Origin: a virus | Strand: one strand, 5' to 3' | DNA length: 55,764 nucleotides | IMG/VR virus record: IMGVR_UViG_3300033402_000018 | Shown here: piece by piece, positions 1 through 55,764 of the stretch | How positions within the stretch are numbered: the first letter of the stretch is position 1 | Layout of the letters: each line of letters begins with the position of its first letter | Position numbers and translations under genes: made by a program | The notes under the pieces: model-generated | What the model saw: the letters and a program-made list of their open reading frames with translations, nothing else | Database searches by the model: none | What the model was told of the DNA's origin: nothing

Positions 1-29
1 GCACATTCAATGGCTGCTTTGGAGAAACG

Positions 30-233
30 ATGGACTGGAAAACCGAATGGACTCTTTTTAAGCGGGTCATGCTTTACTACATACGCTTGGGTTTGATCGC
101 CATCCCCTTCGGAATCATTTACGGCTTTGCGCACAGGGCACTTGGGCACCCCAGCAAACTTGCTTTGATCGTGTGTTTGGTTGGGGCGATCTTTTGCAAC
201 CAGTTAATTCAAGGTTTCCCGCCAAGGGAGTAA
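30..233 (+). CDS. small hypothetical membrane protein
   Basis: ORF of 67 aa containing two hydrophobic stretches; no recognisable motif. Confidence 0.3.
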   Translation: MDWKTEWTLFKRVMLYYIRLGLIAIPFGIIYGFAHRALGHPSKLALIVCLVGAIFCNQLIQGFPPRE

Positions 234-254
234 TAGAGTGGTGGAGGCCCCACC

Positions 255-584
255 ATGGCAAAGGCACAACTGAAGCGAACACCGTACATCACCCTGATCT
301 GCGCACCCGGAATCCCAACATCTGAACTCAAGGCGCTGAAAGCACACTGGCAAGAAGCCGAGCGCGACCCCAACTACTCCGTTGTGGTAAACTATGAATG
401 TGTCGTTTCGCTGATCGAGACACCCAAGGACACCAAGTTTGTGATCGTGGCTCCCGGCGTTCCGACAAGCGAGGTCACGGCGCTGAAGAAACAGTTTCGT
501 CAGGCGAAACGTGCGAAGAAGCAAGAAGATCGCATTGTCGTTGTAAATTACGAAGTGAGGATCGACGGTATCGGCTGGTACTGA
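255..584 (+). CDS. hypothetical protein with internal duplication
   Basis: Two copies of a ~50 aa unit (APGIPTSELKALK... / APGVPTSEVTALKK... each followed by VVNYE); ATGA overlap with next gene. Confidence 0.45.
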   Translation: MAKAQLKRTPYITLICAPGIPTSELKALKAHWQEAERDPNYSVVVNYECVVSLIETPKDTKFVIVAPGVPTSEVTALKKQFRQAKRAKKQEDRIVVVNYEVRIDGIGWY

Positions 585-856
585 TGAGAAAGTTTTTCAA
601 GAAAAAGAAATACTCGTGGGAAGGCGTTAAGCACGCGATCCCGATTGACCAAGACATCTGGGATCACACCCAGCAATACGTCAAGGATCAGATCGCGATC
701 ATGAAACGCCACGGTTCGGAGCCTGACCCGCCGCTGACTGAGGCGCAGTTCCAAGACCTCGTGTATGTGACGGCACGGTATCCGCAGCAAGTGAGAAATC
801 TTCGAAAGAAGTACGAGGCACCAGAAGATGCGACTTTGCGGGCCAACGCAGTATAA
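584..856 (+). CDS. hypothetical protein
   Basis: In-frame ATG (MRKFFKKKKYSW...) overlapping stop of upstream gene; long upstream part of ORF 398..856 overlaps the better ORF 255..584 and is trimmed. Confidence 0.4.
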   Translation: MRKFFKKKKYSWEGVKHAIPIDQDIWDHTQQYVKDQIAIMKRHGSEPDPPLTEAQFQDLVYVTARYPQQVRNLRKKYEAPEDATLRANAV

Positions 857-1457
857 CCGATTGCTTTCAGCGATCAAGTATTACGAGCAGTGCGGTTTCA
901 AATACATTGATGTGCCATGGACTGTCAGTGAAGAAGCCATGAACATTACGCGTCCGGCGTGGGCTGGTACGAATACGCTTATCTACACCGCTGGCGGCAA
1001 GCAGCATTGCCCCGTTGCTTCAGCCGAGCAATCATTTCTTCAAATGCAGTTGGACGCGCTTGATGGAAGTCTTGACAACCGAATTTCTGGCAGCTTTTGC
1101 ACACTAACACCATGCTTTCGCAATGAGCCTGTCATTGACGATCTTCACCAGCCGTATTTCATGAAGGTGGAGCTTATCAGTTGGGATAAGACAACCCGCG
1201 AAGACATGGACAAAATGATCGCTGGGGCGCGGTTATTTTTCGAAGAGCATCTTTGGATTGATTGTGTCTACAATACGGAGCCTGATCCTATCGGTGTTGT
1301 TGCCTATGATTTGGTGACCACGCACACAGGGATCGAGCTAGGGAGCTATGGCATTCGTGAGCATCCGAGAGTCGGACGCTGGGTTTACGGCACCGGATTA
1401 GCCGAACCGCGTTTTAGTCTCGCGCTTGAAAAAGAGCCGCAAAGTGAGACGGTATAA
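828..1457 (+). CDS. seryl-tRNA synthetase-like class II aminoacyl-tRNA synthetase catalytic core (minimal, no tRNA-binding arm)
   Basis: Motif-1-like GFKYIDVPWTV; motif-2-like CFRNEPVIDDLHQPYFMKVEL (compare SerRS CFRSE...HQFDKVE); motif-3-like YGTGLAEPRFSLALE (compare SerRS GSGLAVGRTLVAILE). Only 209 aa. Confidence 0.55.
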   Translation: MRLCGPTQYNRLLSAIKYYEQCGFKYIDVPWTVSEEAMNITRPAWAGTNTLIYTAGGKQHCPVASAEQSFLQMQLDALDGSLDNRISGSFCTLTPCFRNEPVIDDLHQPYFMKVELISWDKTTREDMDKMIAGARLFFEEHLWIDCVYNTEPDPIGVVAYDLVTTHTGIELGSYGIREHPRVGRWVYGTGLAEPRFSLALEKEPQSETV

Positions 1458-1479
1458 TCGACTTCTGTTTGCTTAATAT

Positions 1480-2190
1480 ATGGCTTGGTTTGACCAAATC
1501 TCGATGTCGCAAATTAGCCACAGACTGTTTGTCAGTGGTTACGCTCCTGCCGCTGAGTTGGCAAAGGAAAATCCTCATAAAATCACTGCCGTTCTCTGTG
1601 TCCATCAAGTCATGGACTACGACCAGAACCCCAACATCATCTACATGCACGTGCCATTTGACGACGGATCACCCATCCCGCCGCGTCAGTTTGTAAAGTG
1701 CCTTGGTTGGTTGAAGTTCATGTGGGAGAACGGGCACACAATTCTTGTCCATTGCGCCGCTGGCATCTCGCGATCAGTCACGATCATGGCGTCGTTCATG
1801 CACTACGAAGGCATTTGCGATTTTGAAACAGCACTTGACCGAATCCGCATGGCCCGTCCGGTCGCATCTCCTGCCGCAGCCGTATCGAACTCCGCAAAGC
1901 AGATGCTTGGCGTATATCCTTACGATGGCTCAATGGTGCCGGAGCATGAACGCACCATGCACGAACTTATCGAACGCGTGCAGAATCAACGCGCCGCACA
2001 TGCGCACCCGGATGAGAACTGCCCGATGCGCCAGTTTTTACTAGGCGATCAAGAAGACAACAGACCGCGCTACGAAATCCCATGCACCTGCGAGAAGCTG
2101 CTGAATCCAATAGAGTACGCGCAGCAGAAAGAAAAAAATATCATCGTTGTTGCTGATCCCGGCATCATACTAACAGATGACGAGGGGTGA
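1480..2190 (+). CDS. dual-specificity protein phosphatase
   Basis: Active-site HCAAGISRS (CX5R P-loop) preceded by a D-containing loop; 236 aa. Confidence 0.8.
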   Translation: MAWFDQISMSQISHRLFVSGYAPAAELAKENPHKITAVLCVHQVMDYDQNPNIIYMHVPFDDGSPIPPRQFVKCLGWLKFMWENGHTILVHCAAGISRSVTIMASFMHYEGICDFETALDRIRMARPVASPAAAVSNSAKQMLGVYPYDGSMVPEHERTMHELIERVQNQRAAHAHPDENCPMRQFLLGDQEDNRPRYEIPCTCEKLLNPIEYAQQKEKNIIVVADPGIILTDDEG

Positions 2191-2819
2191 GTATGGAGCG
2201 GGTCTTAAACGATGCCTTGGAGCTTGAAGGGATTGCCCAAGGGCACCAAGACGACATCCGTGCCTACCTCAAAATCCTGCGCAACCGGGATCAGTCAACC
2301 TACGAGCATTCCATTCGAGTAGGGATACTCGCCAGTAAGATTGCCATCTATGCCGCCAAGCCGGGGGTTAGCGCACGCATGATGCTGTGGGCTGGCTTCC
2401 TGCATGACATCGGCAAGGTGCTGGTGCCGCCCGGAGTTCTTACTAAGAAATCTCACTTTACCGCTGACGATTACGCCGCGATGGAGCCGCACGTCAAGTA
2501 CGGCTGGGACATGCTCACCGAAGTTCACGATTACACCGCACACATCCTCGTCCGGCATCACCAGTATGGCTCCAAGCCCTACCCTAAAGAACTGCCAGCG
2601 CTGCCGGAGCACCTACAGGCTCGCGCTGAAGTGGTGGACAATGCCGCACGCCTATTGGCGCTCGCGGACTACTACGATGCTCTCATGCACCGGAACAACG
2701 ACAAAAACGGTGCGAAGCCGCTATCCGGCAAAGAGAAGCGGGAAATCTACATGCGGGACAACGCCGATCAGAAAGACCTGATCGAGCTTCTTGAGTCCGT
2801 GGGTGTGCTAAAATTCTAG
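2187..2819 (+). CDS. HD-domain phosphohydrolase (HD-GYP-like)
   Basis: H...HD metal-binding motif (HSIRV...FLHDIGK) and downstream HHQYGSKPYP resembling the HHExxDGxGYP region; ATGA overlap with upstream gene. Confidence 0.65.
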   Translation: MSMERVLNDALELEGIAQGHQDDIRAYLKILRNRDQSTYEHSIRVGILASKIAIYAAKPGVSARMMLWAGFLHDIGKVLVPPGVLTKKSHFTADDYAAMEPHVKYGWDMLTEVHDYTAHILVRHHQYGSKPYPKELPALPEHLQARAEVVDNAARLLALADYYDALMHRNNDKNGAKPLSGKEKREIYMRDNADQKDLIELLESVGVLKF

Positions 2820-2826
2820 TAGACTC

Positions 2827-3384
2827 ATGAAAATCAAAGACTTAAAGCTACACGCTTTCTGGAAACGGTTTTTCCGCCGCCTTAGTAGGGGATTGGGCGT
2901 GCCGAAGAAGATTGCAGCGACAGAGGTAAAAGCACCGGGAAAATACGAAGCTGGTAAGCGGTACACCATCTTTCTCGCCGGAGCCATCGACCAAGGTAAA
3001 GCGGTGGACTGGCAGCAGAAAGTCGCCCGCGCTCTGGACGAACTGGACATTCTGATCCTGAATCCGCGCAGAGAGAATTGGGACCCAAGCTGGGATCAAT
3101 CCGCAGACAATCCTGAATTCAGGCAGCAGGTAAATTGGGAACTTGACGCACAGGCGGCCGCTGATATGGTGATTTTCGTGTTCACCAAGGACAGCAAGGC
3201 ACCGATCACGTTCTTGGAATTCGGTCTGTTCGCCCCAACCAAAGACGCCGTGGTCTGCGCTGAAGAAGGCTTCTACCGCAAGGGAAATCTTGACATCGTA
3301 GCTGAGCGCTACCACATTCCAATGTATGACAATTTGGATGAGATGATCGGTGACTTGAAGACGGTGCTTGGGGAGAAAGCATGA
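2827..3384 (+). CDS. nucleoside 2-deoxyribosyltransferase-like protein
   Basis: N-terminal YTIFLAGAIDQG Rossmann-like motif typical of the NDT/RCL family; 185 aa. Confidence 0.45.
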   Translation: MKIKDLKLHAFWKRFFRRLSRGLGVPKKIAATEVKAPGKYEAGKRYTIFLAGAIDQGKAVDWQQKVARALDELDILILNPRRENWDPSWDQSADNPEFRQQVNWELDAQAAADMVIFVFTKDSKAPITFLEFGLFAPTKDAVVCAEEGFYRKGNLDIVAERYHIPMYDNLDEMIGDLKTVLGEKA

Positions 3385-3716
3385 GCCAGACAGTTTACGT
3401 GCTAACGACCTTGATGGGGGAAAACCCGAAGCTGCCGAAAGAGTGGCGTCCTGTTGGCGTGGTAACAAGCCTCGACATCGCTGAGCAATGGGTCGCGCAC
3501 GGCGGGAACAACGATTGGATTCCGTTTGAGATTGACGATACCAGTTTGACCGGATTAAGCGACAACCCTTCAGTGTTTAAGCCCGCGCCGCCTACGCCGA
3601 ACGAAGAGAAGCTGGAAAAGGCCAACCAGCAATTGCAAGGCGTGATTCAGACGCTTCAGAAGCGACTCGAAAAGAAAAAGCCAAAGGCTTCCCTTTTGAA
3701 CAAGAAACGGAGATAA
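3381..3716 (+). CDS. hypothetical protein
   Basis: ORF of 111 aa with ATGA overlap; basic C-terminus. Confidence 0.4.
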   Translation: MSQTVYVLTTLMGENPKLPKEWRPVGVVTSLDIAEQWVAHGGNNDWIPFEIDDTSLTGLSDNPSVFKPAPPTPNEEKLEKANQQLQGVIQTLQKRLEKKKPKASLLNKKRR

Positions 3717-3722
3717 TAGGGT

Positions 3723-4046
3723 ATGGTCACATTGACACCCGGAGCGGTAAAGAAAGTCAAGGAAATCATGGAGCAGCAAGACCCGAAGCCAGCCGCACTG
3801 CGTCTTGGCGTTATTGGCGGCGGATGCTCCGGCTTTCAGTATTCTATGCAGTTCGAGAATGAGAAGGGCATGATGGACAAGTCCTTCGAGTTCGACGGTC
3901 TTACGTTGATCGTTGACGCTACATCGTACATGTATCTCGACGGCTGCGAAGTTGATTACCTTGAGACGCTCGAAGCCAGCGGCTTCAAGTTCAACAACCC
4001 GAACGTGAAAAGCACCTGTGGGTGCGGTCAGAGCTTCAACGCATGA
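3723..4046 (+). CDS. iscA: A-type Fe-S cluster carrier protein (IscA/ErpA/HesB family)
   Basis: 107 aa with conserved C at GGGCSGF and C-terminal CGCGQSF motif (three-Cys signature of IscA/ErpA). Confidence 0.85.
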   Translation: MVTLTPGAVKKVKEIMEQQDPKPAALRLGVIGGGCSGFQYSMQFENEKGMMDKSFEFDGLTLIVDATSYMYLDGCEVDYLETLEASGFKFNNPNVKSTCGCGQSFNA

Positions 4047-4219
4047 GCGAAGAGAATTTTGATTTCGCATTGGACTCATGGACTATCACGCCTGAAGAAG
4101 GCGAAAGAATTGCCCGTGATTTGCAACGACAGTATATCGAAGATCACATTAGGCAGTTCGGGGGCGTCACCCTGCTTTGCCTGCGGCCCAAGAAAGATGA
4201 AACCAATGATGGATTGTAA
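4043..4219 (+). CDS. small acidic hypothetical protein
   Basis: ATG overlapping the iscA stop (ATGA); 58 aa. Confidence 0.3.
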   Translation: MSEENFDFALDSWTITPEEGERIARDLQRQYIEDHIRQFGGVTLLCLRPKKDETNDGL

Positions 4220-4552
4220 ACCCAAGCCGAAGAGAGACGGTGGTAAGTCGGAACCGTCTTCGCGGCACGTTCCGCGACGATCCACCGAACTACGACAAGC
4301 CGATCTATGACCGTGATGGTAACCAGATCGGTGTGATTTATGATGCGCCTCCCGCGCCGGGGCCGAGCGGATTATCATGATTTGTTGCTCAATTTGTAAA
4401 GAAATGGTCGTATCTAGTGTTGAAGACCTCCGTTTGAGCGAAACGTTGGTCAGGATACAAGACCACTACAAGACGCATTCTTGGCTGCGACGTAAGCTTC
4501 ACAGGCTACAAACGTTGCCAGCGACATTGCGGCTGAAGAGATTTCAAAAAAC

Positions 4553-4969
4553 ATGTACTCTGAAAAAGTAATCGACCACTACAACAACCCGCGTAATGTT
4601 GGCTCGCTGGACAAAGCATCGCCAGACGTGGGGACAGGTCTGGTTGGTGCGCCGGAGTGCGGCGACGTAATGAAGCTTCAGATCAAGGTGGAAAACAATG
4701 TCATTGTTGACGCTAAGTTCAAAACTTTTGGCTGCGGCAGTGCTATTGCTTCTAGCTCGCTCGCGACTGAATGGGTTAAAGGCAAGACAACTGATGAAGC
4801 CCTCGCCATTAAAAACACCGAGATCGTCAAAGAACTCGCCCTCCCACCTGTAAAGATTCACTGTTCAGTGCTCGCCGAAGACGCGATTCGCGCCGCGATT
4901 GCTGACTGGAAAAAGAAGCAAGATGCCGAAAAAGCCAAAGAAGAAAAAGCCCATCACGAAGCGCGATAA
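4553..4969 (+). CDS. iscU: Fe-S cluster assembly scaffold protein IscU/NifU-like
   Basis: MYSEKVIDHYNNPRNVGSL, GAPECGDVMKL, FKTFGCGSAIASSS, LPPVKIHCSVLAEDAI: three conserved Cys plus LPPVK motif. Confidence 0.9.
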   Translation: MYSEKVIDHYNNPRNVGSLDKASPDVGTGLVGAPECGDVMKLQIKVENNVIVDAKFKTFGCGSAIASSSLATEWVKGKTTDEALAIKNTEIVKELALPPVKIHCSVLAEDAIRAAIADWKKKQDAEKAKEEKAHHEAR

Positions 4970-5116
4970 CTTCGACCGCAACTACATGCGCCACATTGTG
5001 GAAGAAGAGGAAGAAACGCTGTTCAAACTTCTGCAAGAAGACAAGCCCACCAAATCCTAATTTCTCCAGTATTAAAGCCTTTAGTAGGCGGTATTCCGCC
5101 TTCGAAAGGAACGACT

Positions 5117-5503
5117 ATGTACAAAAGACCCGAAAGAAAGCATAAACCGAACACAGAAAAGTGCCCGTTCTGCGACAAAGATTTCAAACCAATTGATCCG
5201 TGGCGCGAATCACAATGCGTGCTCAACAAGCCGCTCTGGATGGTGATCCCACCCGGCGGCGTCCATCTCGAATGCCCGGTTCACCCCGAGGGACATCATG
5301 TCTTCGGCAGCCCGGTCATCTACATGGATTCTCCTATCCGTGTTCGTGAGAACAACTTACCTGACCCGTTAAACGCGCCGTGGTGCGAGTACGACCGCAC
5401 GAAGTATTCAGGCGGCTGCACCTACGATCACGATTCCAGCAAGGATTTGACGTTCGATTCCACCAAACCCTTCGGAACCACGACAGGCTCGAATTGGCGG
5501 TAA
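5117..5503 (+). CDS. hypothetical protein
   Basis: 128 aa ORF, Cys/His-containing N-terminus (CPFCDK). Confidence 0.4.
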   Translation: MYKRPERKHKPNTEKCPFCDKDFKPIDPWRESQCVLNKPLWMVIPPGGVHLECPVHPEGHHVFGSPVIYMDSPIRVRENNLPDPLNAPWCEYDRTKYSGGCTYDHDSSKDLTFDSTKPFGTTTGSNWR

Positions 5504-5524
5504 TCTAGGAAAATTTGGTATTAG

Positions 5525-6106
5525 GTGGGCATGAGTCAATATGATCGTGTCTACCTAGACCAATGCTACGCACTCGCCAAGAACAGCACATGTGTGAAGG
5601 CCAAAGTTGGCGCTCAAGTGCGCGGACCCTACGGCGACATGTCTGACCACCTGCTAGGTCAAGGTTTTAACCAATCCCCCAATCCTGAGTTTGCTGACTG
5701 CGGCAAGCTGTGCGCCGGGGGCATCCGCTGCGGCATTAAGTCCGGTACTCGCGCTGAACTCTGTTACGCCGTCCACGCGGAGCAATACGCACTACTTCAG
5801 GCCGGATCGCTCGCGAAAGGGGCCACGATCTATGTCGCTTCCTACGATGACAAAGGCGAGAAACGCCTGAAGAACGCTGAACTCCCGCTGGGGCACCCGA
5901 TGCACGGTTTCTACTGTTCGGTGTGTGCTAGGCTCATCTGGGCTGCGGGAATCGCACGTGTAGTGACGGACGGTGTAAAGGGCCCGGTTGTTCTCAGCCT
6001 GAATGACATCTGGAAGACCTCTTACGGCGTGGCGGACAGTATTGACAAGAAGTACAAATCCTGCGGTTGCGAAGTAGGCAATTGCATCTGTGATATTGAG
6101 ACCTAA
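5525..6106 (+). CDS. cytidine/deoxycytidylate deaminase-fold zinc-binding protein
   Basis: CYAVHAEQYALLQAG (H-A-E zinc/catalytic motif) and downstream YCSVCARLI (PCxxC motif). Confidence 0.55.
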   Translation: MGMSQYDRVYLDQCYALAKNSTCVKAKVGAQVRGPYGDMSDHLLGQGFNQSPNPEFADCGKLCAGGIRCGIKSGTRAELCYAVHAEQYALLQAGSLAKGATIYVASYDDKGEKRLKNAELPLGHPMHGFYCSVCARLIWAAGIARVVTDGVKGPVVLSLNDIWKTSYGVADSIDKKYKSCGCEVGNCICDIET

Positions 6107-6639
6107 TGTCAAACCTCGCTGAACTCAAAGACCTGCCCAAAGAGCGGAAGAAGTATGTCGTTGGCTTCTTGATTGATCCCACGTTGTCTAAGGTGGTGCT
6201 CGTGCGTAAGAACCGACCTGACTATCAACGCGGTCTGCTCAACGGCGTGGGCGGGAAAGTCGGAGACACGATCCTAGACGAAACCACGGAAGAGGCGATG
6301 GCCCGTGAGTTCCAAGAAGAGACGGGTGGGGTTGATCTCAACTGGCGGCGGTTCTTGCACATGATGACACCCCGGTCAGACCTGACATTTTTCTACGCCA
6401 TCGGCAATGTTCACTGTGTCCGAACACAGACCGACGAAGAAGTAGCGGTGTATGACATTTCCGATGTGATGGATCGCTGCGATACGATGCCCAATGTTCG
6501 CTGGTGCATTCAGATGGCACGCTCTATTGAGTTCGGTGAGCACGCGGATTACTTTGAAGTGGCTGAGATTTTGGAGACAGACTTACCAGCGAATTTTCAT
6601 TTCATCCCGGATGCAGCGCTTGAAAAAGAAGACCTATGA
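6106..6639 (+). CDS. NUDIX hydrolase
   Basis: Nudix box GGKVGDTILDETTEEAMAREFQEETG (GX5EX7REUXEEXGU). Confidence 0.8.
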   Translation: MSNLAELKDLPKERKKYVVGFLIDPTLSKVVLVRKNRPDYQRGLLNGVGGKVGDTILDETTEEAMAREFQEETGGVDLNWRRFLHMMTPRSDLTFFYAIGNVHCVRTQTDEEVAVYDISDVMDRCDTMPNVRWCIQMARSIEFGEHADYFEVAEILETDLPANFHFIPDAALEKEDL

Positions 6640-7574
6640 ACATTGAATCGAAACTGATACTTGCCAGCAAGAGCGAAGCAACAGGCATCACCCTTTACAC
6701 GTTTGTGCTCACGTACCCACGTGTCATCCTAGCTGAAGTAAACACGCATCGAATGCTCAGCCGCAACACCGCGTCATCTCGCGCTATTCCAGCCAAGAAA
6801 CAGCGGGAACGCGTGCTTACTGATCCGTTCGTGCCTGTCACAATTGGGGCGAATCAGAAAGGGATGCAGGCTGGTGAAGAGCTTGACGGCTGGCGTCGGT
6901 TTGTTGCGATCAACACGTGGAAACTTGCACGCTACCCAATGGTAGCGGCGTCGTGGGTACTCGACAAGGTTGGTGCGCACAAGCAAGTTGTGAACCGCAT
7001 TGTGGAGCCGTGGACGTTCACGCAGCAAGTTGTGACTTGCACCGACCTGAAGAATGTCTTCAAACTGCGCAACCACAAAGATGCAGAGCCACACTTTCAA
7101 ATCATCGCGAAACAGATGCAGATGCAAGCAGAGTGGGCCGAGAAATGGTTTAACACCCTTTCGTGGAACTCGGAGAACGCGCTTGACCGTAGATTAGAAA
7201 TCAACAACCAACTTGGTGTTGGTACTCTTCAGGTGCTAAAGCCGGGGGAGTGGCACATGCCGTTTGTTGATGAGAAGGACATCACAGACACAATCCTGAA
7301 CTCCATGCTGCATGACAGCACTGACGAATCCCTGAAGAAAATCAGCACAGCACGCTGCGCACGTGTCAGCTACTTTCTACCGGAGAGCGGCAAAAGGTCT
7401 GACCCTAAGCGTGACGTAGAGCTTTGCAATAAACTGTCCGGCTCCGGTCATTGGAGTCCGTTCGAGCACGTAGCCACGCCGACAAAAGAAGCGGATTACA
7501 TTGGCAATTTTAAGGGCTGGAAGCAGTATCGTAAAGAGTATCCGCAAGAGTCTGGAGGGGACCGTGGGAATTGA
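6636..7574 (+). CDS. thyX: flavin-dependent thymidylate synthase ThyX-like
   Basis: HRMLSRNTASSRA matches the ThyX RHRxxSxxxxSxR signature; size 312 aa. Confidence 0.6.
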   Translation: MNIESKLILASKSEATGITLYTFVLTYPRVILAEVNTHRMLSRNTASSRAIPAKKQRERVLTDPFVPVTIGANQKGMQAGEELDGWRRFVAINTWKLARYPMVAASWVLDKVGAHKQVVNRIVEPWTFTQQVVTCTDLKNVFKLRNHKDAEPHFQIIAKQMQMQAEWAEKWFNTLSWNSENALDRRLEINNQLGVGTLQVLKPGEWHMPFVDEKDITDTILNSMLHDSTDESLKKISTARCARVSYFLPESGKRSDPKRDVELCNKLSGSGHWSPFEHVATPTKEADYIGNFKGWKQYRKEYPQESGGDRGN

Positions 7575-7608
7575 AGGCTGGGGCAGATCATTTGGGGCGA
7601 TTCAAGCG

Positions 7609-8094
7609 ATGGAGAAACGCCTTGCGAAGCAGCGCGAGTGGGACATCTACTACCTGAACATGGCCCGTTACGTCTCCACGAAGTCGAAGGACCCAAGCAC
7701 GCAAACCGGAGCGTGCATCGTGCGCCCGGACAACTCTTTGTGTTCCATTGGCTTCAACGGCTTCCCCAAAGGCATGAATGACGCCCCGGAGCTTTACGCC
7801 AACCGTGATGTAAAGTATTCTCGCACAGTGCATTGCGAAGTCAATGCCGAAATCTTCACCAGAGAAGACCTGAAGGGGTTTACGCTTTACACGTGGCCTT
7901 TCTCATCTTGCGACCGTTGCGCGGTGACGATGATTCAGGCGGGAATTGCACGTTTTGTGTTTCCAACCATGCCGCCAGAGAAGGCGTCCCGTTGGGCTGA
8001 AAACATGGCGATAGCGCAAGGCTACATGCGGGAAGCTGGGCGGGAAGTGGTTGAGATACCGTATGAACAGATTCCCAAGGTTGTGCTAGAATAA
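7609..8094 (+). CDS. dCMP deaminase (ComEB-like)
   Basis: HCEVNAE and SCDRCAVTMIQAGI motifs (HAE / PCxxC); start placed at first ATG after upstream stop (alternative GTG ~7563). Confidence 0.7.
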   Translation: MEKRLAKQREWDIYYLNMARYVSTKSKDPSTQTGACIVRPDNSLCSIGFNGFPKGMNDAPELYANRDVKYSRTVHCEVNAEIFTREDLKGFTLYTWPFSSCDRCAVTMIQAGIARFVFPTMPPEKASRWAENMAIAQGYMREAGREVVEIPYEQIPKVVLE

Positions 8095-8099
8095 ACGAT

Positions 8100-9131
8100 A
8101 TGGCTAAAAAACAGGTTCGAACAACGCGTAAGGAAGATAAGCCGAGACCGTACAAGGTCGATTATTTCGAAGAGAACGAAATGATCGACAACGACAAGGC
8201 GTTGGTCCGTAGCCGTGTCGTCCGCGCCGTTACGTCTGCGCAGGCGTCCAATCTTGTGATGCTCGAAGATGGGTGGGAATCGCGTAACCGATTTATTGTT
8301 CGTGCGTCTCGCTTTTATGGGGAGTTGAAACAAGCGCAGGAAAACAAGTACGTCCCCGTTGAAGACCTGTTCCCTGAAAAGAAGGCACTCGATGTCATGG
8401 CGAACATCGAGGTTATCCGCGCCGCCGCTAAATCCCGTACAGCCGCTCCCGTAGCGCCAGCCACTCCAGTTGCATCAAGCAACACGTGCCGCTGGCATGG
8501 CGATCAGTACCTTGATGCTTCAGGTCGTTGCACGCGTCTTGACCCATCCTTCATGTCTGCGGTGTGCGCTCCGTCTGTGCCTACGTCGGGGCCGGACAGT
8601 CAGGCAACCAAGGATGTCATGGCGGATTTCAATGGCATGATGTCTCATGACGAGCACGAACAGAGAATGGACAACTTCGTGCCGGACATCACGCCGGGAC
8701 TAAGAACTTCACAGTACCAAGCCGCAACGGGAAACAAGACTCCAATCGTTCGGACAGCGGACGGGCAACTTGGTGTGCTTACTCCGAGCCTTTCGTTCCC
8801 CGACAAGCCAGTGGTGCCTACACAGCCAGCCGTGTTTGACGGTGACGAGCACCACATTGATCTGGACGAGTGCGCACCAGTGATTCATCCCGCGCCGGAC
8901 GCGGGCTGTTCATGTGAGCCGCACGGCGAGACTGATCCAAGCTGTGTGGAACACGGCATTACAGCGCCGCCGATTGACACAACGGGTCAGGTGCTCACAT
9001 CTATGGGTACTTCGGCTCCATGGCAAACCCCGGACGACCCGCTCCCTACGTGGGCGAAGGTGCTCCTATTCGGGGGTGCGGCATTCTTCGCAGTGGTGAT
9101 AGCACTCGCAGTCCTGAAGTGTGGACATTAA
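8100..9131 (+). CDS. hypothetical membrane-anchored protein (Ala/Pro/Thr-rich, C-terminal TM helix)
   Basis: 343 aa; C-terminal LLFGGAAFFAVVIALAVL hydrophobic helix. Confidence 0.5.
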   Translation: MAKKQVRTTRKEDKPRPYKVDYFEENEMIDNDKALVRSRVVRAVTSAQASNLVMLEDGWESRNRFIVRASRFYGELKQAQENKYVPVEDLFPEKKALDVMANIEVIRAAAKSRTAAPVAPATPVASSNTCRWHGDQYLDASGRCTRLDPSFMSAVCAPSVPTSGPDSQATKDVMADFNGMMSHDEHEQRMDNFVPDITPGLRTSQYQAATGNKTPIVRTADGQLGVLTPSLSFPDKPVVPTQPAVFDGDEHHIDLDECAPVIHPAPDAGCSCEPHGETDPSCVEHGITAPPIDTTGQVLTSMGTSAPWQTPDDPLPTWAKVLLFGGAAFFAVVIALAVLKCGH

Positions 9132-9219
9132 ACAAGTGGGTCAATGACCACTTGTTCGAGTTGGTAATTGCGTTGTTGGTTTTGCCCGTGGTTATTGCGT
9201 ATCTTTTCGGTCATCACTG

Positions 9220-9426
9220 ATGGAACAGCACTACTGCCAACGAATCCCAAAGCCGGGGCCAAACACGCTTTCTCTGACCTCCATAGAAGGCGACCCGGAC
9301 GCCTGTGGTAAGATCGCGCACTTCAAATACAGACCAGAGGACCCATACGATGTCTTTGAGCCGGACAAAGTTTGGTGGTTGTGTGCGGAGTGCTATGATT
9401 TTGCCATGATCTTCGACAAATTCTAA
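9220..9426 (+). CDS. hypothetical protein
   Basis: 68 aa ORF, CxxC motif. Confidence 0.35.
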   Translation: MEQHYCQRIPKPGPNTLSLTSIEGDPDACGKIAHFKYRPEDPYDVFEPDKVWWLCAECYDFAMIFDKF

Positions 9427-9460
9427 ATTTCTAAGATTCTAGCCCTCTTGTAGAGGGCAA

Positions 9461-10027
9461 ATGGTTTATTTCATCATCGAAGCATCGCATCTTTTCCGCG
9501 CCGGGACAAAGTATCAGACCCAGTTTTTCGTGATGGATGTTGTGAATTTCATCCATCGCAAGTTCAGGGGTTTCTGCTCCGGCTGCCCAGAGCCTTGCCC
9601 GGAAATGGTGCCACATGTGATTGTTCTTCACGGCTCTGTTAAGCAGGAACAGGGCGACCGCTATGCCGCCGCGCTCGAACGCCACGGCGTGAAGGTTGTG
9701 CGTATGCGCCCGATTGAGTCGGACAGCGCAGGCAAATGGTTTTTCAAGCCAGCTTGGTACATGCACAAAATGATGGGGACGGACATCCCTGAAGGCTCTG
9801 ATGTTGTTCTGGTGGGGTTTCACAATATCCGCTACCTAAAGTTCCTCGAAAAGTATGCCACTCGATACAACCTGCATGTGGCCGCCTTTCAAACGCCAAG
9901 CGCCAAGCAAGGGATGATGCACGTTCCTGATGAGTTTAAGCCATTACTCAAAAGCGTAATTGACCTTGACATGGATGTCCCCGGCATCAAAGCAGAGTTC
10001 AAGAAAAAGCTCAGTAATAAAGCTTGA
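9461..10027 (+). CDS. hypothetical protein
   Basis: 188 aa ORF following a hairpin; no clear motif. Confidence 0.5.
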   Translation: MVYFIIEASHLFRAGTKYQTQFFVMDVVNFIHRKFRGFCSGCPEPCPEMVPHVIVLHGSVKQEQGDRYAAALERHGVKVVRMRPIESDSAGKWFFKPAWYMHKMMGTDIPEGSDVVLVGFHNIRYLKFLEKYATRYNLHVAAFQTPSAKQGMMHVPDEFKPLLKSVIDLDMDVPGIKAEFKKKLSNKA

Positions 10028-10130
10028 GCGGTTCACGGGCCTAAAGCTTCGTTGGTTAGCACCCCCCGATCTTATGTTCGCTCGCCAGAAGACCGGGAGA
10101 AGATGCAACCCGTGGACCGTCAAGGACTCA

Positions 10131-10515
10131 ATGAACGCTAACGAATACCAGACGCTCGCTGAAGTTACCGAGAGCAAAGATTTTGAAGCAATCGGTAAAC
10201 GCATGTCAACCATCCGTAGCATCCGTCTTCTCCACGCGACAACTTGGCATTTCCAGCGAATGCGGTGAAGTCGCTGACGCACTCAAGAAGCATATCTTCT
10301 ACGGCAAGGAACTGGACGTAGTAAACGTTGCCGAAGAGATCGGCGATATTTGCTGGTATCTGGCGCTCGCTTGCAATGAGCTTGGTATGGCATTCGAGCA
10401 GGACATCTTGGAAGTCAACATCGCCAAGCTGAAGGCCCGTTACGGGGACAAGTTCTCCGAGCACGCGGCCATGCACCGTGACCTCAACAAGGAACGTGCT
10501 ATACTCGAAGGATGA
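10131..10515 (+). pseudogene. mazG: MazG-like nucleoside triphosphate pyrophosphohydrolase interrupted by an apparent +1 frameshift (~10240-10250)
   Basis: Frame 0 encodes MNANEYQTLAEV...IRLLHA (then stop); frame +1 continues LGISSECGEVADALKK...EEIGDICWYLALA...KLKARYGDKF. Fused, this reproduces the MazG RLLHAALGLAGEAGE / EELGDLLW motifs. AAGGA RBS before 10131. Confidence 0.6.
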
Positions 10516-10922
10516 GCACAGTAATTGAGCGCGGCTTCAGCGGCCCCGTTTGCGGAGAATGCGGGTCTGTCCTGCCAGTGGCGGGAGACTACAACCGTGT
10601 TTGTCTGAAGTGCAACCCTGAAAAAGAAATCTACTGGTTTGACGAGCGCGAACTGAGAGTGCTCCGCGAGATGATGGATGCGAAAGAGATGTCGGCGAAG
10701 GCTGTTGTCCGGCATATTTTCCGTCTCGGTCAGATGTGCGATCTATTCATCTCCCAAGGCTATAAGATCAGGTTTGAATCACCTGATGGCGGGGAGACAG
10801 TAGACCCGTTAGCTGGCCCGCCAAAGATGGCAGAGATGCCATACTGCGGCAATCCGCTGTGTCATCGCACGAGCGGCTTAACGATTCATAATCCTGATTG
10901 CCCGGAGTACGAATACAGATGA
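10512..10922 (+). CDS. hypothetical zinc-ribbon protein
   Basis: CGECGSVLP...CLKCNP and C-terminal CGNPLCH...NPDCPEY Cys clusters. Confidence 0.5.
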   Translation: MSTVIERGFSGPVCGECGSVLPVAGDYNRVCLKCNPEKEIYWFDERELRVLREMMDAKEMSAKAVVRHIFRLGQMCDLFISQGYKIRFESPDGGETVDPLAGPPKMAEMPYCGNPLCHRTSGLTIHNPDCPEYEYR

Positions 10923-11052
10923 GCTACAAAGACGACCAACTCGCGTTCAAAGTTATTCTAGGGGTCATCGTTACGATAATCGTTGGCACACTGGTGGTTT
11001 ATGCGACTGCTGGCGCTGTCATTATCCATTTCGTCAAGAAGTTCTGGTAACC

Positions 11053-11253
11053 ATGAAGATCAGGGTTAAAATCACACCCGCACGCTTGGAACGCCTGATG
11101 GCTGGCGAGCCGCTCAATTACGCCGTGGGCAACACGGAAATTGAGATCGTCATGGCAGATGACGTTTTTTCCAAGTTTGATGCGATTTTCGAGAAGATTT
11201 CCAAGATCGTCAACAAGACGGTGGAGAAGATTGAATCCGCAATCCTTAAGTAG
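11053..11253 (+). CDS. hypothetical protein
   Basis: 66 aa ORF. Confidence 0.4.
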   Translation: MKIRVKITPARLERLMAGEPLNYAVGNTEIEIVMADDVFSKFDAIFEKISKIVNKTVEKIESAILK

Positions 11254-11255
11254 GA

Positions 11256-11846
11256 TTGCCCATGCCTCGTTACATCGACATTGACCAAGAGCGTTTGTCC
11301 CACCTTCATGAGGGTTTAGAGCTTCTGGAGATGGTTGACCGTGAAGCAATCGCGGGACTGGACTTGTGCGTTTACGGGATCACCAACAACGCGTCCATTC
11401 TTGATTCCGCTAAAGAAGCCATCGCTGATTCTGAAGAAGTAGCGGAGCAGGACGTAGCCCTTACTGAGATTGCTGTAGCCATTCCGATCTCGTCTGACAC
11501 TATCTACGCGCTGAACGGTTCCGGCATTCGCCTCAGCCGCGAGGATTTTGCATACATGGGTTCCGGTGGTGAAGGTGTCCGCACCATGACTTTCGCTTTC
11601 GCTCACTTCAAATCGACAGTGACCCTGAATTCATTTTCCAAGCTCGCAATTGCTTCGTCTGATTCGTGGCTGGATGATTTCTTGCGTAAGGAAGGCTCCG
11701 GGCAGCAAGCGAAGGTCACTCCCGCTGTTCACCGCACCGAAGAAGCCACAGTTCCCGGCGCTCCCCCGGCACCAGAAATTCCGAAACGTACATCCGTTAT
11801 GGGTGGGCCCCGTCTGGCGTCCTTGATTGACGAATTTCTTGCATGA
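11256..11846 (+). CDS. hypothetical protein
   Basis: 196 aa acidic ORF. Confidence 0.5.
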   Translation: MPMPRYIDIDQERLSHLHEGLELLEMVDREAIAGLDLCVYGITNNASILDSAKEAIADSEEVAEQDVALTEIAVAIPISSDTIYALNGSGIRLSREDFAYMGSGGEGVRTMTFAFAHFKSTVTLNSFSKLAIASSDSWLDDFLRKEGSGQQAKVTPAVHRTEEATVPGAPPAPEIPKRTSVMGGPRLASLIDEFLA

Positions 11847-12298
11847 AACTAACGCGGCAACAGCGTGAGCAACTCCGCATGAAGTTTGGCGGGAAGTGTG
11901 CCTACTGCGGCTGCGATCTTCCTGAAAAAGGCTGGCACGCCGATCATGTTGAGCCTGTCTACCGTGAGTGGTGGAAAAGCACCAAATGGTGGAAAGAAGC
12001 GCACGGCACCAAGTGGTCGGTCAACGAAGCTGGTAACCTTGAGCAACACGCTGTCCCGCTGGAGAAACCGGGGTTCGAGCGCCCGGAAAATGACACACTG
12101 GAGAACCTGTTCCCGTCCTGTGTTCCCTGCAATCTGGACAAGCACGCGAGTCCCTTGGAAGTATGGCGGCAGCAGCTTGAAGGTCGCGTTGATGTATGTC
12201 GTAGAAACTATTCTGCATTCCGCCACGCCGAACGTTTCGGTTTAGTGCAGCAAATCCACAAACCTGTGGTATTCTGGTTTGAGCAATACTCCGGCTAG
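11843..12298 (+). CDS. HNH endonuclease
   Basis: CAYCGCDL...HADHVEPV...NLFPSCVPCNLDK (HNH with zinc-binding Cys pairs); ATGA overlap. Confidence 0.75.
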   Translation: MKLTRQQREQLRMKFGGKCAYCGCDLPEKGWHADHVEPVYREWWKSTKWWKEAHGTKWSVNEAGNLEQHAVPLEKPGFERPENDTLENLFPSCVPCNLDKHASPLEVWRQQLEGRVDVCRRNYSAFRHAERFGLVQQIHKPVVFWFEQYSG

Positions 12299-12351
12299 AC
12301 ATCCCCGAAAATTAAGAGTATCATTCGGTTTAGAACTGGCATCTAACCGAC

Positions 12352-13185
12352 ATGGCGAACAAACCCAGAACCGACTCGCTGGGTGACAGAATGAAGCGCT
12401 ACGAAGCAACCACGCGCTTCCTGTTGCCGCGCCGCACTTACACAATTCTTCGCGTTGATGGTCGTGCGTTCCACACGTGGACTCGCGGGCTTGACCGTCC
12501 CTATGACCGCAACTTCATGGCGTGCATGAACGAAGCCGCGCTCGAACTTTGCCAGCAGATCGCGGGAGCGCAGTTCGCTTACGTGCAGTCCGACGAAATC
12601 AGCCTGTTGGCTGTGGACTTCCTTGACATCAAAACCGAGCCGTGGTTTGAAGGCGGCGTGCAGAAATGGGCCAGCGTCGGCGCATCCATCGCAACGATGG
12701 CGTTCAACAATTGCTTGCTTCGGCTGAAGGGGGCAAACCTCGACGAGTCTGAGCTTAAGATCACCAAGAAGCTCCCGAACGCCACGTTCGACGCCCGCGT
12801 GTTCACCATCCCAGACTTGGTGGAAGTGGAAAATTATTTCGTGTGGCGGCAGCAGGATGCGGAACGCAACTCCGTCACAATGCTGGCGCAGAGCTACGCT
12901 TCCCACAAGCAACTCATGGGGAAAAATCGCGCCGCGCAGCATGAGATCATCCACAAAGCCGGGGACAATTGGGCGAAGCATCCTGTGCGTTTCAAGCATG
13001 GCGCTGTGATCCGCCGTGCCGCTGAAAACGAAGTCTGGACGGAAGTCGGCACCCATCATTTCAACTGGGTTGTGGACGAAGACACCCCAGCCTTCACCAA
13101 AGACCGCGCTTACATCCGTGGTCTGGTTCCTGTTGTTTGGGACAACGACCTTCTGGTCAGAAAGGCGGCAGCGAATGGAGAATAG
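12352..13185 (+). CDS. tRNA(His) guanylyltransferase Thg1-like protein (TLP)
   Basis: DRMKRYE, TILRVDGRAFHTWTRGL, FAYVQSDEISLL match the conserved Thg1 N-terminal palm-domain motifs. Confidence 0.7.
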   Translation: MANKPRTDSLGDRMKRYEATTRFLLPRRTYTILRVDGRAFHTWTRGLDRPYDRNFMACMNEAALELCQQIAGAQFAYVQSDEISLLAVDFLDIKTEPWFEGGVQKWASVGASIATMAFNNCLLRLKGANLDESELKITKKLPNATFDARVFTIPDLVEVENYFVWRQQDAERNSVTMLAQSYASHKQLMGKNRAAQHEIIHKAGDNWAKHPVRFKHGAVIRRAAENEVWTEVGTHHFNWVVDEDTPAFTKDRAYIRGLVPVVWDNDLLVRKAAANGE

Positions 13186-13516
13186 CCCCAAGCTCGATTA
13201 TCGCGTCATTTCTGTAAACGACGCTGCATACCGCTTCCGCGTTCGCCAGCTTGAAACTGATTTCATGTTTGCGGATGGCTCCGTAAAGACGTTCACCAAT
13301 TGGGACGTGAAGGGTGTACGCGAGCGCCACTACATGGAAGAGTACATCAACGTTCCGGTTGAGGAATACCTGCGTTCCGCAGTTGGCGAGCAGGAAATCG
13401 TGGCGTATGGTGTAAAGATGTCAGACATTCGCAAGTTCATCTCGGATAAAGCGGAGTTCTTTGAAGACCTTCTGCTGGAAGCCGCGAGCAACGTTCCCCT
13501 CGATGGGGACGAATAG
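13175..13516 (+). CDS. hypothetical protein
   Basis: In-frame ATG (MENSPKLDYRV...) just before the upstream stop; the longer ORF from 13016 overlaps the Thg1-like gene. Confidence 0.45.
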   Translation: MENSPKLDYRVISVNDAAYRFRVRQLETDFMFADGSVKTFTNWDVKGVRERHYMEEYINVPVEEYLRSAVGEQEIVAYGVKMSDIRKFISDKAEFFEDLLLEAASNVPLDGDE

Positions 13517-13602
13517 ACCTTCAACCGCAGCGGGTAAGCGGTGGAGCATAGGGCGGGAGTTCAGAGTCGGCTCCCGCCCAACAACTCAGAATCGAGGGAA
13601 CA

Positions 13603-13830
13603 ATGCAGTTCATACTTTACATGGTTTTGGCGGGGTTGCTGGGGTTGGTTCTCGGTGTGGAAGTTCTCGTCTACAAAGAGAACGAATGGGTGCGCAACTT
13701 CATGAGCAACCGCCCGGTGCTGGGTTGCACGGCTGCGTCGGTTCTAGCCGCATTAGCACTTTGCCTGCTCAGCTACCTACTTACCGTGGCTCTTTTGGCG
13801 GTGCTGGGTCTGCTTGTTGGAGGGCACTGA
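13603..13830 (+). CDS. small membrane protein
   Basis: 75 aa, two hydrophobic helices; ATGA overlap with next gene. Confidence 0.45.
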   Translation: MQFILYMVLAGLLGLVLGVEVLVYKENEWVRNFMSNRPVLGCTAASVLAALALCLLSYLLTVALLAVLGLLVGGH

Positions 13831-14033
13831 TGTTCGCACTGCACTTTCAAATCATTGAACGCCGGAAGCCGCTCAGCTTCAAGCTGGATGACACTGTTCT
13901 GGACAGCAAGACCTTCAGTCTTCCTGACCTGACGATTGACCAACGGGTTGAATTTTTCAACAAGATCGACAAGGTTTGCCGCCAGATTCAACGCAAGGCG
14001 GAAAGAACAGAGAAGGCGAAAAGCAAGAAATGA
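13830..14033 (+). CDS. hypothetical protein
   Basis: MFALHFQIIERRKPL...; ATG overlapping upstream stop. Confidence 0.4.
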   Translation: MFALHFQIIERRKPLSFKLDDTVLDSKTFSLPDLTIDQRVEFFNKIDKVCRQIQRKAERTEKAKSKK

Positions 14034-14551
14034 ACTGGGCCAAACGATCTGGTGACGCGATTTACGCGTCCCGCTGGTTGCTGCTACCGCTGAGCGCGGC
14101 TATGCTTGTCGTGCTCGCGGCGTACATCGTCGCGTTCCTTGTCAGCGACTACGAGTTCATCCGCCACATCAAGTTCGATACTGAATCGCTCATGGTTGTG
14201 GCGCTGAGTTTCGCCGATGCTTACATGGTCGCAAACCTTCTGCTCATGATCGCGCAAGGCAGCTTCCAGATTTTCATCCAGAAATTCAATTTCCCCGATC
14301 CGGTGAACCGCCCGTCGTACCTCGACCATATTGATTCCGGTCTGCTGAAAGTGAAGATCGCGCAGTCTGTAGGCGGGATTATGCTGGTACGCCTGTTGGA
14401 AGATTACGTGAACATGGAACATGTTGATTGGGAGATCGTTAAGCACCGCTTGGTTGCGATCCTGACTACCGTCGTTGTAGCAATGATTTTCGCGGGCATC
14501 TGGCGCGTCACTCACCCAGCTTGGCAGCAGGAGCATCATGAAACACATTAG
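14030..14551 (+). CDS. UPF0114/YqhA-family inner membrane protein
   Basis: MNWAKRSGDAIYASRWLLLPL... resembles the YqhA N-terminus (..AMYASRWLLAPVY..); multiple TM helices; ~173 aa. Confidence 0.6.
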   Translation: MNWAKRSGDAIYASRWLLLPLSAAMLVVLAAYIVAFLVSDYEFIRHIKFDTESLMVVALSFADAYMVANLLLMIAQGSFQIFIQKFNFPDPVNRPSYLDHIDSGLLKVKIAQSVGGIMLVRLLEDYVNMEHVDWEIVKHRLVAILTTVVVAMIFAGIWRVTHPAWQQEHHETH

Positions 14552-14954
14552 GCTTATTCTTCTTTTGGCAATGTTGATCGGTTTGTGCTCGTGCGACGGT
14601 TGTGACACGCGCCACAAGGCGAAGGTGTTCAAGCTCAAAAATCACCACATCGCTATGGTTGATGACCAAGGCAAGTGGTGGGAGTACGTCTTGAAGAACG
14701 CTGATGTTGATTTTGACATCCCAACGTCCACATCTGGTGAAATGAAGCTACCAAGCGGCGGAAGCTGGCGTCCCGCTACACAGCAAGAAGAGGAAGAAGT
14801 CACAGAAGAAACCGTGCAGACGGAAGACACCACGGTAGACGAGACAGACGCCGGGACACCGGACGGGGCCGGGGACGTGGGTGGTGACAGCGGCGGTGCA
14901 GATAGTGGTGACGGTGGTGACGGTGGTGGAGATGGCGGCGGGGGAGATGACTGA
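14538..14954 (+). CDS. lipoprotein with Gly/Asp-rich C-terminus
   Basis: Signal peptide MKHIRLILLLAMLIGLCSC with lipobox-like LIGLC; C-terminal GDGGDGGGDGGGGDD. Confidence 0.5.
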   Translation: MKHIRLILLLAMLIGLCSCDGCDTRHKAKVFKLKNHHIAMVDDQGKWWEYVLKNADVDFDIPTSTSGEMKLPSGGSWRPATQQEEEEVTEETVQTEDTTVDETDAGTPDGAGDVGGDSGGADSGDGGDGGGDGGGGDD

Positions 14955-15210
14955 AGAAATCGAACGATTGGTGATGGAGCTATCCCAATACAGTCCTTTG
15001 GCTAACGCCGTTCTCCGGCGAGCGCGGTTTGACGGTTGGGATATTCGCCGGACGATAGGTGTAATGGCATACGTCCTGCTTGTAGACGAGCAGGAACATT
15101 TCAACCGATTGGTTGAGGTCCAAGCTCAAAGCGCACGCCCCTTGCTCATCAAACAGCACTGTTCAACCTGCACTTGCACAGACAAAAGCACGGGTTACGA
15201 GGACTTATGA
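14947..15210 (+). CDS. hypothetical protein
   Basis: ATGA overlap; 87 aa. Confidence 0.4.
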   Translation: MTEEIERLVMELSQYSPLANAVLRRARFDGWDIRRTIGVMAYVLLVDEQEHFNRLVEVQAQSARPLLIKQHCSTCTCTDKSTGYEDL

Positions 15211-15491
15211 CCAAAGAACAGATCGAGAAGTCAGTTGCGGACGCGGCGCTAGTAACCGCAAGAATTATCATGGAGAGCAAGACCGAACTCTTGGTCAACT
15301 ACTTCAAAGAAGAAGCCGCGAAGAATGATGCTGCTATCGGTATCCAGATGTGGGGGCAGAAGCAAGGCTGGACTCAGGAGCGAATCGCCATAGCAATCGC
15401 GTTCGCACTGATGGTGCAACAGCGCGTCGTTGATAAGGCGCACAGAAGGGAGCAAAATGCCGACAGTACCAGCAATGAAAGCAACAACTGA
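15207..15491 (+). CDS. hypothetical protein
   Basis: ATGA overlap; 94 aa. Confidence 0.4.
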   Translation: MTKEQIEKSVADAALVTARIIMESKTELLVNYFKEEAAKNDAAIGIQMWGQKQGWTQERIAIAIAFALMVQQRVVDKAHRREQNADSTSNESNN

Positions 15492-15825
15492 ACAAGAGCG
15501 CGAAGTGATGCGCAAGATGATCGGGCGCAGTGGGGACGCGAAAAGCTGGAAAGAGTGTCCTTGCGGCTGGTTCTATCAGGGGGCGCGTTGTCCTGATAAA
15601 GTGTGCCAGCTATGGAAGAAAGCGCACGGTAAAAAGACCGTGAAAATGTACCTTTACGGCAACGACGAAACAAACCTTGAGAAGGGTAGAGAGCTTGGTC
15701 TGGAAGGCGTAGCCCTTGAAACTTTCAGCGGATGGGACTATGAGATCGAGTTCGACGTCGAAGTGGACATGGAAAAGGGAGAGGTCAAAATACTTTCCGT
15801 GGATGGTCACGATCTCAAGTATTAA
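15457..15825 (+). CDS. hypothetical protein
   Basis: ORF with CPCGW...C motif; alternative start 15475. Confidence 0.45.
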   Translation: MPTVPAMKATTEQEREVMRKMIGRSGDAKSWKECPCGWFYQGARCPDKVCQLWKKAHGKKTVKMYLYGNDETNLEKGRELGLEGVALETFSGWDYEIEFDVEVDMEKGEVKILSVDGHDLKY

Positions 15826-15830
15826 GTTGC

Positions 15831-16373
15831 ATGGCGCAGGACGTTAATTTCAAGAAAACCGCAGCAACAGAGACGCAGTACAACACAGGCGCACAGCGGG
15901 ACAATCGAGTAGGTAAAGGGGCGTTTCACTGGATGCCGTGGGACGCCCTGTTTTGTGTCTCCCGCATCTATGAGCTTGGCAACAAAGGCCGGAGCAAAAC
16001 CGGAGACGGCAACGACCGTAATTGGGAAAACGGGATGCCGCTCATTGACCTGTTGCAGAGCGCGATCAATCACATCTCAGCCCACATCTCAGGCGACCGC
16101 AGCGAGCCGCACATCTCACAGGCAATCTGGAACCTATTGAACTACCTTCAGACTTCGATCTGGGTTATCCTAGGGTTCCGCCCCAAGGAACTCAACAAGC
16201 TGCCAGACCATCGCCATGCTTGGAAGCCGGGGGATGAGCCGCCATGCCCGTTGTCACCACAAGAGATTGAGTGGTTACAGTTCAAGGGTGTGATCCCAAA
16301 AGAGCCAGAGTTGCATGATTGCGGGCCTGAACCAGCCGTTCTTAAGGTGGTATTGCCCGGATCGGAACGCTGA
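15831..16373 (+). CDS. hypothetical protein
   Basis: 180 aa ORF. Confidence 0.5.
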   Translation: MAQDVNFKKTAATETQYNTGAQRDNRVGKGAFHWMPWDALFCVSRIYELGNKGRSKTGDGNDRNWENGMPLIDLLQSAINHISAHISGDRSEPHISQAIWNLLNYLQTSIWVILGFRPKELNKLPDHRHAWKPGDEPPCPLSPQEIEWLQFKGVIPKEPELHDCGPEPAVLKVVLPGSER

Positions 16374-16416
16374 TCTGGAATTTAGCGTATTCGTAGCTCT
16401 TTTGTAGGACTCACGA

Positions 16417-19125
16417 ATGCCCTCCCTTCTTCACAAGCTGAGCTTCTTTGACCCCGAGGTCGGACGCTACTTCGTCGTAGCGAGCGACGGTTTTTACTGG
16501 AAAGAAGCCAAAAAATCACCTGAAGACTCCAAGGTTACAAAGCTGCTGGCTCAATACGGCTGGCAACTCCGAAACGGCAATGACGTGTGGTTGATCTTTA
16601 GACGCCCACGGACGCCGGGGGAGTTGTTCGTAATTCGTGGGGAGAAACGCTGGTATTATGATCTCCCAGATTCCGACCTGTTTGACGTAGCGGCGGAGGG
16701 TAGGGGTCTCGACAGCCTTCAACAGGCAATCGAGAGCGGTAAGCTGCCGGGAGCAAAAGCCAAGGGAATGACCGCCAGCCCCACCACAACGGCCGTCAAT
16801 AACGCCGGAAATGGTCACGGCTCCATGCCGGACGACCAGCTTGAACCAGATACCAAGTACGGCATGATGGGCCGACCGGACTACGGTTCCGGGTACACCG
16901 GAATCATGAACGAGTTGAATGCTGAAGATGATGAATGGAGCAAGGAAGCGTCCATTCTGGTTCTGAACGGCAGCGTAAAGATGGGTTCCACGACAGCGGA
17001 AACCTCGCTCTACGTCACAGGAGCGGAGTATCAAGGCTTGACGCTCACCAAGTTTACCTTCAGCCCTGACCGTCACAAGGCAAAGATTTTCCCAAAGCTT
17101 ACCGCGCAGAATCTCAGTCAACAGATTTTCGGTAAGTTCGCCACGGTTGCTCGTGTCGTGCTCGCCGCCGACTATCGCGAGATGTTTAAGGCTACCCTTG
17201 CGCTCGATCCCAAGTACGATAAAGTAATCAACCGTGAAATTGAGTGGGCTAAGCGCGTCCTCAAGAAGCAGGATCGCATCGTATGGTATCTCCGTTGGGT
17301 TCGTTTGGCTTGCGTGCATGACATGCTTGGCAGGGCGCATCTGGACGAGAACCCGGCTGGCGTTACGGCGGCTGCGGCTGCTCCCGCCCCGGCCCCAAAT
17401 CAGCCCCAGCAGCCCGCGCAGCAACAAAAGAAGCCGCAGACACGCACAGAGCAGATCAAAGCGTTGTACCAGCAGTACGACCGCGAGATGACGAATAAGA
17501 GCGGCGGCGGTGAACTTGTCACGCTGACTGACTTGGTTCACATGAAGCAGAGCCTTGAACACTTCTACTCACTGCACTCGCCAGAGATTGACAACTATAG
17601 CCCCAAGTACGAAAGCTGGAATGATCTCTACGGAAAATTCTCCGTGTTCGAGCAGGCTTGGAAGGAAGAAGCCGGGAAAGCACTCAAACCCAAAGAGGGT
17701 GATGAGATTTGGATTCAGTTCCCGGACGGCTGGGCGTGGTGGCATTTGCCACGCGCATCATGCGAAGACGAAGCTGCGGCGATGGGTCACTGCGGAAACT
17801 CACCTAATGCCAAAGCCAAGGGTGTTTCAATTCTCAGTTTGCGTAGACCGATCAAACGCGGCAATGAGACTCGCTGGGAGCCGCATCTAACTTTCATCCT
17901 GCACGGCACTGTGCTGGGCGAGATGAAAGGTAAGGGAAACGACAAGCCAGCGCCACAGTACCACAAGTACATCATCCCTTTGCTGCTGGATAAACGTATC
18001 ACTGGGGTTGGCGGCGGCGGTTATCTCGCAGAGCACAACTTTTCAATGAACGATTTGACGCCGGAACAACGCGCAGAAATCTCCAAGGCGAAGCCATCAA
18101 TGGGTATGAGCCTAAGCGGTTACTATAAAGCCTACGGCATGGACGATACATTAGCCGCCAGAATCAAGGCGATCCTTGGCATGGACTCGGCAACTTATGA
18201 TCCACAGTGGGGTTTTGCCCTGCGTTCGTGGGATACGCGTGAAGATTTCCTCGATGATGTGGGTGATTCCGAAGCATCGAAGGCCGCCACGTTCGTCCAG
18301 ACCGGGGAGCATGACTACGATGACCCAGACATTGACGAGTTGACCGACCTACTGGACGGCTTTGATGAAGTGGAACTGCATAACCTAGGGTTGCAGTTGC
18401 AGTACGATTATCCACGCGAGATGCGTGAGTGGTACGCGAACTTCAATCCAAATGATCGTGACGCGCTTAAGATGGCGCTTACGGACCTGTACAACGCGTA
18501 CATCAAGGGAGCCAAAGCACAGCATTCAAACCAGCGCAAAGGCTTGGAAAAGAAGATCAAAGAACTGGAAGCCAATGTGTCTGAAGACCCGGCGGCAGCG
18601 AACGAAGTTACTCCGCTGAAAGAGAAGCTGAAGAATTTGCGTCTCGATAAAGTCTGGGAGAAAGTTCCAGCACTGCTTGAATTGTATTCTGCTTATTTGT
18701 CAGGCGGGCCCGATCAAAACACAGTGGATAAACTACTGCGTGAAGCGCTCGAACGTGGCGTGGACGAGAGCGGGACTGAGATTCGTCGTACCAAGGACGG
18801 CAAGTGGCTGCAACTTTTGAGCGAAGAACAGGCAGTTGCCGACGCCGAAGCCGCGCAGAATCGTCACGGCACCGGAGGCTACTATGAGGCCCCGGAAATT
18901 AACGTGAGCATTCCGTATGATTGGGATGAGTTCGATGAAGAACGCGCAAGGGAATCCGCGAAGGAATATTTCAGTCGTCCGCCGAAGCGCCCGGAAGTTG
19001 ATAAGCGGCAGCGCCGTTTGTTCCCGGAACCAAAGACGGAAGAGTCCGCAAAGCGGCACGGAATCACCGTTTCCCATGCAAAGAACCCGCTTCTGCGCCG
19101 CAAGTCGTTAAAAACAAAGGTGTAG
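16417..19125 (+). CDS. large hypothetical protein (902 aa) with low-complexity AAAAPAPAPNQPQQPAQQQKK linker
   Basis: Single uninterrupted 902-aa ORF; no recognised catalytic motif; possibly virion-associated. Confidence 0.6.
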   Translation: MPSLLHKLSFFDPEVGRYFVVASDGFYWKEAKKSPEDSKVTKLLAQYGWQLRNGNDVWLIFRRPRTPGELFVIRGEKRWYYDLPDSDLFDVAAEGRGLDSLQQAIESGKLPGAKAKGMTASPTTTAVNNAGNGHGSMPDDQLEPDTKYGMMGRPDYGSGYTGIMNELNAEDDEWSKEASILVLNGSVKMGSTTAETSLYVTGAEYQGLTLTKFTFSPDRHKAKIFPKLTAQNLSQQIFGKFATVARVVLAADYREMFKATLALDPKYDKVINREIEWAKRVLKKQDRIVWYLRWVRLACVHDMLGRAHLDENPAGVTAAAAAPAPAPNQPQQPAQQQKKPQTRTEQIKALYQQYDREMTNKSGGGELVTLTDLVHMKQSLEHFYSLHSPEIDNYSPKYESWNDLYGKFSVFEQAWKEEAGKALKPKEGDEIWIQFPDGWAWWHLPRASCEDEAAAMGHCGNSPNAKAKGVSILSLRRPIKRGNETRWEPHLTFILHGTVLGEMKGKGNDKPAPQYHKYIIPLLLDKRITGVGGGGYLAEHNFSMNDLTPEQRAEISKAKPSMGMSLSGYYKAYGMDDTLAARIKAILGMDSATYDPQWGFALRSWDTREDFLDDVGDSEASKAATFVQTGEHDYDDPDIDELTDLLDGFDEVELHNLGLQLQYDYPREMREWYANFNPNDRDALKMALTDLYNAYIKGAKAQHSNQRKGLEKKIKELEANVSEDPAAANEVTPLKEKLKNLRLDKVWEKVPALLELYSAYLSGGPDQNTVDKLLREALERGVDESGTEIRRTKDGKWLQLLSEEQAVADAEAAQNRHGTGGYYEAPEINVSIPYDWDEFDEERARESAKEYFSRPPKRPEVDKRQRRLFPEPKTEESAKRHGITVSHAKNPLLRRKSLKTKV

Positions 19126-19168
19126 AAAGTTCACCAAATACGCCGATTCCATCGTATACTAGAGTGGA

Positions 19169-19798
19169 ATGACATTACTCGAACGAGCAATTGAGATCGC
19201 CGTCCACGCCCATGCTGGGCAGATGGACGAAGACGGCTTGCCGCACATCATCCACAGCCTTGAAGTCATGTTCGCTGTGAAACGCCGATTCAGCGGTGAC
19301 CGTTGCCTCGCGCCGATCCTGAAGAAATACACCGAAGAAGAACTACTCATCGCCGCCGTCTTGCACGACACCGTGGAAGATTCCAAGGGTGCGATCACTC
19401 TGGACTACATCAAGTCCGTGTTCGGTGAGAACGTGGCTGAGATCGTAGACAGCGTGACGCGGCGCGGTTTAGGCGAAGGCGAGACGAAAGAGTTTTACCG
19501 GGACTTCATCTATCGCGCCAGACTCAACGAAGGCGGTGCGATCATCAAGCTGAGCGACCTTCACCACAACTTCGGACGCCTGAACAAAATCGCCGCCAGT
19601 AAGAAGAAGTGGCGCGAGAAACTGGAGTTCAAGTACGGAATATCCATCGGCGTCATCACCGACAACATCTCATGGGAGCAAGCATCTTGGAGTGTCCAAC
19701 ACGACGGCCCCCATGCTCACTATTACATTGCTGACCCTAACGGCAAGAAGATCGAAATCCCCGAAGAAGAATTCAATCAGATTTTTGCAAAAAAGTAA
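19169..19798 (+). CDS. (p)ppGpp hydrolase, SpoT/RelA-type HD domain (small alarmone hydrolase-like)
   Basis: AHAGQMDEDGLPHIIHSLEV and AAVLHDTVEDS match the RelA/SpoT hydrolase HD-domain motifs; 209 aa with no synthetase domain. Confidence 0.7.
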   Translation: MTLLERAIEIAVHAHAGQMDEDGLPHIIHSLEVMFAVKRRFSGDRCLAPILKKYTEEELLIAAVLHDTVEDSKGAITLDYIKSVFGENVAEIVDSVTRRGLGEGETKEFYRDFIYRARLNEGGAIIKLSDLHHNFGRLNKIAASKKKWREKLEFKYGISIGVITDNISWEQASWSVQHDGPHAHYYIADPNGKKIEIPEEEFNQIFAKK

Positions 19799-19854
19799 TT
19801 GAGCCGAAATCGAAAGATGTTAGACTGGCATCTAAGTTTTAGAGGGAACGCCTT

Positions 19855-21417
19855 ATGATGACACCGCAGGAAGAACGAATTCTCAACGCGGCACGCCAAA
19901 AGATCGAAGAGCAGCAGGAATTGCTCAGACGCCTGACCGCCCCAGCCTACCACCTTGGGATCGTCTGCGGTGTGTATCCGAAGACCGTGGTTGTGGACAC
20001 AGGTTCCCAACTCTTTGAGCTTGACCGCATCGAAGGCGGACCAGACATCAAGGTTGGTCAGGGCGTTGACATTCATCCGCAGACCGGGCAGATCGCCAAA
20101 GTTTCAGACTTCGTTTCCTACGGAAGCACCGGGACGGTATCGCAGATCGACGGCAACATCATCCAGATCAGTGTTCCGTCCGGCCTCATCACCACCGAAT
20201 ATTCGCTCATCCCGGTAAGCATCGGCGACAAGATCGTGATGAACAGCACGAACCACGTCATCATGAAGAAGCTGCCGACCGCGTCGAAGTATGCCTTCAA
20301 GACGAGCGCCGTGCTGGACTGGAAAGACATCGGCGCTTGCGAAGACGCGAAAAAAGAACTTATCGCCGCGCTCGAAACGCCTTACACCGCATCGCCGCTG
20401 TTCAAATTCTTCAACAAGGATCAGATCAAAGGCGCACTACTTTGGGGACGCCCCGGCAACGGCAAGACTTTGCTTGGACGAGCCGCCGCTGGCGCACTGG
20501 CGCGTATGCACGGCGTGGAAGCTAGGGACTCAGGCTTTATCTACATCAAGGGGCCAGAAATCCTTGACAAGTACGTTGGCGAAACTGAATCTCAGATTCG
20601 CGAAGCTTTCGCCTATGCCAAAGCGCACTTCAAGAAACACGGCTATCCGGCTGTCATGTTCGTGGACGAAGCGGACGCCGTAATGATGCGCCGTGGTTCG
20701 CGCACCGCATCCGGCATGGAAATGACCATCGTCCCGCAGTTCCTTTCTGAGATGGACGGCATCGAAGACAGCGGCGTGTTCGTGCTGCTGGCTACCAACC
20801 GTGCGGATACGCTCGATCCGGCAATCATTCGTCCCGGTCGCTGCGACCGCCGCGTCCATGTGGCACCACCCAACAAGCTCAACGCCCCGGAGATTTGGGA
20901 CATTCACATGCGCAAAGTGCCTGTAACTAACGGCGTGAGCAAAGAACAGTTGATCCAGAGCGTGAATGACACGCTGTTCAGCGAGCAATTTCCGCTCTAT
21001 TTGATTGACACGCCCAACGGACGCAAGACGTTCAGCCTTGGGAATCTTGTGTCAGGCGCTATGATCGCGGGAGCCGTGGAACGGGCATCAGCCATTGGCA
21101 TTGACCGTAATCTCATGGCCCTGTGCGGCACAACTCAGCCGACGCAGGATCAGCTTGCAAAGGTTGACCCAAAGAAATTTGACGGTCTCTCGCAAGGGGA
21201 CTTCACCGCCGCGCTTGCCGCCATGCACAAAGAGCAGTACGGCATGAACCATTTCGATGAACTGCGTGAGTTTATCGACATGCAGAAGCTCGAAGTCACG
21301 TCCATTGAGCAATGCCACGATGGGCAAAAGATCGAACGCCCGAAGCCGCAGCCGCGCAAGGAACCAGAGATCATCGGTGTTATTCCAATGCCGACAGGGA
21401 AGAAGTTCGACGCATAA
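19855..21417 (+). CDS. proteasome-associated ATPase family AAA+ protein (Mpa/ARC/PAN-like)
   Basis: N-terminal coiled coil then OB-like region (YHLGIVCGVYPKTVVVDTGSQLFEL). Walker A GRPGNGKT. ARC-specific insertion FIYIKGPEILDKYVGETESQIR (compare Mpa [22 protein letters not shown]). Walker B VMFVDEAD. TIVPQFLSEMDGIE...LLATNRADTLDPAIIRPGRCDRRVHV (compare Mpa TVVPQLLSEIDGVE...ASNREDMIDPAILRPGRLD). Confidence 0.8.
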   Translation: MMTPQEERILNAARQKIEEQQELLRRLTAPAYHLGIVCGVYPKTVVVDTGSQLFELDRIEGGPDIKVGQGVDIHPQTGQIAKVSDFVSYGSTGTVSQIDGNIIQISVPSGLITTEYSLIPVSIGDKIVMNSTNHVIMKKLPTASKYAFKTSAVLDWKDIGACEDAKKELIAALETPYTASPLFKFFNKDQIKGALLWGRPGNGKTLLGRAAAGALARMHGVEARDSGFIYIKGPEILDKYVGETESQIREAFAYAKAHFKKHGYPAVMFVDEADAVMMRRGSRTASGMEMTIVPQFLSEMDGIEDSGVFVLLATNRADTLDPAIIRPGRCDRRVHVAPPNKLNAPEIWDIHMRKVPVTNGVSKEQLIQSVNDTLFSEQFPLYLIDTPNGRKTFSLGNLVSGAMIAGAVERASAIGIDRNLMALCGTTQPTQDQLAKVDPKKFDGLSQGDFTAALAAMHKEQYGMNHFDELREFIDMQKLEVTSIEQCHDGQKIERPKPQPRKEPEIIGVIPMPTGKKFDA

Positions 21418-21426
21418 GGGGAAGTC

Positions 21427-21639
21427 ATGAGCCAGAGACAGATCGAGAGACCGCAAGAGAAAAAGCCACGTCCGGCTGGCAATCAAGGGCCAACACTGGA
21501 TGTCAACATTGACATTGGCGGCGAAGAAGTTGATGACATCTTGCGCGATCTGGATGTGATCGAGCACCCGGAAAAATACTCGCAAGAACAGCGCGATTGC
21601 CAGTGTTTCCGCCCGTCAAGGGGCGGTGGATTCAGATAA
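21427..21639 (+). CDS. small acidic protein, candidate Pup-like (prokaryotic ubiquitin-like) tag
   Basis: 70 aa; disordered basic/Gly N-half then acidic amphipathic segment GGEEVDDILRDLDVIEHPEKY resembling the Pup helix (EETDDLLDEIDDVLEENAEDFVRAY); immediately downstream of the Mpa-like ATPase; C-terminus ends RGGGFR, not a canonical GGQ/GGE. Confidence 0.4.
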   Translation: MSQRQIERPQEKKPRPAGNQGPTLDVNIDIGGEEVDDILRDLDVIEHPEKYSQEQRDCQCFRPSRGGGFR

Positions 21640-21956
21640 TGCAGAAACGAGAGCAAAGACCGTTGCTGCCCGTCAGCAAACGTGGTCAAATCTCGCCGAT
21701 GCAGGTTGAAGTGGCGTCGGCGGACAGCGTGCTGCATGTTCTCGACAGCTACAGGAAGAACCTTGCGGACTTGCTCCGTAAGACAGACGTAGCCGAAAAA
21801 ACGAAAGAATCTCACTGTGACATCAATTGTGAGTGTCCGCCGTGTATTTCCGGCGATTGCTCGAACTGTGTTGTTGACCGATTGAAGAAAACGCGTCAGT
21901 TCGGTGATCCAGCCATTGTTGATGCGTGCAACCAATATCGCGGGGGGAAAATGTGA
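21639..21956 (+). CDS. hypothetical Cys-rich protein
   Basis: TAATG overlap; CDINCECPPCISGDCSNC cluster; ends QYRGGKM. Confidence 0.4.
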   Translation: MQKREQRPLLPVSKRGQISPMQVEVASADSVLHVLDSYRKNLADLLRKTDVAEKTKESHCDINCECPPCISGDCSNCVVDRLKKTRQFGDPAIVDACNQYRGGKM

Positions 21957-22264
21957 ACGAATTTCTCAAACTGGTTTACCTCAGCATTGCGGTTGGTGCG
22001 ATCAGCTTGGTCATCACGAAGAGCCAGATTTTCAATGCCTTTCACGCTTGGCTTGAGAAGCGTTCTCTCTTTCTCGAAGACATGTTATCCTGTCCTTGGT
22101 GTACCAGCCATTGGGTTTCCCTGTTCTTCGTTCTCGTCTACCATCCACTGGTGGTAAACGTCTGGGCACCGCTTGACTACTTCGTGAGTATCATGATTGT
22201 GGTCGCGCTGTCTTCAATAACTGCAAGATTGATCTGGTCGGCGTATAAGCCGATGATGGGATAG
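21926..22264 (+). CDS. small membrane protein
   Basis: Three hydrophobic helices; alternative GTG start ~21953 overlapping the upstream stop. Confidence 0.45.
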   Translation: MQPISRGENVNEFLKLVYLSIAVGAISLVITKSQIFNAFHAWLEKRSLFLEDMLSCPWCTSHWVSLFFVLVYHPLVVNVWAPLDYFVSIMIVVALSSITARLIWSAYKPMMG

Positions 22265-22274
22265 CCGGAGGAGT

Positions 22275-24353
22275 ATGACTAACAAAGAACTGGTGCAGAT
22301 GTTCAACGCCGATCTGGAAGCAGCGCGGGACGCCTACTACAAGAAGGCGGAACCGATCATGACCGACGCGGAATATGACGCTATGGAAAAGAGTCTCCGC
22401 AATCTCATTACCGTGTTTCCGGGACTCGCCGAGTTCGCACCTGTCCTGAAGACGGTCGGCTCTGACCTTACGTCCAGTGGGCGCATCAAACACGCTGTCC
22501 CGATGCTCAGCATCGAAAACCAGTACACTGAAGAGGATTTCACTGGTCAGTATGACAAGTGGGGCGCGAACATGCCTGTTGTGCTGGAGCCGAAGTTTGA
22601 CGGCATCAGCGTCTCCATCCTGTATCTCAACGGCGTGCTTGAACGGGCGCTGACTCGCGGCGACGGCACGTCCGGCGAGAACATCACCGCAGCGGTTAAA
22701 GCGGTCAAATCCATCCCCCAGACTCTTCCGATAGATGTGTTCACCAGCCAATGCGAGATTCGCGGTGAGCTTGTGATGGCAAACGCCACACTCGAACGCA
22801 TCAACCGGGAAGCGGCGGCGATAGGCGGTAAGCAGTATTCCAGCACGCGCAACTTGACTGCCGGAACGATGAAGCAGCGTGACATGGACATCGTTGCCAG
22901 TCGAGACATTTTGCTCATGCCGTGGGATGTGCTTAGTGTCAGCGCTTGGAAAGATGGCAAGCAGTTATTGCCGGACAGCCGTTACGAGCGCTTGCTTCTA
23001 CTGAGCGAACACGGCTTTGAAGAGCCAAAGGGTATTCGTTGCTTCCTTCGGGATGCGATCATCCCGGCGCTTCACATTCTCCTGAAGCACAACAAAGAGC
23101 GTGCAGTTAATTGTGACGGCGTTGTCATGAAGGTAGATAGTGTGACCGCGTGCAAAGAGCTTGGCAACGGCTCCAAATACACGAACTGGCAGACCTGCTT
23201 CAAACCACAGTCTGCGTCCGGCACTACATACTTGCGTGAGATTCAATGGCAAGTGGGGCGCACGGGCGTCATCAGTCCGGTTGCGAAATGTGACGTGGTT
23301 GTCTTGGCTAGTGCTAACGTCACCAGTGCCAGCTTGAACAACATCACGTTCATCCGCAAGATGGGCCTGAAGCTGGGCGCGAAAGTTGAAATGCTGCGCT
23401 CCGGCGATGTCATCCCGCAGATCGTGCGCGTCATTGATGACGGTGACGAAGAGATCAACCCTCCAACTCACTGTCCTGAATGCAACAGTCTGACGGAGTT
23501 GCGGGACGAAGGCGGGCAAGGCATTATCCAGTGCTTCTGCACCAGCCCGTTCTGCCCCGCACAGATCATAGGCTACCTTTCGTTCGTCGGCAGTCGTGAC
23601 GTTCTGGAGATCGACGGTCTGGGGCCGGAAATGGCGCGTAAGCTGGTCGAAGGTGAGTTCACTCGCGATCTTGCTGAGCTTTATGAATTTCAGCAGGACA
23701 TGATGAACATCCTCACGAAATTTGACGAGGAAACACTGATTCGCGGCGGACGCAAAAAAGGCTTTGACGCCACTCTTCCGAAGATGGTTCGGTCATTGGA
23801 GAAGGCGAAAACCGCGCCGTGGGAACGCTGGATCAAAGCGCTTGGCATTCCGATGATTGGCGAGACGCTGGGCAAGGTGGTCGCGTCTACTCTCGATCTT
23901 CAGGAAAAGAGCATGGCTACGCTGGATGTTGACCTGATCCTTTTTGCCGGGAAAGAAGTAGACGGGTTCGGTGAAGCCAAGATGAGCGCGATCCGAAGCT
24001 GGGCGGAACGAAACGGTGAACTCTGCCGGAAGCTCTACGGACTTGGTATTCGTCCTACTCCGATGGAAAAGGTGGTGGTCGCCGAAGGCGCACCACTGAA
24101 AGGTGTCGTCTTCTGCATCACCGGGGAGTTCAGCGAAGACCGCGATGCCCTGACGAAGAAGCTGGTTGCGCTTGGCGCGGAAGCGAAGTCCGGTGTCACT
24201 AAGAAAATCAACCTCTTAATCGTCGGGGAGAGCGCCGGAAAAACAAAATTGACCAAAGCCAAGGAACTTGGCATCAAACAGGTAGGCAAAGAGTGGCTGG
24301 AACAGGCGCTTGGCGGACTTAAGCCTGATACCTTCGCCGCTGAGAGGGCGTAA
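22275..24353 (+). CDS. ligA: NAD+-dependent DNA ligase LigA
   Basis: N-terminal Ia-like domain (EAARDAYY...DAEYDAM), KxDG adenylation motif (LEPKFDGISV), OB and Zn-finger (CPECNS...C..C), HhH region, C-terminal BRCT (VFCITGEFS...LLIVGESAG). Confidence 0.9.
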   Translation: MTNKELVQMFNADLEAARDAYYKKAEPIMTDAEYDAMEKSLRNLITVFPGLAEFAPVLKTVGSDLTSSGRIKHAVPMLSIENQYTEEDFTGQYDKWGANMPVVLEPKFDGISVSILYLNGVLERALTRGDGTSGENITAAVKAVKSIPQTLPIDVFTSQCEIRGELVMANATLERINREAAAIGGKQYSSTRNLTAGTMKQRDMDIVASRDILLMPWDVLSVSAWKDGKQLLPDSRYERLLLLSEHGFEEPKGIRCFLRDAIIPALHILLKHNKERAVNCDGVVMKVDSVTACKELGNGSKYTNWQTCFKPQSASGTTYLREIQWQVGRTGVISPVAKCDVVVLASANVTSASLNNITFIRKMGLKLGAKVEMLRSGDVIPQIVRVIDDGDEEINPPTHCPECNSLTELRDEGGQGIIQCFCTSPFCPAQIIGYLSFVGSRDVLEIDGLGPEMARKLVEGEFTRDLAELYEFQQDMMNILTKFDEETLIRGGRKKGFDATLPKMVRSLEKAKTAPWERWIKALGIPMIGETLGKVVASTLDLQEKSMATLDVDLILFAGKEVDGFGEAKMSAIRSWAERNGELCRKLYGLGIRPTPMEKVVVAEGAPLKGVVFCITGEFSEDRDALTKKLVALGAEAKSGVTKKINLLIVGESAGKTKLTKAKELGIKQVGKEWLEQALGGLKPDTFAAERA

Positions 24354-24613
24354 TGCACGATCTGCATGTAGGGCACATTCTCTTCTACTTGGTCGCGTTT
24401 GAAATCGCGGCTTTCGTTCTGACTTCCGTCATCCTGCTCATTAAGTGGACGCGAGCAGGGCACCCATTTAGTTCCGCGTGGGGCATAGTTTTCGGCAGTG
24501 AAGTTCGTTTCTTCGAGTTCCTGCCGCTGTTCGTGACCATCAACGGGATTAGCTTTGTGATCTGGATTCTATGGCTCGTCGCGTCCCACTTCGGCATAAC
24601 GTTGTCTTGGTGA
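24353..24613 (+). CDS. small membrane protein
   Basis: TAATG overlap; three hydrophobic helices. Confidence 0.45.
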   Translation: MHDLHVGHILFYLVAFEIAAFVLTSVILLIKWTRAGHPFSSAWGIVFGSEVRFFEFLPLFVTINGISFVIWILWLVASHFGITLSW

Positions 24614-24616
24614 TCT

Positions 24617-25390
24617 ATGTTTTCTGAAGCGCTCAAAATCGAGATCAAAGCCTACGTTTGGAACGAAGGCGAGACGCCCATTGAGCTTGTGTGGGATGGG
24701 CCGGACAATTTCGACCACATCCAGCACCAGCTTCGTGACCATCTCAACGAGAAAGATTTCGGTAAGATCGTCGCCGTTCATGGCACCGGATTGGACGCCG
24801 ATCTGACGGAGCTTCACTATCGAGCTTTCACCGATCCGTTCCGTGGGCGCAAGATCGTTGCTGGCGTCACAGCGGAAGATTGCCAGAACCAGTATGAAGA
24901 AGTCATCACCAACTACCACCAAAAGGTGTTCAGCCCCCGCGACTTGTATCAGTTGAAGCCAGCGGACACAAGCTATTTCCTGTGGCATTTTGTGTCTGTT
25001 CACCTTCAGGAGGAACTTGGTATCTACGATCTGGATTTGGATTCTGCCGAAGAAGGCAAGCGGATCGAGATTCGCACCATCGCTGACATTTGCCATGACG
25101 GGCGGCGCACGTGGACGTTGCAGACAGTTTGGTTCGACGGCGTTCCGGTTATGGTGGTCAACAGCAGTGGGCGAGACGGCGACGAATATCACCAGCGCTG
25201 GATTACGAACCTGACGCAGTTCGGTGAACTGCTTAACTATTTGCGGAACTTCACCAAGAGACAGATTGAAGGTTTTGTGGCTGAAGACACGATCATCCCC
25301 AACATGACGGAGTTCTACGGCGGCACGATTCATGACTTTTACGATGTCGTTAGCCAGCGGCCGATTCCGGCGAAAGTCCGAATTGGGTAG
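24617..25390 (+). CDS. hypothetical protein
   Basis: 257 aa ORF. Confidence 0.5.
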   Translation: MFSEALKIEIKAYVWNEGETPIELVWDGPDNFDHIQHQLRDHLNEKDFGKIVAVHGTGLDADLTELHYRAFTDPFRGRKIVAGVTAEDCQNQYEEVITNYHQKVFSPRDLYQLKPADTSYFLWHFVSVHLQEELGIYDLDLDSAEEGKRIEIRTIADICHDGRRTWTLQTVWFDGVPVMVVNSSGRDGDEYHQRWITNLTQFGELLNYLRNFTKRQIEGFVAEDTIIPNMTEFYGGTIHDFYDVVSQRPIPAKVRIG

Positions 25391-25444
25391 ATTTTTTGAA
25401 TCGCTTTACGGTAAGATGGAATCTTAGAGCGTAGGAGCAATATT

Positions 25445-26113
25445 ATGTCCAAACTGAGCGATGCACTCAAACACATTCCCGGCGCAAGCGCCATTGTTGA
25501 TTTTGACGAAGATACGAAGCCAGCGCCAGTCCCAACCAAGCCCGTTTCAGAGCACCCGGCGTTCAACTTGACCCCCGGAGCTTTCAGCGCCGCACCAGCG
25601 GTCCCAGCATCCGGCTCGCCGTTCGCGGTTCCAAGCACCGTGGTGATTGACGAAGGCGTGTACCAGAGCATTCTGAAAAAGACCAACTTTGACGCGACGT
25701 CGGTCGGTCAGACGATCCACAAGTATTACGATGCCCTCGAAGGCACCGGGATGGACCCGAACGCACGGTTCAAAGCAGCATTGAAACAAGCCGCCGCGCT
25801 GGATCACATTGCACCTGACCAAGTTCTTGCGACATTCGATCAGTTGACCGCCGCGCTGGAGAAAGACGCGCAGGGATTCGCCGGAGTTGCTTCGAGCGTG
25901 GAAGCCAAGGAAATCACTGCACGCCAGCAGAAGTTGCAGGACATCGCACAGCAAATCGCGCAGCTTCAACAGCAACAGACACAGGTTCAGGGTGAGCTTG
26001 TTGACGCGCAGACCACGCACGCCAACGCGACCGCCCAATACAACATGGCAAAGCAGCGCCGGGAGCAGGAAATCACCGCTCAGAAGGCGCAGTTCGCGGC
26101 CCTGTTGAAATAA
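25445..26113 (+). CDS. hypothetical protein with Q-rich C-terminal coiled coil
   Basis: AGGAG-like RBS (gtaggagca) before the ATG; C-terminal QQKLQDIAQQIAQLQQQQTQVQ. Confidence 0.5.
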   Translation: MSKLSDALKHIPGASAIVDFDEDTKPAPVPTKPVSEHPAFNLTPGAFSAAPAVPASGSPFAVPSTVVIDEGVYQSILKKTNFDATSVGQTIHKYYDALEGTGMDPNARFKAALKQAAALDHIAPDQVLATFDQLTAALEKDAQGFAGVASSVEAKEITARQQKLQDIAQQIAQLQQQQTQVQGELVDAQTTHANATAQYNMAKQRREQEITAQKAQFAALLK

Positions 26114-26139
26114 CGAGCTTGCCGCTCGTAGCTTAATGC

Positions 26140-26167
26140 GTGGCAAACCGTGCGCACGGTTTGCCAC
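26140..26167. repeat. 28-bp perfect palindrome
   Basis: GTGGCAAACCGTGCGCACGGTTTGCCAC; not followed by a T-run. Confidence 0.7.
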
Positions 26168-26344
26168 ACGGAAAAGAGTCCCTCTTTAAGTGGGAAAGAT
26201 GTTCTCGGACTTCGCAAGGGGCACCGAGTATCCGGGCACGGATAGGTTCAAATCCAACCGGGCGGCATTGATTTCAGTAGTCAAGCAGGTAGGTTTCGCG
26301 GTATACTTTCGCGGTATACTCGCGAAGAAAAGGAAAACGACTCT

Positions 26345-27436
26345 ATGAGCACCACACCTTCACCACTCGCCAACTTCAATCCGAAGTCGTTCTGGAAAAA
26401 GCCGGAAGGCGTTCCCGGAATGATCCTGATGGGTCTGTTACTCGGACTAGGGGGCTGGGGACTGTACATCGCACTCCCCTTTATTATCACCCTGCTGACC
26501 AACGTCATCTACACCGCCGCGCTCGTCGGCGTCATCGCTGCTCTGGCGTACATCGTCATGAACGGGACCGTTCAAACGCTCGCCAAGAACATTTTCCAGT
26601 CCATCTGCCGGGGCATCGCCACTTGCTATACCACGATTGATCCCATCGGCATCCTGAAGAACCAGCTTGACGACATGAAGAAGGCAAAGCGTGAACTGGA
26701 TGACACCATTCAGCGTTTCGCTGGCTCTGACAACAGCCTTCGCACCAACATCGCCAAGAAGCAGCAGGAGATCGCGCAGTTGAAGGCGCAGTCACAGGCG
26801 GCTGACCGTATGTTGGCGAGCAAGTCCGATCCATTGGAGCGGGAACGCATCAAGCTGCAAGGCGAAACGTATCTGGAGAAAGCTGGATTGCTGATGCAAG
26901 CAGTTGCGCAGCTTCAGGCTCTTGAAGATCAGACCGCCGACATGCTTGGCAAGTTCCGTCACTGGAGTCAGGTATCCGACGCCAAGATTGACCGCACCGC
27001 GATGCGCGTTGAAATCTTCGCCGAACAGCGCAAGATGATTTTGGACGCCAAGAAGACGCTCAGCGTCGGCCTCCGCTTGCTCAAGGGCGATGACGAACAG
27101 TTGAAGCTGGTGGACGGCGCTATCGAATTCCTCACGGAAGACGCAGCCCGCACGCTTGGTGAAATCCAAGAGTTCAACCGCTTCTCTGACAAGATGTTGA
27201 CCGACATCGACATCAGCAACAGCGCCAACGCTGAAATGGCACGCGCCAAGTTCGCCGAAATGGGAACGAAGCTCGAAGCCAGCGCTAACCGTCCGTCCGC
27301 CGTAGATCAGTTGCAGGCGGCGATGAACGGCGCTGGGCCGATCAGCATCCCATCGTCTCCGGTTGTGGGACGCGGGACAGCGGCGAGCGGTGGTCAGTCA
27401 GACAACACGGACTACAGCAGCCTGTTCAACAAATAA
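26345..27436 (+). CDS. membrane protein with two N-terminal TM helices and extended coiled-coil domain
   Basis: 363 aa; hydrophobic segments MILMGLLLGLGGWGLYIALPFIITLL and AALVGVIAALAYIV followed by heptad-rich region. Confidence 0.5.
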   Translation: MSTTPSPLANFNPKSFWKKPEGVPGMILMGLLLGLGGWGLYIALPFIITLLTNVIYTAALVGVIAALAYIVMNGTVQTLAKNIFQSICRGIATCYTTIDPIGILKNQLDDMKKAKRELDDTIQRFAGSDNSLRTNIAKKQQEIAQLKAQSQAADRMLASKSDPLERERIKLQGETYLEKAGLLMQAVAQLQALEDQTADMLGKFRHWSQVSDAKIDRTAMRVEIFAEQRKMILDAKKTLSVGLRLLKGDDEQLKLVDGAIEFLTEDAARTLGEIQEFNRFSDKMLTDIDISNSANAEMARAKFAEMGTKLEASANRPSAVDQLQAAMNGAGPISIPSSPVVGRGTAASGGQSDNTDYSSLFNK

Positions 27437-27506
27437 GTTTGCCGGGGCTGAAAAGATTTGAAGCTTTTCGGCCCCGCTTGACATCGAAGAAACGAGGAGA
27501 TTCACA

Positions 27507-29327
27507 ATGCACATCAAACCGCAAGCAAAGATCGCTCTGGTAGTTGTTCTGGTTCTGGGCGTAGTCTTCGGACTCCGCACCGCCGCAGAGCATGGATTGA
27601 TCCCAACCCCCGGCATCATGAAGGCGTTGGTGCCTCAGAAGGCTGTCCTGCCTGATGTAAAGGATGCTCAAGTTCAGAACGTCGCCCCTGTAGCCCTCCC
27701 GCAAGACTCCCCGGCTAACGTTCAAGCCACGCCGATTCGTGGCGCGATCTGGGAATGGAACGCTCAGATGGGCATGATCTTCGCCAACGGCGGCGCAACC
27801 ACGACCGCTGGTTCGTTGATGGCGAAGCGCAACGTCAACCTGATTCTGTATCGTCAGGACGACACCAGCAAGATGCAAGAAGACCTGATCGCTTGCGCCA
27901 AGGAACTGCATGACGGCAATCCGTCTTGCTCGAACGGTGCAAACTTCGTGGTCATCATGGGAGACGGCGCTGGTCAGTTTGCCGCCGCAGTCAACCCGCA
28001 GCTTGCTAAGCTGGGCCCGCAATATCTCGTGAAGGTCATCGCCGCCACTGGTTACAGCCGTGGTGAAGATGCTTTCATGGCTCCCCCGGACGTGAAGAAG
28101 AGTCCCGCCGCTGCGAAGGGACTTCTGGTTGAAGGCGTGCTCCGCGATGGCGACTGGAATATTGCCATGAAGTGGGCTGCTGACAACAACATCCCCAACA
28201 ACCCGGACGAGAAGACCTACGACGCCAACGCTCTCAACTGGATTAACGCGCCGGACTACAATACCGCCGCGTCTGATTACGTTGCTGGCAAGTGCGAAGA
28301 CCGCAAGGTCGTAAAAGACGGTCACCCGACTGGCGAAACGAAGCACGTCTGCGTCAATGCGGTCGTGACTTGGACTCCCGGCGACGTGACGGCTGCTACT
28401 CAAAAGGGCGGCTTGGTCAAGGTGGTTTCGTCCAAGCAGTACCGTTCGCAGATGCCCGCTGTGGTCCTTGGCCCCGGCAAGTTCTTCGCCGACAATCGTG
28501 ACGAAGTAACCAACATGATCGCTGCCATCTTTGAAGGTGGAGATCAGGTTAAGGCGTTTGACACGTCTCTGCGCAAGGCTGCGGTCATTTCGACCAAGGT
28601 CTACAATGACGAAGGCGATCAGACTTCGCACAACGGCGATTTCTGGTATCGCTACTTCAAGGGCGTCCCGTACAAGGATCAGACCACGGGCGCGACTGTT
28701 GAGCTTGGCGGCTCCGCAGTGAACAACCTTGATGACAACCTCATCCTGTTCGGCTTGAAGCCCGGAACCAACGACAACTTCCGCAGCACCTACACGGTGT
28801 TTGCCAACATCGACGTTCAACAGTATCCGCAGTTGTTCAAAGAGACGCCGATTCCAGACGTGAAGTTGGTCGAAGACAAGTCTTACATCACCGGAGCACA
28901 GGCTGTTCTGTCCGGCGAAGGTGACACTGGTTCTGAAGCCAGCGCTCCGGCTTACGAGCAGGAAGCCAGCGGCGAGACCGTTTCCAGCCGCTCGTACAAC
29001 ATCAACTTCCAAACGGGAAGTGGGCAGCTTACGCCGCAAGGCGAACAGCAGCTTCGCGATCTGAAAGATGGTCTGGCAATCACCGGACTGTTCATTCAGG
29101 TGGACGGATACACCGACAACACTGGCTCTGATAGCGTTAACATCCCGCTGTCTCAGGCTCGTGCGGAGTCCGTGCGCAACTTCCTGCAACGCAACTATCC
29201 CGGCAACTTCCCGAACAAACGGTTCGCGGTCGCCGGACATGGTTCGCAGAACCCAATCGCGTCGAACGCCACGGCGGACGGTAAAGCTCAGAACCGCCGC
29301 GTGACGATCACGTTGAAAGGCAACTAA
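27507..29327 (+). CDS. large exported/membrane-anchored protein with C-terminal OmpA-like peptidoglycan-binding domain; N-terminal portion possibly a solute-binding domain
   Basis: N-terminal signal anchor; C-terminus VDGYTDNTGSDSVNIPLSQARAESVRNFL...AVAGHGSQNPIASN...NRRVTITLK matches the OmpA/MotB C-domain consensus; followed by intrinsic terminator. Confidence 0.65.
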   Translation: MHIKPQAKIALVVVLVLGVVFGLRTAAEHGLIPTPGIMKALVPQKAVLPDVKDAQVQNVAPVALPQDSPANVQATPIRGAIWEWNAQMGMIFANGGATTTAGSLMAKRNVNLILYRQDDTSKMQEDLIACAKELHDGNPSCSNGANFVVIMGDGAGQFAAAVNPQLAKLGPQYLVKVIAATGYSRGEDAFMAPPDVKKSPAAAKGLLVEGVLRDGDWNIAMKWAADNNIPNNPDEKTYDANALNWINAPDYNTAASDYVAGKCEDRKVVKDGHPTGETKHVCVNAVVTWTPGDVTAATQKGGLVKVVSSKQYRSQMPAVVLGPGKFFADNRDEVTNMIAAIFEGGDQVKAFDTSLRKAAVISTKVYNDEGDQTSHNGDFWYRYFKGVPYKDQTTGATVELGGSAVNNLDDNLILFGLKPGTNDNFRSTYTVFANIDVQQYPQLFKETPIPDVKLVEDKSYITGAQAVLSGEGDTGSEASAPAYEQEASGETVSSRSYNINFQTGSGQLTPQGEQQLRDLKDGLAITGLFIQVDGYTDNTGSDSVNIPLSQARAESVRNFLQRNYPGNFPNKRFAVAGHGSQNPIASNATADGKAQNRRVTITLKGN

Positions 29328-29351
29328 GAGTCGTACCCCGTTCATTCGGCT

Positions 29352-29390
29352 GGGCAGGGATGAAATATTCCCTGCCCTTTTTTATTTTTT
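29352..29390 (+). terminator. intrinsic terminator after OmpA-domain gene
   Basis: GGCAGGGA-TGAAATAT-TCCCTGCC hairpin followed by CTTTTTTATTTTTTC. Confidence 0.7.
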
Positions 29391-29405
29391 CTGCATCTAA
29401 GAGAC

Positions 29406-29621
29406 ATGAGACCGAAACCAGCAGACGTTGAATTGAAGATCGCTGAGAGTGTCGGCTGGTACATTGACGTAACTAACGAAGAGAAGTGGCTGGTGCGTGA
29501 CGGCGGCGTGAATCAATGGGTCGGCCCCGGCGCAGCTACGGACGCGGAACTGAAATTGTGGGTTCTGCTGCTGACCAAGATTGTGACGAAAGAAGCCAAG
29601 GAATTTTTGGAGAGCCTGTAA
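29406..29621 (+). CDS. hypothetical protein
   Basis: 71 aa ORF after terminator. Confidence 0.35.
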   Translation: MRPKPADVELKIAESVGWYIDVTNEEKWLVRDGGVNQWVGPGAATDAELKLWVLLLTKIVTKEAKEFLESL

Positions 29622-30406
29622 TGAGTGAGTTCATTTCCGCTTACACACCGAACAAACCCACCAAGGTATCCACGGTCAAGATGCTGATCGCTAGCTATGC
29701 CGCGTTCTTCTTCGTGTTCTGGTTCTTCTCGCCGTTCCCGTTCCTGCCTTCAATCGGTGAAACATGGGCAGCGTGGGTTGAGCAGTGGGGGCAAGGCTTA
29801 GGCGGGGAACTCATTACTAGCTTCGAAGCCAACTTGCAAGCTATCGCTCTTTCTTCTCTCATCTCGCTGGGACTTGCCTATTTGACAGTGCTCGCCGGAT
29901 TCCGTCCAATCGTCACGTTCCTGTCCAAGCTACGCTTCCTTTCAATGGTCGGCTTGAGCTTTTTCTTCACGGTTGCCACGAAGACACAGCACCAACTCAA
30001 GATCAGCTTGTTGGTGTTCAGCATCAGTGTGTTCTTCGTGACCGGGATGGCTGACGTGATCGAGTCAATTCCGAAAGAACAGTATGATCTTGCACGCACG
30101 CTGCGCATGGGGCCGTGGCGCACCGTCTGGGAAGTAGTAGTGCTGGGTCAAATTGACAAGGCGTTTGATGTGCTGCGCCAGAACGCCGCCATCGGATGGA
30201 TGATGCTTACGATGATTGAAAGCATGGTTCGTTCCGAAGGCGGCATTGGCGCTATGCTCACCACCGCGAACAAACACTTTTACCTTAACGCAGTCTTTGC
30301 CATCCAGATCACCATTCTGTTGATGGGGTTGGGGCAGGACTACTTGATCGGCGCATCGAAGAAGCTCTTCTGTCCGTATGCCGCGCTGGGATCGGAGCGC
30401 AAGTGA
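29621..30406 (+). CDS. ABC transporter permease (NitT/TauT-type binding-protein-dependent inner-membrane component)
   Basis: Six hydrophobic segments; EAA-like loop KEQYDLARTLRMGPWRTVWEVVVLG; TAATG overlap start. Confidence 0.75.
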   Translation: MSEFISAYTPNKPTKVSTVKMLIASYAAFFFVFWFFSPFPFLPSIGETWAAWVEQWGQGLGGELITSFEANLQAIALSSLISLGLAYLTVLAGFRPIVTFLSKLRFLSMVGLSFFFTVATKTQHQLKISLLVFSISVFFVTGMADVIESIPKEQYDLARTLRMGPWRTVWEVVVLGQIDKAFDVLRQNAAIGWMMLTMIESMVRSEGGIGAMLTTANKHFYLNAVFAIQITILLMGLGQDYLIGASKKLFCPYAALGSERK

Positions 30407-30798
30407 AGAACCTTGAAGGATACGCGCTGATAGCGCTCGTGCTGTTCACATTGTTCACATTGTTCACCATTGGCTGCGGAAGCACGCCTCCTGTATGGAC
30501 AGCCTATACTGCGGAAGCTGTGTACCTGAACGAACCCGGCTCCGTGTCAATTCTGATGCGTAACGAAGATAACAGTCTTTCGGTGAAAAAGTTTTATGTC
30601 AGTACCGATGCACTGATTATCAAAGACGACATCGTTGATTCCCGCGCACATCCATGGGTGAGTGTTGAGCAAGAGAGTGAGATGGGCGACTTGGTGACTA
30701 CCAAAATCACAGTCCACGTTCACAGCATCAAAGAAATCCAGCCCGGACACTGGAACCACGGAAAGTTCGGACAGGGACAAGATCAGCAGATAGAATAG
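30403..30798 (+). CDS. lipoprotein
   Basis: Signal peptide with lipobox TIGCGS. Confidence 0.5.
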   Translation: MKNLEGYALIALVLFTLFTLFTIGCGSTPPVWTAYTAEAVYLNEPGSVSILMRNEDNSLSVKKFYVSTDALIIKDDIVDSRAHPWVSVEQESEMGDLVTTKITVHVHSIKEIQPGHWNHGKFGQGQDQQIE

Positions 30799-30807
30799 GG
30801 GAAGACA

Positions 30808-31263
30808 ATGGGCTTCATATTTGGGATAGTGGTTGGGATTTGCCTTGCGGCGCTTATAGGGCATTGCTGGCAGGAAGACGGCTGTGACCACACATGGAAA
30901 GTCACCGCTGCGCATCAGATGATGCTCGTACACACCATCCACGGCGTTACCATTGGGGAGCCGGATGATGGGCAACCAGTCACCGAAGTGCTTTCTCGCT
31001 GCACCGTCTGCGGGGAAACGGTCACCGAAGAACTCTCAGGTCACTGGACTTACGAGCAGCTATCCGGTGAGCCGGATGCGTCCGGGGAAAACACAACTTT
31101 TTGGCGAACGGCGAAAAAGCCGGAGCCGGAGCAAACCGATATTTTTTGGCGAACGGCGAAAAAGCCGGAGCCGGAGCAAACCGATGATCGAAGTGGGACA
31201 GGAAGTGACGCGCTGGCTGGCGGGGACAATCCCGATGCAGCTAAAAGTGACAGCGGTAACTGA
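30808..31263 (+). CDS. hypothetical membrane-anchored protein containing a 15-aa tandem repeat
   Basis: N-terminal TM helix; FWRTAKKPEPEQTDI / FWRTAKKPEPEQTDD from a perfect 45-bp tandem duplication; 3-prime end uncertain. Confidence 0.4.
   Translation: MGFIFGIVVGICLAALIGHCWQEDGCDHTWKVTAAHQMMLVHTIHGVTIGEPDDGQPVTEVLSRCTVCGETVTEELSGHWTYEQLSGEPDASGENTTFWRTAKKPEPEQTDIFWRTAKKPEPEQTDDRSGTGSDALAGGDNPDAAKSDSGN
31101..31190 (+). repeat. perfect 45-bp tandem duplication (2 copies)
   Basis: TTGGCGAACGGCGAAAAAGCCGGAGCCGGAGCAAACCGAT repeated with period 45. Confidence 0.8.
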
Positions 31264-31447
31264 AGACCGAATCATCTGCGGCGACTACGAGTTCGACAAA
31301 CGGACTGGCGCTGAGATTGATGACTTCATGGGATTCGGGCCGGACTTCACAGGCAGCTACATCAAGGTTCCCGGCGTGAACTATGTTCAGGCTTCTGATG
31401 AAGAAGCACTGGCACGTCTCGAACAAATCGGCAAGAAAGGCGAATGA
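31184..31447 (+). CDS. hypothetical protein
   Basis: MIEVGQEVTRW... in alternative frame beginning inside the duplicated segment; overlaps the previous call. Confidence 0.35.
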   Translation: MIEVGQEVTRWLAGTIPMQLKVTAVTEDRIICGDYEFDKRTGAEIDDFMGFGPDFTGSYIKVPGVNYVQASDEEALARLEQIGKKGE

Positions 31448-31597
31448 TATGAATGCCGCGATCAAAGAAGTTATCGAGAAGCACGTCTGGGCGTATGGGC
31501 CTAACCGCAAAGGCTGCGTTATGTTCATGACGGATGGCGTCAGGGAAGTAGCCAACGAACTTGAAATCAGCTATCGGGCGGCGGAAGAGCTTGTCCG

Positions 31598-32497
31598 ATG
31601 CTGGATTGGGGAGACATTCTAATGGCGGCACTTTATCCATACACCTACGGGCCTACGCTTCTTAAAATCGACAACGTTTGCCTATCGGCGTCGTCTGACG
31701 GTCTGCGGTTGCTCGAACACGAAGAACCGGGGAGCCGCCCCATTCTGAAGAACGTGAGCGCCGAAATCAAGAAGATCGACCGTGTTGGATACGTTAACGG
31801 TCAGATCGTAGGATTCATCGGCCCGTCTGGTATCGGCAAAACACAGCTTTTCCGCATCATTGCCGGACTCAACAAGCCAACATCAGGTTCCGTCACGATC
31901 AATGGCGGCAAAGTGGTGCAGGCAGGTGAAGTAGGCGTCGTGGCGCAGAATTACCCGCTCTTTGCGCATCGCACGGTCATGAGTAACCTCATGCTCGCCG
32001 CCAAACAGAAAGAGAAAGACCCCAAAGTAGCGCATGACAAAATCATGACGTTCTTGAACGAATTCAAGCTGGCGGACAAGGCCCCATTGTATCCGGCGCA
32101 GTTATCAGGTGGGCAGAAGCAGCGCATCGCCATCATTCAGCAAATCCTGTGCTCAGAGCATTTCCTGCTCATGGATGAGCCTTTCTCCGGCTTGGACATC
32201 ATCGTAGAAGGCAAATGCACTGAGTTGATCTTGAAGGTTGCCAACATGGACGGCTTGAACACCGTGATCGTAGTCACGCATGACATTTCAGCCGCCGCAG
32301 CCATCGCCGATCACATCTGGGCATTGGGGCGTGAGCATGATGCTGAAGGCAACCCGCTCCCCGGCGCGAGTATTGTGAAGACCTACGACCTGATAAACGA
32401 AGGTCTGTGCTGGACACAGTTGGGTGAACACGCGATGGTTCAACCAAACATGGTTGAGTTCATCCGCCAAGTCAAGGAAGATTTCTACAAGTTCTAA
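31598..32497 (+). CDS. ABC transporter ATP-binding protein
   Basis: Walker A GPSGIGKT, signature LSGGQKQRIAI, Walker B LLMDEPFSGLD, H-loop VTHD. Confidence 0.8.
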   Translation: MLDWGDILMAALYPYTYGPTLLKIDNVCLSASSDGLRLLEHEEPGSRPILKNVSAEIKKIDRVGYVNGQIVGFIGPSGIGKTQLFRIIAGLNKPTSGSVTINGGKVVQAGEVGVVAQNYPLFAHRTVMSNLMLAAKQKEKDPKVAHDKIMTFLNEFKLADKAPLYPAQLSGGQKQRIAIIQQILCSEHFLLMDEPFSGLDIIVEGKCTELILKVANMDGLNTVIVVTHDISAAAAIADHIWALGREHDAEGNPLPGASIVKTYDLINEGLCWTQLGEHAMVQPNMVEFIRQVKEDFYKF

Positions 32498-32528
32498 CAT
32501 TTGTGGTAAAATCCAGAGAGGAGTTTTT

Positions 32529-32741
32529 ATGGCGAAGAAAGAAGCGAAAGTTTTGAAGCTGGTCTGCAAGTGCGGCGAATGCACCCATTGGGAAATTCTG
32601 CTGACTCGTAGCAGCGCGGGCAACTACACGGAGAACGAGCACATCAAGTGCATGACCTGCGGCACCTTGATTGAAGTGAGTTTCAGCGTCGGGCCTCACG
32701 AAGGTCTGCACTTCGAGAGACAGGGCAAGAACGAGAAGTAA
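32529..32741 (+). CDS. hypothetical zinc-ribbon protein
   Basis: CKCGEC...CMTCG; possible extended -10 (TGGTAAAAT) upstream. Confidence 0.4.
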   Translation: MAKKEAKVLKLVCKCGECTHWEILLTRSSAGNYTENEHIKCMTCGTLIEVSFSVGPHEGLHFERQGKNEK

Positions 32742-32891
32742 ACCATGCTGGATCGCGCCTTAGACTGGACGGGGGATCACCCGGTGATAACCGTGGTGAT
32801 CTGCCTTCTCCTGTTGACAGGCGGGTGCGGTATTAGCATTCATGTCGGCATCCTTTCGTCTCAGACGAAGTTGATGCCCTATTGAGGAACT

Positions 32892-33152
32892 ATGGCATAC
32901 GTCATTGCAGAGCCGTGTATCGGCGTCAAAGACACAGCATGTGTCGATGCGTGTCCAGTGGATTGCATTCACCCCAAAAAAGGCACACCTGAGTTCGAGA
33001 AAGAGCCGCAGCTTTACATTGATCCCGTAGAGTGCATCGACTGCGGCGCTTGCGTCCCGGTTTGCCCAACGGCCGCAATTTTCCCGGTGGACGATTTGCC
33101 CGAACAGTGGAAGAAATTCACCGAGATCAACGCCAAGTATTTTGGAAGGTAA
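32892..33152 (+). CDS. 2x[4Fe-4S] ferredoxin
   Basis: CIGVKDTACVDACP and CIDCGACVPVCP cluster motifs; 86 aa. Confidence 0.8.
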   Translation: MAYVIAEPCIGVKDTACVDACPVDCIHPKKGTPEFEKEPQLYIDPVECIDCGACVPVCPTAAIFPVDDLPEQWKKFTEINAKYFGR

Positions 33153-33459
33153 CGTGGCTGAAGCAACGTGCTGGCTATGCGAACACGGCAATAAACGGTT
33201 CCTTGATGGCGGGGTGTACTGGCATTCACACAAGGAAAGCAACGGCTACGATTACGATAATTATACGTCGCCGTGCGGCGACCAGACGGCGAAGACCTTG
33301 GAAGCGTATCGCAAGCGGGAGCTTGAAATCCTTCAGGCGAACATTGACCGAGCGCAGGAGAAGCTGGACGCTTTGAAGTCAACCCGTGACGGCATTAAGA
33401 AAGCGAAGACCGCCAGTTCGATCTTGCGCCACATGAATCTTGCGGGGTTGAATGGCTGA
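33142..33459 (+). CDS. hypothetical protein
   Basis: 105 aa; alternative GTG start 33154. Confidence 0.4.
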   Translation: MEGNVAEATCWLCEHGNKRFLDGGVYWHSHKESNGYDYDNYTSPCGDQTAKTLEAYRKRELEILQANIDRAQEKLDALKSTRDGIKKAKTASSILRHMNLAGLNG

Positions 33460-33637
33460 CACGATTGTCGGTTTTGTGGATGGACTCTATAAAGCCACAT
33501 GCGCTGACTGTGGTGAAAAGCTGTATTGGGAAGCGGACTTCGACGCGGACGGCACTAACTACCACGCTACCTGTTGCGATCATCGCTACACGATGTATCC
33601 GCATACCGTGCGCATCCACCGCGAGGAAGACGAATGA
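33452..33637 (+). CDS. hypothetical Cys-containing protein
   Basis: 61 aa, CADCG...CC. Confidence 0.35.
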   Translation: MADTIVGFVDGLYKATCADCGEKLYWEADFDADGTNYHATCCDHRYTMYPHTVRIHREEDE

Positions 33638-33743
33638 AAACGCTCTTAACAAGACTTTGGAAATGGATGAACACTCCGACCAATAGCTTCGGGCCGGGGG
33701 CACAGGTGCATCAGCACTGCCGCTGCTGTCCGAACTACCGTCA

Positions 33744-34118
33744 GTGGGTTGGTGGGCCGCGATGATCGAGATGGAAGTTCCGCAAGAGTACATCTGCAAG
33801 CATTGCAAGTTTCCCTTGGATTCTCCAAACCATGTTATCGGCTGCCAGATTCAGCCTGTGGCACCGAACGTTCCTCTGGACGAGCATCACCACGAACCGG
33901 GACAATACTGCCGGGGCTGTCATGAATTGATGGGGACATGGAATCCCCACGAAGACCCCAACTTCGAGACTCAGGTCACCCTAACGCTCTACGAAGCGGC
34001 TGAGGAAGCGCTGTGGGACTTGCAGCAATGGGTGAAAGACCATCCGGCGAACTGCGATTGCTTCACTTGCGGGGAAACCATCCCGGATTTACGCACCGCG
34101 ATCAAAAATCAGCCCTAA
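33744..34118 (+). CDS. hypothetical Cys/His-rich protein
   Basis: 124 aa; CKHCKF, CRGCH, CDCFTC. Confidence 0.45.
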   Translation: MGWWAAMIEMEVPQEYICKHCKFPLDSPNHVIGCQIQPVAPNVPLDEHHHEPGQYCRGCHELMGTWNPHEDPNFETQVTLTLYEAAEEALWDLQQWVKDHPANCDCFTCGETIPDLRTAIKNQP

Positions 34119-34194
34119 ATCGTTGAAAATAAACCCCCACTAACTGGACGTTTTCTATCGCGCTGTTGTATACTAGGTGTGGAGGGAACACCCA

Positions 34195-34545
34195 ATGGTA
34201 ACCAGCCGGAGCGCGGAGATCGCACAGACGATTCTGGAGCAGCTTGGCAATGGCAAGTTCAAGGTCATGACTGGTGCGAAGCACTTCATGGCGCTGCCGA
34301 TTGGTCAAGGCACCTTCGGCGGTCTGTCCTTCCGTCTCCCCGGCGCTGGCGGCTTCTGCAAGAACTCCATCAACTATGTGAGCATCGAACTGACGCCGAT
34401 GGACGAGTACGTTATGACGTTCTCGCGTATCCGTGGCGGTGACGTGAAGGTCATTTCCATGCACCGCGACATCCAGTGCGATCAGTTGCGCGAAATCTTT
34501 GAGCAGGAAACTGGTCTGCGCACTTCTCTTGGAGTGGCACGCTAA
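34195..34545 (+). CDS. hypothetical protein
   Basis: GGAGGG RBS then ATG; promoter-like TGGACG-N18-TATACT upstream. Confidence 0.45.
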   Translation: MVTSRSAEIAQTILEQLGNGKFKVMTGAKHFMALPIGQGTFGGLSFRLPGAGGFCKNSINYVSIELTPMDEYVMTFSRIRGGDVKVISMHRDIQCDQLREIFEQETGLRTSLGVAR

Positions 34546-35228
34546 TGGAACTCGAACACGCGGAACAACTCGCTTGGCAGTTAATGCGTGAGTTTGGCTT
34601 GACGGTCAACGGCTGGATGTTCTATTGGGACGATGCTGTCCGGCGTTTCGGCTCTTGCAGCCAGTCTCGCCGCCGCATCACCTTGAGCCGGACGCTCACG
34701 CTGATGAATACTCAGGCGGAAGTGGAAGATACCATCCGTCATGAAATTGCTCACGCGCTGGCACCGCCGAAAGCGGGACATGGACGGCTCTGGAAATTGC
34801 AGTGCATCATCACTGGCGCGAACCCGAAACGCTGTTATGACAGCGCTGACGTTAGCCAGCCGCAAGGCGATTGGTCTGCTACCTGTCCCTGCTGCAAGCG
34901 CACGTACTACAAATTTCGCCAGCCGCGCAAGACAAAGCCTGTCTCTTGCGCTCGTTGCTGTAGGGAACACAACCATGGACGCTTTACGATGGCGTACCAG
35001 TTGGTGTATCGTCATAAGAACGAACTGCCGTTCAATCCTAACACGGTTGCGGCAAGCCTTGGCATCGCGTCCATCACCGTGAACAACGCCCCAGCGAACT
35101 TTACGGTGACGGCAGATGCGCGGAGCGCAGCGAAGGCGGCGTTGAAAGCAGAAATGAAACGCGCCGACGAGATGGAAGAGATGAAGCGGAAGATCGCGGC
35201 ACTTGAAGCGAAGTTAGGGAGCAAGTAA
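34545..35228 (+). CDS. SprT-like zinc metalloprotease
   Basis: RRRITLSRTL...HEIAHAL (HExxH) and C-terminal zinc ribbon CPCCKRTYY...CARCC. Confidence 0.7.
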   Translation: MELEHAEQLAWQLMREFGLTVNGWMFYWDDAVRRFGSCSQSRRRITLSRTLTLMNTQAEVEDTIRHEIAHALAPPKAGHGRLWKLQCIITGANPKRCYDSADVSQPQGDWSATCPCCKRTYYKFRQPRKTKPVSCARCCREHNHGRFTMAYQLVYRHKNELPFNPNTVAASLGIASITVNNAPANFTVTADARSAAKAALKAEMKRADEMEEMKRKIAALEAKLGSK

Positions 35229-35446
35229 TGCACATCGTTGCGCGGATCGCTTTCTGGATGGCTGTGTCTCTGGCGTCCATGGCTTTATTGCTGGCTGGTT
35301 TTTTCTGGCTTGTTCCCCGGTTCTGGTATCCTGATTTCGAGCTTCGAGAGTCCTATGATGTCAGTGTGAACCGCTCCGTTCCGTGCGTTTGCGCGTTGCT
35401 GGCGCTGTTCTGGGCCCTCTTCGCCTACGCTCTGCACACTTTCTGA
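35228..35446 (+). CDS. small membrane protein
   Basis: 72 aa with two hydrophobic helices. Confidence 0.4.
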   Translation: MHIVARIAFWMAVSLASMALLLAGFFWLVPRFWYPDFELRESYDVSVNRSVPCVCALLALFWALFAYALHTF

Positions 35447-35455
35447 AAAATAATC

Positions 35456-35485
35456 TGGACAAATTTTCGAAATTCGCAGTATACT
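35456..35485 (+). promoter_or_regulatory. sigma70-like promoter TGGACA-N18-TATACT upstream of tRNA cluster
   Basis: -35 TGGACA and -10 TATACT spaced 18 nt; GTATACT motif recurs upstream of other genes. Confidence 0.4.
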
Positions 35486-35593
35486 AATAGAGAACAGCAT
35501 GAACCGCATATCCTCATTATCGTCATCTAGTAGCTCCACCGGGGCGGGGGTCGGCGTGTATGCGTAAATAAGCGCAAGGAAACACGAAACGAC

Positions 35594-35621
35594 AGCCGCC
35601 AAGATTGGCGGCTTTTTTATT
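35594..35621 (+). terminator. intrinsic terminator
   Basis: GCCGCC-AAGATT-GGCGGC hairpin followed by TTTTTTATTT. Confidence 0.6.
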
Positions 35622-35638
35622 TGCAATCAGCGATATAC

Positions 35639-35728
35639 GGTGAGTTGGGAGAGTGGTTGATTCCGCTGGTTTGCTAAACCAGAGCACCCGAAAGGGTGCC
35701 ACAGGTTCGAATCCTGTACTCACCGCCA
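35639..35728 (+). tRNA. tRNA-Ser (anticodon GCU)
   Basis: Manual fold: acceptor GGTGAGT/ACTCACC, 3-bp D stem, anticodon stem CTGGT/ACCAG with loop TTGCTAA, long variable hairpin, T arm ACAGG-TTCGAAT-CCTGT, discriminator G, encoded CCA. Confidence 0.75.
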
Positions 35729-35729
35729 T

Positions 35730-35815
35730 GGTAGGTTTGGGCATTGGAAGGCCCACCTGTCTCGAAAACAGGCGACCGAAAGGTCGTAGGAGTTCGACTC
35801 TCCTACCTACCGCCA
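35730..35815 (+). tRNA. tRNA-Ser (anticodon CGA)
   Basis: Acceptor GGTAGGT/ACCTACC, anticodon stem CCTGT/ACAGG with loop CTCGAAA, long variable arm, T arm GGAGTTCGACTCTCC, G discriminator, CCA. Confidence 0.7.
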
Positions 35816-36032
35816 AATTTTAAGCTGGGCGGTGTATGGCACGGATACTTCTCGAAAAAGTAAAAACCCGTGACCGCGATGTTCCCCGGCAAAGTGTAAG
35901 TTCGCAGCGGTGTTGGATACAGTTACTTCGGTTGACTCTCTCAGGGAAACCTGAATGAGGAATAGACTTGGTTCGATCCCAAGCGACCAGCCGTAAGGCT
36001 GGTGTCAACTGTACCGTTTGTTCCCTGCGATT

Positions 36033-36122
36033 GGTGAGTTGGGGGAGTGGTTTAACCCACTTCGTTGGAAGCGAAGCGCACCCGAAAGGGTGCCGTGAGT
36101 TCGAATCTCACACTCACCGCCA
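36033..36122 (+). tRNA. tRNA-Ser (anticodon GGA)
   Basis: Acceptor GGTGAGT/ACTCACC, anticodon stem CTTCG/CGAAG with loop TTGGAAG, long variable hairpin CGCACCCGAAAGGGTGC, T arm GTGAG-TTCGAAT-CTCAC, G discriminator, CCA. Confidence 0.75.
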
Positions 36123-36127
36123 AGTTT

Positions 36128-36213
36128 GGAGAGGTCGGCATTGGCACGCCAAGCGGTCTTGAAAACCGTGATACCGCAAGGTATTGGGAGTTCGATTCTC
36201 CCCTTCTCCGCCA
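36128..36213 (+). tRNA. tRNA-Ser (anticodon UGA)
   Basis: Acceptor GGAGAGG/CTTCTCC (one G-U), anticodon stem GCGGT/ACCGT with loop CTTGAAA, long variable hairpin GATACCGCAAGGTAT, T arm GGGAG-TTCGATT-CTCCC, G discriminator, CCA. Confidence 0.7.
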
Positions 36214-36233
36214 AATTTGCGGCTGTTAAATTT

Positions 36234-36311
36234 GCGGTTGTGGCGAAATAGGCAGAGCGGGGGCCTTAAAAGCCCTGTCATTTGCGGGTTCGAGTCCCGC
36301 CAACCGCACCA
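36234..36311 (+). tRNA. tRNA, anticodon UAA (Leu-type anticodon) with atypical short variable region
   Basis: Acceptor GCGGTTG/CAACCGC, anticodon stem GGGGC/GCCCT with loop CTTAAAA, T arm GCGGG-TTCGAGT-CCCGC, A discriminator, CCA; D stem weak and variable region 7 nt, not type II. Confidence 0.45.
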
Positions 36312-36669
36312 AATTTCCGGTTCTTGCTACGATATGTTGGTGTAAGCGCGTGACAATTCGGGCAAAGCAACCGCAGGTTGTCGAGCTTGTTATTTTTGCG
36401 GTCGCCGTCCCGGTGGTCTAGCTCAAGAGGAATTGGAGAGTAACGACGAAAGCGCAGAGATGGCATACTATCTAATACTAAGTTTTTAGCTCTGCCAAGT
36501 ATGGGGGATAGCACTGACTGTGCGGCTGGGCCTTATAAACCCGGAGTAGCTCCTGATTAGAGTAGACGGCGTGGGTTTGATTCCCCGATCCCCTACCATC
36601 CGCAGTATTAAATTTCAGGTCTGGATCAAGCGTCCTAGACGGACCTCGAAAATGTCCCGGTGACGCCAT
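36278..36669 (-). pseudogene. HNH homing endonuclease, apparently fragmented (two reading frames), antisense within the tRNA cluster
   Basis: Minus-strand ORF 36278..36514 encodes LELDHRDGDRKNNKLDNLRLLCPNCHALT (HNH motif); an adjacent upstream ORF 36478..36669 is in a different frame. Confidence 0.5.
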
Positions 36670-36670
36670 C

Positions 36671-36712
36671 GAGCCGAAGGTTCCAAGACTTCGGCTCTTT
36701 GCTTTTTATTGT
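36671..36712 (+). terminator. intrinsic terminator
   Basis: GAGCCGAAG-GTTCCAAGA-CTTCGGCTC hairpin followed by TTTGCTTTTTATT. Confidence 0.65.
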
Positions 36713-36727
36713 GGTATTTTACTCATA

Positions 36728-36940
36728 GTGACTGACGAGGAACTCCAATCAAAAACTCGCCAATACAACACGAAGCTTGTTGAGTACGGAAGGCAGAAAG
36801 CGTTGCAGAGCAGGTTGCACGTAAAGCTGCCAGATAACTCCTTACGCAGCGAGCTACAATCACTGCTGGGCGAAATTCAGATTGAGGTCGCCCGCCGGAG
36901 AGACCATGAAGAGAAAAGTAAAGCCGCAACTGAACGATGA
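36728..36940 (+). CDS. hypothetical protein
   Basis: 70 aa ORF after terminator. Confidence 0.35.
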   Translation: MTDEELQSKTRQYNTKLVEYGRQKALQSRLHVKLPDNSLRSELQSLLGEIQIEVARRRDHEEKSKAATER

Positions 36941-37265
36941 GGACGCTATCAACCTACAAGCCACAGTTGAGTCAGAGGGCTTCGACTACGCTTTCCGCTA
37001 CTACAGCCATTTCCCAGAAATCAAAGACAAAAAATTCCAAAGCCTGCGCAAAGCATACGTTAAGGCGGCGCAAGAGCTTTCGGATTATTGCCGTCTTGAA
37101 GAAGAGCTAGAGCCTGAGTTGTGCGAATACTGTGACGCGCCGCTCTCCGATGGCTGCTTCTGCGCCGAAGAGATGGAAGAAGAGCATGAAGCCGCCAAGT
37201 ACACTTGCGACGAGTGCGGCGGCGACTTAGACGGCAACATGTGTCCGACTTGTGATGCGGACTGA
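36906..37265 (+). CDS. hypothetical acidic Cys-rich protein
   Basis: CEYCDAPLSDGCFC ... CDECGGDLDGNMCPTC. Confidence 0.45.
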   Translation: MKRKVKPQLNDEDAINLQATVESEGFDYAFRYYSHFPEIKDKKFQSLRKAYVKAAQELSDYCRLEEELEPELCEYCDAPLSDGCFCAEEMEEEHEAAKYTCDECGGDLDGNMCPTCDAD

Positions 37266-37533
37266 ACGCACGTGCGGCGTCAGGATTTACAAATGCGGCC
37301 CCGGCTGTAGGCCGCATAGCCCGACAGGTGACACTGGTGAAAAATGCAGGATCGGCTGTTTTAAGCCAGCGCGGTTCCTGAACCCCAACTTCGGGGTTGA
37401 TTCAGACGATGATGTCTTTGACCACTGGTGGAAGTACGAGTATAATTATGCTGAATACCTGTGCGCCGAACATTACGACGAAGTGATGCGGGACAAGAGC
37501 GAAAATGAAGAAGCTGATGATGCTGGTTCGTAA
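37252..37533 (+). CDS. hypothetical protein
   Basis: 93 aa ORF. Confidence 0.4.
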   Translation: MMRTERTCGVRIYKCGPGCRPHSPTGDTGEKCRIGCFKPARFLNPNFGVDSDDDVFDHWWKYEYNYAEYLCAEHYDEVMRDKSENEEADDAGS

Positions 37534-37768
37534 GAACCTGAAGATGACCGAGAACAAGATTGGTGCGCAGTGCGCCCACGCCGCGCTCGGTCTGTACAAG
37601 AAAGACCCGCAGGAGCACTGGAAGTGTGTCGTGCTGGACGCCTCGGACAACAAGTTTAATCAGGCGAAGCTGGCACACCCGGAAGCCTACGTTGTTACGG
37701 ACGCCGGATACACGCAGGTGGAGGCCGGGAGCGAGACTGTCATGGCGTGGTGGGAGGAAGATGTATGA
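37505..37768 (+). CDS. peptidyl-tRNA hydrolase PTH2-like
   Basis: MMLVRKNLKMTENKIGAQCAHAALG and DAGYTQVEAGSETVMA match PTH2 family conserved blocks; short (87 aa). Confidence 0.55.
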   Translation: MKKLMMLVRKNLKMTENKIGAQCAHAALGLYKKDPQEHWKCVVLDASDNKFNQAKLAHPEAYVVTDAGYTQVEAGSETVMAWWEEDV

Positions 37769-38055
37769 AAGACGGTCCACGAACTTTGTTTTTTGACAGG
37801 CATGACAATAGGGTAGACAACTGCCCCAACCCTAACTTATCTGAACAACAGCGTGCGTTTGAGGCGTGGGCGCACCGTCAAGCTAACGGCGGCAGGCAGT
37901 ACGATTTGAGTCGGAACTTCTATGTGCCGTACCACGGCGCTCCGTATTCTTACGAAGAGTTGTTCGGGGAAATCACTGAATGGAATTATTACACCGACCC
38001 GAAAACCCAAGGGGCTTGGGACGGATGGCGAGCGCGAGATGCTGTATCGCTGTGA
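37765..38055 (+). CDS. hypothetical protein
   Basis: ATGA overlap. Confidence 0.4.
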   Translation: MKDGPRTLFFDRHDNRVDNCPNPNLSEQQRAFEAWAHRQANGGRQYDLSRNFYVPYHGAPYSYEELFGEITEWNYYTDPKTQGAWDGWRARDAVSL

Positions 38056-38239
38056 CCGATGCAAGCAGCTATTTGACGGCTGGGAACACGAAGACGGCAC
38101 CACGTGCGGCTTTTACGATGTTTCTTACGGGGACTGGGCGCGATTTGCACGCCCGTATGAGACGGTGCTTTGTGACGAGTGCATGTGGTCTGACCCGGAA
38201 TACGTGAGGTTGTATGGCCCTACTAAATCGAGCTTATGA
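38039..38239 (+). CDS. hypothetical Cys-containing protein
   Basis: MLYRCDRCKQLFDGW...CDEC. Confidence 0.35.
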   Translation: MLYRCDRCKQLFDGWEHEDGTTCGFYDVSYGDWARFARPYETVLCDECMWSDPEYVRLYGPTKSSL

Positions 38240-38512
38240 GCATCGCATTGAGATCATGGTGATTTTGCTGCTCCTGATGGCAATTGCGGTGCATTATTTC
38301 TGGCGATAGTAAATCGTTTTCGCTTGTGGTAGCATCTAAGTAACGGAGGCTGCCATGTACGGACTGGTTGACGACATTCAAGAACTGCAACAGGACATCC
38401 GCGACCTGCAAGCTATCATTGCAAGCTTGCTTCCTTGCGCCCCCGCCGAAACTCGCAAGCTGGTAATCATGGCTTTGAAAGCCAAAAATCTCTTACCTGA
38501 AGGGATCACAGA

Positions 38513-39238
38513 ATGAGCGAAAATAACTCCAAACTTGAAACTGCCGTGGGATGGATTCTCGGCGCGTTGATCGTCATAGTTTTGATCCTGCTGATGCTTC
38601 TCCCGGCACACGGGCAAGAAGTCATCATGAACCAGCCGTCCGCCGACGTCGTAGACAAAGGGCATCTCTTCGTTCGGTCTGATTCCTTCTACACTCAGAA
38701 GCCTGCCTATTTCTTCGAGAACGTGGCGTTTGCCTATGGCCTCGGGCATAACCTTGAAGTCAGCGTCAACGGCAGCGATCTTGCACACGGCTCCGATGTC
38801 TGGCAGATTGTTCCCGGCATCAAGTGGGCCCCGATCAAGACGAAGAACTTTGAAATTTACGTTGGCGACCAACTCTGGAAGCCTGTCTCCAACTTCACCT
38901 ATTACCATACGGGCAACGTCAGCTACGAAGCGGCGGCGTACAAGTACGGAAACTTCCGCTTCACTGGCGGCACGTACCAGTCCTATAACGCCTATGCGCC
39001 GGGGAACCGCGCCGGGGCTATCGGCGGCGTTGAATGGATGGCGAAGATGTTCAAGAACGGCTGGATGGTTGCGCCGGGGATTGACTACGCTTCTGGTGCT
39101 GGGACGAACGGCTACACCAGCCCCGGTCTGATGTTCCAGAAGAAAAACTTCTTCATCTGTCCCGGTTACATGATCGCCAATCCCGGCAACCCGAACGGCG
39201 CTCATCAAAGTTTCATAATGATCGGTGACACCTTTTAA
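38513..39238 (+). CDS. secreted beta-rich protein, possible outer-membrane beta-barrel
   Basis: N-terminal signal/anchor, alternating aromatic/Gly-rich segments, C-terminal ...IMIGDTF ending in Phe. Confidence 0.4.
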   Translation: MSENNSKLETAVGWILGALIVIVLILLMLLPAHGQEVIMNQPSADVVDKGHLFVRSDSFYTQKPAYFFENVAFAYGLGHNLEVSVNGSDLAHGSDVWQIVPGIKWAPIKTKNFEIYVGDQLWKPVSNFTYYHTGNVSYEAAAYKYGNFRFTGGTYQSYNAYAPGNRAGAIGGVEWMAKMFKNGWMVAPGIDYASGAGTNGYTSPGLMFQKKNFFICPGYMIANPGNPNGAHQSFIMIGDTF

Positions 39239-39247
39239 GGCCCGATT

Positions 39248-39472
39248 ATGATTGTGATGGTGGTAGGGGACTTCACGTTTTTCGTGGCGGACCACAGCAA
39301 GATTCAGGAGACGATTGATGAGATAGTGGGCAAGAAAGACTACTGCCACTTCTGTCAGGCGGTTCCGATCACTGTCATTTATCGTGGCTGGGATGATAAG
39401 ATAGTAGCGGCGTGCAAGTTGCACGAAGAGATCGTGATGGAGATGATCGAAAGAGCACAGCATGATTCCTAG
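39248..39472 (+). CDS. hypothetical protein
   Basis: 74 aa. Confidence 0.35.
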   Translation: MIVMVVGDFTFFVADHSKIQETIDEIVGKKDYCHFCQAVPITVIYRGWDDKIVAACKLHEEIVMEMIERAQHDS

Positions 39473-39983
39473 TTCAGTGACGCGAGAAGAATATCGTCCC
39501 CACATGCGGCGATACGCCCGCGACACGATGGTTATGTCGTTCGTGGTGACCAAGCATCCTGATTTCGAGTGGATGCAGGCGGCGGGGAAAGAGATCATCC
39601 AATACCTGCTGGAAGACTTGATTGATCCAAACTGGCATTGCTCACACTGCTACGGCGAAGGCTTTGAGTTTCCGGCTGATTGGGTGTGGGACAACGAAAA
39701 AAGAAACTGGCCCACAGACACCGGGGTTCCGTGTACTGTGTGCAACGGCAAGGGCGGCATTAACTCGTGGGCGTGCATGACATTGTTGCGCATGGCTGCG
39801 GGAGACGACAGCCCAAAAATTGAAGAATGGATGCGGGGTCGGCACGACCCGCTCGTGAAAGTGTGGCGTGAATGGGGAGAACAAAAGGGTTACCTACCCG
39901 TAAGTCCAAAAACAGAAGACGAAAGACAACCAAGCGTCCTAAGAATACTGGGGCGAGCCATCGTAAGCCTGTTTTGGGAGTAA
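39462..39983 (+). CDS. hypothetical protein with DnaJ-type CxxCxGxG zinc-finger repeats
   Basis: CSHCYGEG and CTVCNGKG. Confidence 0.45.
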   Translation: MIPSSVTREEYRPHMRRYARDTMVMSFVVTKHPDFEWMQAAGKEIIQYLLEDLIDPNWHCSHCYGEGFEFPADWVWDNEKRNWPTDTGVPCTVCNGKGGINSWACMTLLRMAAGDDSPKIEEWMRGRHDPLVKVWREWGEQKGYLPVSPKTEDERQPSVLRILGRAIVSLFWE

Positions 39984-40204
39984 AGAAGAGTCCTGATCCG
40001 GTGATGGAACTGCTGGCGCTGCTGCGCGTTAATCCCGGCGTGGACGGCATCAGAAACCTTGTGCAGTTCGTTGAAGATGAGAGAGCGGACTATTACAACC
40101 TTGGCAAGGCGGTGCGTAGTATCATGGTGCGTGCCTTGACGGAAGAAGAAGAGCAGCTTGTAAAAAGACTTGGCGCAAATGCCTGAAATTGGTAGGATGA
40201 GAGT

Positions 40205-40753
40205 ATGACCACAAGCAAAGTGTTGGTGTCCATAGCGGCTCTAGTAGTTGTCATGGGTTTTGCCATGACGTGCGCCATCGGCAAGAAAGCCAACGAAGAG
40301 CAAGGTGCGAAGAACCGCGTGCCTGTGCTTCAGCAAAGCGTGCAGGAAGCGGTGCAGGCGTCCAAGGATGCACAAACGGCCGCACAGCAAGCCCAAGCGT
40401 CCCAGCAAGCTGTACAAGCGCAGCTTGACCAGTTGAAGCAGGAGCAAGCGAAGGCTAAGCCGTCTACGGCACCTTGCACCGGATCGCCAGATTGCCCAGA
40501 AAAGATCGGCCCCGGCAGCATCTCAGATGTCAGTGCCACTCCACTTGAAGGCACGGGCCAAAACGATGACGTTTATCTGGCGTTTACTTTCACAGAAAAC
40601 GGCGGGTTCACCAAGCGTTTCTACCCAGTTTGCACCCAGCAGGTGGTCCCGGCTGGCAAGGCGGTCGTCCTTCAATATCACTGGCGTCAGTGGGAATCGA
40701 ACCTGAACATGAAGCGCGGCTGCTATCAGATCGACGGATACCAGACCAAGTAG
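40205..40753 (+). CDS. secreted/lipoprotein-like protein with Q/A-rich coiled coil
   Basis: Signal peptide, QAQASQQAVQAQLDQLKQEQ. Confidence 0.5.
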   Translation: MTTSKVLVSIAALVVVMGFAMTCAIGKKANEEQGAKNRVPVLQQSVQEAVQASKDAQTAAQQAQASQQAVQAQLDQLKQEQAKAKPSTAPCTGSPDCPEKIGPGSISDVSATPLEGTGQNDDVYLAFTFTENGGFTKRFYPVCTQQVVPAGKAVVLQYHWRQWESNLNMKRGCYQIDGYQTK

Positions 40754-40760
40754 GAGCAAA

Positions 40761-40961
40761 ATGCCCGGAAAGAGAACCAAGAACGTTACAAATCCCCAAG
40801 CATTTGAAGCTTGGAAGCGCCGCAAGCGCGAGATCAATGCGGCTGATACGCAACACCACCAGTTTCAGAAGATGTATCGCCGCGACTGCTTGAAGGCGCG
40901 TGCCGCCGCTGGCAAGCTGACCGAAAAGAACAAGGCGGAAATGGCGCGATTGGGGTTCTAA
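40761..40961 (+). CDS. small basic hypothetical protein
   Basis: 66 aa. Confidence 0.35.
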   Translation: MPGKRTKNVTNPQAFEAWKRRKREINAADTQHHQFQKMYRRDCLKARAAAGKLTEKNKAEMARLGF

Positions 40962-41537
40962 GTGGGAATTTGGGCTGACATGTCGGCTGAGAACAAGATT
41001 GGTTCAGTGTTCGCTCTGCTTCTTGTTGTCGCTGTGATTGCTGGCGTTATCCACTTTATGTCTTCGAGCAATGACACCAAAGCAGCGAAACCAGCGCAGC
41101 AGTTTGGTCTACAAACTCAGCCGCCCCCTGTCGCCAAGCCTGAGCCGGAGAAGGTCTATACTTACGCCCCACCTGTCCCCGAAATCCCACACGCCAAGAA
41201 GATTGTTGAAGGCGTGGTGTGGACGGTGAAATGGAACGGCAACGATCCTGCGATTGGTGTTGACAAGGAAAAGACGCACTATCAGCCGGACAACACGGAA
41301 GTTGAAACCTACGAACCGGGAACGGATGACAAGCCAGAGTATACCTACTTCTGCGGCGACGCGCTCGCACGCTTCACTCCCGGCAAGCGGATCAGAATGA
41401 TTTTAGAAGACACCAACGTGTCAGACTACAACAGTTGTTACACGCTAAAGGGTGTGGGGCTTACCTTTGGTGGTAAGCCACAGGCAGAAGTGCAGCTTGG
41501 CACGGTAATGCCTTCGTCAGTGCCGGGGGCGAAATGA
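40962..41537 (+). CDS. membrane-anchored hypothetical protein
   Basis: N-terminal TM helix, Pro-rich linker. Confidence 0.45.
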   Translation: MGIWADMSAENKIGSVFALLLVVAVIAGVIHFMSSSNDTKAAKPAQQFGLQTQPPPVAKPEPEKVYTYAPPVPEIPHAKKIVEGVVWTVKWNGNDPAIGVDKEKTHYQPDNTEVETYEPGTDDKPEYTYFCGDALARFTPGKRIRMILEDTNVSDYNSCYTLKGVGLTFGGKPQAEVQLGTVMPSSVPGAK

Positions 41538-42028
41538 ACACCTTCGATCTCGATAGCGTCAACATCGGGCCTGTTCGTATCGGTGGGTTCATCGGGCATG
41601 GGCTGGTGCTGGGAAAGAAAACTTTCTTTTTGGCGTTGAGAAGTACCCTCTTACGCAAGACGATTTTGACCTTGGTCGCCGGAAGCGCCATCATTTTCGG
41701 CGGGATTCGTGGCATTAGAGCTATCACGAACTGGAAAGCACAATCCCCCATTGAAAAAGATGTTTACCTTGTGGAAGACATGCGAGACGGCGGACAGTAT
41801 ATCGTCGTGCGGCATGGCAGCGAGCACATAAAGCTTCATTGCGAACGCAACATCTTTGTTGATCCCACGAAGAACCAATGGACTGACAACAGTTACGGAT
41901 GCACGGTGCAGCACCCCGGCAACCAAATCGTTCTTGAGAAATGGGACGACCGCACATACGTTTTCAAGAAGGGCACCTTCAACGGCTACACGTCCGAAGG
42001 TGAAGATGATTTTTCCGTGCAGGAATAA
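41534..42028 (+). CDS. hypothetical membrane protein
   Basis: ATGA overlap; hydrophobic N-terminal region. Confidence 0.45.
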   Translation: MNTFDLDSVNIGPVRIGGFIGHGLVLGKKTFFLALRSTLLRKTILTLVAGSAIIFGGIRGIRAITNWKAQSPIEKDVYLVEDMRDGGQYIVVRHGSEHIKLHCERNIFVDPTKNQWTDNSYGCTVQHPGNQIVLEKWDDRTYVFKKGTFNGYTSEGEDDFSVQE

Positions 42029-42030
42029 CG

Positions 42031-42306
42031 ATGCCCTGTTATGTGGTGCATGTGCGCAAGGCACCGTTCGATGTTTACTGCGGACGAGCGTTCCTTGAAT
42101 TCGATGAAAGTATTTGGCACAACCCGTTTAAGGTTGAGCCGTACTGCGGCAGAAAGTGCGTGATCGAGAAGTTCAGGCAATATCTGCTGAACAGCCCGGA
42201 ATTGATGGCGCGGCTGCCGGAGTTAAAGGACAAAGTTCTTGGCTGCTGGTGCAAACCGAAAGACTGCCATTGCGATGTAATCGCGGAGTTAGTGAACAAG
42301 CTATGA
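42031..42306 (+). CDS. DUF4326-like protein
   Basis: VVHVRKAPFDVYCGR...WHNPF...LGCWCKPKDCHCDVI pattern typical of DUF4326. Confidence 0.45.
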   Translation: MPCYVVHVRKAPFDVYCGRAFLEFDESIWHNPFKVEPYCGRKCVIEKFRQYLLNSPELMARLPELKDKVLGCWCKPKDCHCDVIAELVNKL

Positions 42307-42872
42307 AAGCAAAGAAAGCACAGAGCACGCTGGAAAAGACCGTTACCAAGAACGTTAGGAGCGCCAAGGCAAAGCAGCTACGGGCTGAACGTCAAGCGGC
42401 GGCGGAAGAGAAAGCTTACCAAGCGAAGCTCCCCAAGACGCCTGAAGAGCGTGCAAAAATTGTTTGGCCGTCCATCACAGATGGTAAGTGGGACATTTAC
42501 TTTGCCGCTGGACACTGGCGGTTACGCTTTTGGGTGGGTAAGTTCGAGTTCCAAATTCACGATGATTTTGTGCCAGCGGACGAAGGCACACCCACCGAAG
42601 GGTATCCCGCAACAGAAGCACACTGGGTGAAGTCTTTATTTGTTATTCCACCCGATGAGTACGAGCACTGTTTGGGATACGTGGGCGATCTGGACGACAG
42701 TTGGCTGGCGCATCGCAACGACACAGGTAAAGAAGCCGAGTGGTACAAGAAGAACATGAACGAGGAAATCAAAAAACTCAACGACCGCGTGACTGAAATG
42801 GTTCAAGAGTTCATGTCTAAAAAAGACGATTACTCGTATCGTGAATATTTACGGCGTTCGAGTTCGAGGTAG
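42303..42872 (+). CDS. hypothetical protein
   Basis: ATGA overlap start. Confidence 0.45.
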   Translation: MKAKKAQSTLEKTVTKNVRSAKAKQLRAERQAAAEEKAYQAKLPKTPEERAKIVWPSITDGKWDIYFAAGHWRLRFWVGKFEFQIHDDFVPADEGTPTEGYPATEAHWVKSLFVIPPDEYEHCLGYVGDLDDSWLAHRNDTGKEAEWYKKNMNEEIKKLNDRVTEMVQEFMSKKDDYSYREYLRRSSSR

Positions 42873-42874
42873 TC

Positions 42875-43084
42875 ATGAGACAGGTCAAGCAAGGTAAGCT
42901 AAAAGAGAAAATCTGGCGCGGCGAGTGCAACGAATGCGGCGCGGTATGGGAAGCGAAAGAAAACGAGCTTCATCCGACCTATGACCAGCGCGAAGGGGCA
43001 ATGGCTCGGTCTGAATGTGGACAGTGCGGTACGGAAATGTGGTTTTATCCAAAGGATGCTGGTTCACAGTGGGGCGATCACTGA
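42875..43084 (+). CDS. zinc-ribbon protein
   Basis: CNECG...CGQCG. Confidence 0.4.
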   Translation: MRQVKQGKLKEKIWRGECNECGAVWEAKENELHPTYDQREGAMARSECGQCGTEMWFYPKDAGSQWGDH

Positions 43085-43380
43085 TAAATGGCTACTCTCA
43101 AAGAACAACTCATGGCAATTCTGGTGTGTGACCAGTGCGGCGCACCAGTAGAGTTTGACCCGGCGGACAAAGTGTACCGCCATAAGGAACCGCTTGACCG
43201 ATTCTGCAAACGAAACGGCTACCCGGTGGAAACAAAGGTTCGAACTTCCTAGCGCAGCCGGAAGCGACCTTGAATTCATCGGCGACCTTGTTGGCGTGGA
43301 ACGCGACCCGCGTGGGTTCTACCGCTGGAGAACCGTGCCAGCAGTTCGCAACAGTTACATTCTCATTTTTCGGCTGAATT

Positions 43381-43674
43381 ATGACTTTGAACGAGCCTGA
43401 GTTGCATGTCACTCCCCAAGAATTCGCCGAAATGCAGGAATGGTCGTTAGGGCCTCCAGAACTGTTTGTCGATAAAACACTGGCGAAGTGGCCTCATCTG
43501 CGTGCATACATGTTCAAAGACATCACTGTGCATGTTGTGGTGCAGTGGGGTGGGATCGAACGTTACGTGATCGTGCTTAACGAAAACCCTATGACGAAAT
43601 TTTTCCGCGAGCACACTCCAACCATTGCAGATGAAGAAGCTCGAAAAATTCTTCGTGAGATCGCAGGTTTGTAA
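43381..43674 (+). CDS. hypothetical protein
   Basis: 97 aa. Confidence 0.4.
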   Translation: MTLNEPELHVTPQEFAEMQEWSLGPPELFVDKTLAKWPHLRAYMFKDITVHVVVQWGGIERYVIVLNENPMTKFFREHTPTIADEEARKILREIAGL

Positions 43675-43686
43675 TACCTGAACCCT

Positions 43687-43899
43687 TTGTGTATGCCAAT
43701 CATCAGAATTGAAGACCCCGATGTTTTCGTCGGTCTCGCACTCATCAAGGCGCAGGCTGAGATCAAAGACCACGGCTACGATTCCCGCGTTGTCTGGGCC
43801 GATGGTCGCTCCCTTCACACCGAGAAGGCGGATTACGATCCGCTCCGCATCAGCCTGCATGTCAAGGACGGCAAAGTCGTGAAAGCTCTTCGCGGCTAA
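43687..43899 (+). CDS. hypothetical protein
   Basis: 70 aa. Confidence 0.35.
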   Translation: MCMPIIRIEDPDVFVGLALIKAQAEIKDHGYDSRVVWADGRSLHTEKADYDPLRISLHVKDGKVVKALRG

Positions 43900-43962
43900 A
43901 CCACTCATTGTAAAAGCTTTATTTCTGGCCTATTTTCCCCGTTTTCGAGTATACTTGGGGTG

Positions 43963-53562: not shown

Positions 53563-54071
53563 TGGGTTACACGACAGATTTCACAGGCACGTTCACGCTG
53601 GACAAACCGCTGACAATCGCTCAGTTCAACTATCTAAAAAAGTTCTCCGAAGCTCGGCACATGCGTCGCAATGTGGCCCTGCTGATAGACCGCCCCGATC
53701 CGGCGCGAACAAAGGTGGGGCTGCCTATCGGTTTTGAAGGGGAGTTCTACGTTGGGGATGATGAATACGCTGTGATCGACGCCAATCAAGAACCAAAAAC
53801 CCAACCCGGACTTTGGTGCCAGTGGGTGCCGACTGATGATGGTGAAGGTATCGAGTGGGACGGCGGCGAGAAGTTCTACGAATACATTCCTTGGCTCAAA
53901 TACATCATCAAAAATTTCCTCCAGCCTTGGGGCTTGACACTTAACGGTGAGGTTGAGTGGGAAGGCGAAGAAAACACCGACATCGGCAAGATCATCGTGA
54001 AAGACAACGTGGTCAAGGCGAAACGCGCCAAGATCACGTACACGTACTCTGAAGAAGACGCTGAGGACTAA
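53562..54071 (+). CDS. hypothetical acidic protein
   Basis: Start overlapping upstream stop. Confidence 0.4.
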   Translation: MGYTTDFTGTFTLDKPLTIAQFNYLKKFSEARHMRRNVALLIDRPDPARTKVGLPIGFEGEFYVGDDEYAVIDANQEPKTQPGLWCQWVPTDDGEGIEWDGGEKFYEYIPWLKYIIKNFLQPWGLTLNGEVEWEGEENTDIGKIIVKDNVVKAKRAKITYTYSEEDAED

Positions 54072-54725
54072 ATGCACATCGAAGTGTTCGACACAACTGA
54101 ATCGAGCCAATACCAAGCTCTCCAAGCTCTCGTGGCGAGAGACGGCAAAGACATTCACGTAGACAAAATCTACACCGCCGCAGCCGCAAACGGCAATCAG
54201 TACAACCGTGGGAATTGGCATTGGGTCACCGTGGTGTACTTCACATTGGACGTGGCACCGCCGCAGGGCTAATTCATGCACCCGTGCCAGTTTTATCCCG
54301 GCGAAGAGCGGTGCAATAATCTGCCGACGCGCCTCATATTTCTGCGGGATAAAGCAAAGCCGGAAGATGACGAAGATTCTTACCTGTGGGTCTGTGCTGA
54401 TTGTCTCGCGGGAGTAGCCACGGCGTGGTGGTCGGAACTGAACATAGAATGGATATTTTAAGATGAGTGGCTGGGTCAGAGAGCTAGATCGTGACGAGGA
54501 AGACCGGAAGACGCGCTTCACGGATTTGTGTGCGCAAGCAAAGCTGATCGAAGATCGTTCTTGCTGGTGTCCCCATTGCGGGACCAGACTCACGTTGTGG
54601 GAACCGTTAACTTACGACGAGAAATACGCACAGACAGACCATAAATGGTGTAGTGGATGCTGTTGCGTGCTCTTCAACCGATTGATCGCCTACATGAACG
54701 TCCCGGATGAGTATCAAGCACGTGT

Positions 54726-55007
54726 ATGACGGGAACGTGTAGGCTCTGCGAGCGTATTGAACAGCCGCTAACCGCGCACCATCTGATTCCGCGCACGCTG
54801 CATAAAAATAAGCGTGCCAAAGAAGTGTTCGGAATGGCGCTGATGAAGAAGACGGTGATGATCTGTCAGCCATGTCACAGTCAAATTCACGCGCTGTATA
54901 CCGAAAAAGAATTGGGCTGGAACTTTAATACGATTGAACTGTTGAAGGCACAGCCAGACGTGATAAAATGGATCGAGTGGGTACGCGAGCGCCCACACTG
55001 GAGATAG
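54726..55007 (+). CDS. HNH endonuclease
   Basis: CRLCE...HHLIPR...ICQPCHSQIH. Confidence 0.7.
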   Translation: MTGTCRLCERIEQPLTAHHLIPRTLHKNKRAKEVFGMALMKKTVMICQPCHSQIHALYTEKELGWNFNTIELLKAQPDVIKWIEWVRERPHWR

Positions 55008-55008
55008 T

Positions 55009-55320
55009 ATGGCGGGCTGTAACGTGATGGTGTTCGACCACGCGCACGCGAAAGAAAACCAAGCAATCTGGGATGAGTATGGCTCAGAACTCGCCGCTGA
55101 TTTCGGCATGATCCCTTGCGGTAAGCCCGTGGTGCGGGACGGCAAGTGTGAAGAACACAAAGTTGAGCGGCGCAAGGGCAACGGTGACAGACGCCGTTTT
55201 GAAAGCTGCGATTCTCTTCCGTTCTGCGGCAACCACCTGTGCCATACGGAGCTTCGCTTCGGAGAAGTCCGAACCGTTCATCATTTGATGTGCCCTGACC
55301 GTGGGCCGGGGTGGTGCTAA
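55009..55320 (+). CDS. hypothetical Cys-containing protein
   Basis: 103 aa. Confidence 0.4.
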   Translation: MAGCNVMVFDHAHAKENQAIWDEYGSELAADFGMIPCGKPVVRDGKCEEHKVERRKGNGDRRRFESCDSLPFCGNHLCHTELRFGEVRTVHHLMCPDRGPGWC

Positions 55321-55542
55321 ATGGGTGAGTTTTACGATGTGGGCTGGAGAGTCAGGATTTGTCCGGTGGAGCCGCCGATGCGCCAGCCGCACCCGGAACA
55401 TGAAGGTAAGGAAGGCACGATCACCGGAGAGAAAGACATTCTGGCGTGGAGCACAAAACTGAAACCGTTTTTCGTTCCGATCATTACCTTGGACGACGGC
55501 ACAGTGCTTGAAGGCTCTGAATGCTGGTGGGAGAAAATCTAA
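55321..55542 (+). CDS. hypothetical protein
   Basis: 73 aa, TAAATG overlap. Confidence 0.35.
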   Translation: MGEFYDVGWRVRICPVEPPMRQPHPEHEGKEGTITGEKDILAWSTKLKPFFVPIITLDDGTVLEGSECWWEKI

Positions 55543-55764
55543 TGGGTACTCGCAATCTAACAGCGGTCAAGATCAACGGTGAATACAAAATCGCCCAGTA
55601 CGGGCAGTGGGACGGCTATCCCGGTGGTCAAGGTGCAACCGCTCTGAACTTTCTTCGCAATGAACGCAACCGCAACAAGCTCAAAAAGGCGCTGAAACAC
55701 TGTGTTTTTGTCAGCCAAGAAGAGATGGATGAGACCGTTAAGCGGCTGGGGTTGGACGGCAAGG
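55542..55764 (+). CDS. hypothetical protein (3-prime partial at window end)
   Basis: ORF runs off the window. Confidence 0.35.
   Translation, partial: MGTRNLTAVKINGEYKIAQYGQWDGYPGGQGATALNFLRNERNRNKLKKALKHCVFVSQEEMDETVKRLGLDGK

Follow-up and report, generated by a model that had tools for sequence, protein, structure and literature searches.

We found that positions 25445 to 32497 of the window (i.e., the whole 55.8-kb stretch of viral DNA analyzed here), perhaps extended to position 32741, probably constitute a single conserved cassette for a type I ABC importer of the NitT/TauT kind. The cassette comprises five genes, possibly six, of which the first two (25445 to 27436), both encoding coiled-coil proteins, lie upstream of the gene for a 606-amino-acid (aa) OmpA-domain protein. 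A sequence-only reading had confined the module to positions 27507 to 32497; the elements that it listed were all recovered in place or nearly so, but the conserved unit begins two genes earlier, at 25445 rather than 27507, with its 3' limit at 32497 or possibly 32741. In the neighborhood comparison, the five gene clusters co-occurred in 78 to 110 examined loci, and no further gene, metabolic enzymes included, was a conserved neighbor. Besides, no signaling output domain (kinase, cyclase, or DNA binding) was present in the conserved cassette. Full-text literature searches turned up no account of this cassette.

Chromosomes of Acidobacteriota, including soil Acidobacteria, and of some Armatimonadota carry the five-gene cassette. 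Bacterial operons, located in chromosomes of 1.3 to 5.3 Mb, encode proteins in the order 226-353-597-261-273 aa and lie next to housekeeping genes, among them cysS and two-component genes. A relative is encoded by 365 species genomes, and the OmpA fusion is chromosomal in hundreds of Acidobacteriota genomes. Complete transporters had been called unusual on phage-like elements, which is correct in general but not for this cassette: it recurs on 44 IMG/VR contigs and, with the same five genes, in the GenBank huge phage LR756500.1 (462 kb), and its copies on huge-phage contigs are widespread and diverse. Since the nearest chromosomal copies are only 52 to 70% identical and mosaic, the copy in the window is not a recent capture.

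The 606-aa binding protein (27507 to 29327, plus strand) was divided into three parts by using Pfam, hydropathy, and a predicted structure. One N-terminal hydrophobic helix (residues 9 to 27; positions 27531 to 27587) forms a transmembrane (TM) anchor, a middle domain of about 410 aa (approximately 27702 to 28940) is a predicted solute-binding domain, and the C terminus (29007 to 29297) is an OmpA-like peptidoglycan-binding domain, which matched Pfam OmpA (PF00691) above the curated cut-off with an E value of 1.1e-18 at residues 501 to 597. This agrees with the exported protein with an OmpA C terminus described in the sequence-only reading. The AF2 model (pLDDT, 93.6) predicts a TauA/NrtA fold, and lack of a solute-binding fold, named earlier as an outcome against an importer, was thus not encountered. 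No sequence relation of this domain to any characterized binding protein was detectable, even in a profile search; therefore, the fold assignment rests on the predicted structure.

Nineteen binding-domain residues never vary in a comparison covering 39 viral and 59 bacterial sequences, in which overall identity falls as low as 33%. As expected for ligand binding, these include polar and aromatic residues, which would fit such a role. Many of them are Trp, Asp, Glu, or Asn, which weakly favors a solute that is cationic or polyhydroxylated over nitrate or a sulfonate as the putative substrate. In the OmpA domain, all 98 sequences share Asp537 (in TDNTG), Arg552 (in SQARA), and Asn596-Arg597-Arg598. 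A conserved Asp and a conserved Arg of OmpA-like domains contact peptidoglycan diaminopimelate, as seen in structures of Acinetobacter baumannii OmpA with peptides, and Asp537 and Arg552, matched by motif position and not by superposition, are the candidate counterparts. Fusions of approximately 600 aa are the usual form across 481 clusters (50% identity), and the OmpA fusion is, as judged by this comparison, native to the protein family rather than a phage invention. BFVD contained no structure equivalent to the 606-aa protein over its full length.

A 261-aa NitT/TauT-type permease (29621 to 30406, plus strand) was identified from BPD_transp_1, a family profile, and hydropathy. Its start is the ATG at 29621, not the listed 29516, in agreement with all homologues and with a TAATG overlap with the stop codon of a preceding 71-aa open reading frame (ORF). 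Hydropathy indicated about six TM segments, and the protein contains an EAA-like loop, ARTLRMGPWRTVWEVVVLG. The BPD_transp_1 score of the window permease (25.7 bits) was just below the cut-off of 26.4, whereas the homologue in LR756500.1 scored 27.8 bits. In the PDB, the permease family profile matched only CmpB (E value, 5.9e-11) and NrtB (E value, 1.6e-9), nearly over the full length, and NCBIfam gave weak matches to ntrB and TauC. On these sequence grounds, the permease qualifies as a type I importer transmembrane domain of the NitT/TauT type, with the BPD_transp_1 fold and an EAA loop. An ABC exporter permease (ABC-2 or type IV to VII) was considered and rejected: no exporter family was matched, and the matches were to importer transmembrane domains only. 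Thus, the permease with an EAA loop noticed in the sequence-only reading holds up, and the exporter match that it had named as counterevidence did not appear.

The 291-aa ABC ATPase (31622 to 32497, plus strand) starts at a further TAATG overlap and matched ABC_tran with an E value of 8e-26. As had been noticed before, it carries the full motif set, intact in translation: Walker A (GPSGIGKT), the Q-loop, LSGGQKQR, Walker B and the D-loop (LLMDEPFSGLD), and the H-loop (VTHD). The top NCBIfam models were importer ATPases, including PhnT2, CysA, and NtrCD, and the PDB matches included CmpC/D and NrtC/D. Identity to the cassette homologues was 60 to 80%, and among PHROGs the ATPase matched phrog_293 and phrog_2392, which are labelled "ABC transporter, moron/AMG." A 70-aa zinc-ribbon-like ORF (32529 to 32741, plus strand) is perhaps the sixth member of the cassette; it is 30% identical (E value, 3e-8) to a 55-aa gene directly 3' of the ATPase gene on a Terracidiphilus chromosome, and ORFs resembling it occur near the ATPase gene in some viral loci.

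The first cassette gene (25445 to 26113, plus strand) encodes a 222-aa accessory protein without a TM segment, with a disordered N terminus and a coiled coil at the C terminus. It matched no Pfam family; its identity is 37 to 41% to the 226/228-aa gene in the same position of bacterial operons and 58% to its counterpart in a related phage (L005). Its cluster was found in 78 loci (44 bacterial and 34 viral), and the family HMM detected a 253-aa gene in LR756500.1. The second gene (26345 to 27436, plus strand), delineated by alignment, hydropathy, and bacterial homologues, encodes a 363-aa membrane protein, in which an N-terminal KSFWKKPEG is followed by a two-helix TM hairpin (residues 26 to 44 and 54 to 72), IDPIGILK, a long coiled coil, and a C-terminal DYSSLFNK. 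The gene shares 27 to 49% identity with its positional equivalents in bacteria, and its cluster was found in 81 loci. PF04012 (PspA_IM30) had no match in the 363-aa protein of the window, and its relatives scored 18 to 19 bits (E values, 7e-5 to 2e-3) against a Pfam cut-off of 33.9; several family members aligned in one register, with residues ca. 103 to 238 facing profile positions 23 to 145. Single-sequence hhalign of the 363-aa protein against E. coli PspA gave a probability of 0.8%, and deeper local hhalign paired IDPIGIL with the PspA motif EDPxKL (probability, 22%; E value, 1e-3). HMMER scores were no higher than those of shuffled sequences. Membership of the 363-aa protein in the PspA/IM30 (ESCRT-III-like) family was rejected on account of the sub-cut-off Pfam scores and the lack of a confident profile-profile match, and we treat the likeness as a lead only.

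The phage copy is broken up by small phage-specific ORFs; its conserved residues are nonetheless retained. Directly 3' of the binding-protein gene lies an intrinsic terminator-like hairpin with a T-run (29352 to 29387, plus strand), consisting of a 9-bp stem with seven G-C pairs (29352 to 29377) and then TTTTTTATTT. This was the best such site within positions 24000 to 33500 and corresponds to the strong terminator that had been proposed after the 606-aa gene. The 71-aa ORF (29406 to 29621, plus strand) between the binding-protein and permease genes was also predicted by an independent gene caller on an identical contig. The ORFs at its position in other phage copies differ (68 and 103 aa in L005 and L007 and 91 aa in LR756500.1), and bacterial operons have no ORF between these two genes.

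A 131-aa ORF (30403 to 30798, plus strand) is a phage-specific insertion whose product looks like a lipoprotein, with an N-terminal hydrophobic signal-like segment followed by TIGC, in accordance with the earlier suggestion; it had no homologue in 134 related loci and no family match. The next insertion, a 151-aa ORF (30808 to 31263, plus strand) with an N-terminal TM segment and Cys-rich motifs, had no homologue in the related loci compared. The 45-bp tandem duplication mentioned in the sequence-only reading (31098 to 31185, plus strand) is perfect (TRF: 2.0 copies, 100% match, score of 176) and was confirmed by direct reading. It sits in the 3' part of the 151-aa ORF and stops at the ATG of the small gene that follows, whose GGAG-containing upstream region it repeats. 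That gene, an 87-aa ORF (31184 to 31447, plus strand), is common to related phages. The 87-aa ORF is 66% identical to a 118-aa ORF between the permease and ATPase genes in related phages L005 to L007 and 65% identical to its counterpart in L089. A 57-aa ORF (31449 to 31622, plus strand; its stop codon forms the TAATG overlap with the ATPase gene) is 78% identical to its counterpart in L089. The split by a strong terminator and approximately 1.2 kb of foreign small ORFs could impair balanced expression. Every ORF of the phage cassette is intact, with the conserved motifs present.

Taken together, we consider it fairly probable that the cassette encodes a working wall-tethered importer of a small solute, carried as a host-like accessory module. 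The binding protein would be anchored in the inner membrane and pinned to the wall via the OmpA domain, where it would catch a small periplasmic solute and hand it to a permease homodimer, with two ATPase subunits powering import. In many ABC operons, binding protein is made in excess over permease, and the terminator-like hairpin, perhaps a partial one, may have this effect here. Both coiled-coil proteins, one with the TM hairpin and one soluble, may face the cytoplasm and regulate or stabilize the complex or the surrounding membrane; ordinary NitT/TauT importers have no counterpart to these two proteins, and that they are never missing here may point to a role that goes further than uptake. 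The small ORFs between the cassette genes would be phage additions that are translationally coupled, and the phage cassette might sustain or raise solute uptake during a long infection.

The two coiled-coil proteins accompany the transporter genes in bacteria and phages alike, which would also suit an envelope-maintenance or mechanical device. In such a device, the ABC engine would work together with the wall-pinned binding-protein-like subunit and both coiled-coil proteins (one of them perhaps PspA/ESCRT-III-like) so that ATP hydrolysis stabilizes or remodels the inner membrane and wall; its benefit to huge phages would be a host envelope kept intact during a long infection. The invariant wall anchor residues, the spread and diversity of the cassette among huge-phage contigs, the lack of a metabolic enzyme as a conserved neighbor, the common register of the PspA_IM30 matches, and the local hhalign pairing are in line with this idea. 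However, the PspA similarity is below the cut-off and not significant against shuffled controls or in single-sequence hhalign, the permease has the ordinary type I importer transmembrane domain, related to CmpB/NrtB, and is not an FtsX/MacB-type mechanotransmitter, and the binding domain retains the polar and aromatic set suited for a ligand. We therefore regard the device as unlikely.

It is quite improbable that the binding-protein-like domain serves mainly as a periplasmic sensor, comparable to the NrtA-like regulatory domain of NrtC/CmpC, in a complex that signals or regulates without bulk transport. A dedicated permease and ATPase, their catalytic and coupling motifs intact, are encoded alongside it in every case, and the cassette has no output domain. 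Moreover, functional importers commonly use tethered binding proteins, such as the lipid-anchored NrtA and CmpA.

Very improbable, too, is that the stretch is not phage borne (i.e., bacterial, plasmid derived, or misassembled) or that the cassette was captured recently and is now decaying. In favor of this, the window lacks genes for capsid, portal, terminase, or tail proteins, the GC content of the module (0.55 to 0.57) is slightly higher than that of its flanks, and a search of IMG/VR with an exact 39-mer did not recover the sequence of the window itself. Given the lack of a structural gene, the case for a phage is based on gene content and on relatives among IMG/VR and GenBank contigs. All genes of the window point in one direction with little space between them, and many of its ORFs are orphans. 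It encodes five tRNAs along with an NAD-dependent ligase, ThyX, a dCMP deaminase, NUDIX, and Thg1, and matches to PHROG families were obtained for several ORFs. Furthermore, the flanking genes (ligase, AAA, a 902-aa protein, and ferredoxin) are shared with 463-kb and 102-kb IMG/VR contigs. Intact ORFs argue against decay, and the divergence from chromosomal copies argues against recent capture. The cassette has chromosomal homologues on the one hand and phage-type replication and nucleotide genes as neighbors on the other; the phage copy would be a host-like accessory (auxiliary metabolic) module in a large phage-like genome, the host of which probably belongs to the Terriglobales (Acidobacteriota).

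The role in superinfection exclusion suggested in the sequence-only reading, or one in anti-phage defense, in which the wall-tethered protein would block the entry of competing phages, is extremely doubtful: the known exclusion factors include envelope proteins encoded by phages, some with OmpA domains, and PHROGs OmpA-domain families of unknown function match the C terminus of the 606-aa protein, but the fusion and the cassette are chromosomal and syntenic in many Acidobacteriota without a phage context, exclusion requires neither a permease and an ATPase nor invariant ligand-type residues, and PADLOC gave no system-specific match, only generic ones (the OmpA domain to the ZorB peptidoglycan-binding region and the ABC fold to mad3 and AriA), with none for the remaining eight proteins.

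Compared with known systems, the wall-tethered importer proposed here resembles the cyanobacterial nitrate and bicarbonate importers NrtABCD and CmpABCD (NitT/TauT; TC 3.A.1.16) in its permease (CmpB/NrtB), in its ATPase (CmpC/D and NrtC/D), and in having a tethered rather than free binding protein. It differs from them in that the binding domains share no detectable sequence similarity, a TM helix together with an OmpA wall anchor replaces the lipid as the tether, the single short ATPase lacks the fused regulatory domain of NrtC, and two additional coiled-coil proteins are present; the acidic and aromatic invariant residues also appear not to be suited for an anion. From the E. coli sulfonate importers TauABC and SsuABC (TC 3.A.1.17), the cassette is separated by approximately 10% sequence identity in a structural alignment and a binding domain that is about 110 residues larger, whereas TauA and SsuA are free in the periplasm without a wall anchor, and these systems have no accessory coiled-coil genes. 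In OmpA-like-anchored envelope proteins, such as MotB/PomB, TssL/TagL, Pal, YiaD, and YfiB, the region between the helix and the anchor is a linker or a plug, whereas here it is a complete predicted solute-binding domain; the partner of the anchored protein is an ABC importer and not a stator or a secretion system. Finally, like cyanophage pstS and the PHROG "ABC transporter" families, the cassette places transporter components on a phage as host-like accessory genes, but in contrast to pstS-type genes, it brings together a whole transporter and two accessory genes.

The 606-aa protein (27507-29327, + strand) has one hydrophobic helix near its N terminus (residues 9 to 27) and carries an OmpA domain at its C-terminal end (residues 501 to 597; Pfam, E 1.1e-18). 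Residues 1 to 480 gave no sequence match in Pfam, NCBIfam, or PDB, either as a single sequence or with two family profiles, and PDB sequence searches with the binding domain itself in these three forms returned nothing. A first AlphaFold model, based on 42 close homologues, reached a pLDDT of only 77 and yielded weak NMT1-type Foldseek matches, and a second model, based on a 113-sequence alignment with identity down to 30%, reached a pLDDT of 93.6 and a pTM of 0.90. The comparison table for the second model, in which the figures are unlabelled, lists TauA (27.4), NrtA (25.1), the binding-protein-like domain of CmpBCD (25.1), SsuA (22.9), ThiY (20.8), and the OmpA domain of TagL (17.9). From these entries, the middle region is predicted to be a solute-binding domain of class II, resembling TauA, NrtA, and SsuA. 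No full-length structural equivalent of the protein was present among the BFVD viral structures.

Across 39 viral and 59 bacterial sequences, with identity as low as 33%, 19 residues of the binding domain were invariant (W84, N85, S103, M151, D153, S184, E187, D188, D214, D216, W217, N232, N244, W289, T290, D293, M316, W380, and Y429), as were D537, R552, and N596-R598 of the OmpA domain. The N-terminal segment terminates in FGLR(T/K)AAE, and we infer that its helix is an uncleaved anchor, because the Lys found at position -3 in relatives makes a poor signal-peptidase site. Exactly opposite the gene runs a 639-aa antisense ORF (27426-29345, - strand), whose status as a gene is without support; as the coding region is GC rich, this is its shadow ORF.

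The permease (261 aa; true start, 29621) scored 25.7 bits against BPD_transp_1, slightly below the cutoff of 26.4 bits, which a homologue cleared with 27.8 bits. When a family profile built from 20 permease sequences was compared with the whole PDB, only CmpB (E 5.9e-11) and NrtB (E 1.6e-9), components of cyanobacterial importers, were matched, nearly over the full length. For the ATPase (291 aa; true start, 31622), importer ATPases were the best models; every ABC motif is intact in the phage copy, as is the coupling loop of the permease. From these permease and ATPase matches, an exporter-type transporter was therefore rejected. The sequence-only reading had proposed an ABC importer-like module, with an ATPase bearing all motifs and a 606-aa protein ending in an OmpA domain, and had tied this to a solute-binding fold in the middle region of that protein. 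All of this is upheld, the fold being that of the predicted structure.

The same reading had confined the module to 27507-32497. The genes that it listed stand, but the unit is larger, since two upstream genes, encoding 222 aa (25445-26113) and 363 aa (26345-27436), belong to it. They are homologues of the first two genes of a chromosomal operon with a fixed order (about 226 aa, about 353 aa, an OmpA fusion of about 597 aa, a 261-aa permease, and an ATPase of about 273 aa), found on contigs of 1.3 to 5.3 Mb and flanked by cysS, amidase, two-component, and ECF-sigma genes. When the ORFs of the window and of the related loci were clustered, these five families were found together in 78 to 110 bacterial and viral loci, and beyond them no neighbor, metabolic genes included, was conserved in the clustered loci. 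In Thermoanaerobaculia the order is permease, ATPase, a 344-aa protein with a transmembrane segment plus coiled coil, and then the fusion. A 70-aa zinc-ribbon ORF lies 3' of the ATPase gene (32529-32741); a Terracidiphilus chromosome has a similar gene there, and the ORF may be the sixth of the unit. The gene immediately preceding the cassette encodes a 257-aa protein (24617-25390, + strand; phrog_8664, E 1e-17). Related phage loci have it at this position too (identity, 50% in L005 to L007 and 46% in L089), but it is missing from the bacterial operons.

A terminator-like hairpin with a T-run follows the 606-aa gene (29352-29387; a 9-bp stem with 7 G-C pairs), and a perfect 45-bp tandem repeat lies at 31098-31185; both had been noted from the sequence alone, and all further elements of that list are likewise present. 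Small phage-specific ORFs are inserted between the binding-protein and permease genes (71 aa, 29406-29621) and between the permease and ATPase genes (131 aa, 30403-30798; 151 aa, 30808-31263; 87 aa, 31184-31447; and 57 aa, 31449-31622). TAATG or ATGA overlaps couple them to neighboring genes. Such ORFs vary among phage lineages, and none occurs in the bacterial operons. Within a signal-like segment of the 131-aa ORF, 3.2 copies of the 9-bp repeat TGTTCACAT (30443-30472, + strand) encode LFTLFTLFT.

The fusion family comprises 481 clusters at 50% identity, nearly all members being about 600 aa, and is encoded in 365 species genomes (scanned with alignment A1, the deep alignment A2 being too divergent for this). 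Identity to the window protein was 67 to 70% in Terriglobales, "Ca. Sulfotelmatobacter," and Acidobacteriaceae, 57 to 61% in other Acidobacteriota, and 45 to 48% in Thermoanaerobaculia, Holophagales, Vicinamibacteria, and Armatimonadota. The few high-identity metagenome-assembled genomes labeled as other phyla are probably binning errors.

Among viral records, the fusion was found on 44 IMG/VR contigs (33 to 73% identity; many of 100 to 530 kb). The permease and ATPase genes adjoin it in 41 of them, and the upstream coiled-coil gene does so in most. Inspection of these contigs gave a mixed picture, with portal-like, ligase, and clamp-loader matches but also ArgRS and MnmA, and the viral status is not certain for all 44. 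Contigs of 463 and 102 kb share the ligase, the 902-aa protein, and the ferredoxin of the window, and the 102-kb contig also has its AAA protein. The closest relatives of the window are contigs of about 440 to 460 kb, plus one of 894 kb. The AT-rich GenBank huge phage LR756500.1 (462 kb) carries the same five genes and a small inserted ORF; no GenBank phage matched positions 27000 to 33000 at the nucleotide level. The binding protein is 68 to 70% identical to the Sulfotelmatobacter type and 52% to the Terracidiphilus type, whereas the 363-aa protein is 27% and 49% identical, respectively. Because similarity to the host versions is thus mosaic, the phage cassette is, judged from these identities, an old, diverged phage lineage and no recent capture. 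The direction of phage-host transfer was not readable from a neighbor-joining tree in which the bacterial sequences were the best 80 of the 365 matches. The GC content is 0.55 to 0.57 over the upstream half of the cassette (25001-29000) versus about 0.53 to 0.54 in the flanks; this fits a higher-GC host origin, although the difference is small.

Other genes of the window deserve mention. A ferredoxin-like protein of 86 aa (32892-33152, + strand), which contains two Cys clusters, is 91% identical in two related huge-phage contigs (L089 and L090) and far more conserved than its neighbors. Five clustered tRNA genes (35639-36311, + strand) comprise four tRNA-Ser (GCT, CGA, GGA, and TGA) and tRNA-Leu(TAA). 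Genes of RNA and nucleotide metabolism (828-1457, 5525-8094, 12352-13185, 22275-24353, and 52726-53562) encode a phrog_4806 match labeled "histidyl tRNA synthetase," a dCMP deaminase, a NUDIX protein, a ThyX-like protein, a Thg1-like tRNA-His guanylyltransferase, an NAD-dependent DNA ligase with BRCT, and an RlaP RNA-repair nucleotidyltransferase. An 815-aa protein (50013-52460, + strand) matches the shoulder domain of the major vault protein (E 3.3e-26) as well as a vault repeat (E 5.5e-11) but no PHROG family; a vault-type protein is unusual on a phage-like contig.

A working NitT/TauT-type importer is the reading best supported by the sequence and structure predictions. The receptor would be anchored in the membrane, fastened to peptidoglycan as well, and would feed a permease homodimer energized by two ATPase subunits, with the terminator 3' of its gene allowing receptor to be made in excess. 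One coiled-coil protein lacks a signal sequence and the other has a transmembrane hairpin with a positively charged N terminus; both are predicted to face the cytoplasm, and the pair probably regulates or stabilizes the complex. The invariant residues, rich in acids and Trp, weakly favor a ligand that is cationic or polyhydroxylated over nitrate or a sulfonate. Rfam revealed tRNAs alone, and no riboswitch or cis-regulatory RNA, in nine related loci and the window. In LR756500.1 (L134), and at this one locus only, a GNAT acetyltransferase gene (10921-11304; E 1.2e-8) follows the cassette ATPase, which could hint at an amine substrate.

We also considered an envelope-maintenance machine and a sensor. 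In its most far-reaching form, such a reading would make the cassette an unrecognized envelope machine, in which an importer-type ABC engine, clamped to the wall via its binding-protein subunit, is coupled on its cytoplasmic side to a PspA/ESCRT-III-like protein anchored in the membrane, together with a coiled-coil partner, long kept by huge phages of several bacterial phyla to preserve or remodel the host envelope or sense wall-derived solutes during infection rather than for simple feeding; we hold this to be improbable. Homology of the 363-aa protein to PspA/IM30 was not established by Pfam, hhalign run two ways, or HMMER against shuffled sequences, and its PspA/IM30-like nature is only a lead. 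Structural genes were not found in the window, as would suit a non-phage stretch or a decaying passenger, but its phage identity is indicated because of gene content (five tRNAs, NAD-dependent ligase, ThyX, dCMP deaminase, NUDIX, Thg1, and several PHROG-matching ORFs), co-directional gene packing, and flanks common to IMG/VR contigs. As for a role in exclusion or defense, PADLOC defense models matched generic domains only.

If the importer reading is true, the fusion family of 481 clusters, which at present has no more specific label than "OmpA family protein" or "OmpA-OmpF porin," would supply the receptor for a wall-tethered ABC importer that is common among Acidobacteriota of soil and peat, a group of which the physiology is little understood. 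The cassette would also offer a tangible starting point for studying what phages of this sort draw from the environment during infection. It recurs in huge phages, one of them in GenBank, and may therefore be among the few cases in which a phage has all of a transporter and not just one component. Every single part is of a known kind. In the literature searched, neither an importer with a binding-protein-OmpA fusion nor such a phage cassette was described, and a receptor family recognizable, from its model, only by structure, the proposed double tether of the receptor, and the obligatory coiled-coil pair, along with the fact that huge phages carry the cassette as a whole, all appear to be undescribed in the literature searched and absent from BFVD. 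To our knowledge, textbook importers have no counterparts of the two coiled-coil partners, and an ABC importer whose binding protein is secured to the membrane as well as to the wall would be of a little-explored form.

What the first reader, a model, noticed from the sequence alone, without database searches (positions are those of the whole stretch)
35825..35991. tRNA-like element with canonical acceptor/T-arm but a ~100-nt insertion at the anticodon loop
The 3-prime part has a textbook T arm (CTTGG-TTCGATC-CCAAG) followed by CGACCAG. This pairs (6/7) with CTGGGCG about 165 nt upstream. The 5-prime part also forms a D arm (GTAT-GGCACGG-ATAC) and an anticodon-stem half (TTCTC, pairing with GAGGA just before the variable region). 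About 100 nt between the two halves contains a GNRA hairpin (CAGG-GAAA-CCTG). This could be an intron-containing tRNA (too short for a typical group I intron), a split or permuted tRNA, or a tRNA-derived regulatory RNA.
Basis: seen in the sequence. Interest (0 to 1): 0.55.

Follow-up and report, generated by a model that had tools for sequence, protein, structure and literature searches.

The report
Two phage Y RNAs among tRNAs
The supposed "tRNA with a 100-nt insertion" is really two neighbouring small RNA genes of the Y RNA family (partners of the Ro60 RNA-quality-control protein). They sit inside a serine/leucine tRNA operon of an uncultivated huge phage, an unusual location for a known kind of RNA.

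Summary
ARAGORN (with introns and in tmRNA mode) and Rfam find nothing in 35816-36032.

Seven diverged relatives carry a conserved RNA in the same slot, always 3-4 nt upstream of tRNA-Ser(GGA). It corresponds to window 35901-36030 only. The proposed 5' half is absent from them. CGACCAG pairs locally in a covarying GNRA hairpin, not with CTGGGCG.

Covariance models built from these elements hit 105 sites. Outside the tRNA clusters they lie next to Ro60/TROVE genes, on the same strand, in 27 of 27 viral loci and in Caulobacter phage CcrColossus. Several overlap sub-threshold Rfam YrlA matches. Covariation is strong: 22 of 28 pairs compensatory.

The 5' half (35824-35890) is itself a minimal family member (32 bits). 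It is 83% identical to a copy just downstream of a phage Ro60 gene that co-occurs with this phage in four samples.

Verdict: two tandem Y RNAs.
- Y-a is a hairpin type.
- Y-b has a T-arm module.

They differ from canonical YrlA in having no CGAA motif, no D-arm and no Ro gene within the window. I class this as a new variant of a known kind.

In passing, the operon is preceded by a conserved Ser/Leu-codon leader-peptide attenuator.

The parts
35456..35485 (+). sigma-70-like promoter candidate of the operon (TGGACA-18-TATACT)
   Evidence: Consensus scan, 10/12 matches. Relatives have TTGACA-17-TATTGT at the equivalent place. Consensus match only; not shown to be functional.
35499..35567 (+). leader ORF MNRISSLSSSSSSTGAGVGVYA*. 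Its run ATA TCC TCA TTA TCG TCA TCT AGT AGC TCC holds all six Ser codons plus Leu TTA, the codons read by the five tRNAs downstream.
   Evidence: Read from the sequence. Conserved in 8 of 9 lineages.
35594..35619 (+). intrinsic terminator (AGCCGCCA-AGAT-TGGCGGCT + T-run) of the attenuator. Its 5' arm can pair instead with GGGGCGG just after the Ser codons, forming an antiterminator.
   Evidence: Terminator scan. Alternative folds of -27.9 versus -31.6 kcal/mol, with the antiterminator partner covarying (GGCUGG:CCAGCC in relatives).
35639..35728 (+). tRNA-Ser(GCU)
   Evidence: ARAGORN; Rfam tRNA 59.2 bits.
35730..35815 (+). tRNA-Ser(CGA), CCA encoded
   Evidence: ARAGORN; Rfam tRNA 45.2 bits.
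35824..35890 (+). Y-a, a minimal hairpin-type Y RNA (YrlB-like). Layout: P1 GCUGG[GC]GG / CCCCGGC; internal loop UGUA / GCGAUGUU; P2 GGCACGG / CCGUG(A)CC; AUACUUCU motif and A-rich apical loop.
   Evidence: R2 hit 35821-35892, 32.3 bits, E 4.9e-6 in a 251 kb search, and not part of the seed. R1 17.1 bits. 83% identical over 65 nt to the Y RNA just downstream of the Ro60 gene in L059 11749-11812.
35901..36030 (+). Y-b, a 130-nt Y RNA with a tRNA-like module. Helices:
- P1: 35902-35907 and 35909-35910 with 36023-36030 (bulged C35908)
- U-rich internal loop: 35911-35914 / 36016-36022
- P2: 35915-35924 with 36007-36015
- conserved ACUUC(U)GG: 35925-35931
- P3 hairpin: 35938-35959
- P4 T-arm mimic: 35967-35983
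- P5 GNRA hairpin: 35986-36003
   Evidence: R1 150.8 bits and R2 69.5 bits, E 2.4e-16. RNAalifold predicts the same helices independently. Covariation. The single-sequence MFE reproduces all helices, z = -4.0.
36033..36122 (+). tRNA-Ser(GGA). Its 5' end lies 2-4 nt after the 3' end of Y-b in all eight lineages that carry the element.
   Evidence: ARAGORN and Rfam; flanks.
36128..36213 (+). tRNA-Ser(UGA)
   Evidence: ARAGORN.
36234..36311 (+). tRNA-Leu(UAA)
   Evidence: ARAGORN and Rfam.

Best explanation
The interval holds two adjacent genes for Y RNAs, the small non-coding partners of the ring-shaped Ro60/Rsr (TROVE) protein. They are embedded in a tRNA operon of an uncultivated huge phage.

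Y-a (35824-35890) is a minimal long hairpin. Y-b (35901-36030) has the same closing domain: a lower stem, a single bulged pyrimidine, an invariant GG:CC pair, an asymmetric U-rich internal loop, a second stem and a conserved UACUUCU strand. Y-b also carries a module of three hairpins, one of which is a perfect T-arm mimic.

Shown:
- the structure, by covariation
- the family link to RNAs that flank Ro60 genes in many phages
- the position between tRNA-Ser(CGA) and tRNA-Ser(GGA) on the same strand, with no promoter-like or terminator-like site of its own

Inferred:
- Both RNAs are transcribed with the five tRNAs from the promoter and attenuator upstream.
- They are released by tRNA processing. 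RNase P cutting at 36033 would make the 3' end of Y-b.
- They are bound through the closing domain by a phage Ro60. The likely candidate is P0121, encoded elsewhere in the same roughly 460-kb genome, next to three paralogous Y RNAs and a PNKP / RNA ligase 1 / CCA-adding tRNA-repair module.
- As in Deinococcus, Salmonella and Thermus phage phiLo, the Y RNA would gate the Ro ring and tether it to an effector (for example PNPase, or a tRNA-binding enzyme recognising the T-arm module). This would serve RNA quality control or repair during infection.
For: 1. The same slot in seven diverged relatives holds a conserved RNA. Its 5' end (UUCGCAGCGGUGUU) and 3' end (GUUCCCUGCG) are 100% identical and its interior varies, although neighbouring proteins are only about 50% identical.
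2. RNAalifold on five sequences gives P1, P2, P4 and P5.
3. Model R1, built only from tRNA-cluster copies, finds same-strand matches beside TROVE genes in many IMG/VR loci.
4. In the 32-sequence alignment, 22 of 28 pairs show compensatory change. 90.5% of cells are paired against 38-45% when partners are slid, and 0 of 500 shuffles reach the observed values.
5. Model R2 gives 105 hits. All lie on the Ro strand or the tRNA-cluster strand. All 27 Ro loci searched have hits, 83 upstream and 13 downstream of Ro. The whole 55.7-kb window has exactly two hits, Y-b and Y-a.
6. R2 hits enclose Rfam YrlA sub-threshold hits in L029, L030, L031, L033, L038, L040, L044 and L045, and in cultured phage CcrColossus.
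7. The Ro locus L059 carries Y-A and Y-B upstream and Y-C downstream of a TROVE+vWA protein (Pfam 1.6e-14; PDB phiLo Ro60 4e-30). Y-A shares the exact P1 5' strand with window Y-b. Y-C is 83% identical to window Y-a.
8. That Ro protein occurs in four samples that also hold the window sequence. Tetranucleotide correlation with the window is 0.915, within the window's own range of 0.90-0.95.
9. The published pattern fits. [quoted passage not shown]
10. The window encodes other tRNA-repair genes: Thg1-like, PTH2 and RlaP.
Against: - No Ro60 gene lies in the 55.7-kb window (tblastn). The published criterion for Y RNAs is within 4 kb of Ro.
- That the Ro contig belongs to the same genome is inferred, not shown. 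A second Ro-bearing huge contig (894 kb) is present in the same samples.
- Rfam YrlA gives no match here even at E<=10.
- The GNCGAAN0-1G / CGAA motif, shown to matter for phiLo Ro60 binding, reads GGUGUUG in Y-b and GGUGUAUG in Y-a.
- The canonical YrlA D-arm is absent.
- No expression or binding data exist.
- One near-identical copy (L001) has an uncompensated SNP in P1, C35903A.
Confidence: 0.78

Rival explanations
1. One reading: a single tRNA gene interrupted by a roughly 100-nt intron or insertion at the anticodon loop, or a split or permuted tRNA. CTGGGCG (35825) would pair with CGACCAG (35984) as the acceptor stem.
For: The quoted strings exist. The T-arm is canonical, with G53:C61 closure and a UUCGAUC loop. 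The element lies in a tRNA cluster.
Against: - ARAGORN with introns up to 300 nt and a lowered threshold finds nothing, and tmRNA mode finds nothing.
- Rfam tRNA, group I and group II intron models give no hit at E<=10.
- The 5' half is absent in seven orthologous loci, while the T-arm and the following hairpin are kept.
- CGACCAG pairs within P5, which covaries C-G / A-U / U-A.
- The interval's fold is no better than shuffles.
- The 5' half independently scores as a Y RNA.
Confidence: 0.02
2. A structured spacer of the tRNA precursor. It descends from Y RNAs but now works without Ro, for example as a processing or stability element for tRNA-Ser(GGA), whose 5' end it always abuts.
For: There is strict linkage 2-4 nt upstream of tRNA-Ser(GGA) in eight lineages, even where gene order differs (L013). 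No Ro gene lies in the window. The related 465-kb contig's Ro was not seen among the top Ro hits.
Against: The part under strongest purifying selection is exactly the closing domain shared with Ro-adjacent copies: a bulged pyrimidine, GG:CC and the U-rich loop. It is 100% identical between lineages whose proteins are about 50% identical. L009 has the same tRNA-Ser(GGA) without the element, so the tRNA does not need it.
Confidence: 0.1
3. A tRNA-like decoy or sponge, independent of Ro, for host tRNA-targeting defence nucleases or for tRNA-modifying enzymes. It would be produced together with replacement tRNAs.
For: There is a perfect T-arm mimic. It sits in an operon of replacement tRNAs and near tRNA-repair genes. 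Phage tRNAs are proposed to counter anticodon nucleases (PMC7824862).
Against: The minimal forms (Y-a, L013, and 41 of the 105 family members) have no tRNA-like part at all yet keep the closing domain. There is no anticodon-arm mimic conserved across relatives.
Confidence: 0.07
4. A DNA-level element, such as a target or remnant of the homing endonucleases (HNH, PD-(D/E)XK) that invade these tRNA clusters, rather than an RNA.
For: HNH-like or PDDEXK ORFs are inserted in the cluster in L008, L013 and L009. The termini are very well conserved.
Against: Compensatory base-pair changes in four helices indicate selection on a folded single strand. All 105 hits are strand-specific relative to Ro. The element is present whether or not an endonuclease ORF is.
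Confidence: 0.02

Closest known systems
YrlA / YrlB Y RNAs of bacteria and phages (Rfam RF02553; Chen et al. 2014, PMC4201824)
   Same: - Length of 80-130 nt.
- The 5' and 3' ends form a long stem, interrupted by an asymmetric internal loop, that carries the Ro-binding motif region.
- A variable module containing a T-arm mimic followed by a GNRA-type hairpin.
- At least two Y RNAs per genome, one tRNA-like and one plain hairpin.
- The same strand as, and (for the paralogues) directly beside, a TROVE gene.
- My closing-domain model encloses Rfam YrlA sub-threshold hits.
   Different: - No Rfam YrlA match.
- The motif GNCGAAN0-1G reads GGUGUUG or GGUGUAUG.
- There is no D-arm (GUAGCUCA...GGUAGAGC).
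- An extra hairpin (P3) precedes the T-arm.
- These two copies lie in a tRNA operon more than 19 kb from any Ro gene.
Deinococcus radiodurans Yrn1 / Yrn2
   Same: [quoted passage not shown] That is a precedent for co-transcription and co-processing of Y RNAs with tRNAs. It is also a pair of one tRNA-like and one hairpin Y RNA.
   Different: There the locus is next to rsr and holds a single tRNA. Here two Y RNAs sit between four tRNA-Ser genes and a tRNA-Leu, behind a leader-peptide attenuator.
Thermus phage phiLo Ro60 with Yrl1 / Yrl2 (PMC12135203; PDB 9KOP, 9L5Y)
   Same: A phage-encoded Ro60 is the closest solved relative of P0121 (E 4e-30). It binds two phage-encoded Y-like RNAs located upstream of its gene and assembles with host PNPase. 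This is the best experimental model for how the present RNAs would work.
   Different: phiLo Yrls were defined by the CGAA motif, and each CGAA base contributes 3-4-fold to affinity. That motif is not kept here. No tRNA-operon location is reported there.
Metazoan Y RNAs (hY1, hY3-5; Xenopus Ro-Y RNA structure)
   Same: From memory (Green et al. 1998; Stein et al. 2005), as a lead only. The Ro site is a terminal helix with a single bulged C followed by 2-3 base pairs and then an internal loop. That is the same layout as CGCAG[C]GG / CCCUGCG plus loop here.
   Different: The sequence differs (GGUCCGA against GCAGCGGUG). Metazoan Y RNAs are separate RNA polymerase III genes and have no tRNA-like module.
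Phage T4 stable RNAs species 1 and 2 (rnaC, rnaD) in the T4 tRNA cluster
   Same: From memory only: small stable RNAs of unknown function, encoded among phage tRNA genes and released by tRNA processing enzymes.
   Different: This is an analogy of location only.

Membership tests
Y RNA (bacterial/phage YrlA-YrlB group) | 5' and 3' ends pair into a long stem with an asymmetric internal loop, the Ro-binding domain | tested here: met
   P1, the loop and P2 are supported by RNAalifold and by covariation in 32 sequences. The same domain is found in RNAs flanking Ro genes.
Y RNA (bacterial/phage YrlA-YrlB group) | Homology to RNAs encoded beside Ro60/TROVE genes, on the same strand | tested here: met
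   R2 hits occur in 27/27 Ro loci plus CcrColossus, all on the Ro strand. Window Y-b scores 69.5 bits and Y-a 32.3 bits.
Y RNA (bacterial/phage YrlA-YrlB group) | Gene lies within about 4 kb of the Ro60 gene (criterion of Chen et al. 2014) | tested here: not met
   No TROVE-like ORF in the 55.7-kb window (tblastn). Paralogues Y-A, Y-B and Y-C do flank Ro in L059.
Y RNA (bacterial/phage YrlA-YrlB group) | GNCGAAN0-1G / CGAA motif near the 5' end | tested here: not met
   The position reads GGUGUUG (Y-b) and GGUGUAUG (Y-a). Ro-adjacent family members show a YGWW continuum that includes true GGCGAAG (alignment; counts).
Y RNA (bacterial/phage YrlA-YrlB group) | Score at or above the Rfam YrlA (RF02553) gathering threshold of 69 bits | tested here: not met
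   No YrlA hit at E<=10 in 35550-36450. Ro-adjacent phage RNAs also reach only 30-51 bits.
Y RNA (bacterial/phage YrlA-YrlB group) | tRNA-like module with both T-arm and D-arm mimics (YrlA type) | tested here: inconclusive
   The T-arm mimic is present and covaries. There is no D-arm string. Conserved GG in UUCUGG or the P3 loop might substitute, but this is untested.
Y RNA (bacterial/phage YrlA-YrlB group) | Physical binding to Ro60 and Ro-dependent accumulation | not testable with these tools
   Needs RIP or EMSA and Northern blots.
tRNA (including intron-containing or split tRNA) | Cloverleaf recognised by tRNA detectors and covariance models, allowing an anticodon-loop intron | tested here: not met
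   ARAGORN default, -i0,300 and lowered threshold find none in 35816-36032. Rfam tRNA finds none at E<=10.
tRNA (including intron-containing or split tRNA) | Acceptor-stem pairing of the two halves conserved in homologues | tested here: not met
   The 5' half is absent in seven orthologous loci. The 3' strand is used in P5.
tmRNA (standard or permuted) | tRNA-like domain plus tag reading frame, recognised by ARAGORN or Rfam | tested here: not met
   ARAGORN -m finds none. Rfam tmRNA and tmRNA_permuted give no hit on the element.
Group I / II intron | Match to intron covariance models | tested here: not met
   No Rfam hit at E<=10. The 'insert' is about 100 nt.

The most novel reading that the evidence does not exclude
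The whole unit would be a phage-encoded circuit that senses tRNA shortage. The unit comprises a promoter, a leader peptide carrying all six Ser codons plus Leu UUA, a terminator/antiterminator switch, four tRNA-Ser genes, a tRNA-Leu(UAA) gene and two Y RNAs.

When host class-II tRNAs (Ser, Leu) are depleted or cleaved by a defence nuclease, ribosomes stall in the leader. Transcription then reads through, and the phage makes replacement tRNAs and, at the same time, the Y RNAs that arm Ro60-based RNA surveillance or repair. This would be a ribosome-mediated attenuator controlling tRNA and non-coding RNA genes rather than biosynthetic enzymes, and it would tie Y RNA expression directly to tRNA damage.
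Probability: 0.3. Interest if true: 0.75.

Novelty: new variant of a known kind. Interest (0 to 1): 0.5.

Why it matters
Y RNAs and Ro60 are conserved from bacteria to humans, yet their bacterial and phage functions are poorly understood. Known prokaryotic Y RNAs were found only by looking within 4 kb of Ro genes and by the CGAA motif.

This locus shows three things:
- A divergent subfamily lacks CGAA and the D-arm and escapes the Rfam model.
- Y RNA genes can sit far from Ro, inside tRNA operons, where they would be released by tRNA processing.
- A short closing-domain model recovers arrays of up to eight tandem Y RNAs beside Ro genes in many phages, including cultured CcrColossus.

Their position behind a Ser/Leu-codon attenuator, and near tRNA-repair genes, gives a testable link between tRNA damage and Ro-Y RNA function in phage-host conflict. 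The practical lesson is that tRNA-like fragments in phage tRNA clusters may be Y RNA modules rather than odd tRNAs.

Tried and rejected
- Intron-containing or split tRNA, and tmRNA: rejected.
- Self-cleaving ribozymes, group I/II introns and any other Rfam family: no hit at E<=10.
- Exact-pattern search for the T-arm plus CGACCAG in IMG/VR: nothing.
- Close relatives of the SprT-like neighbour in IMG/VR: nothing.
- INPHARED phages hold no close relative of the window. Only tRNA matches were found, with proteins at about 30-45% identity.
- The core pattern is absent from 185,579 reference bacterial and archaeal genomes.
- L022 was a chance pattern match: 13.7 bits with R1 and no R2 hit.
- I tried to place the window and a Ro gene on one contig. 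A protein from the window's end is not on the 332-kb Ro contig. P0151 turned out to be a different 894-kb Ro-bearing element in the same samples. The link therefore remains inferential.
- I considered that the RNA might partner the MVP/vault-like protein of the window (50013-52460). The only phage records with that protein (LR756500, LR756501, LR756503) have no Ro hit. The first 50 kb of LR756500, which includes its MVP-like gene, has no tRNA or Y RNA. There is no support for this idea.
- The MAFFT alignment of all 11 variants (A2) was structurally wrong in the interior and was not used.
- Burroughs & Aravind 2016 (PMC5062991) could not be read.

Full report
OBSERVATION. The window is an uncultivated huge-phage-like sequence with about 53% GC and almost all genes on the + strand. 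It encodes an NAD-dependent ligase, Thg1-like, ThyX, PTH2 and RlaP proteins. Positions 35639-36311 hold five class-II tRNA genes: Ser(GCU), Ser(CGA), Ser(GGA), Ser(UGA) and Leu(UAA). The finding occupies most of the 217-nt gap between Ser(CGA) and Ser(GGA).

No tool recognises a tRNA, tmRNA, intron or any Rfam family in 35816-36032. This holds at E<=10 and with intron-tolerant ARAGORN. The interval 35825-35991 folds no better than shuffled sequence (z = +0.43). A 6/7 match to a 7-mer within 200 nt is expected about 0.27 times by chance (my arithmetic).

RELATIVES. Near-identical copies occur in several peat and soil metagenomes (L001-L007). Protein neighbours led to syntenic relatives at about 50% amino-acid identity (L008 on a 465-kb contig, L009, L010). 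Pattern scans added L013, L015, L018, L019 and L020.

In eight lineages an element sits 2-4 nt upstream of tRNA-Ser(GGA). It starts UUCGCAGCGGUGUU...AGUUACUUC and ends GUUCCCUGCG. This is true even in L013, where the tRNA order differs. L009 lacks the element. It corresponds to window 35901-36030.

STRUCTURE. The helices are:
- P1: CGCAG[C]GG / CCCUGCG.
- A U-rich asymmetric loop: UGUU / GUUUGUU.
- P2: 7-9 bp, with U-A / C-G / A-U exchanges.
- A conserved single strand: UACUUC(U)GG.
- One to three hairpins: P3 (variable), P4 (a 5-bp stem with a UUCGAWC loop, i.e. a T-arm mimic with four different stem sequences) and P5 (ACCAGnC-GNAA-GnCUGGU, with C-G / A-U / U-A exchanges).

RNAalifold finds P1, P2, P4 and P5 without guidance. 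The MFE fold of the window copy alone does so too (z = -4.0).

WHAT IT IS. A looser pattern found two tandem copies of the same kind of RNA immediately upstream of a 479-aa protein (L021, L023). That protein is a TROVE + vWA (Ro60/Rsr) protein: Pfam TROVE 1.6e-14, and PDB hit to Thermus phage phiLo Ro60 at 4e-30.

Covariance model R1 was built only from five tRNA-cluster copies. It then hit same-strand sites beside Ro genes in many unrelated IMG/VR contigs. In the 32 aligned matches, 22 of 28 pairs show compensatory change. 90.5% of cells are paired against 38-45% with slid partners, and 0 of 500 shuffles reach the observed values.

Model R2, the 76-position closing domain, gives 105 hits:
- Every one of the 27 Ro loci searched has hits, all on the Ro strand, 83 upstream and 13 downstream of Ro.
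- Up to eight tandem copies occur per locus.
- The cultured Caulobacter phage CcrColossus has eight tandem hits in the unannotated 1.2 kb before its Ro gene.
- R2 hits enclose sub-threshold Rfam YrlA matches in nine loci. The closing domain is therefore shared with canonical YrlA RNAs.

In the whole window R2 finds exactly two sites. One is Y-b (69.5 bits). The other is 35821-35892 (32.3 bits, E 4.9e-6), which was not in the seed. It has its own P1 (GCUGG[GC]GG / CCCCGGC), loop (UGUA / GCGAUGUU), P2 and AUACUUCU motif.

Y-a is 83% identical to the copy just downstream of the Ro gene in L059. A tRNA-like Y RNA paired with a plain hairpin Y RNA is the pattern reported for Salmonella, Mycobacterium and Deinococcus. 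Deinococcus Yrn2 is co-transcribed with a tRNA (PMC4201824).

SAME GENOME? No Ro gene lies in the window. The following points favour one genome of about 460 kb:
- The Ro protein P0121 occurs in four samples that also hold the window sequence.
- The Ro locus has the window's tetranucleotide signature: r = 0.915, against 0.90-0.95 for the window's own 10-kb segments.
- Its Y-A shares the exact P1 5' strand with window Y-b, whereas the Y-A of another Ro-bearing 894-kb element in the same samples does not.
- 332,300 + 128,007 bp comes close to the related contigs of 462-465 kb.

This is an inference, not a demonstration.

The Ro locus also carries peptide deformylase, a PNKP-like kinase-phosphatase, T4-type RNA ligase 1 and a CCA-adding enzyme. 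That is a tRNA-repair neighbourhood, as discussed for jumbo phages (PMC7824862).

MECHANISM. Shown: the fold, the family, the strand, and the lack of any promoter-like or terminator-like site between 35620 and 36330 on the + strand.

Inferred:
- co-transcription with the tRNAs;
- release by RNase P (3' end of Y-b at 36032) and by the 3'-processing of tRNA-Ser(CGA);
- binding of the closing domain by Ro60;
- tethering of Ro60 to an effector through the variable module, by analogy with the Ro-Y RNA-PNPase complexes of Deinococcus, Salmonella and phage phiLo (PMC4201824, PMC12135203).

DIFFERENCES FROM KNOWN Y RNAs. There is no Rfam YrlA hit. CGAA is replaced by UGUU or UGUA, while the family shows a YGWW continuum that includes true GGCGAAG. 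There is no D-arm. An extra hairpin lies before the T-arm. The location is in a tRNA operon more than 19 kb from any Ro gene. I therefore class it as a new variant of a known kind, not a new kind.

IN PASSING. The operon is preceded by three elements:
- a promoter-like site;
- a 22-codon ORF whose run ATA TCC TCA TTA TCG TCA TCT AGT AGC TCC contains all six Ser codons and Leu TTA, exactly the codons read by the five tRNAs;
- an intrinsic terminator whose 5' arm can pair instead with the G-rich segment just after the Ser run.

The ORF and terminator are conserved in 8 of 9 lineages, and the antiterminator partners covary. This looks like a classical leader-peptide attenuator controlling tRNA and Y RNA genes. 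A full-text search found no description of such a case. It is the basis of the 'novel case' above.

Noticed in passing
window 35456-35620: A leader-peptide attenuator lies in front of the tRNA/Y RNA operon. It has a promoter-like site, the ORF MNRISSLSSSSSSTGAGVGVYA* with all six Ser codons plus Leu TTA (matching the five downstream tRNAs), and a terminator with an alternative antiterminator pairing. It is conserved in 8 of 9 lineages. A literature search found no such case for tRNA genes.
   Followed up: partly
window 50013-52460 (+): An 815-aa protein has a Major Vault Protein shoulder domain (3.3e-26) and a vault repeat. Among 50,697 phage records, homologues occur only in three huge uncultured phages, LR756500, LR756501 and LR756503, at 41-44% identity. 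It is followed by an RlaP nucleotidyltransferase at 52726-53562. No link to Ro or Y RNA was found.
   Followed up: partly
window 12352-13185 (+), 37505-37768 (+), 6636-7574 (+): A Thg1-like 3'-5' polymerase (1.9e-26) and a PTH2 peptidyl-tRNA hydrolase add to a tRNA-repair or ribosome-rescue theme in the window. A ThyX-like protein is also encoded.
   Followed up: no
L043, L045, L047 (IMG/VR) and L065 = Caulobacter phage CcrColossus NC_019406.1 108.5-109.7 kb: Tandem arrays of 7-8 Y RNA-like genes lie directly upstream of phage Ro60 genes. The region is unannotated in CcrColossus, apart from two predicted terminators and the tRNA-Gln described in the next item.
   Followed up: partly
L065 3173-3240 (CcrColossus 109217-109284): The annotated 'tRNA-Gln' lies inside a Y RNA model hit (3166-3335) and next to a YrlA sub-threshold hit. 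It gets no Rfam tRNA match at E<=0.01. It may be the tRNA-like module of a Y RNA rather than a tRNA.
   Followed up: no
L008 ~7872-7965, L009 ~5473-5570, L010 ~3535-3630: After tRNA-Leu(UAA) the relatives carry an uncalled tRNA-like sequence: GCAGGGC...CUGAGACUUAUAGACUCGG...GGGAUUCGAUUUCC...GCCCUGUACCA. It has an apparently oversized anticodon loop and a long extra arm. It is absent from the window.
   Followed up: no
L008 6958-7375, L013 655-1103, L009 4733-5107: HNH-like (L008, L013) or PD-(D/E)XK (L009) ORFs are inserted between tRNA genes of the cluster in some relatives. They look like free-standing homing endonucleases. L009, which has the PDDEXK ORF abutting tRNA-Ser(GGA), is the one lineage without the Y RNA.
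   Followed up: no
window 35639-35815 versus 36033-36213: The tRNA pairs Ser(GCU)+Ser(CGA) and Ser(GGA)+Ser(UGA) are 73% identical tandem duplicates of a two-tRNA unit. Several assemblies break at or near this cluster (L003, L004, L005).
   Followed up: no
L062 (JGI 3300035696 Ga0374055_0000025, 894,233 bp): A second Ro60-bearing contig of 894 kb, with its own two upstream Y RNAs, is present in the same samples. At that size it is either an exceptionally large phage-like element or a misassembly.
   Followed up: no

Follow-up and report, generated by a model that had tools for sequence, protein, structure and literature searches.

The DNA analysed here, the 55,764 nucleotides of the viral IMG/VR record IMGVR_UViG_3300033402_000018 (hereafter, the window), appears to be a portion of a large phage genome. 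Its products include an NAD-dependent ligase and many PHROG-only proteins; a metagenomic relative, a 455-kb contig (L382), shares about 70% nucleotide identity with it in the ligase region. No close phage relative of the 1.8-kb region under study was found in GenBank, where only generic tRNA-Ser matches were returned, and no related loci were found via the upstream protein encoded at 34545..35228. The region carries a plus-strand tRNA array formed by four tRNA-Ser genes, called by both ARAGORN and Rfam, with the anticodons GCU (35639-35728), CGA (35730-35815), GGA (36033-36122) and UGA (36128-36213), followed by a tRNA(UAA) and then a tRNA(UAU). The tRNA(UAA) gene (36234..36311) is 78 nt long with a short variable loop, is called by ARAGORN and scores 53.5 bits against the Rfam tRNA model; its Leu label is given by the anticodon. 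The 217-nt spacer between the second and third tRNA-Ser genes (35816..36032) gave no match in ARAGORN with intron and tmRNA modes, nothing in Rfam beyond a chance-level match (E 5.8), and no PHROG or locus homolog. Downstream of the array, a terminator-like hairpin was recognized by direct reading of the plus strand at 36671..36710 (GAGCCGAAG and CTTCGGCTC, separated by 9 nt and followed by TTTGCTTTTTATT); our hairpin scan was limited to loops of 8 nt or less, so this hairpin is absent from its list. The hairpin is likely to mark the end of the tRNA transcription unit.

On the minus strand, a mechanically called ORF of 78 residues with a GTG start (36278..36514) encloses an HNH remnant, LELDHRDGDRKNNKLDNLRLLCPNCHALT. 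The 3′-end of this ORF runs antisense into tRNA(UAA), which accounts for its apparent C-terminal extension, and its 5′-end overlaps tRNA(UAU), also antisense; no Shine-Dalgarno-like sequence was seen, by direct reading, upstream of the GTG or of an internal ATG. The ORF is probably not a gene. The HNH homing endonuclease core itself, of about 47 residues (36317..36460), had been pointed out in the initial annotation and is confirmed here by tblastn, by Pfam PF13392 HNH_3 (27.7 bits, above the cut-off of 24.8; E 2e-6), by phrog_10822 (E 8e-19, with only profile positions 115-166 of 245 covered) and by matches to 190 proteins in the database, the closest of which reach 75-85% identity over the core. 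The homologs in the database are typically about 130-138 residues long and carry a CxxC directly before a conserved PIPLELDH; in the window this CxxC is replaced by DSMP (D..P), with loss of the first zinc pair.

The upstream part of the HNH gene had been placed in another reading frame. When six longer homologs (100-136 residues) were used as tblastn queries, the only match was 36317..36460 (E 1e-23 to 1e-26; 77-85% identity), and all other matches, in any frame, were at chance level (E ≥ 0.058), with no N-terminal homology among them. Since nothing above chance lies upstream in any frame, the gene is not frameshifted; rather, its N-terminal two thirds, about 85 residues, are absent, and what is left is only the C-terminal beta-beta-alpha-metal core, some 47 of about 134-158 residues, and not a complete protein. 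Given the lack of N-terminal homology and the loss of the first CxxC, the HNH piece is a truncated pseudogene. An intact homolog of 158 residues lies between two tRNA genes in another viral contig (L009), which indicates that this HNH family does colonize phage tRNA arrays; two other homologs (P0013 and P0007) have no tRNAs nearby, and the family is thus not tRNA-specific in general.

BLAST searches and alignment with related contigs delimit the insertion that carries the remnant. L382, L384 and L400 are homologous to the window up to 36316 and again from 36495, so that the insertion spans the 178 nt of 36317..36494, and HNH homology begins exactly at its left edge. In the relatives, the tRNA(UAA)-tRNA(UAU) spacer is AGTTT (L108/L382 and L384), ATTTT (L400) or 13 nt long (L001, a related viral contig found via the downstream protein, in which a tRNA(UAA) is followed by a similar tRNA(UAU)). 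The left flank, CCAAATTT (36309..36316), consists of the CCA end of tRNA(UAA) plus spacer, and the right flank, CCAAGTAT (36495..36502), matches the CACCAAGTTT junction of the relatives; both were read directly and from the alignment, on the plus strand, and the two are imperfect direct repeats. The comparison with related genomes proposed in the initial annotation thus reveals a presence/absence polymorphism: the insertion is missing at the same junction in L108/L382, L384, L400 and L001, and no HNH homology was found in the loci of any of 23 metagenomic relatives (see below), so that the remnant is specific to the window genome. A decayed antisense HNH gene does sit in the tRNA cluster, as had been suspected, but the idea that it had entered a former tRNA gene does not hold: as aligned, the insertion separates tRNA(UAA) from tRNA(UAU), falling within the spacer and inside neither gene, and both genes are complete.

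The tRNA-like sequence had been described as degenerate and placed one nucleotide too far downstream; it occupies 36503..36598 of the plus strand, as defined by a family covariance model and by a structural parse against relatives (see below). The acceptor stem, GGGGGAT/ATCCCCT (36503-09/36588-94), includes a G1.U72 pair and is followed by A73 (36595) and an encoded CCA (36596-98); the stem sequence, the A and the CCA are as first described. A8 (36510) precedes the D arm, GCAC-TGACT-GTGC (36511-23; A19 is 36517). The anticodon arm, CTGGG-CCTTATAAA-CCCGG (36526-44), presents TAT at 36534-36 within a 9-nt loop, CCTTATAAA (36531-39), with a C31.A39 mismatch; U33, the UAU anticodon, A37 and A38 are all in place. 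A variable arm, GCTC-CTGATTA-GAGT (36549-63), whose loop contains a GA(U/C) motif found throughout the family, is followed by the T arm, CG(T)GGG-TTTGATT-CCCCG (36570-87), with a bulged T at 36572 and U56 at 36578. The molecule would thus have five helices, with a long variable-arm hairpin that sets it apart from ordinary tRNA-Ile. Long variable arms in bacteria are supposedly reserved for Leu, Ser, Tyr and Sec tRNAs. The window copy combines three rare features: the bulged T stem, the A19:U56 pair (see below) and the C31.A39 mismatch.

Generic tools do not recognize this gene. ARAGORN made no call at 36503..36598 with default settings, and only at a 70% threshold returned "tRNA-?(Ile|Tyr)(tata)"; in Rfam there was no RF00005 match, the sequence falling short of the curated threshold for a canonical tRNA, and the best match was tRNA-Sec, at 17.1 bits and E 3.2 (gathering score, 47). 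The folding energy was no better than that of shuffled sequences (z-score −0.55). On these results alone the description as a degenerate tRNA would stand, but comparison with the relatives leads elsewhere. R1, a covariance model trained on 15 family members, the window copy not among them, gives the latter 78.7 bits (E 2e-19) over model positions 1-92 of 92, with no non-standard pair and one inserted U modelled in the T stem; this is inside the range of the training members (73-99 bits), although, as the training set consists of close relatives including L108, the score is partly so by construction. Covariance scoring, suggested at the outset as a check, therefore gives opposite answers with general and family-specific models, and the sequence behaves, in effect, like a normal tRNA, though one of a non-canonical family; a normal tRNA score had been named at the outset as the outcome that would refute the scar reading.

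The family is large. The tRNA(UAU) of L001 combines the loop CCTTATAAA, shared with the window copy, with a long variable arm and a perfect T arm; it, too, goes unreported by the general Rfam tRNA model. A pattern scan of IMG/VR (CCTTATAAA, then 25-50 nt, then GGTTCGANTCC) gave at least 121 matches; among those listed, at least 95 show an acceptor stem of 7 bp in register, representing at least 73 distinct sequences, at least 65 of which clearly belong to one family. A metagenome scan with a 25-mer shared with L108 added 23 relatives on 23 further contigs. Members share an acceptor stem of 7 bp (its first pair being G1.U72 in 59 of the 95 copies, among the matches listed), a 4-bp D stem, a stem of 4-6 bp closing the loop CCUUAUAAA, a variable arm with a 4-7 bp stem and the loop (C/U)(A/U)GAU(N)(A/G), a linker of 4-7 nt, and a 5-bp T stem followed by A73 and CCA; an ACCA tail is found in 70/95 copies and A73 in about 90% of members, again among the matches listed. 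Neither the G nor the A of the GA(U/C) motif varies in alignments A1 and A2. Most of the family is viral (about 95 of the 121 matches in viral sequences, among those listed, vs 7 of 80 in bacterial genomes) and spans many phage lineages, from 44-kb podophages to the 455-kb contig. Cultured phages are among the carriers. In Pectobacterium phage PhiM1, the member is the sole tRNA and is annotated in GenBank as a tRNA-Ile of 98 nt, and that of Vibrio phage vB_ValC_WD615 is also annotated as tRNA-Ile; members in the Vibrio phages River4 and Pylo, Klebsiella phage KP13-26, Xanthomonas phage Xoo-sp13 and E. coli phage ESCO41 are unannotated. ARAGORN at default settings misses 43/70 family members, the window copy included. 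The family is thus poorly annotated, a few copies having already been labelled tRNA-Ile by GenBank annotators; no description of a long-arm tRNA-Ile(UAU) in phages was found in the literature searched, an absence that is no proof.

The variable-loop motif goes together with the UAU anticodon, to judge from a scan in which the motif was the bait and the anticodon was left unconstrained: UAU was found in about 40 of the 62 tRNA-shaped matches, many of them with a canonical 5-bp stem and 7-nt loop. The member in ESCO41, for instance, has a fully canonical anticodon arm, of 5 bp plus CUUAUAC. In view of these wider members, the "9-nt loop" is a normal UAU anticodon loop in variant form, with a C31.A39 mismatch; the anticodon region of the window copy, noted initially as aberrant, is indeed unusual, but as a hallmark of the family and not as damage. 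We also considered whether the 9-nt loop could be a mark of frameshift or quadruplet decoding or of ochre suppression, which we rejected in view of the wider members with a 5-bp stem and the 7-nt loop CUUAUAA/C, and whether the GAU arm could be the true anticodon arm and the UAU arm an insert, which we rejected because the GAU stem varies between 4 and 7 bp, most of the loops carry an A in place of U33, and some are only 5 nt long.

Pairing is maintained throughout the family. In a close clade of 40 sequences, 98.9% of the cells are paired, both sides have changed in 24 of the 25 pairs, and the covariation score is 0.874, vs 0.158 or less in slid controls and 0 of 500 shuffles; in a wider alignment of 68 members from viral contigs and cultured phages, which contains some misaligned 5′-ends, 89.8% of the cells are paired, vs 38-45% in slid controls. 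The nearest relatives of the window copy are those in L400 and L108, and the differences in the stems are all compensatory: U7-A66 in the window is G7-C66 in L108, G3-C70 is U3-A70 in L400, C49-G65 is U49-A65 in L108, and two variable-arm pairs are swapped relative to L400. The T stem with its bulge, CG(U)GGG/CCCCG, is identical in L400, and the bulge is also found in L384, L391, L074 and L109.

The T loop, TTTGATT, had been read as broken. The sequence is as described, but U56 accompanies a D loop TGACT instead of TGGCT, so that the tertiary pair G19:C56 becomes A19:U56. A scan for GGTTTGANTCC returned two further members with U56 (L133 and L130), and the D loop of L133 is TGAT, vs TGGT in its relatives L012 and L056. 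The G19 column has A in all three U56 members (window, L133 and L130) and G in 37/37 members with C56; the exact probability of this association is 1/9880 assuming independence, and the sequences are not fully independent, but the three are in different sub-lineages. A19:U56 is what selection on the tRNA elbow predicts and does not read as decay. Judged from its relatives, then, the tRNA(UAU) of the window is not degenerate: it is full length, all its stems pair, and it belongs to a conserved family of phage tRNAs. This turns the initial interpretation around, for it is the tRNA-like sequence that is healthy and the HNH gene that is wrecked.

The anticodon loop, the A73, the encoded CCA and the position at the end of the operon suggest that the gene most likely specifies an AUA-reading elongator tRNA. 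In the window, AUA makes up 8% of the Ile codons and UUA 5% of the Leu codons; these rare, A-ending codons are exactly those read by the last two tRNAs of the array. A short tRNA(UAU) is found alongside a family member at only one of 70 loci (L001), so that the family member usually looks like the sole AUA reader supplied. A35, U36, A37, A38 and A73, all present in the window copy, are said, from work of Nureki et al. in 1994, to be determinants for IleRS in E. coli. The E. coli enzyme charges a UAU anticodon about 360-fold worse than the lysidine-containing LAU (PMC3575796), and charging with Ile in proteobacterial hosts is therefore not self-evident. Because of this warning, the use of AUA was tested in PhiM1, whose proteins were aligned to those of six other Autographiviridae, with identical codons and AUA codons in the subject excluded. 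At 42 informative columns (176 cells), the residues facing AUA were mainly I (0.26), V (0.22) and L (0.17). The Ile profile beats that of Leu by 46.6 nats (cells) and 11.0 nats (columns), that of Val by 13.0 and 4.7, that of Ser by 298 and 74, and that of Tyr by 144 and 32; Met is also beaten. The columns fit Ile, and the PhiM1 genome is thus written with AUA as Ile. The test, which concerns another phage and the writing of its genome, and not the cargo of the tRNA, disfavours recoding to Leu or Ser. A comparison of D arms with those of 805 ARAGORN-called phage tRNAs gave low scores, with no enrichment for Ile or Leu.

Two other groups of tRNAs join a long variable arm to a UAU anticodon. The allo-tRNAs of Acidobacteria and other soil bacteria are defined by an acceptor/T branch arranged as 8/4 or 9/3, by a discriminator that is usually G73 or U73, and by a long D stem capped by a tetraloop; UAU is their commonest anticodon, variants with a five-stem junction have been described, and the group escapes generic tRNA finders (Mukai et al., 2017; PMC5389517). 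Three acidobacterial allo-tRNA(UAU) (L182, L159 and L168) have a loop, CCUUAUAAA, identical to that of the phage family. However, they differ from it in a 9/3 branch, a G73, and the lack of both a CCA and a GAU variable loop, whereas the window copy and its family have a 7/5 branch, A73, an encoded CCA, a 4-bp D stem and the GA(U/C) variable loop. The window copy is therefore not an allo-tRNA: its 7-bp acceptor and bulged 5-bp T stem make neither an 8/4 nor a 9/3 branch, and A73 replaces G73 or U73. The nematode nev-tRNA-Ile(UAU) likewise combines a long-variable-arm body with an Ile anticodon, UAU, for a rare codon. It is eukaryotic, derived from tRNA-Leu and charged only with Leu (Hamashima et al., 2012; PMC3333845), whereas for the phage family the PhiM1 codon test favours Ile over Leu. 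The window copy is not a nev-tRNA either.

In its presumed task, the reading of AUA as Ile, the phage family resembles bacterial tRNA-Ile2 (lysidine-AU) and the tRNA-Ile(UAU) of Mycoplasma mobile (PMC3575796), with which it shares the loop context xU-UAU-AA and, commonly, A73; like the M. mobile tRNA, it would not need TilS. Those tRNAs, however, have a short variable loop and about 76 nt, whereas members of the phage family carry an additional 4-7 bp hairpin whose loop is conserved; a 31.39 mismatch is frequent among them, as is G1.U72. As for the insertion, the SegB gene of phage T4 (PMC2330249) is also a free-standing endonuclease gene between phage tRNA genes, like the HNH remnant and its homolog in L009; SegB is, however, of the GIY-YIG and not the HNH type, and of the window gene only some 47 residues, lacking the first zinc pair, are left.

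We consider it probable that 36503..36598 is a functional phage tRNA-Ile(UAU) gene reading the rare codon AUA, and the last gene of a plus-strand operon (four tRNA-Ser, UAA and UAU) that would end at the hairpin near 36671..36710. A free-standing HNH homing endonuclease gene would have landed, antisense, in the spacer of a few bases between tRNA(UAA) and tRNA(UAU), and would later have lost its N-terminal two thirds and the first zinc-binding cysteines, leaving an inert remnant of 178 nt. We infer this order of events, as well as the expression of the tRNA(UAU), its aminoacylation with Ile and its use on the ribosome.

That the tRNA-like sequence is instead the dead relic of a tRNA gene destroyed by the insertion of a homing endonuclease, with a frameshifted HNH gene beside it, now seems very improbable. 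The failure of default ARAGORN and of the Rfam tRNA model, the T loop without C56, the T-stem bulge, the anticodon stem ending in C.A and the remnant abutting the tRNA-like sequence all speak for such a relic, but all five helices are paired, the molecule is full length with A73 and CCA, each of the "defects" is common to many relatives or compensated, the insertion lies wholly in the spacer between complete tRNAs, and no upstream HNH homology exists in any frame. The compensatory covariation across the family moreover argues against a family of pseudogenes, and this explanation is largely refuted. The RNA could, alternatively, be made and folded without taking part in ordinary decoding, as a regulatory or decoy tRNA-like RNA, for example as bait for host anticodon nucleases or tRNA-targeting defences, or as an associate of toxin-antitoxin systems or mobile elements, as proposed for allo-tRNA(UAU). 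The loop shared with the three acidobacterial allo-tRNA(UAU), the inactivity in E. coli suppression assays of six allo-tRNA(UAU) converted to an amber-suppressor anticodon (PMC5389517), the invariant GA(U/C), an uncommon trait in a tRNA variable arm that hints at a dedicated partner for binding, and the co-occurrence of an ordinary short tRNA(UAU) with a family member in L001 are in line with such a role. We nevertheless regard it as unlikely, as the anticodon loop keeps all the decoding features (U33, UAU and A37, and in many members also the 7-nt length), both CCA and A73 are conserved, members lie in tRNA operons or are the sole tRNA of small lytic phages such as PhiM1, and L001 is the only one of the 70 loci with a short tRNA(UAU) as well.

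Finally, charging blind to the anticodon, by LeuRS via A73 or by SerRS via the long arm, would place Leu or Ser at AUA, causing deliberate recoding or ambiguity in the manner of the nematode nev-tRNAs. The window copy does have both a long variable arm and A73, the nev-tRNA-Ile(UAU) is charged with Leu (PMC3333845), allo-tRNAs insert Ser (PMC5389517), and IleRS of the E. coli type reads U34 poorly (PMC3575796). Against this, the AUA columns of PhiM1 reject Leu, Ser and Tyr by the values given above, the D arms of many members are, in our reading, of the ordinary short-variable-loop type with a 4-bp stem, and G73, named by Mukai et al. as a SerRS identity element (PMC5389517), is absent, A73 prevailing in the family. 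Charging of this kind is thus highly unlikely. A functional AUA-reading tRNA-Ile(UAU) remains our preferred explanation.

The variable loop, (C/U)(A/U)GAU(A/U)A, closely resembles, at the sequence level, the anticodon loop of tRNA-Ile(GAU), CUGAUAA, and its invariant GA(U/C) could be an extra identity or binding element. A bolder proposal, which we offer tentatively and think rather unlikely to hold in full, is that the family is a widespread, previously undescribed class of five-armed phage tRNA, in which the GAU-like loop would serve as a second identity element for the host IleRS or a phage factor and AUA decoding would be independent of TilS. If so, the variable loop would make a U34 tRNA, which IleRS of the E. 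coli type otherwise charges about 360-fold worse, acceptable to the host IleRS or a phage factor, and phages would gain AUA decoding without dependence on the host lysidine enzyme. Beyond this proposal, a long-arm tRNA with the Ile anticodon UAU and a variable loop conserved in sequence is maintained across many phage lineages, a third, viral occurrence of this combination beside allo-tRNA(UAU) and the nematode nev-tRNA(UAU), and it raises the question of how a U34 tRNA gets charged and is kept from misreading AUG. The window copy also illustrates that conserved nucleotides that seem "broken" can be compensated tertiary pairs, here G19:C56 to A19:U56, and not decay. Lastly, because default ARAGORN misses 43 of the 70 copies, inventories of phage tRNAs, and the codon-usage arguments built on them, undercount AUA readers.

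The loop of the variable arm is conserved across the long-variable-arm phage tRNA(UAU) family. In the family alignments A1, A2 and A5, the loop has an invariant G-A, then U or, in some cases, C, next a position that varies, and after it a purine, as in CAGAUAA, CUGAUUA, UAGAUGA and GGACG; in the window tRNA(UAU), this loop lies at 36553..36559. CUGAUAA is exactly the anticodon loop of tRNA-Ile(GAU), and in reverse reading the motif gives AUN, an Ile/Met-box codon. The 9-nt anticodon loop of the window tRNA(UAU), CCUUAUAAA, is found unchanged in three bacterial genes (L182, L159 and L168, from Acidobacteriota, Bryobacteraceae and Edaphobacter genomes), which have a 9-bp acceptor stem, a 3-bp T stem and G73, lack an encoded CCA, and resemble allo-tRNA(UAU) as described by Mukai et al. 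(PMC5389517). Because the loop is identical in two otherwise unlike scaffolds, the comparison of sequences suggests a constraint common to UAU anticodon loops.

With default settings, ARAGORN calls only 27 of the 70 family loci, as tRNA-Ile tat, and silently misses the remainder, including the copies in the window and in the related contigs L001 and L108. The tRNA-Ser(UGA) of the window (36128..36213) scores 45.9 bits with the Rfam selenocysteine-tRNA model, above its score with the general tRNA model but slightly below the gathering score of 47; on manual inspection it still appears to be a 7/5 tRNA.

A long variable arm is the norm for bacterial tRNA-Leu. The tRNA(UAA), whose anticodon is one for Leu, shows a full long arm in L001 (6220..6306), retains a short variable hairpin (CGTC-TTCG-GACG) in the related contig L400 (about 1989-2073), and has a short variable loop, in a tRNA of 78 nt, in the window (36234..36311), in L108 (3336..3413) and in a further related contig, L384. 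From this distribution, the arm seems to have been lost within this lineage, and the adjoining tRNA(UAU) to have acquired one.

The otherwise close-packed tRNA array is broken by a spacer of 217 nt (35816..36032). Within it, near 35966-35982, is a perfect T-arm-like hairpin (CTTGG-TTCGATC-CCAAG), followed by CGACCAG, which could pair at six of seven positions with CTGGGCG at 35828-35834; the spacer looks like a tRNA with about 130 nt substituted for its middle. No match to the spacer came from PHROGs, from the loci compared or from ARAGORN in its intron and tmRNA modes, and Rfam gave a single match, at chance level (E 5.8). The candidate for a tRNA scar in this cluster, if there is one, would be this spacer.

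A gene for an intact 158-aa HNH endonuclease, belonging to the family of the HNH remnant in the window, is present in the viral contig L009 (4648..5124, minus strand), between tRNA-Leu(CAA) and tRNA-Leu(UAG) and in the orientation of those tRNAs; the same contig bears a family tRNA(UAU) at 6785..6878. Further endonuclease genes (HNH or "putative endonuclease") lie beside or within tRNA(UAU)-bearing clusters in L001 (4340..4880, plus strand), L108 (about 2700-2915, plus strand), Vibrio phage WD615 (L126, 1104..1463) and PhiM1 (L124, 1..457). Endonuclease traffic near the tRNA(UAU) genes of the family seems common.

The related contig L382 (Ga0335085_10000040) is 455,708 bp long; it is identical to L108 in the sequence of its tRNA(UAU) and in the flank just upstream, and it matches the ligase region of the window with about 69% identity. 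The source of the window is probably a very large phage, of jumbo or mega size, found in environmental metagenomes.
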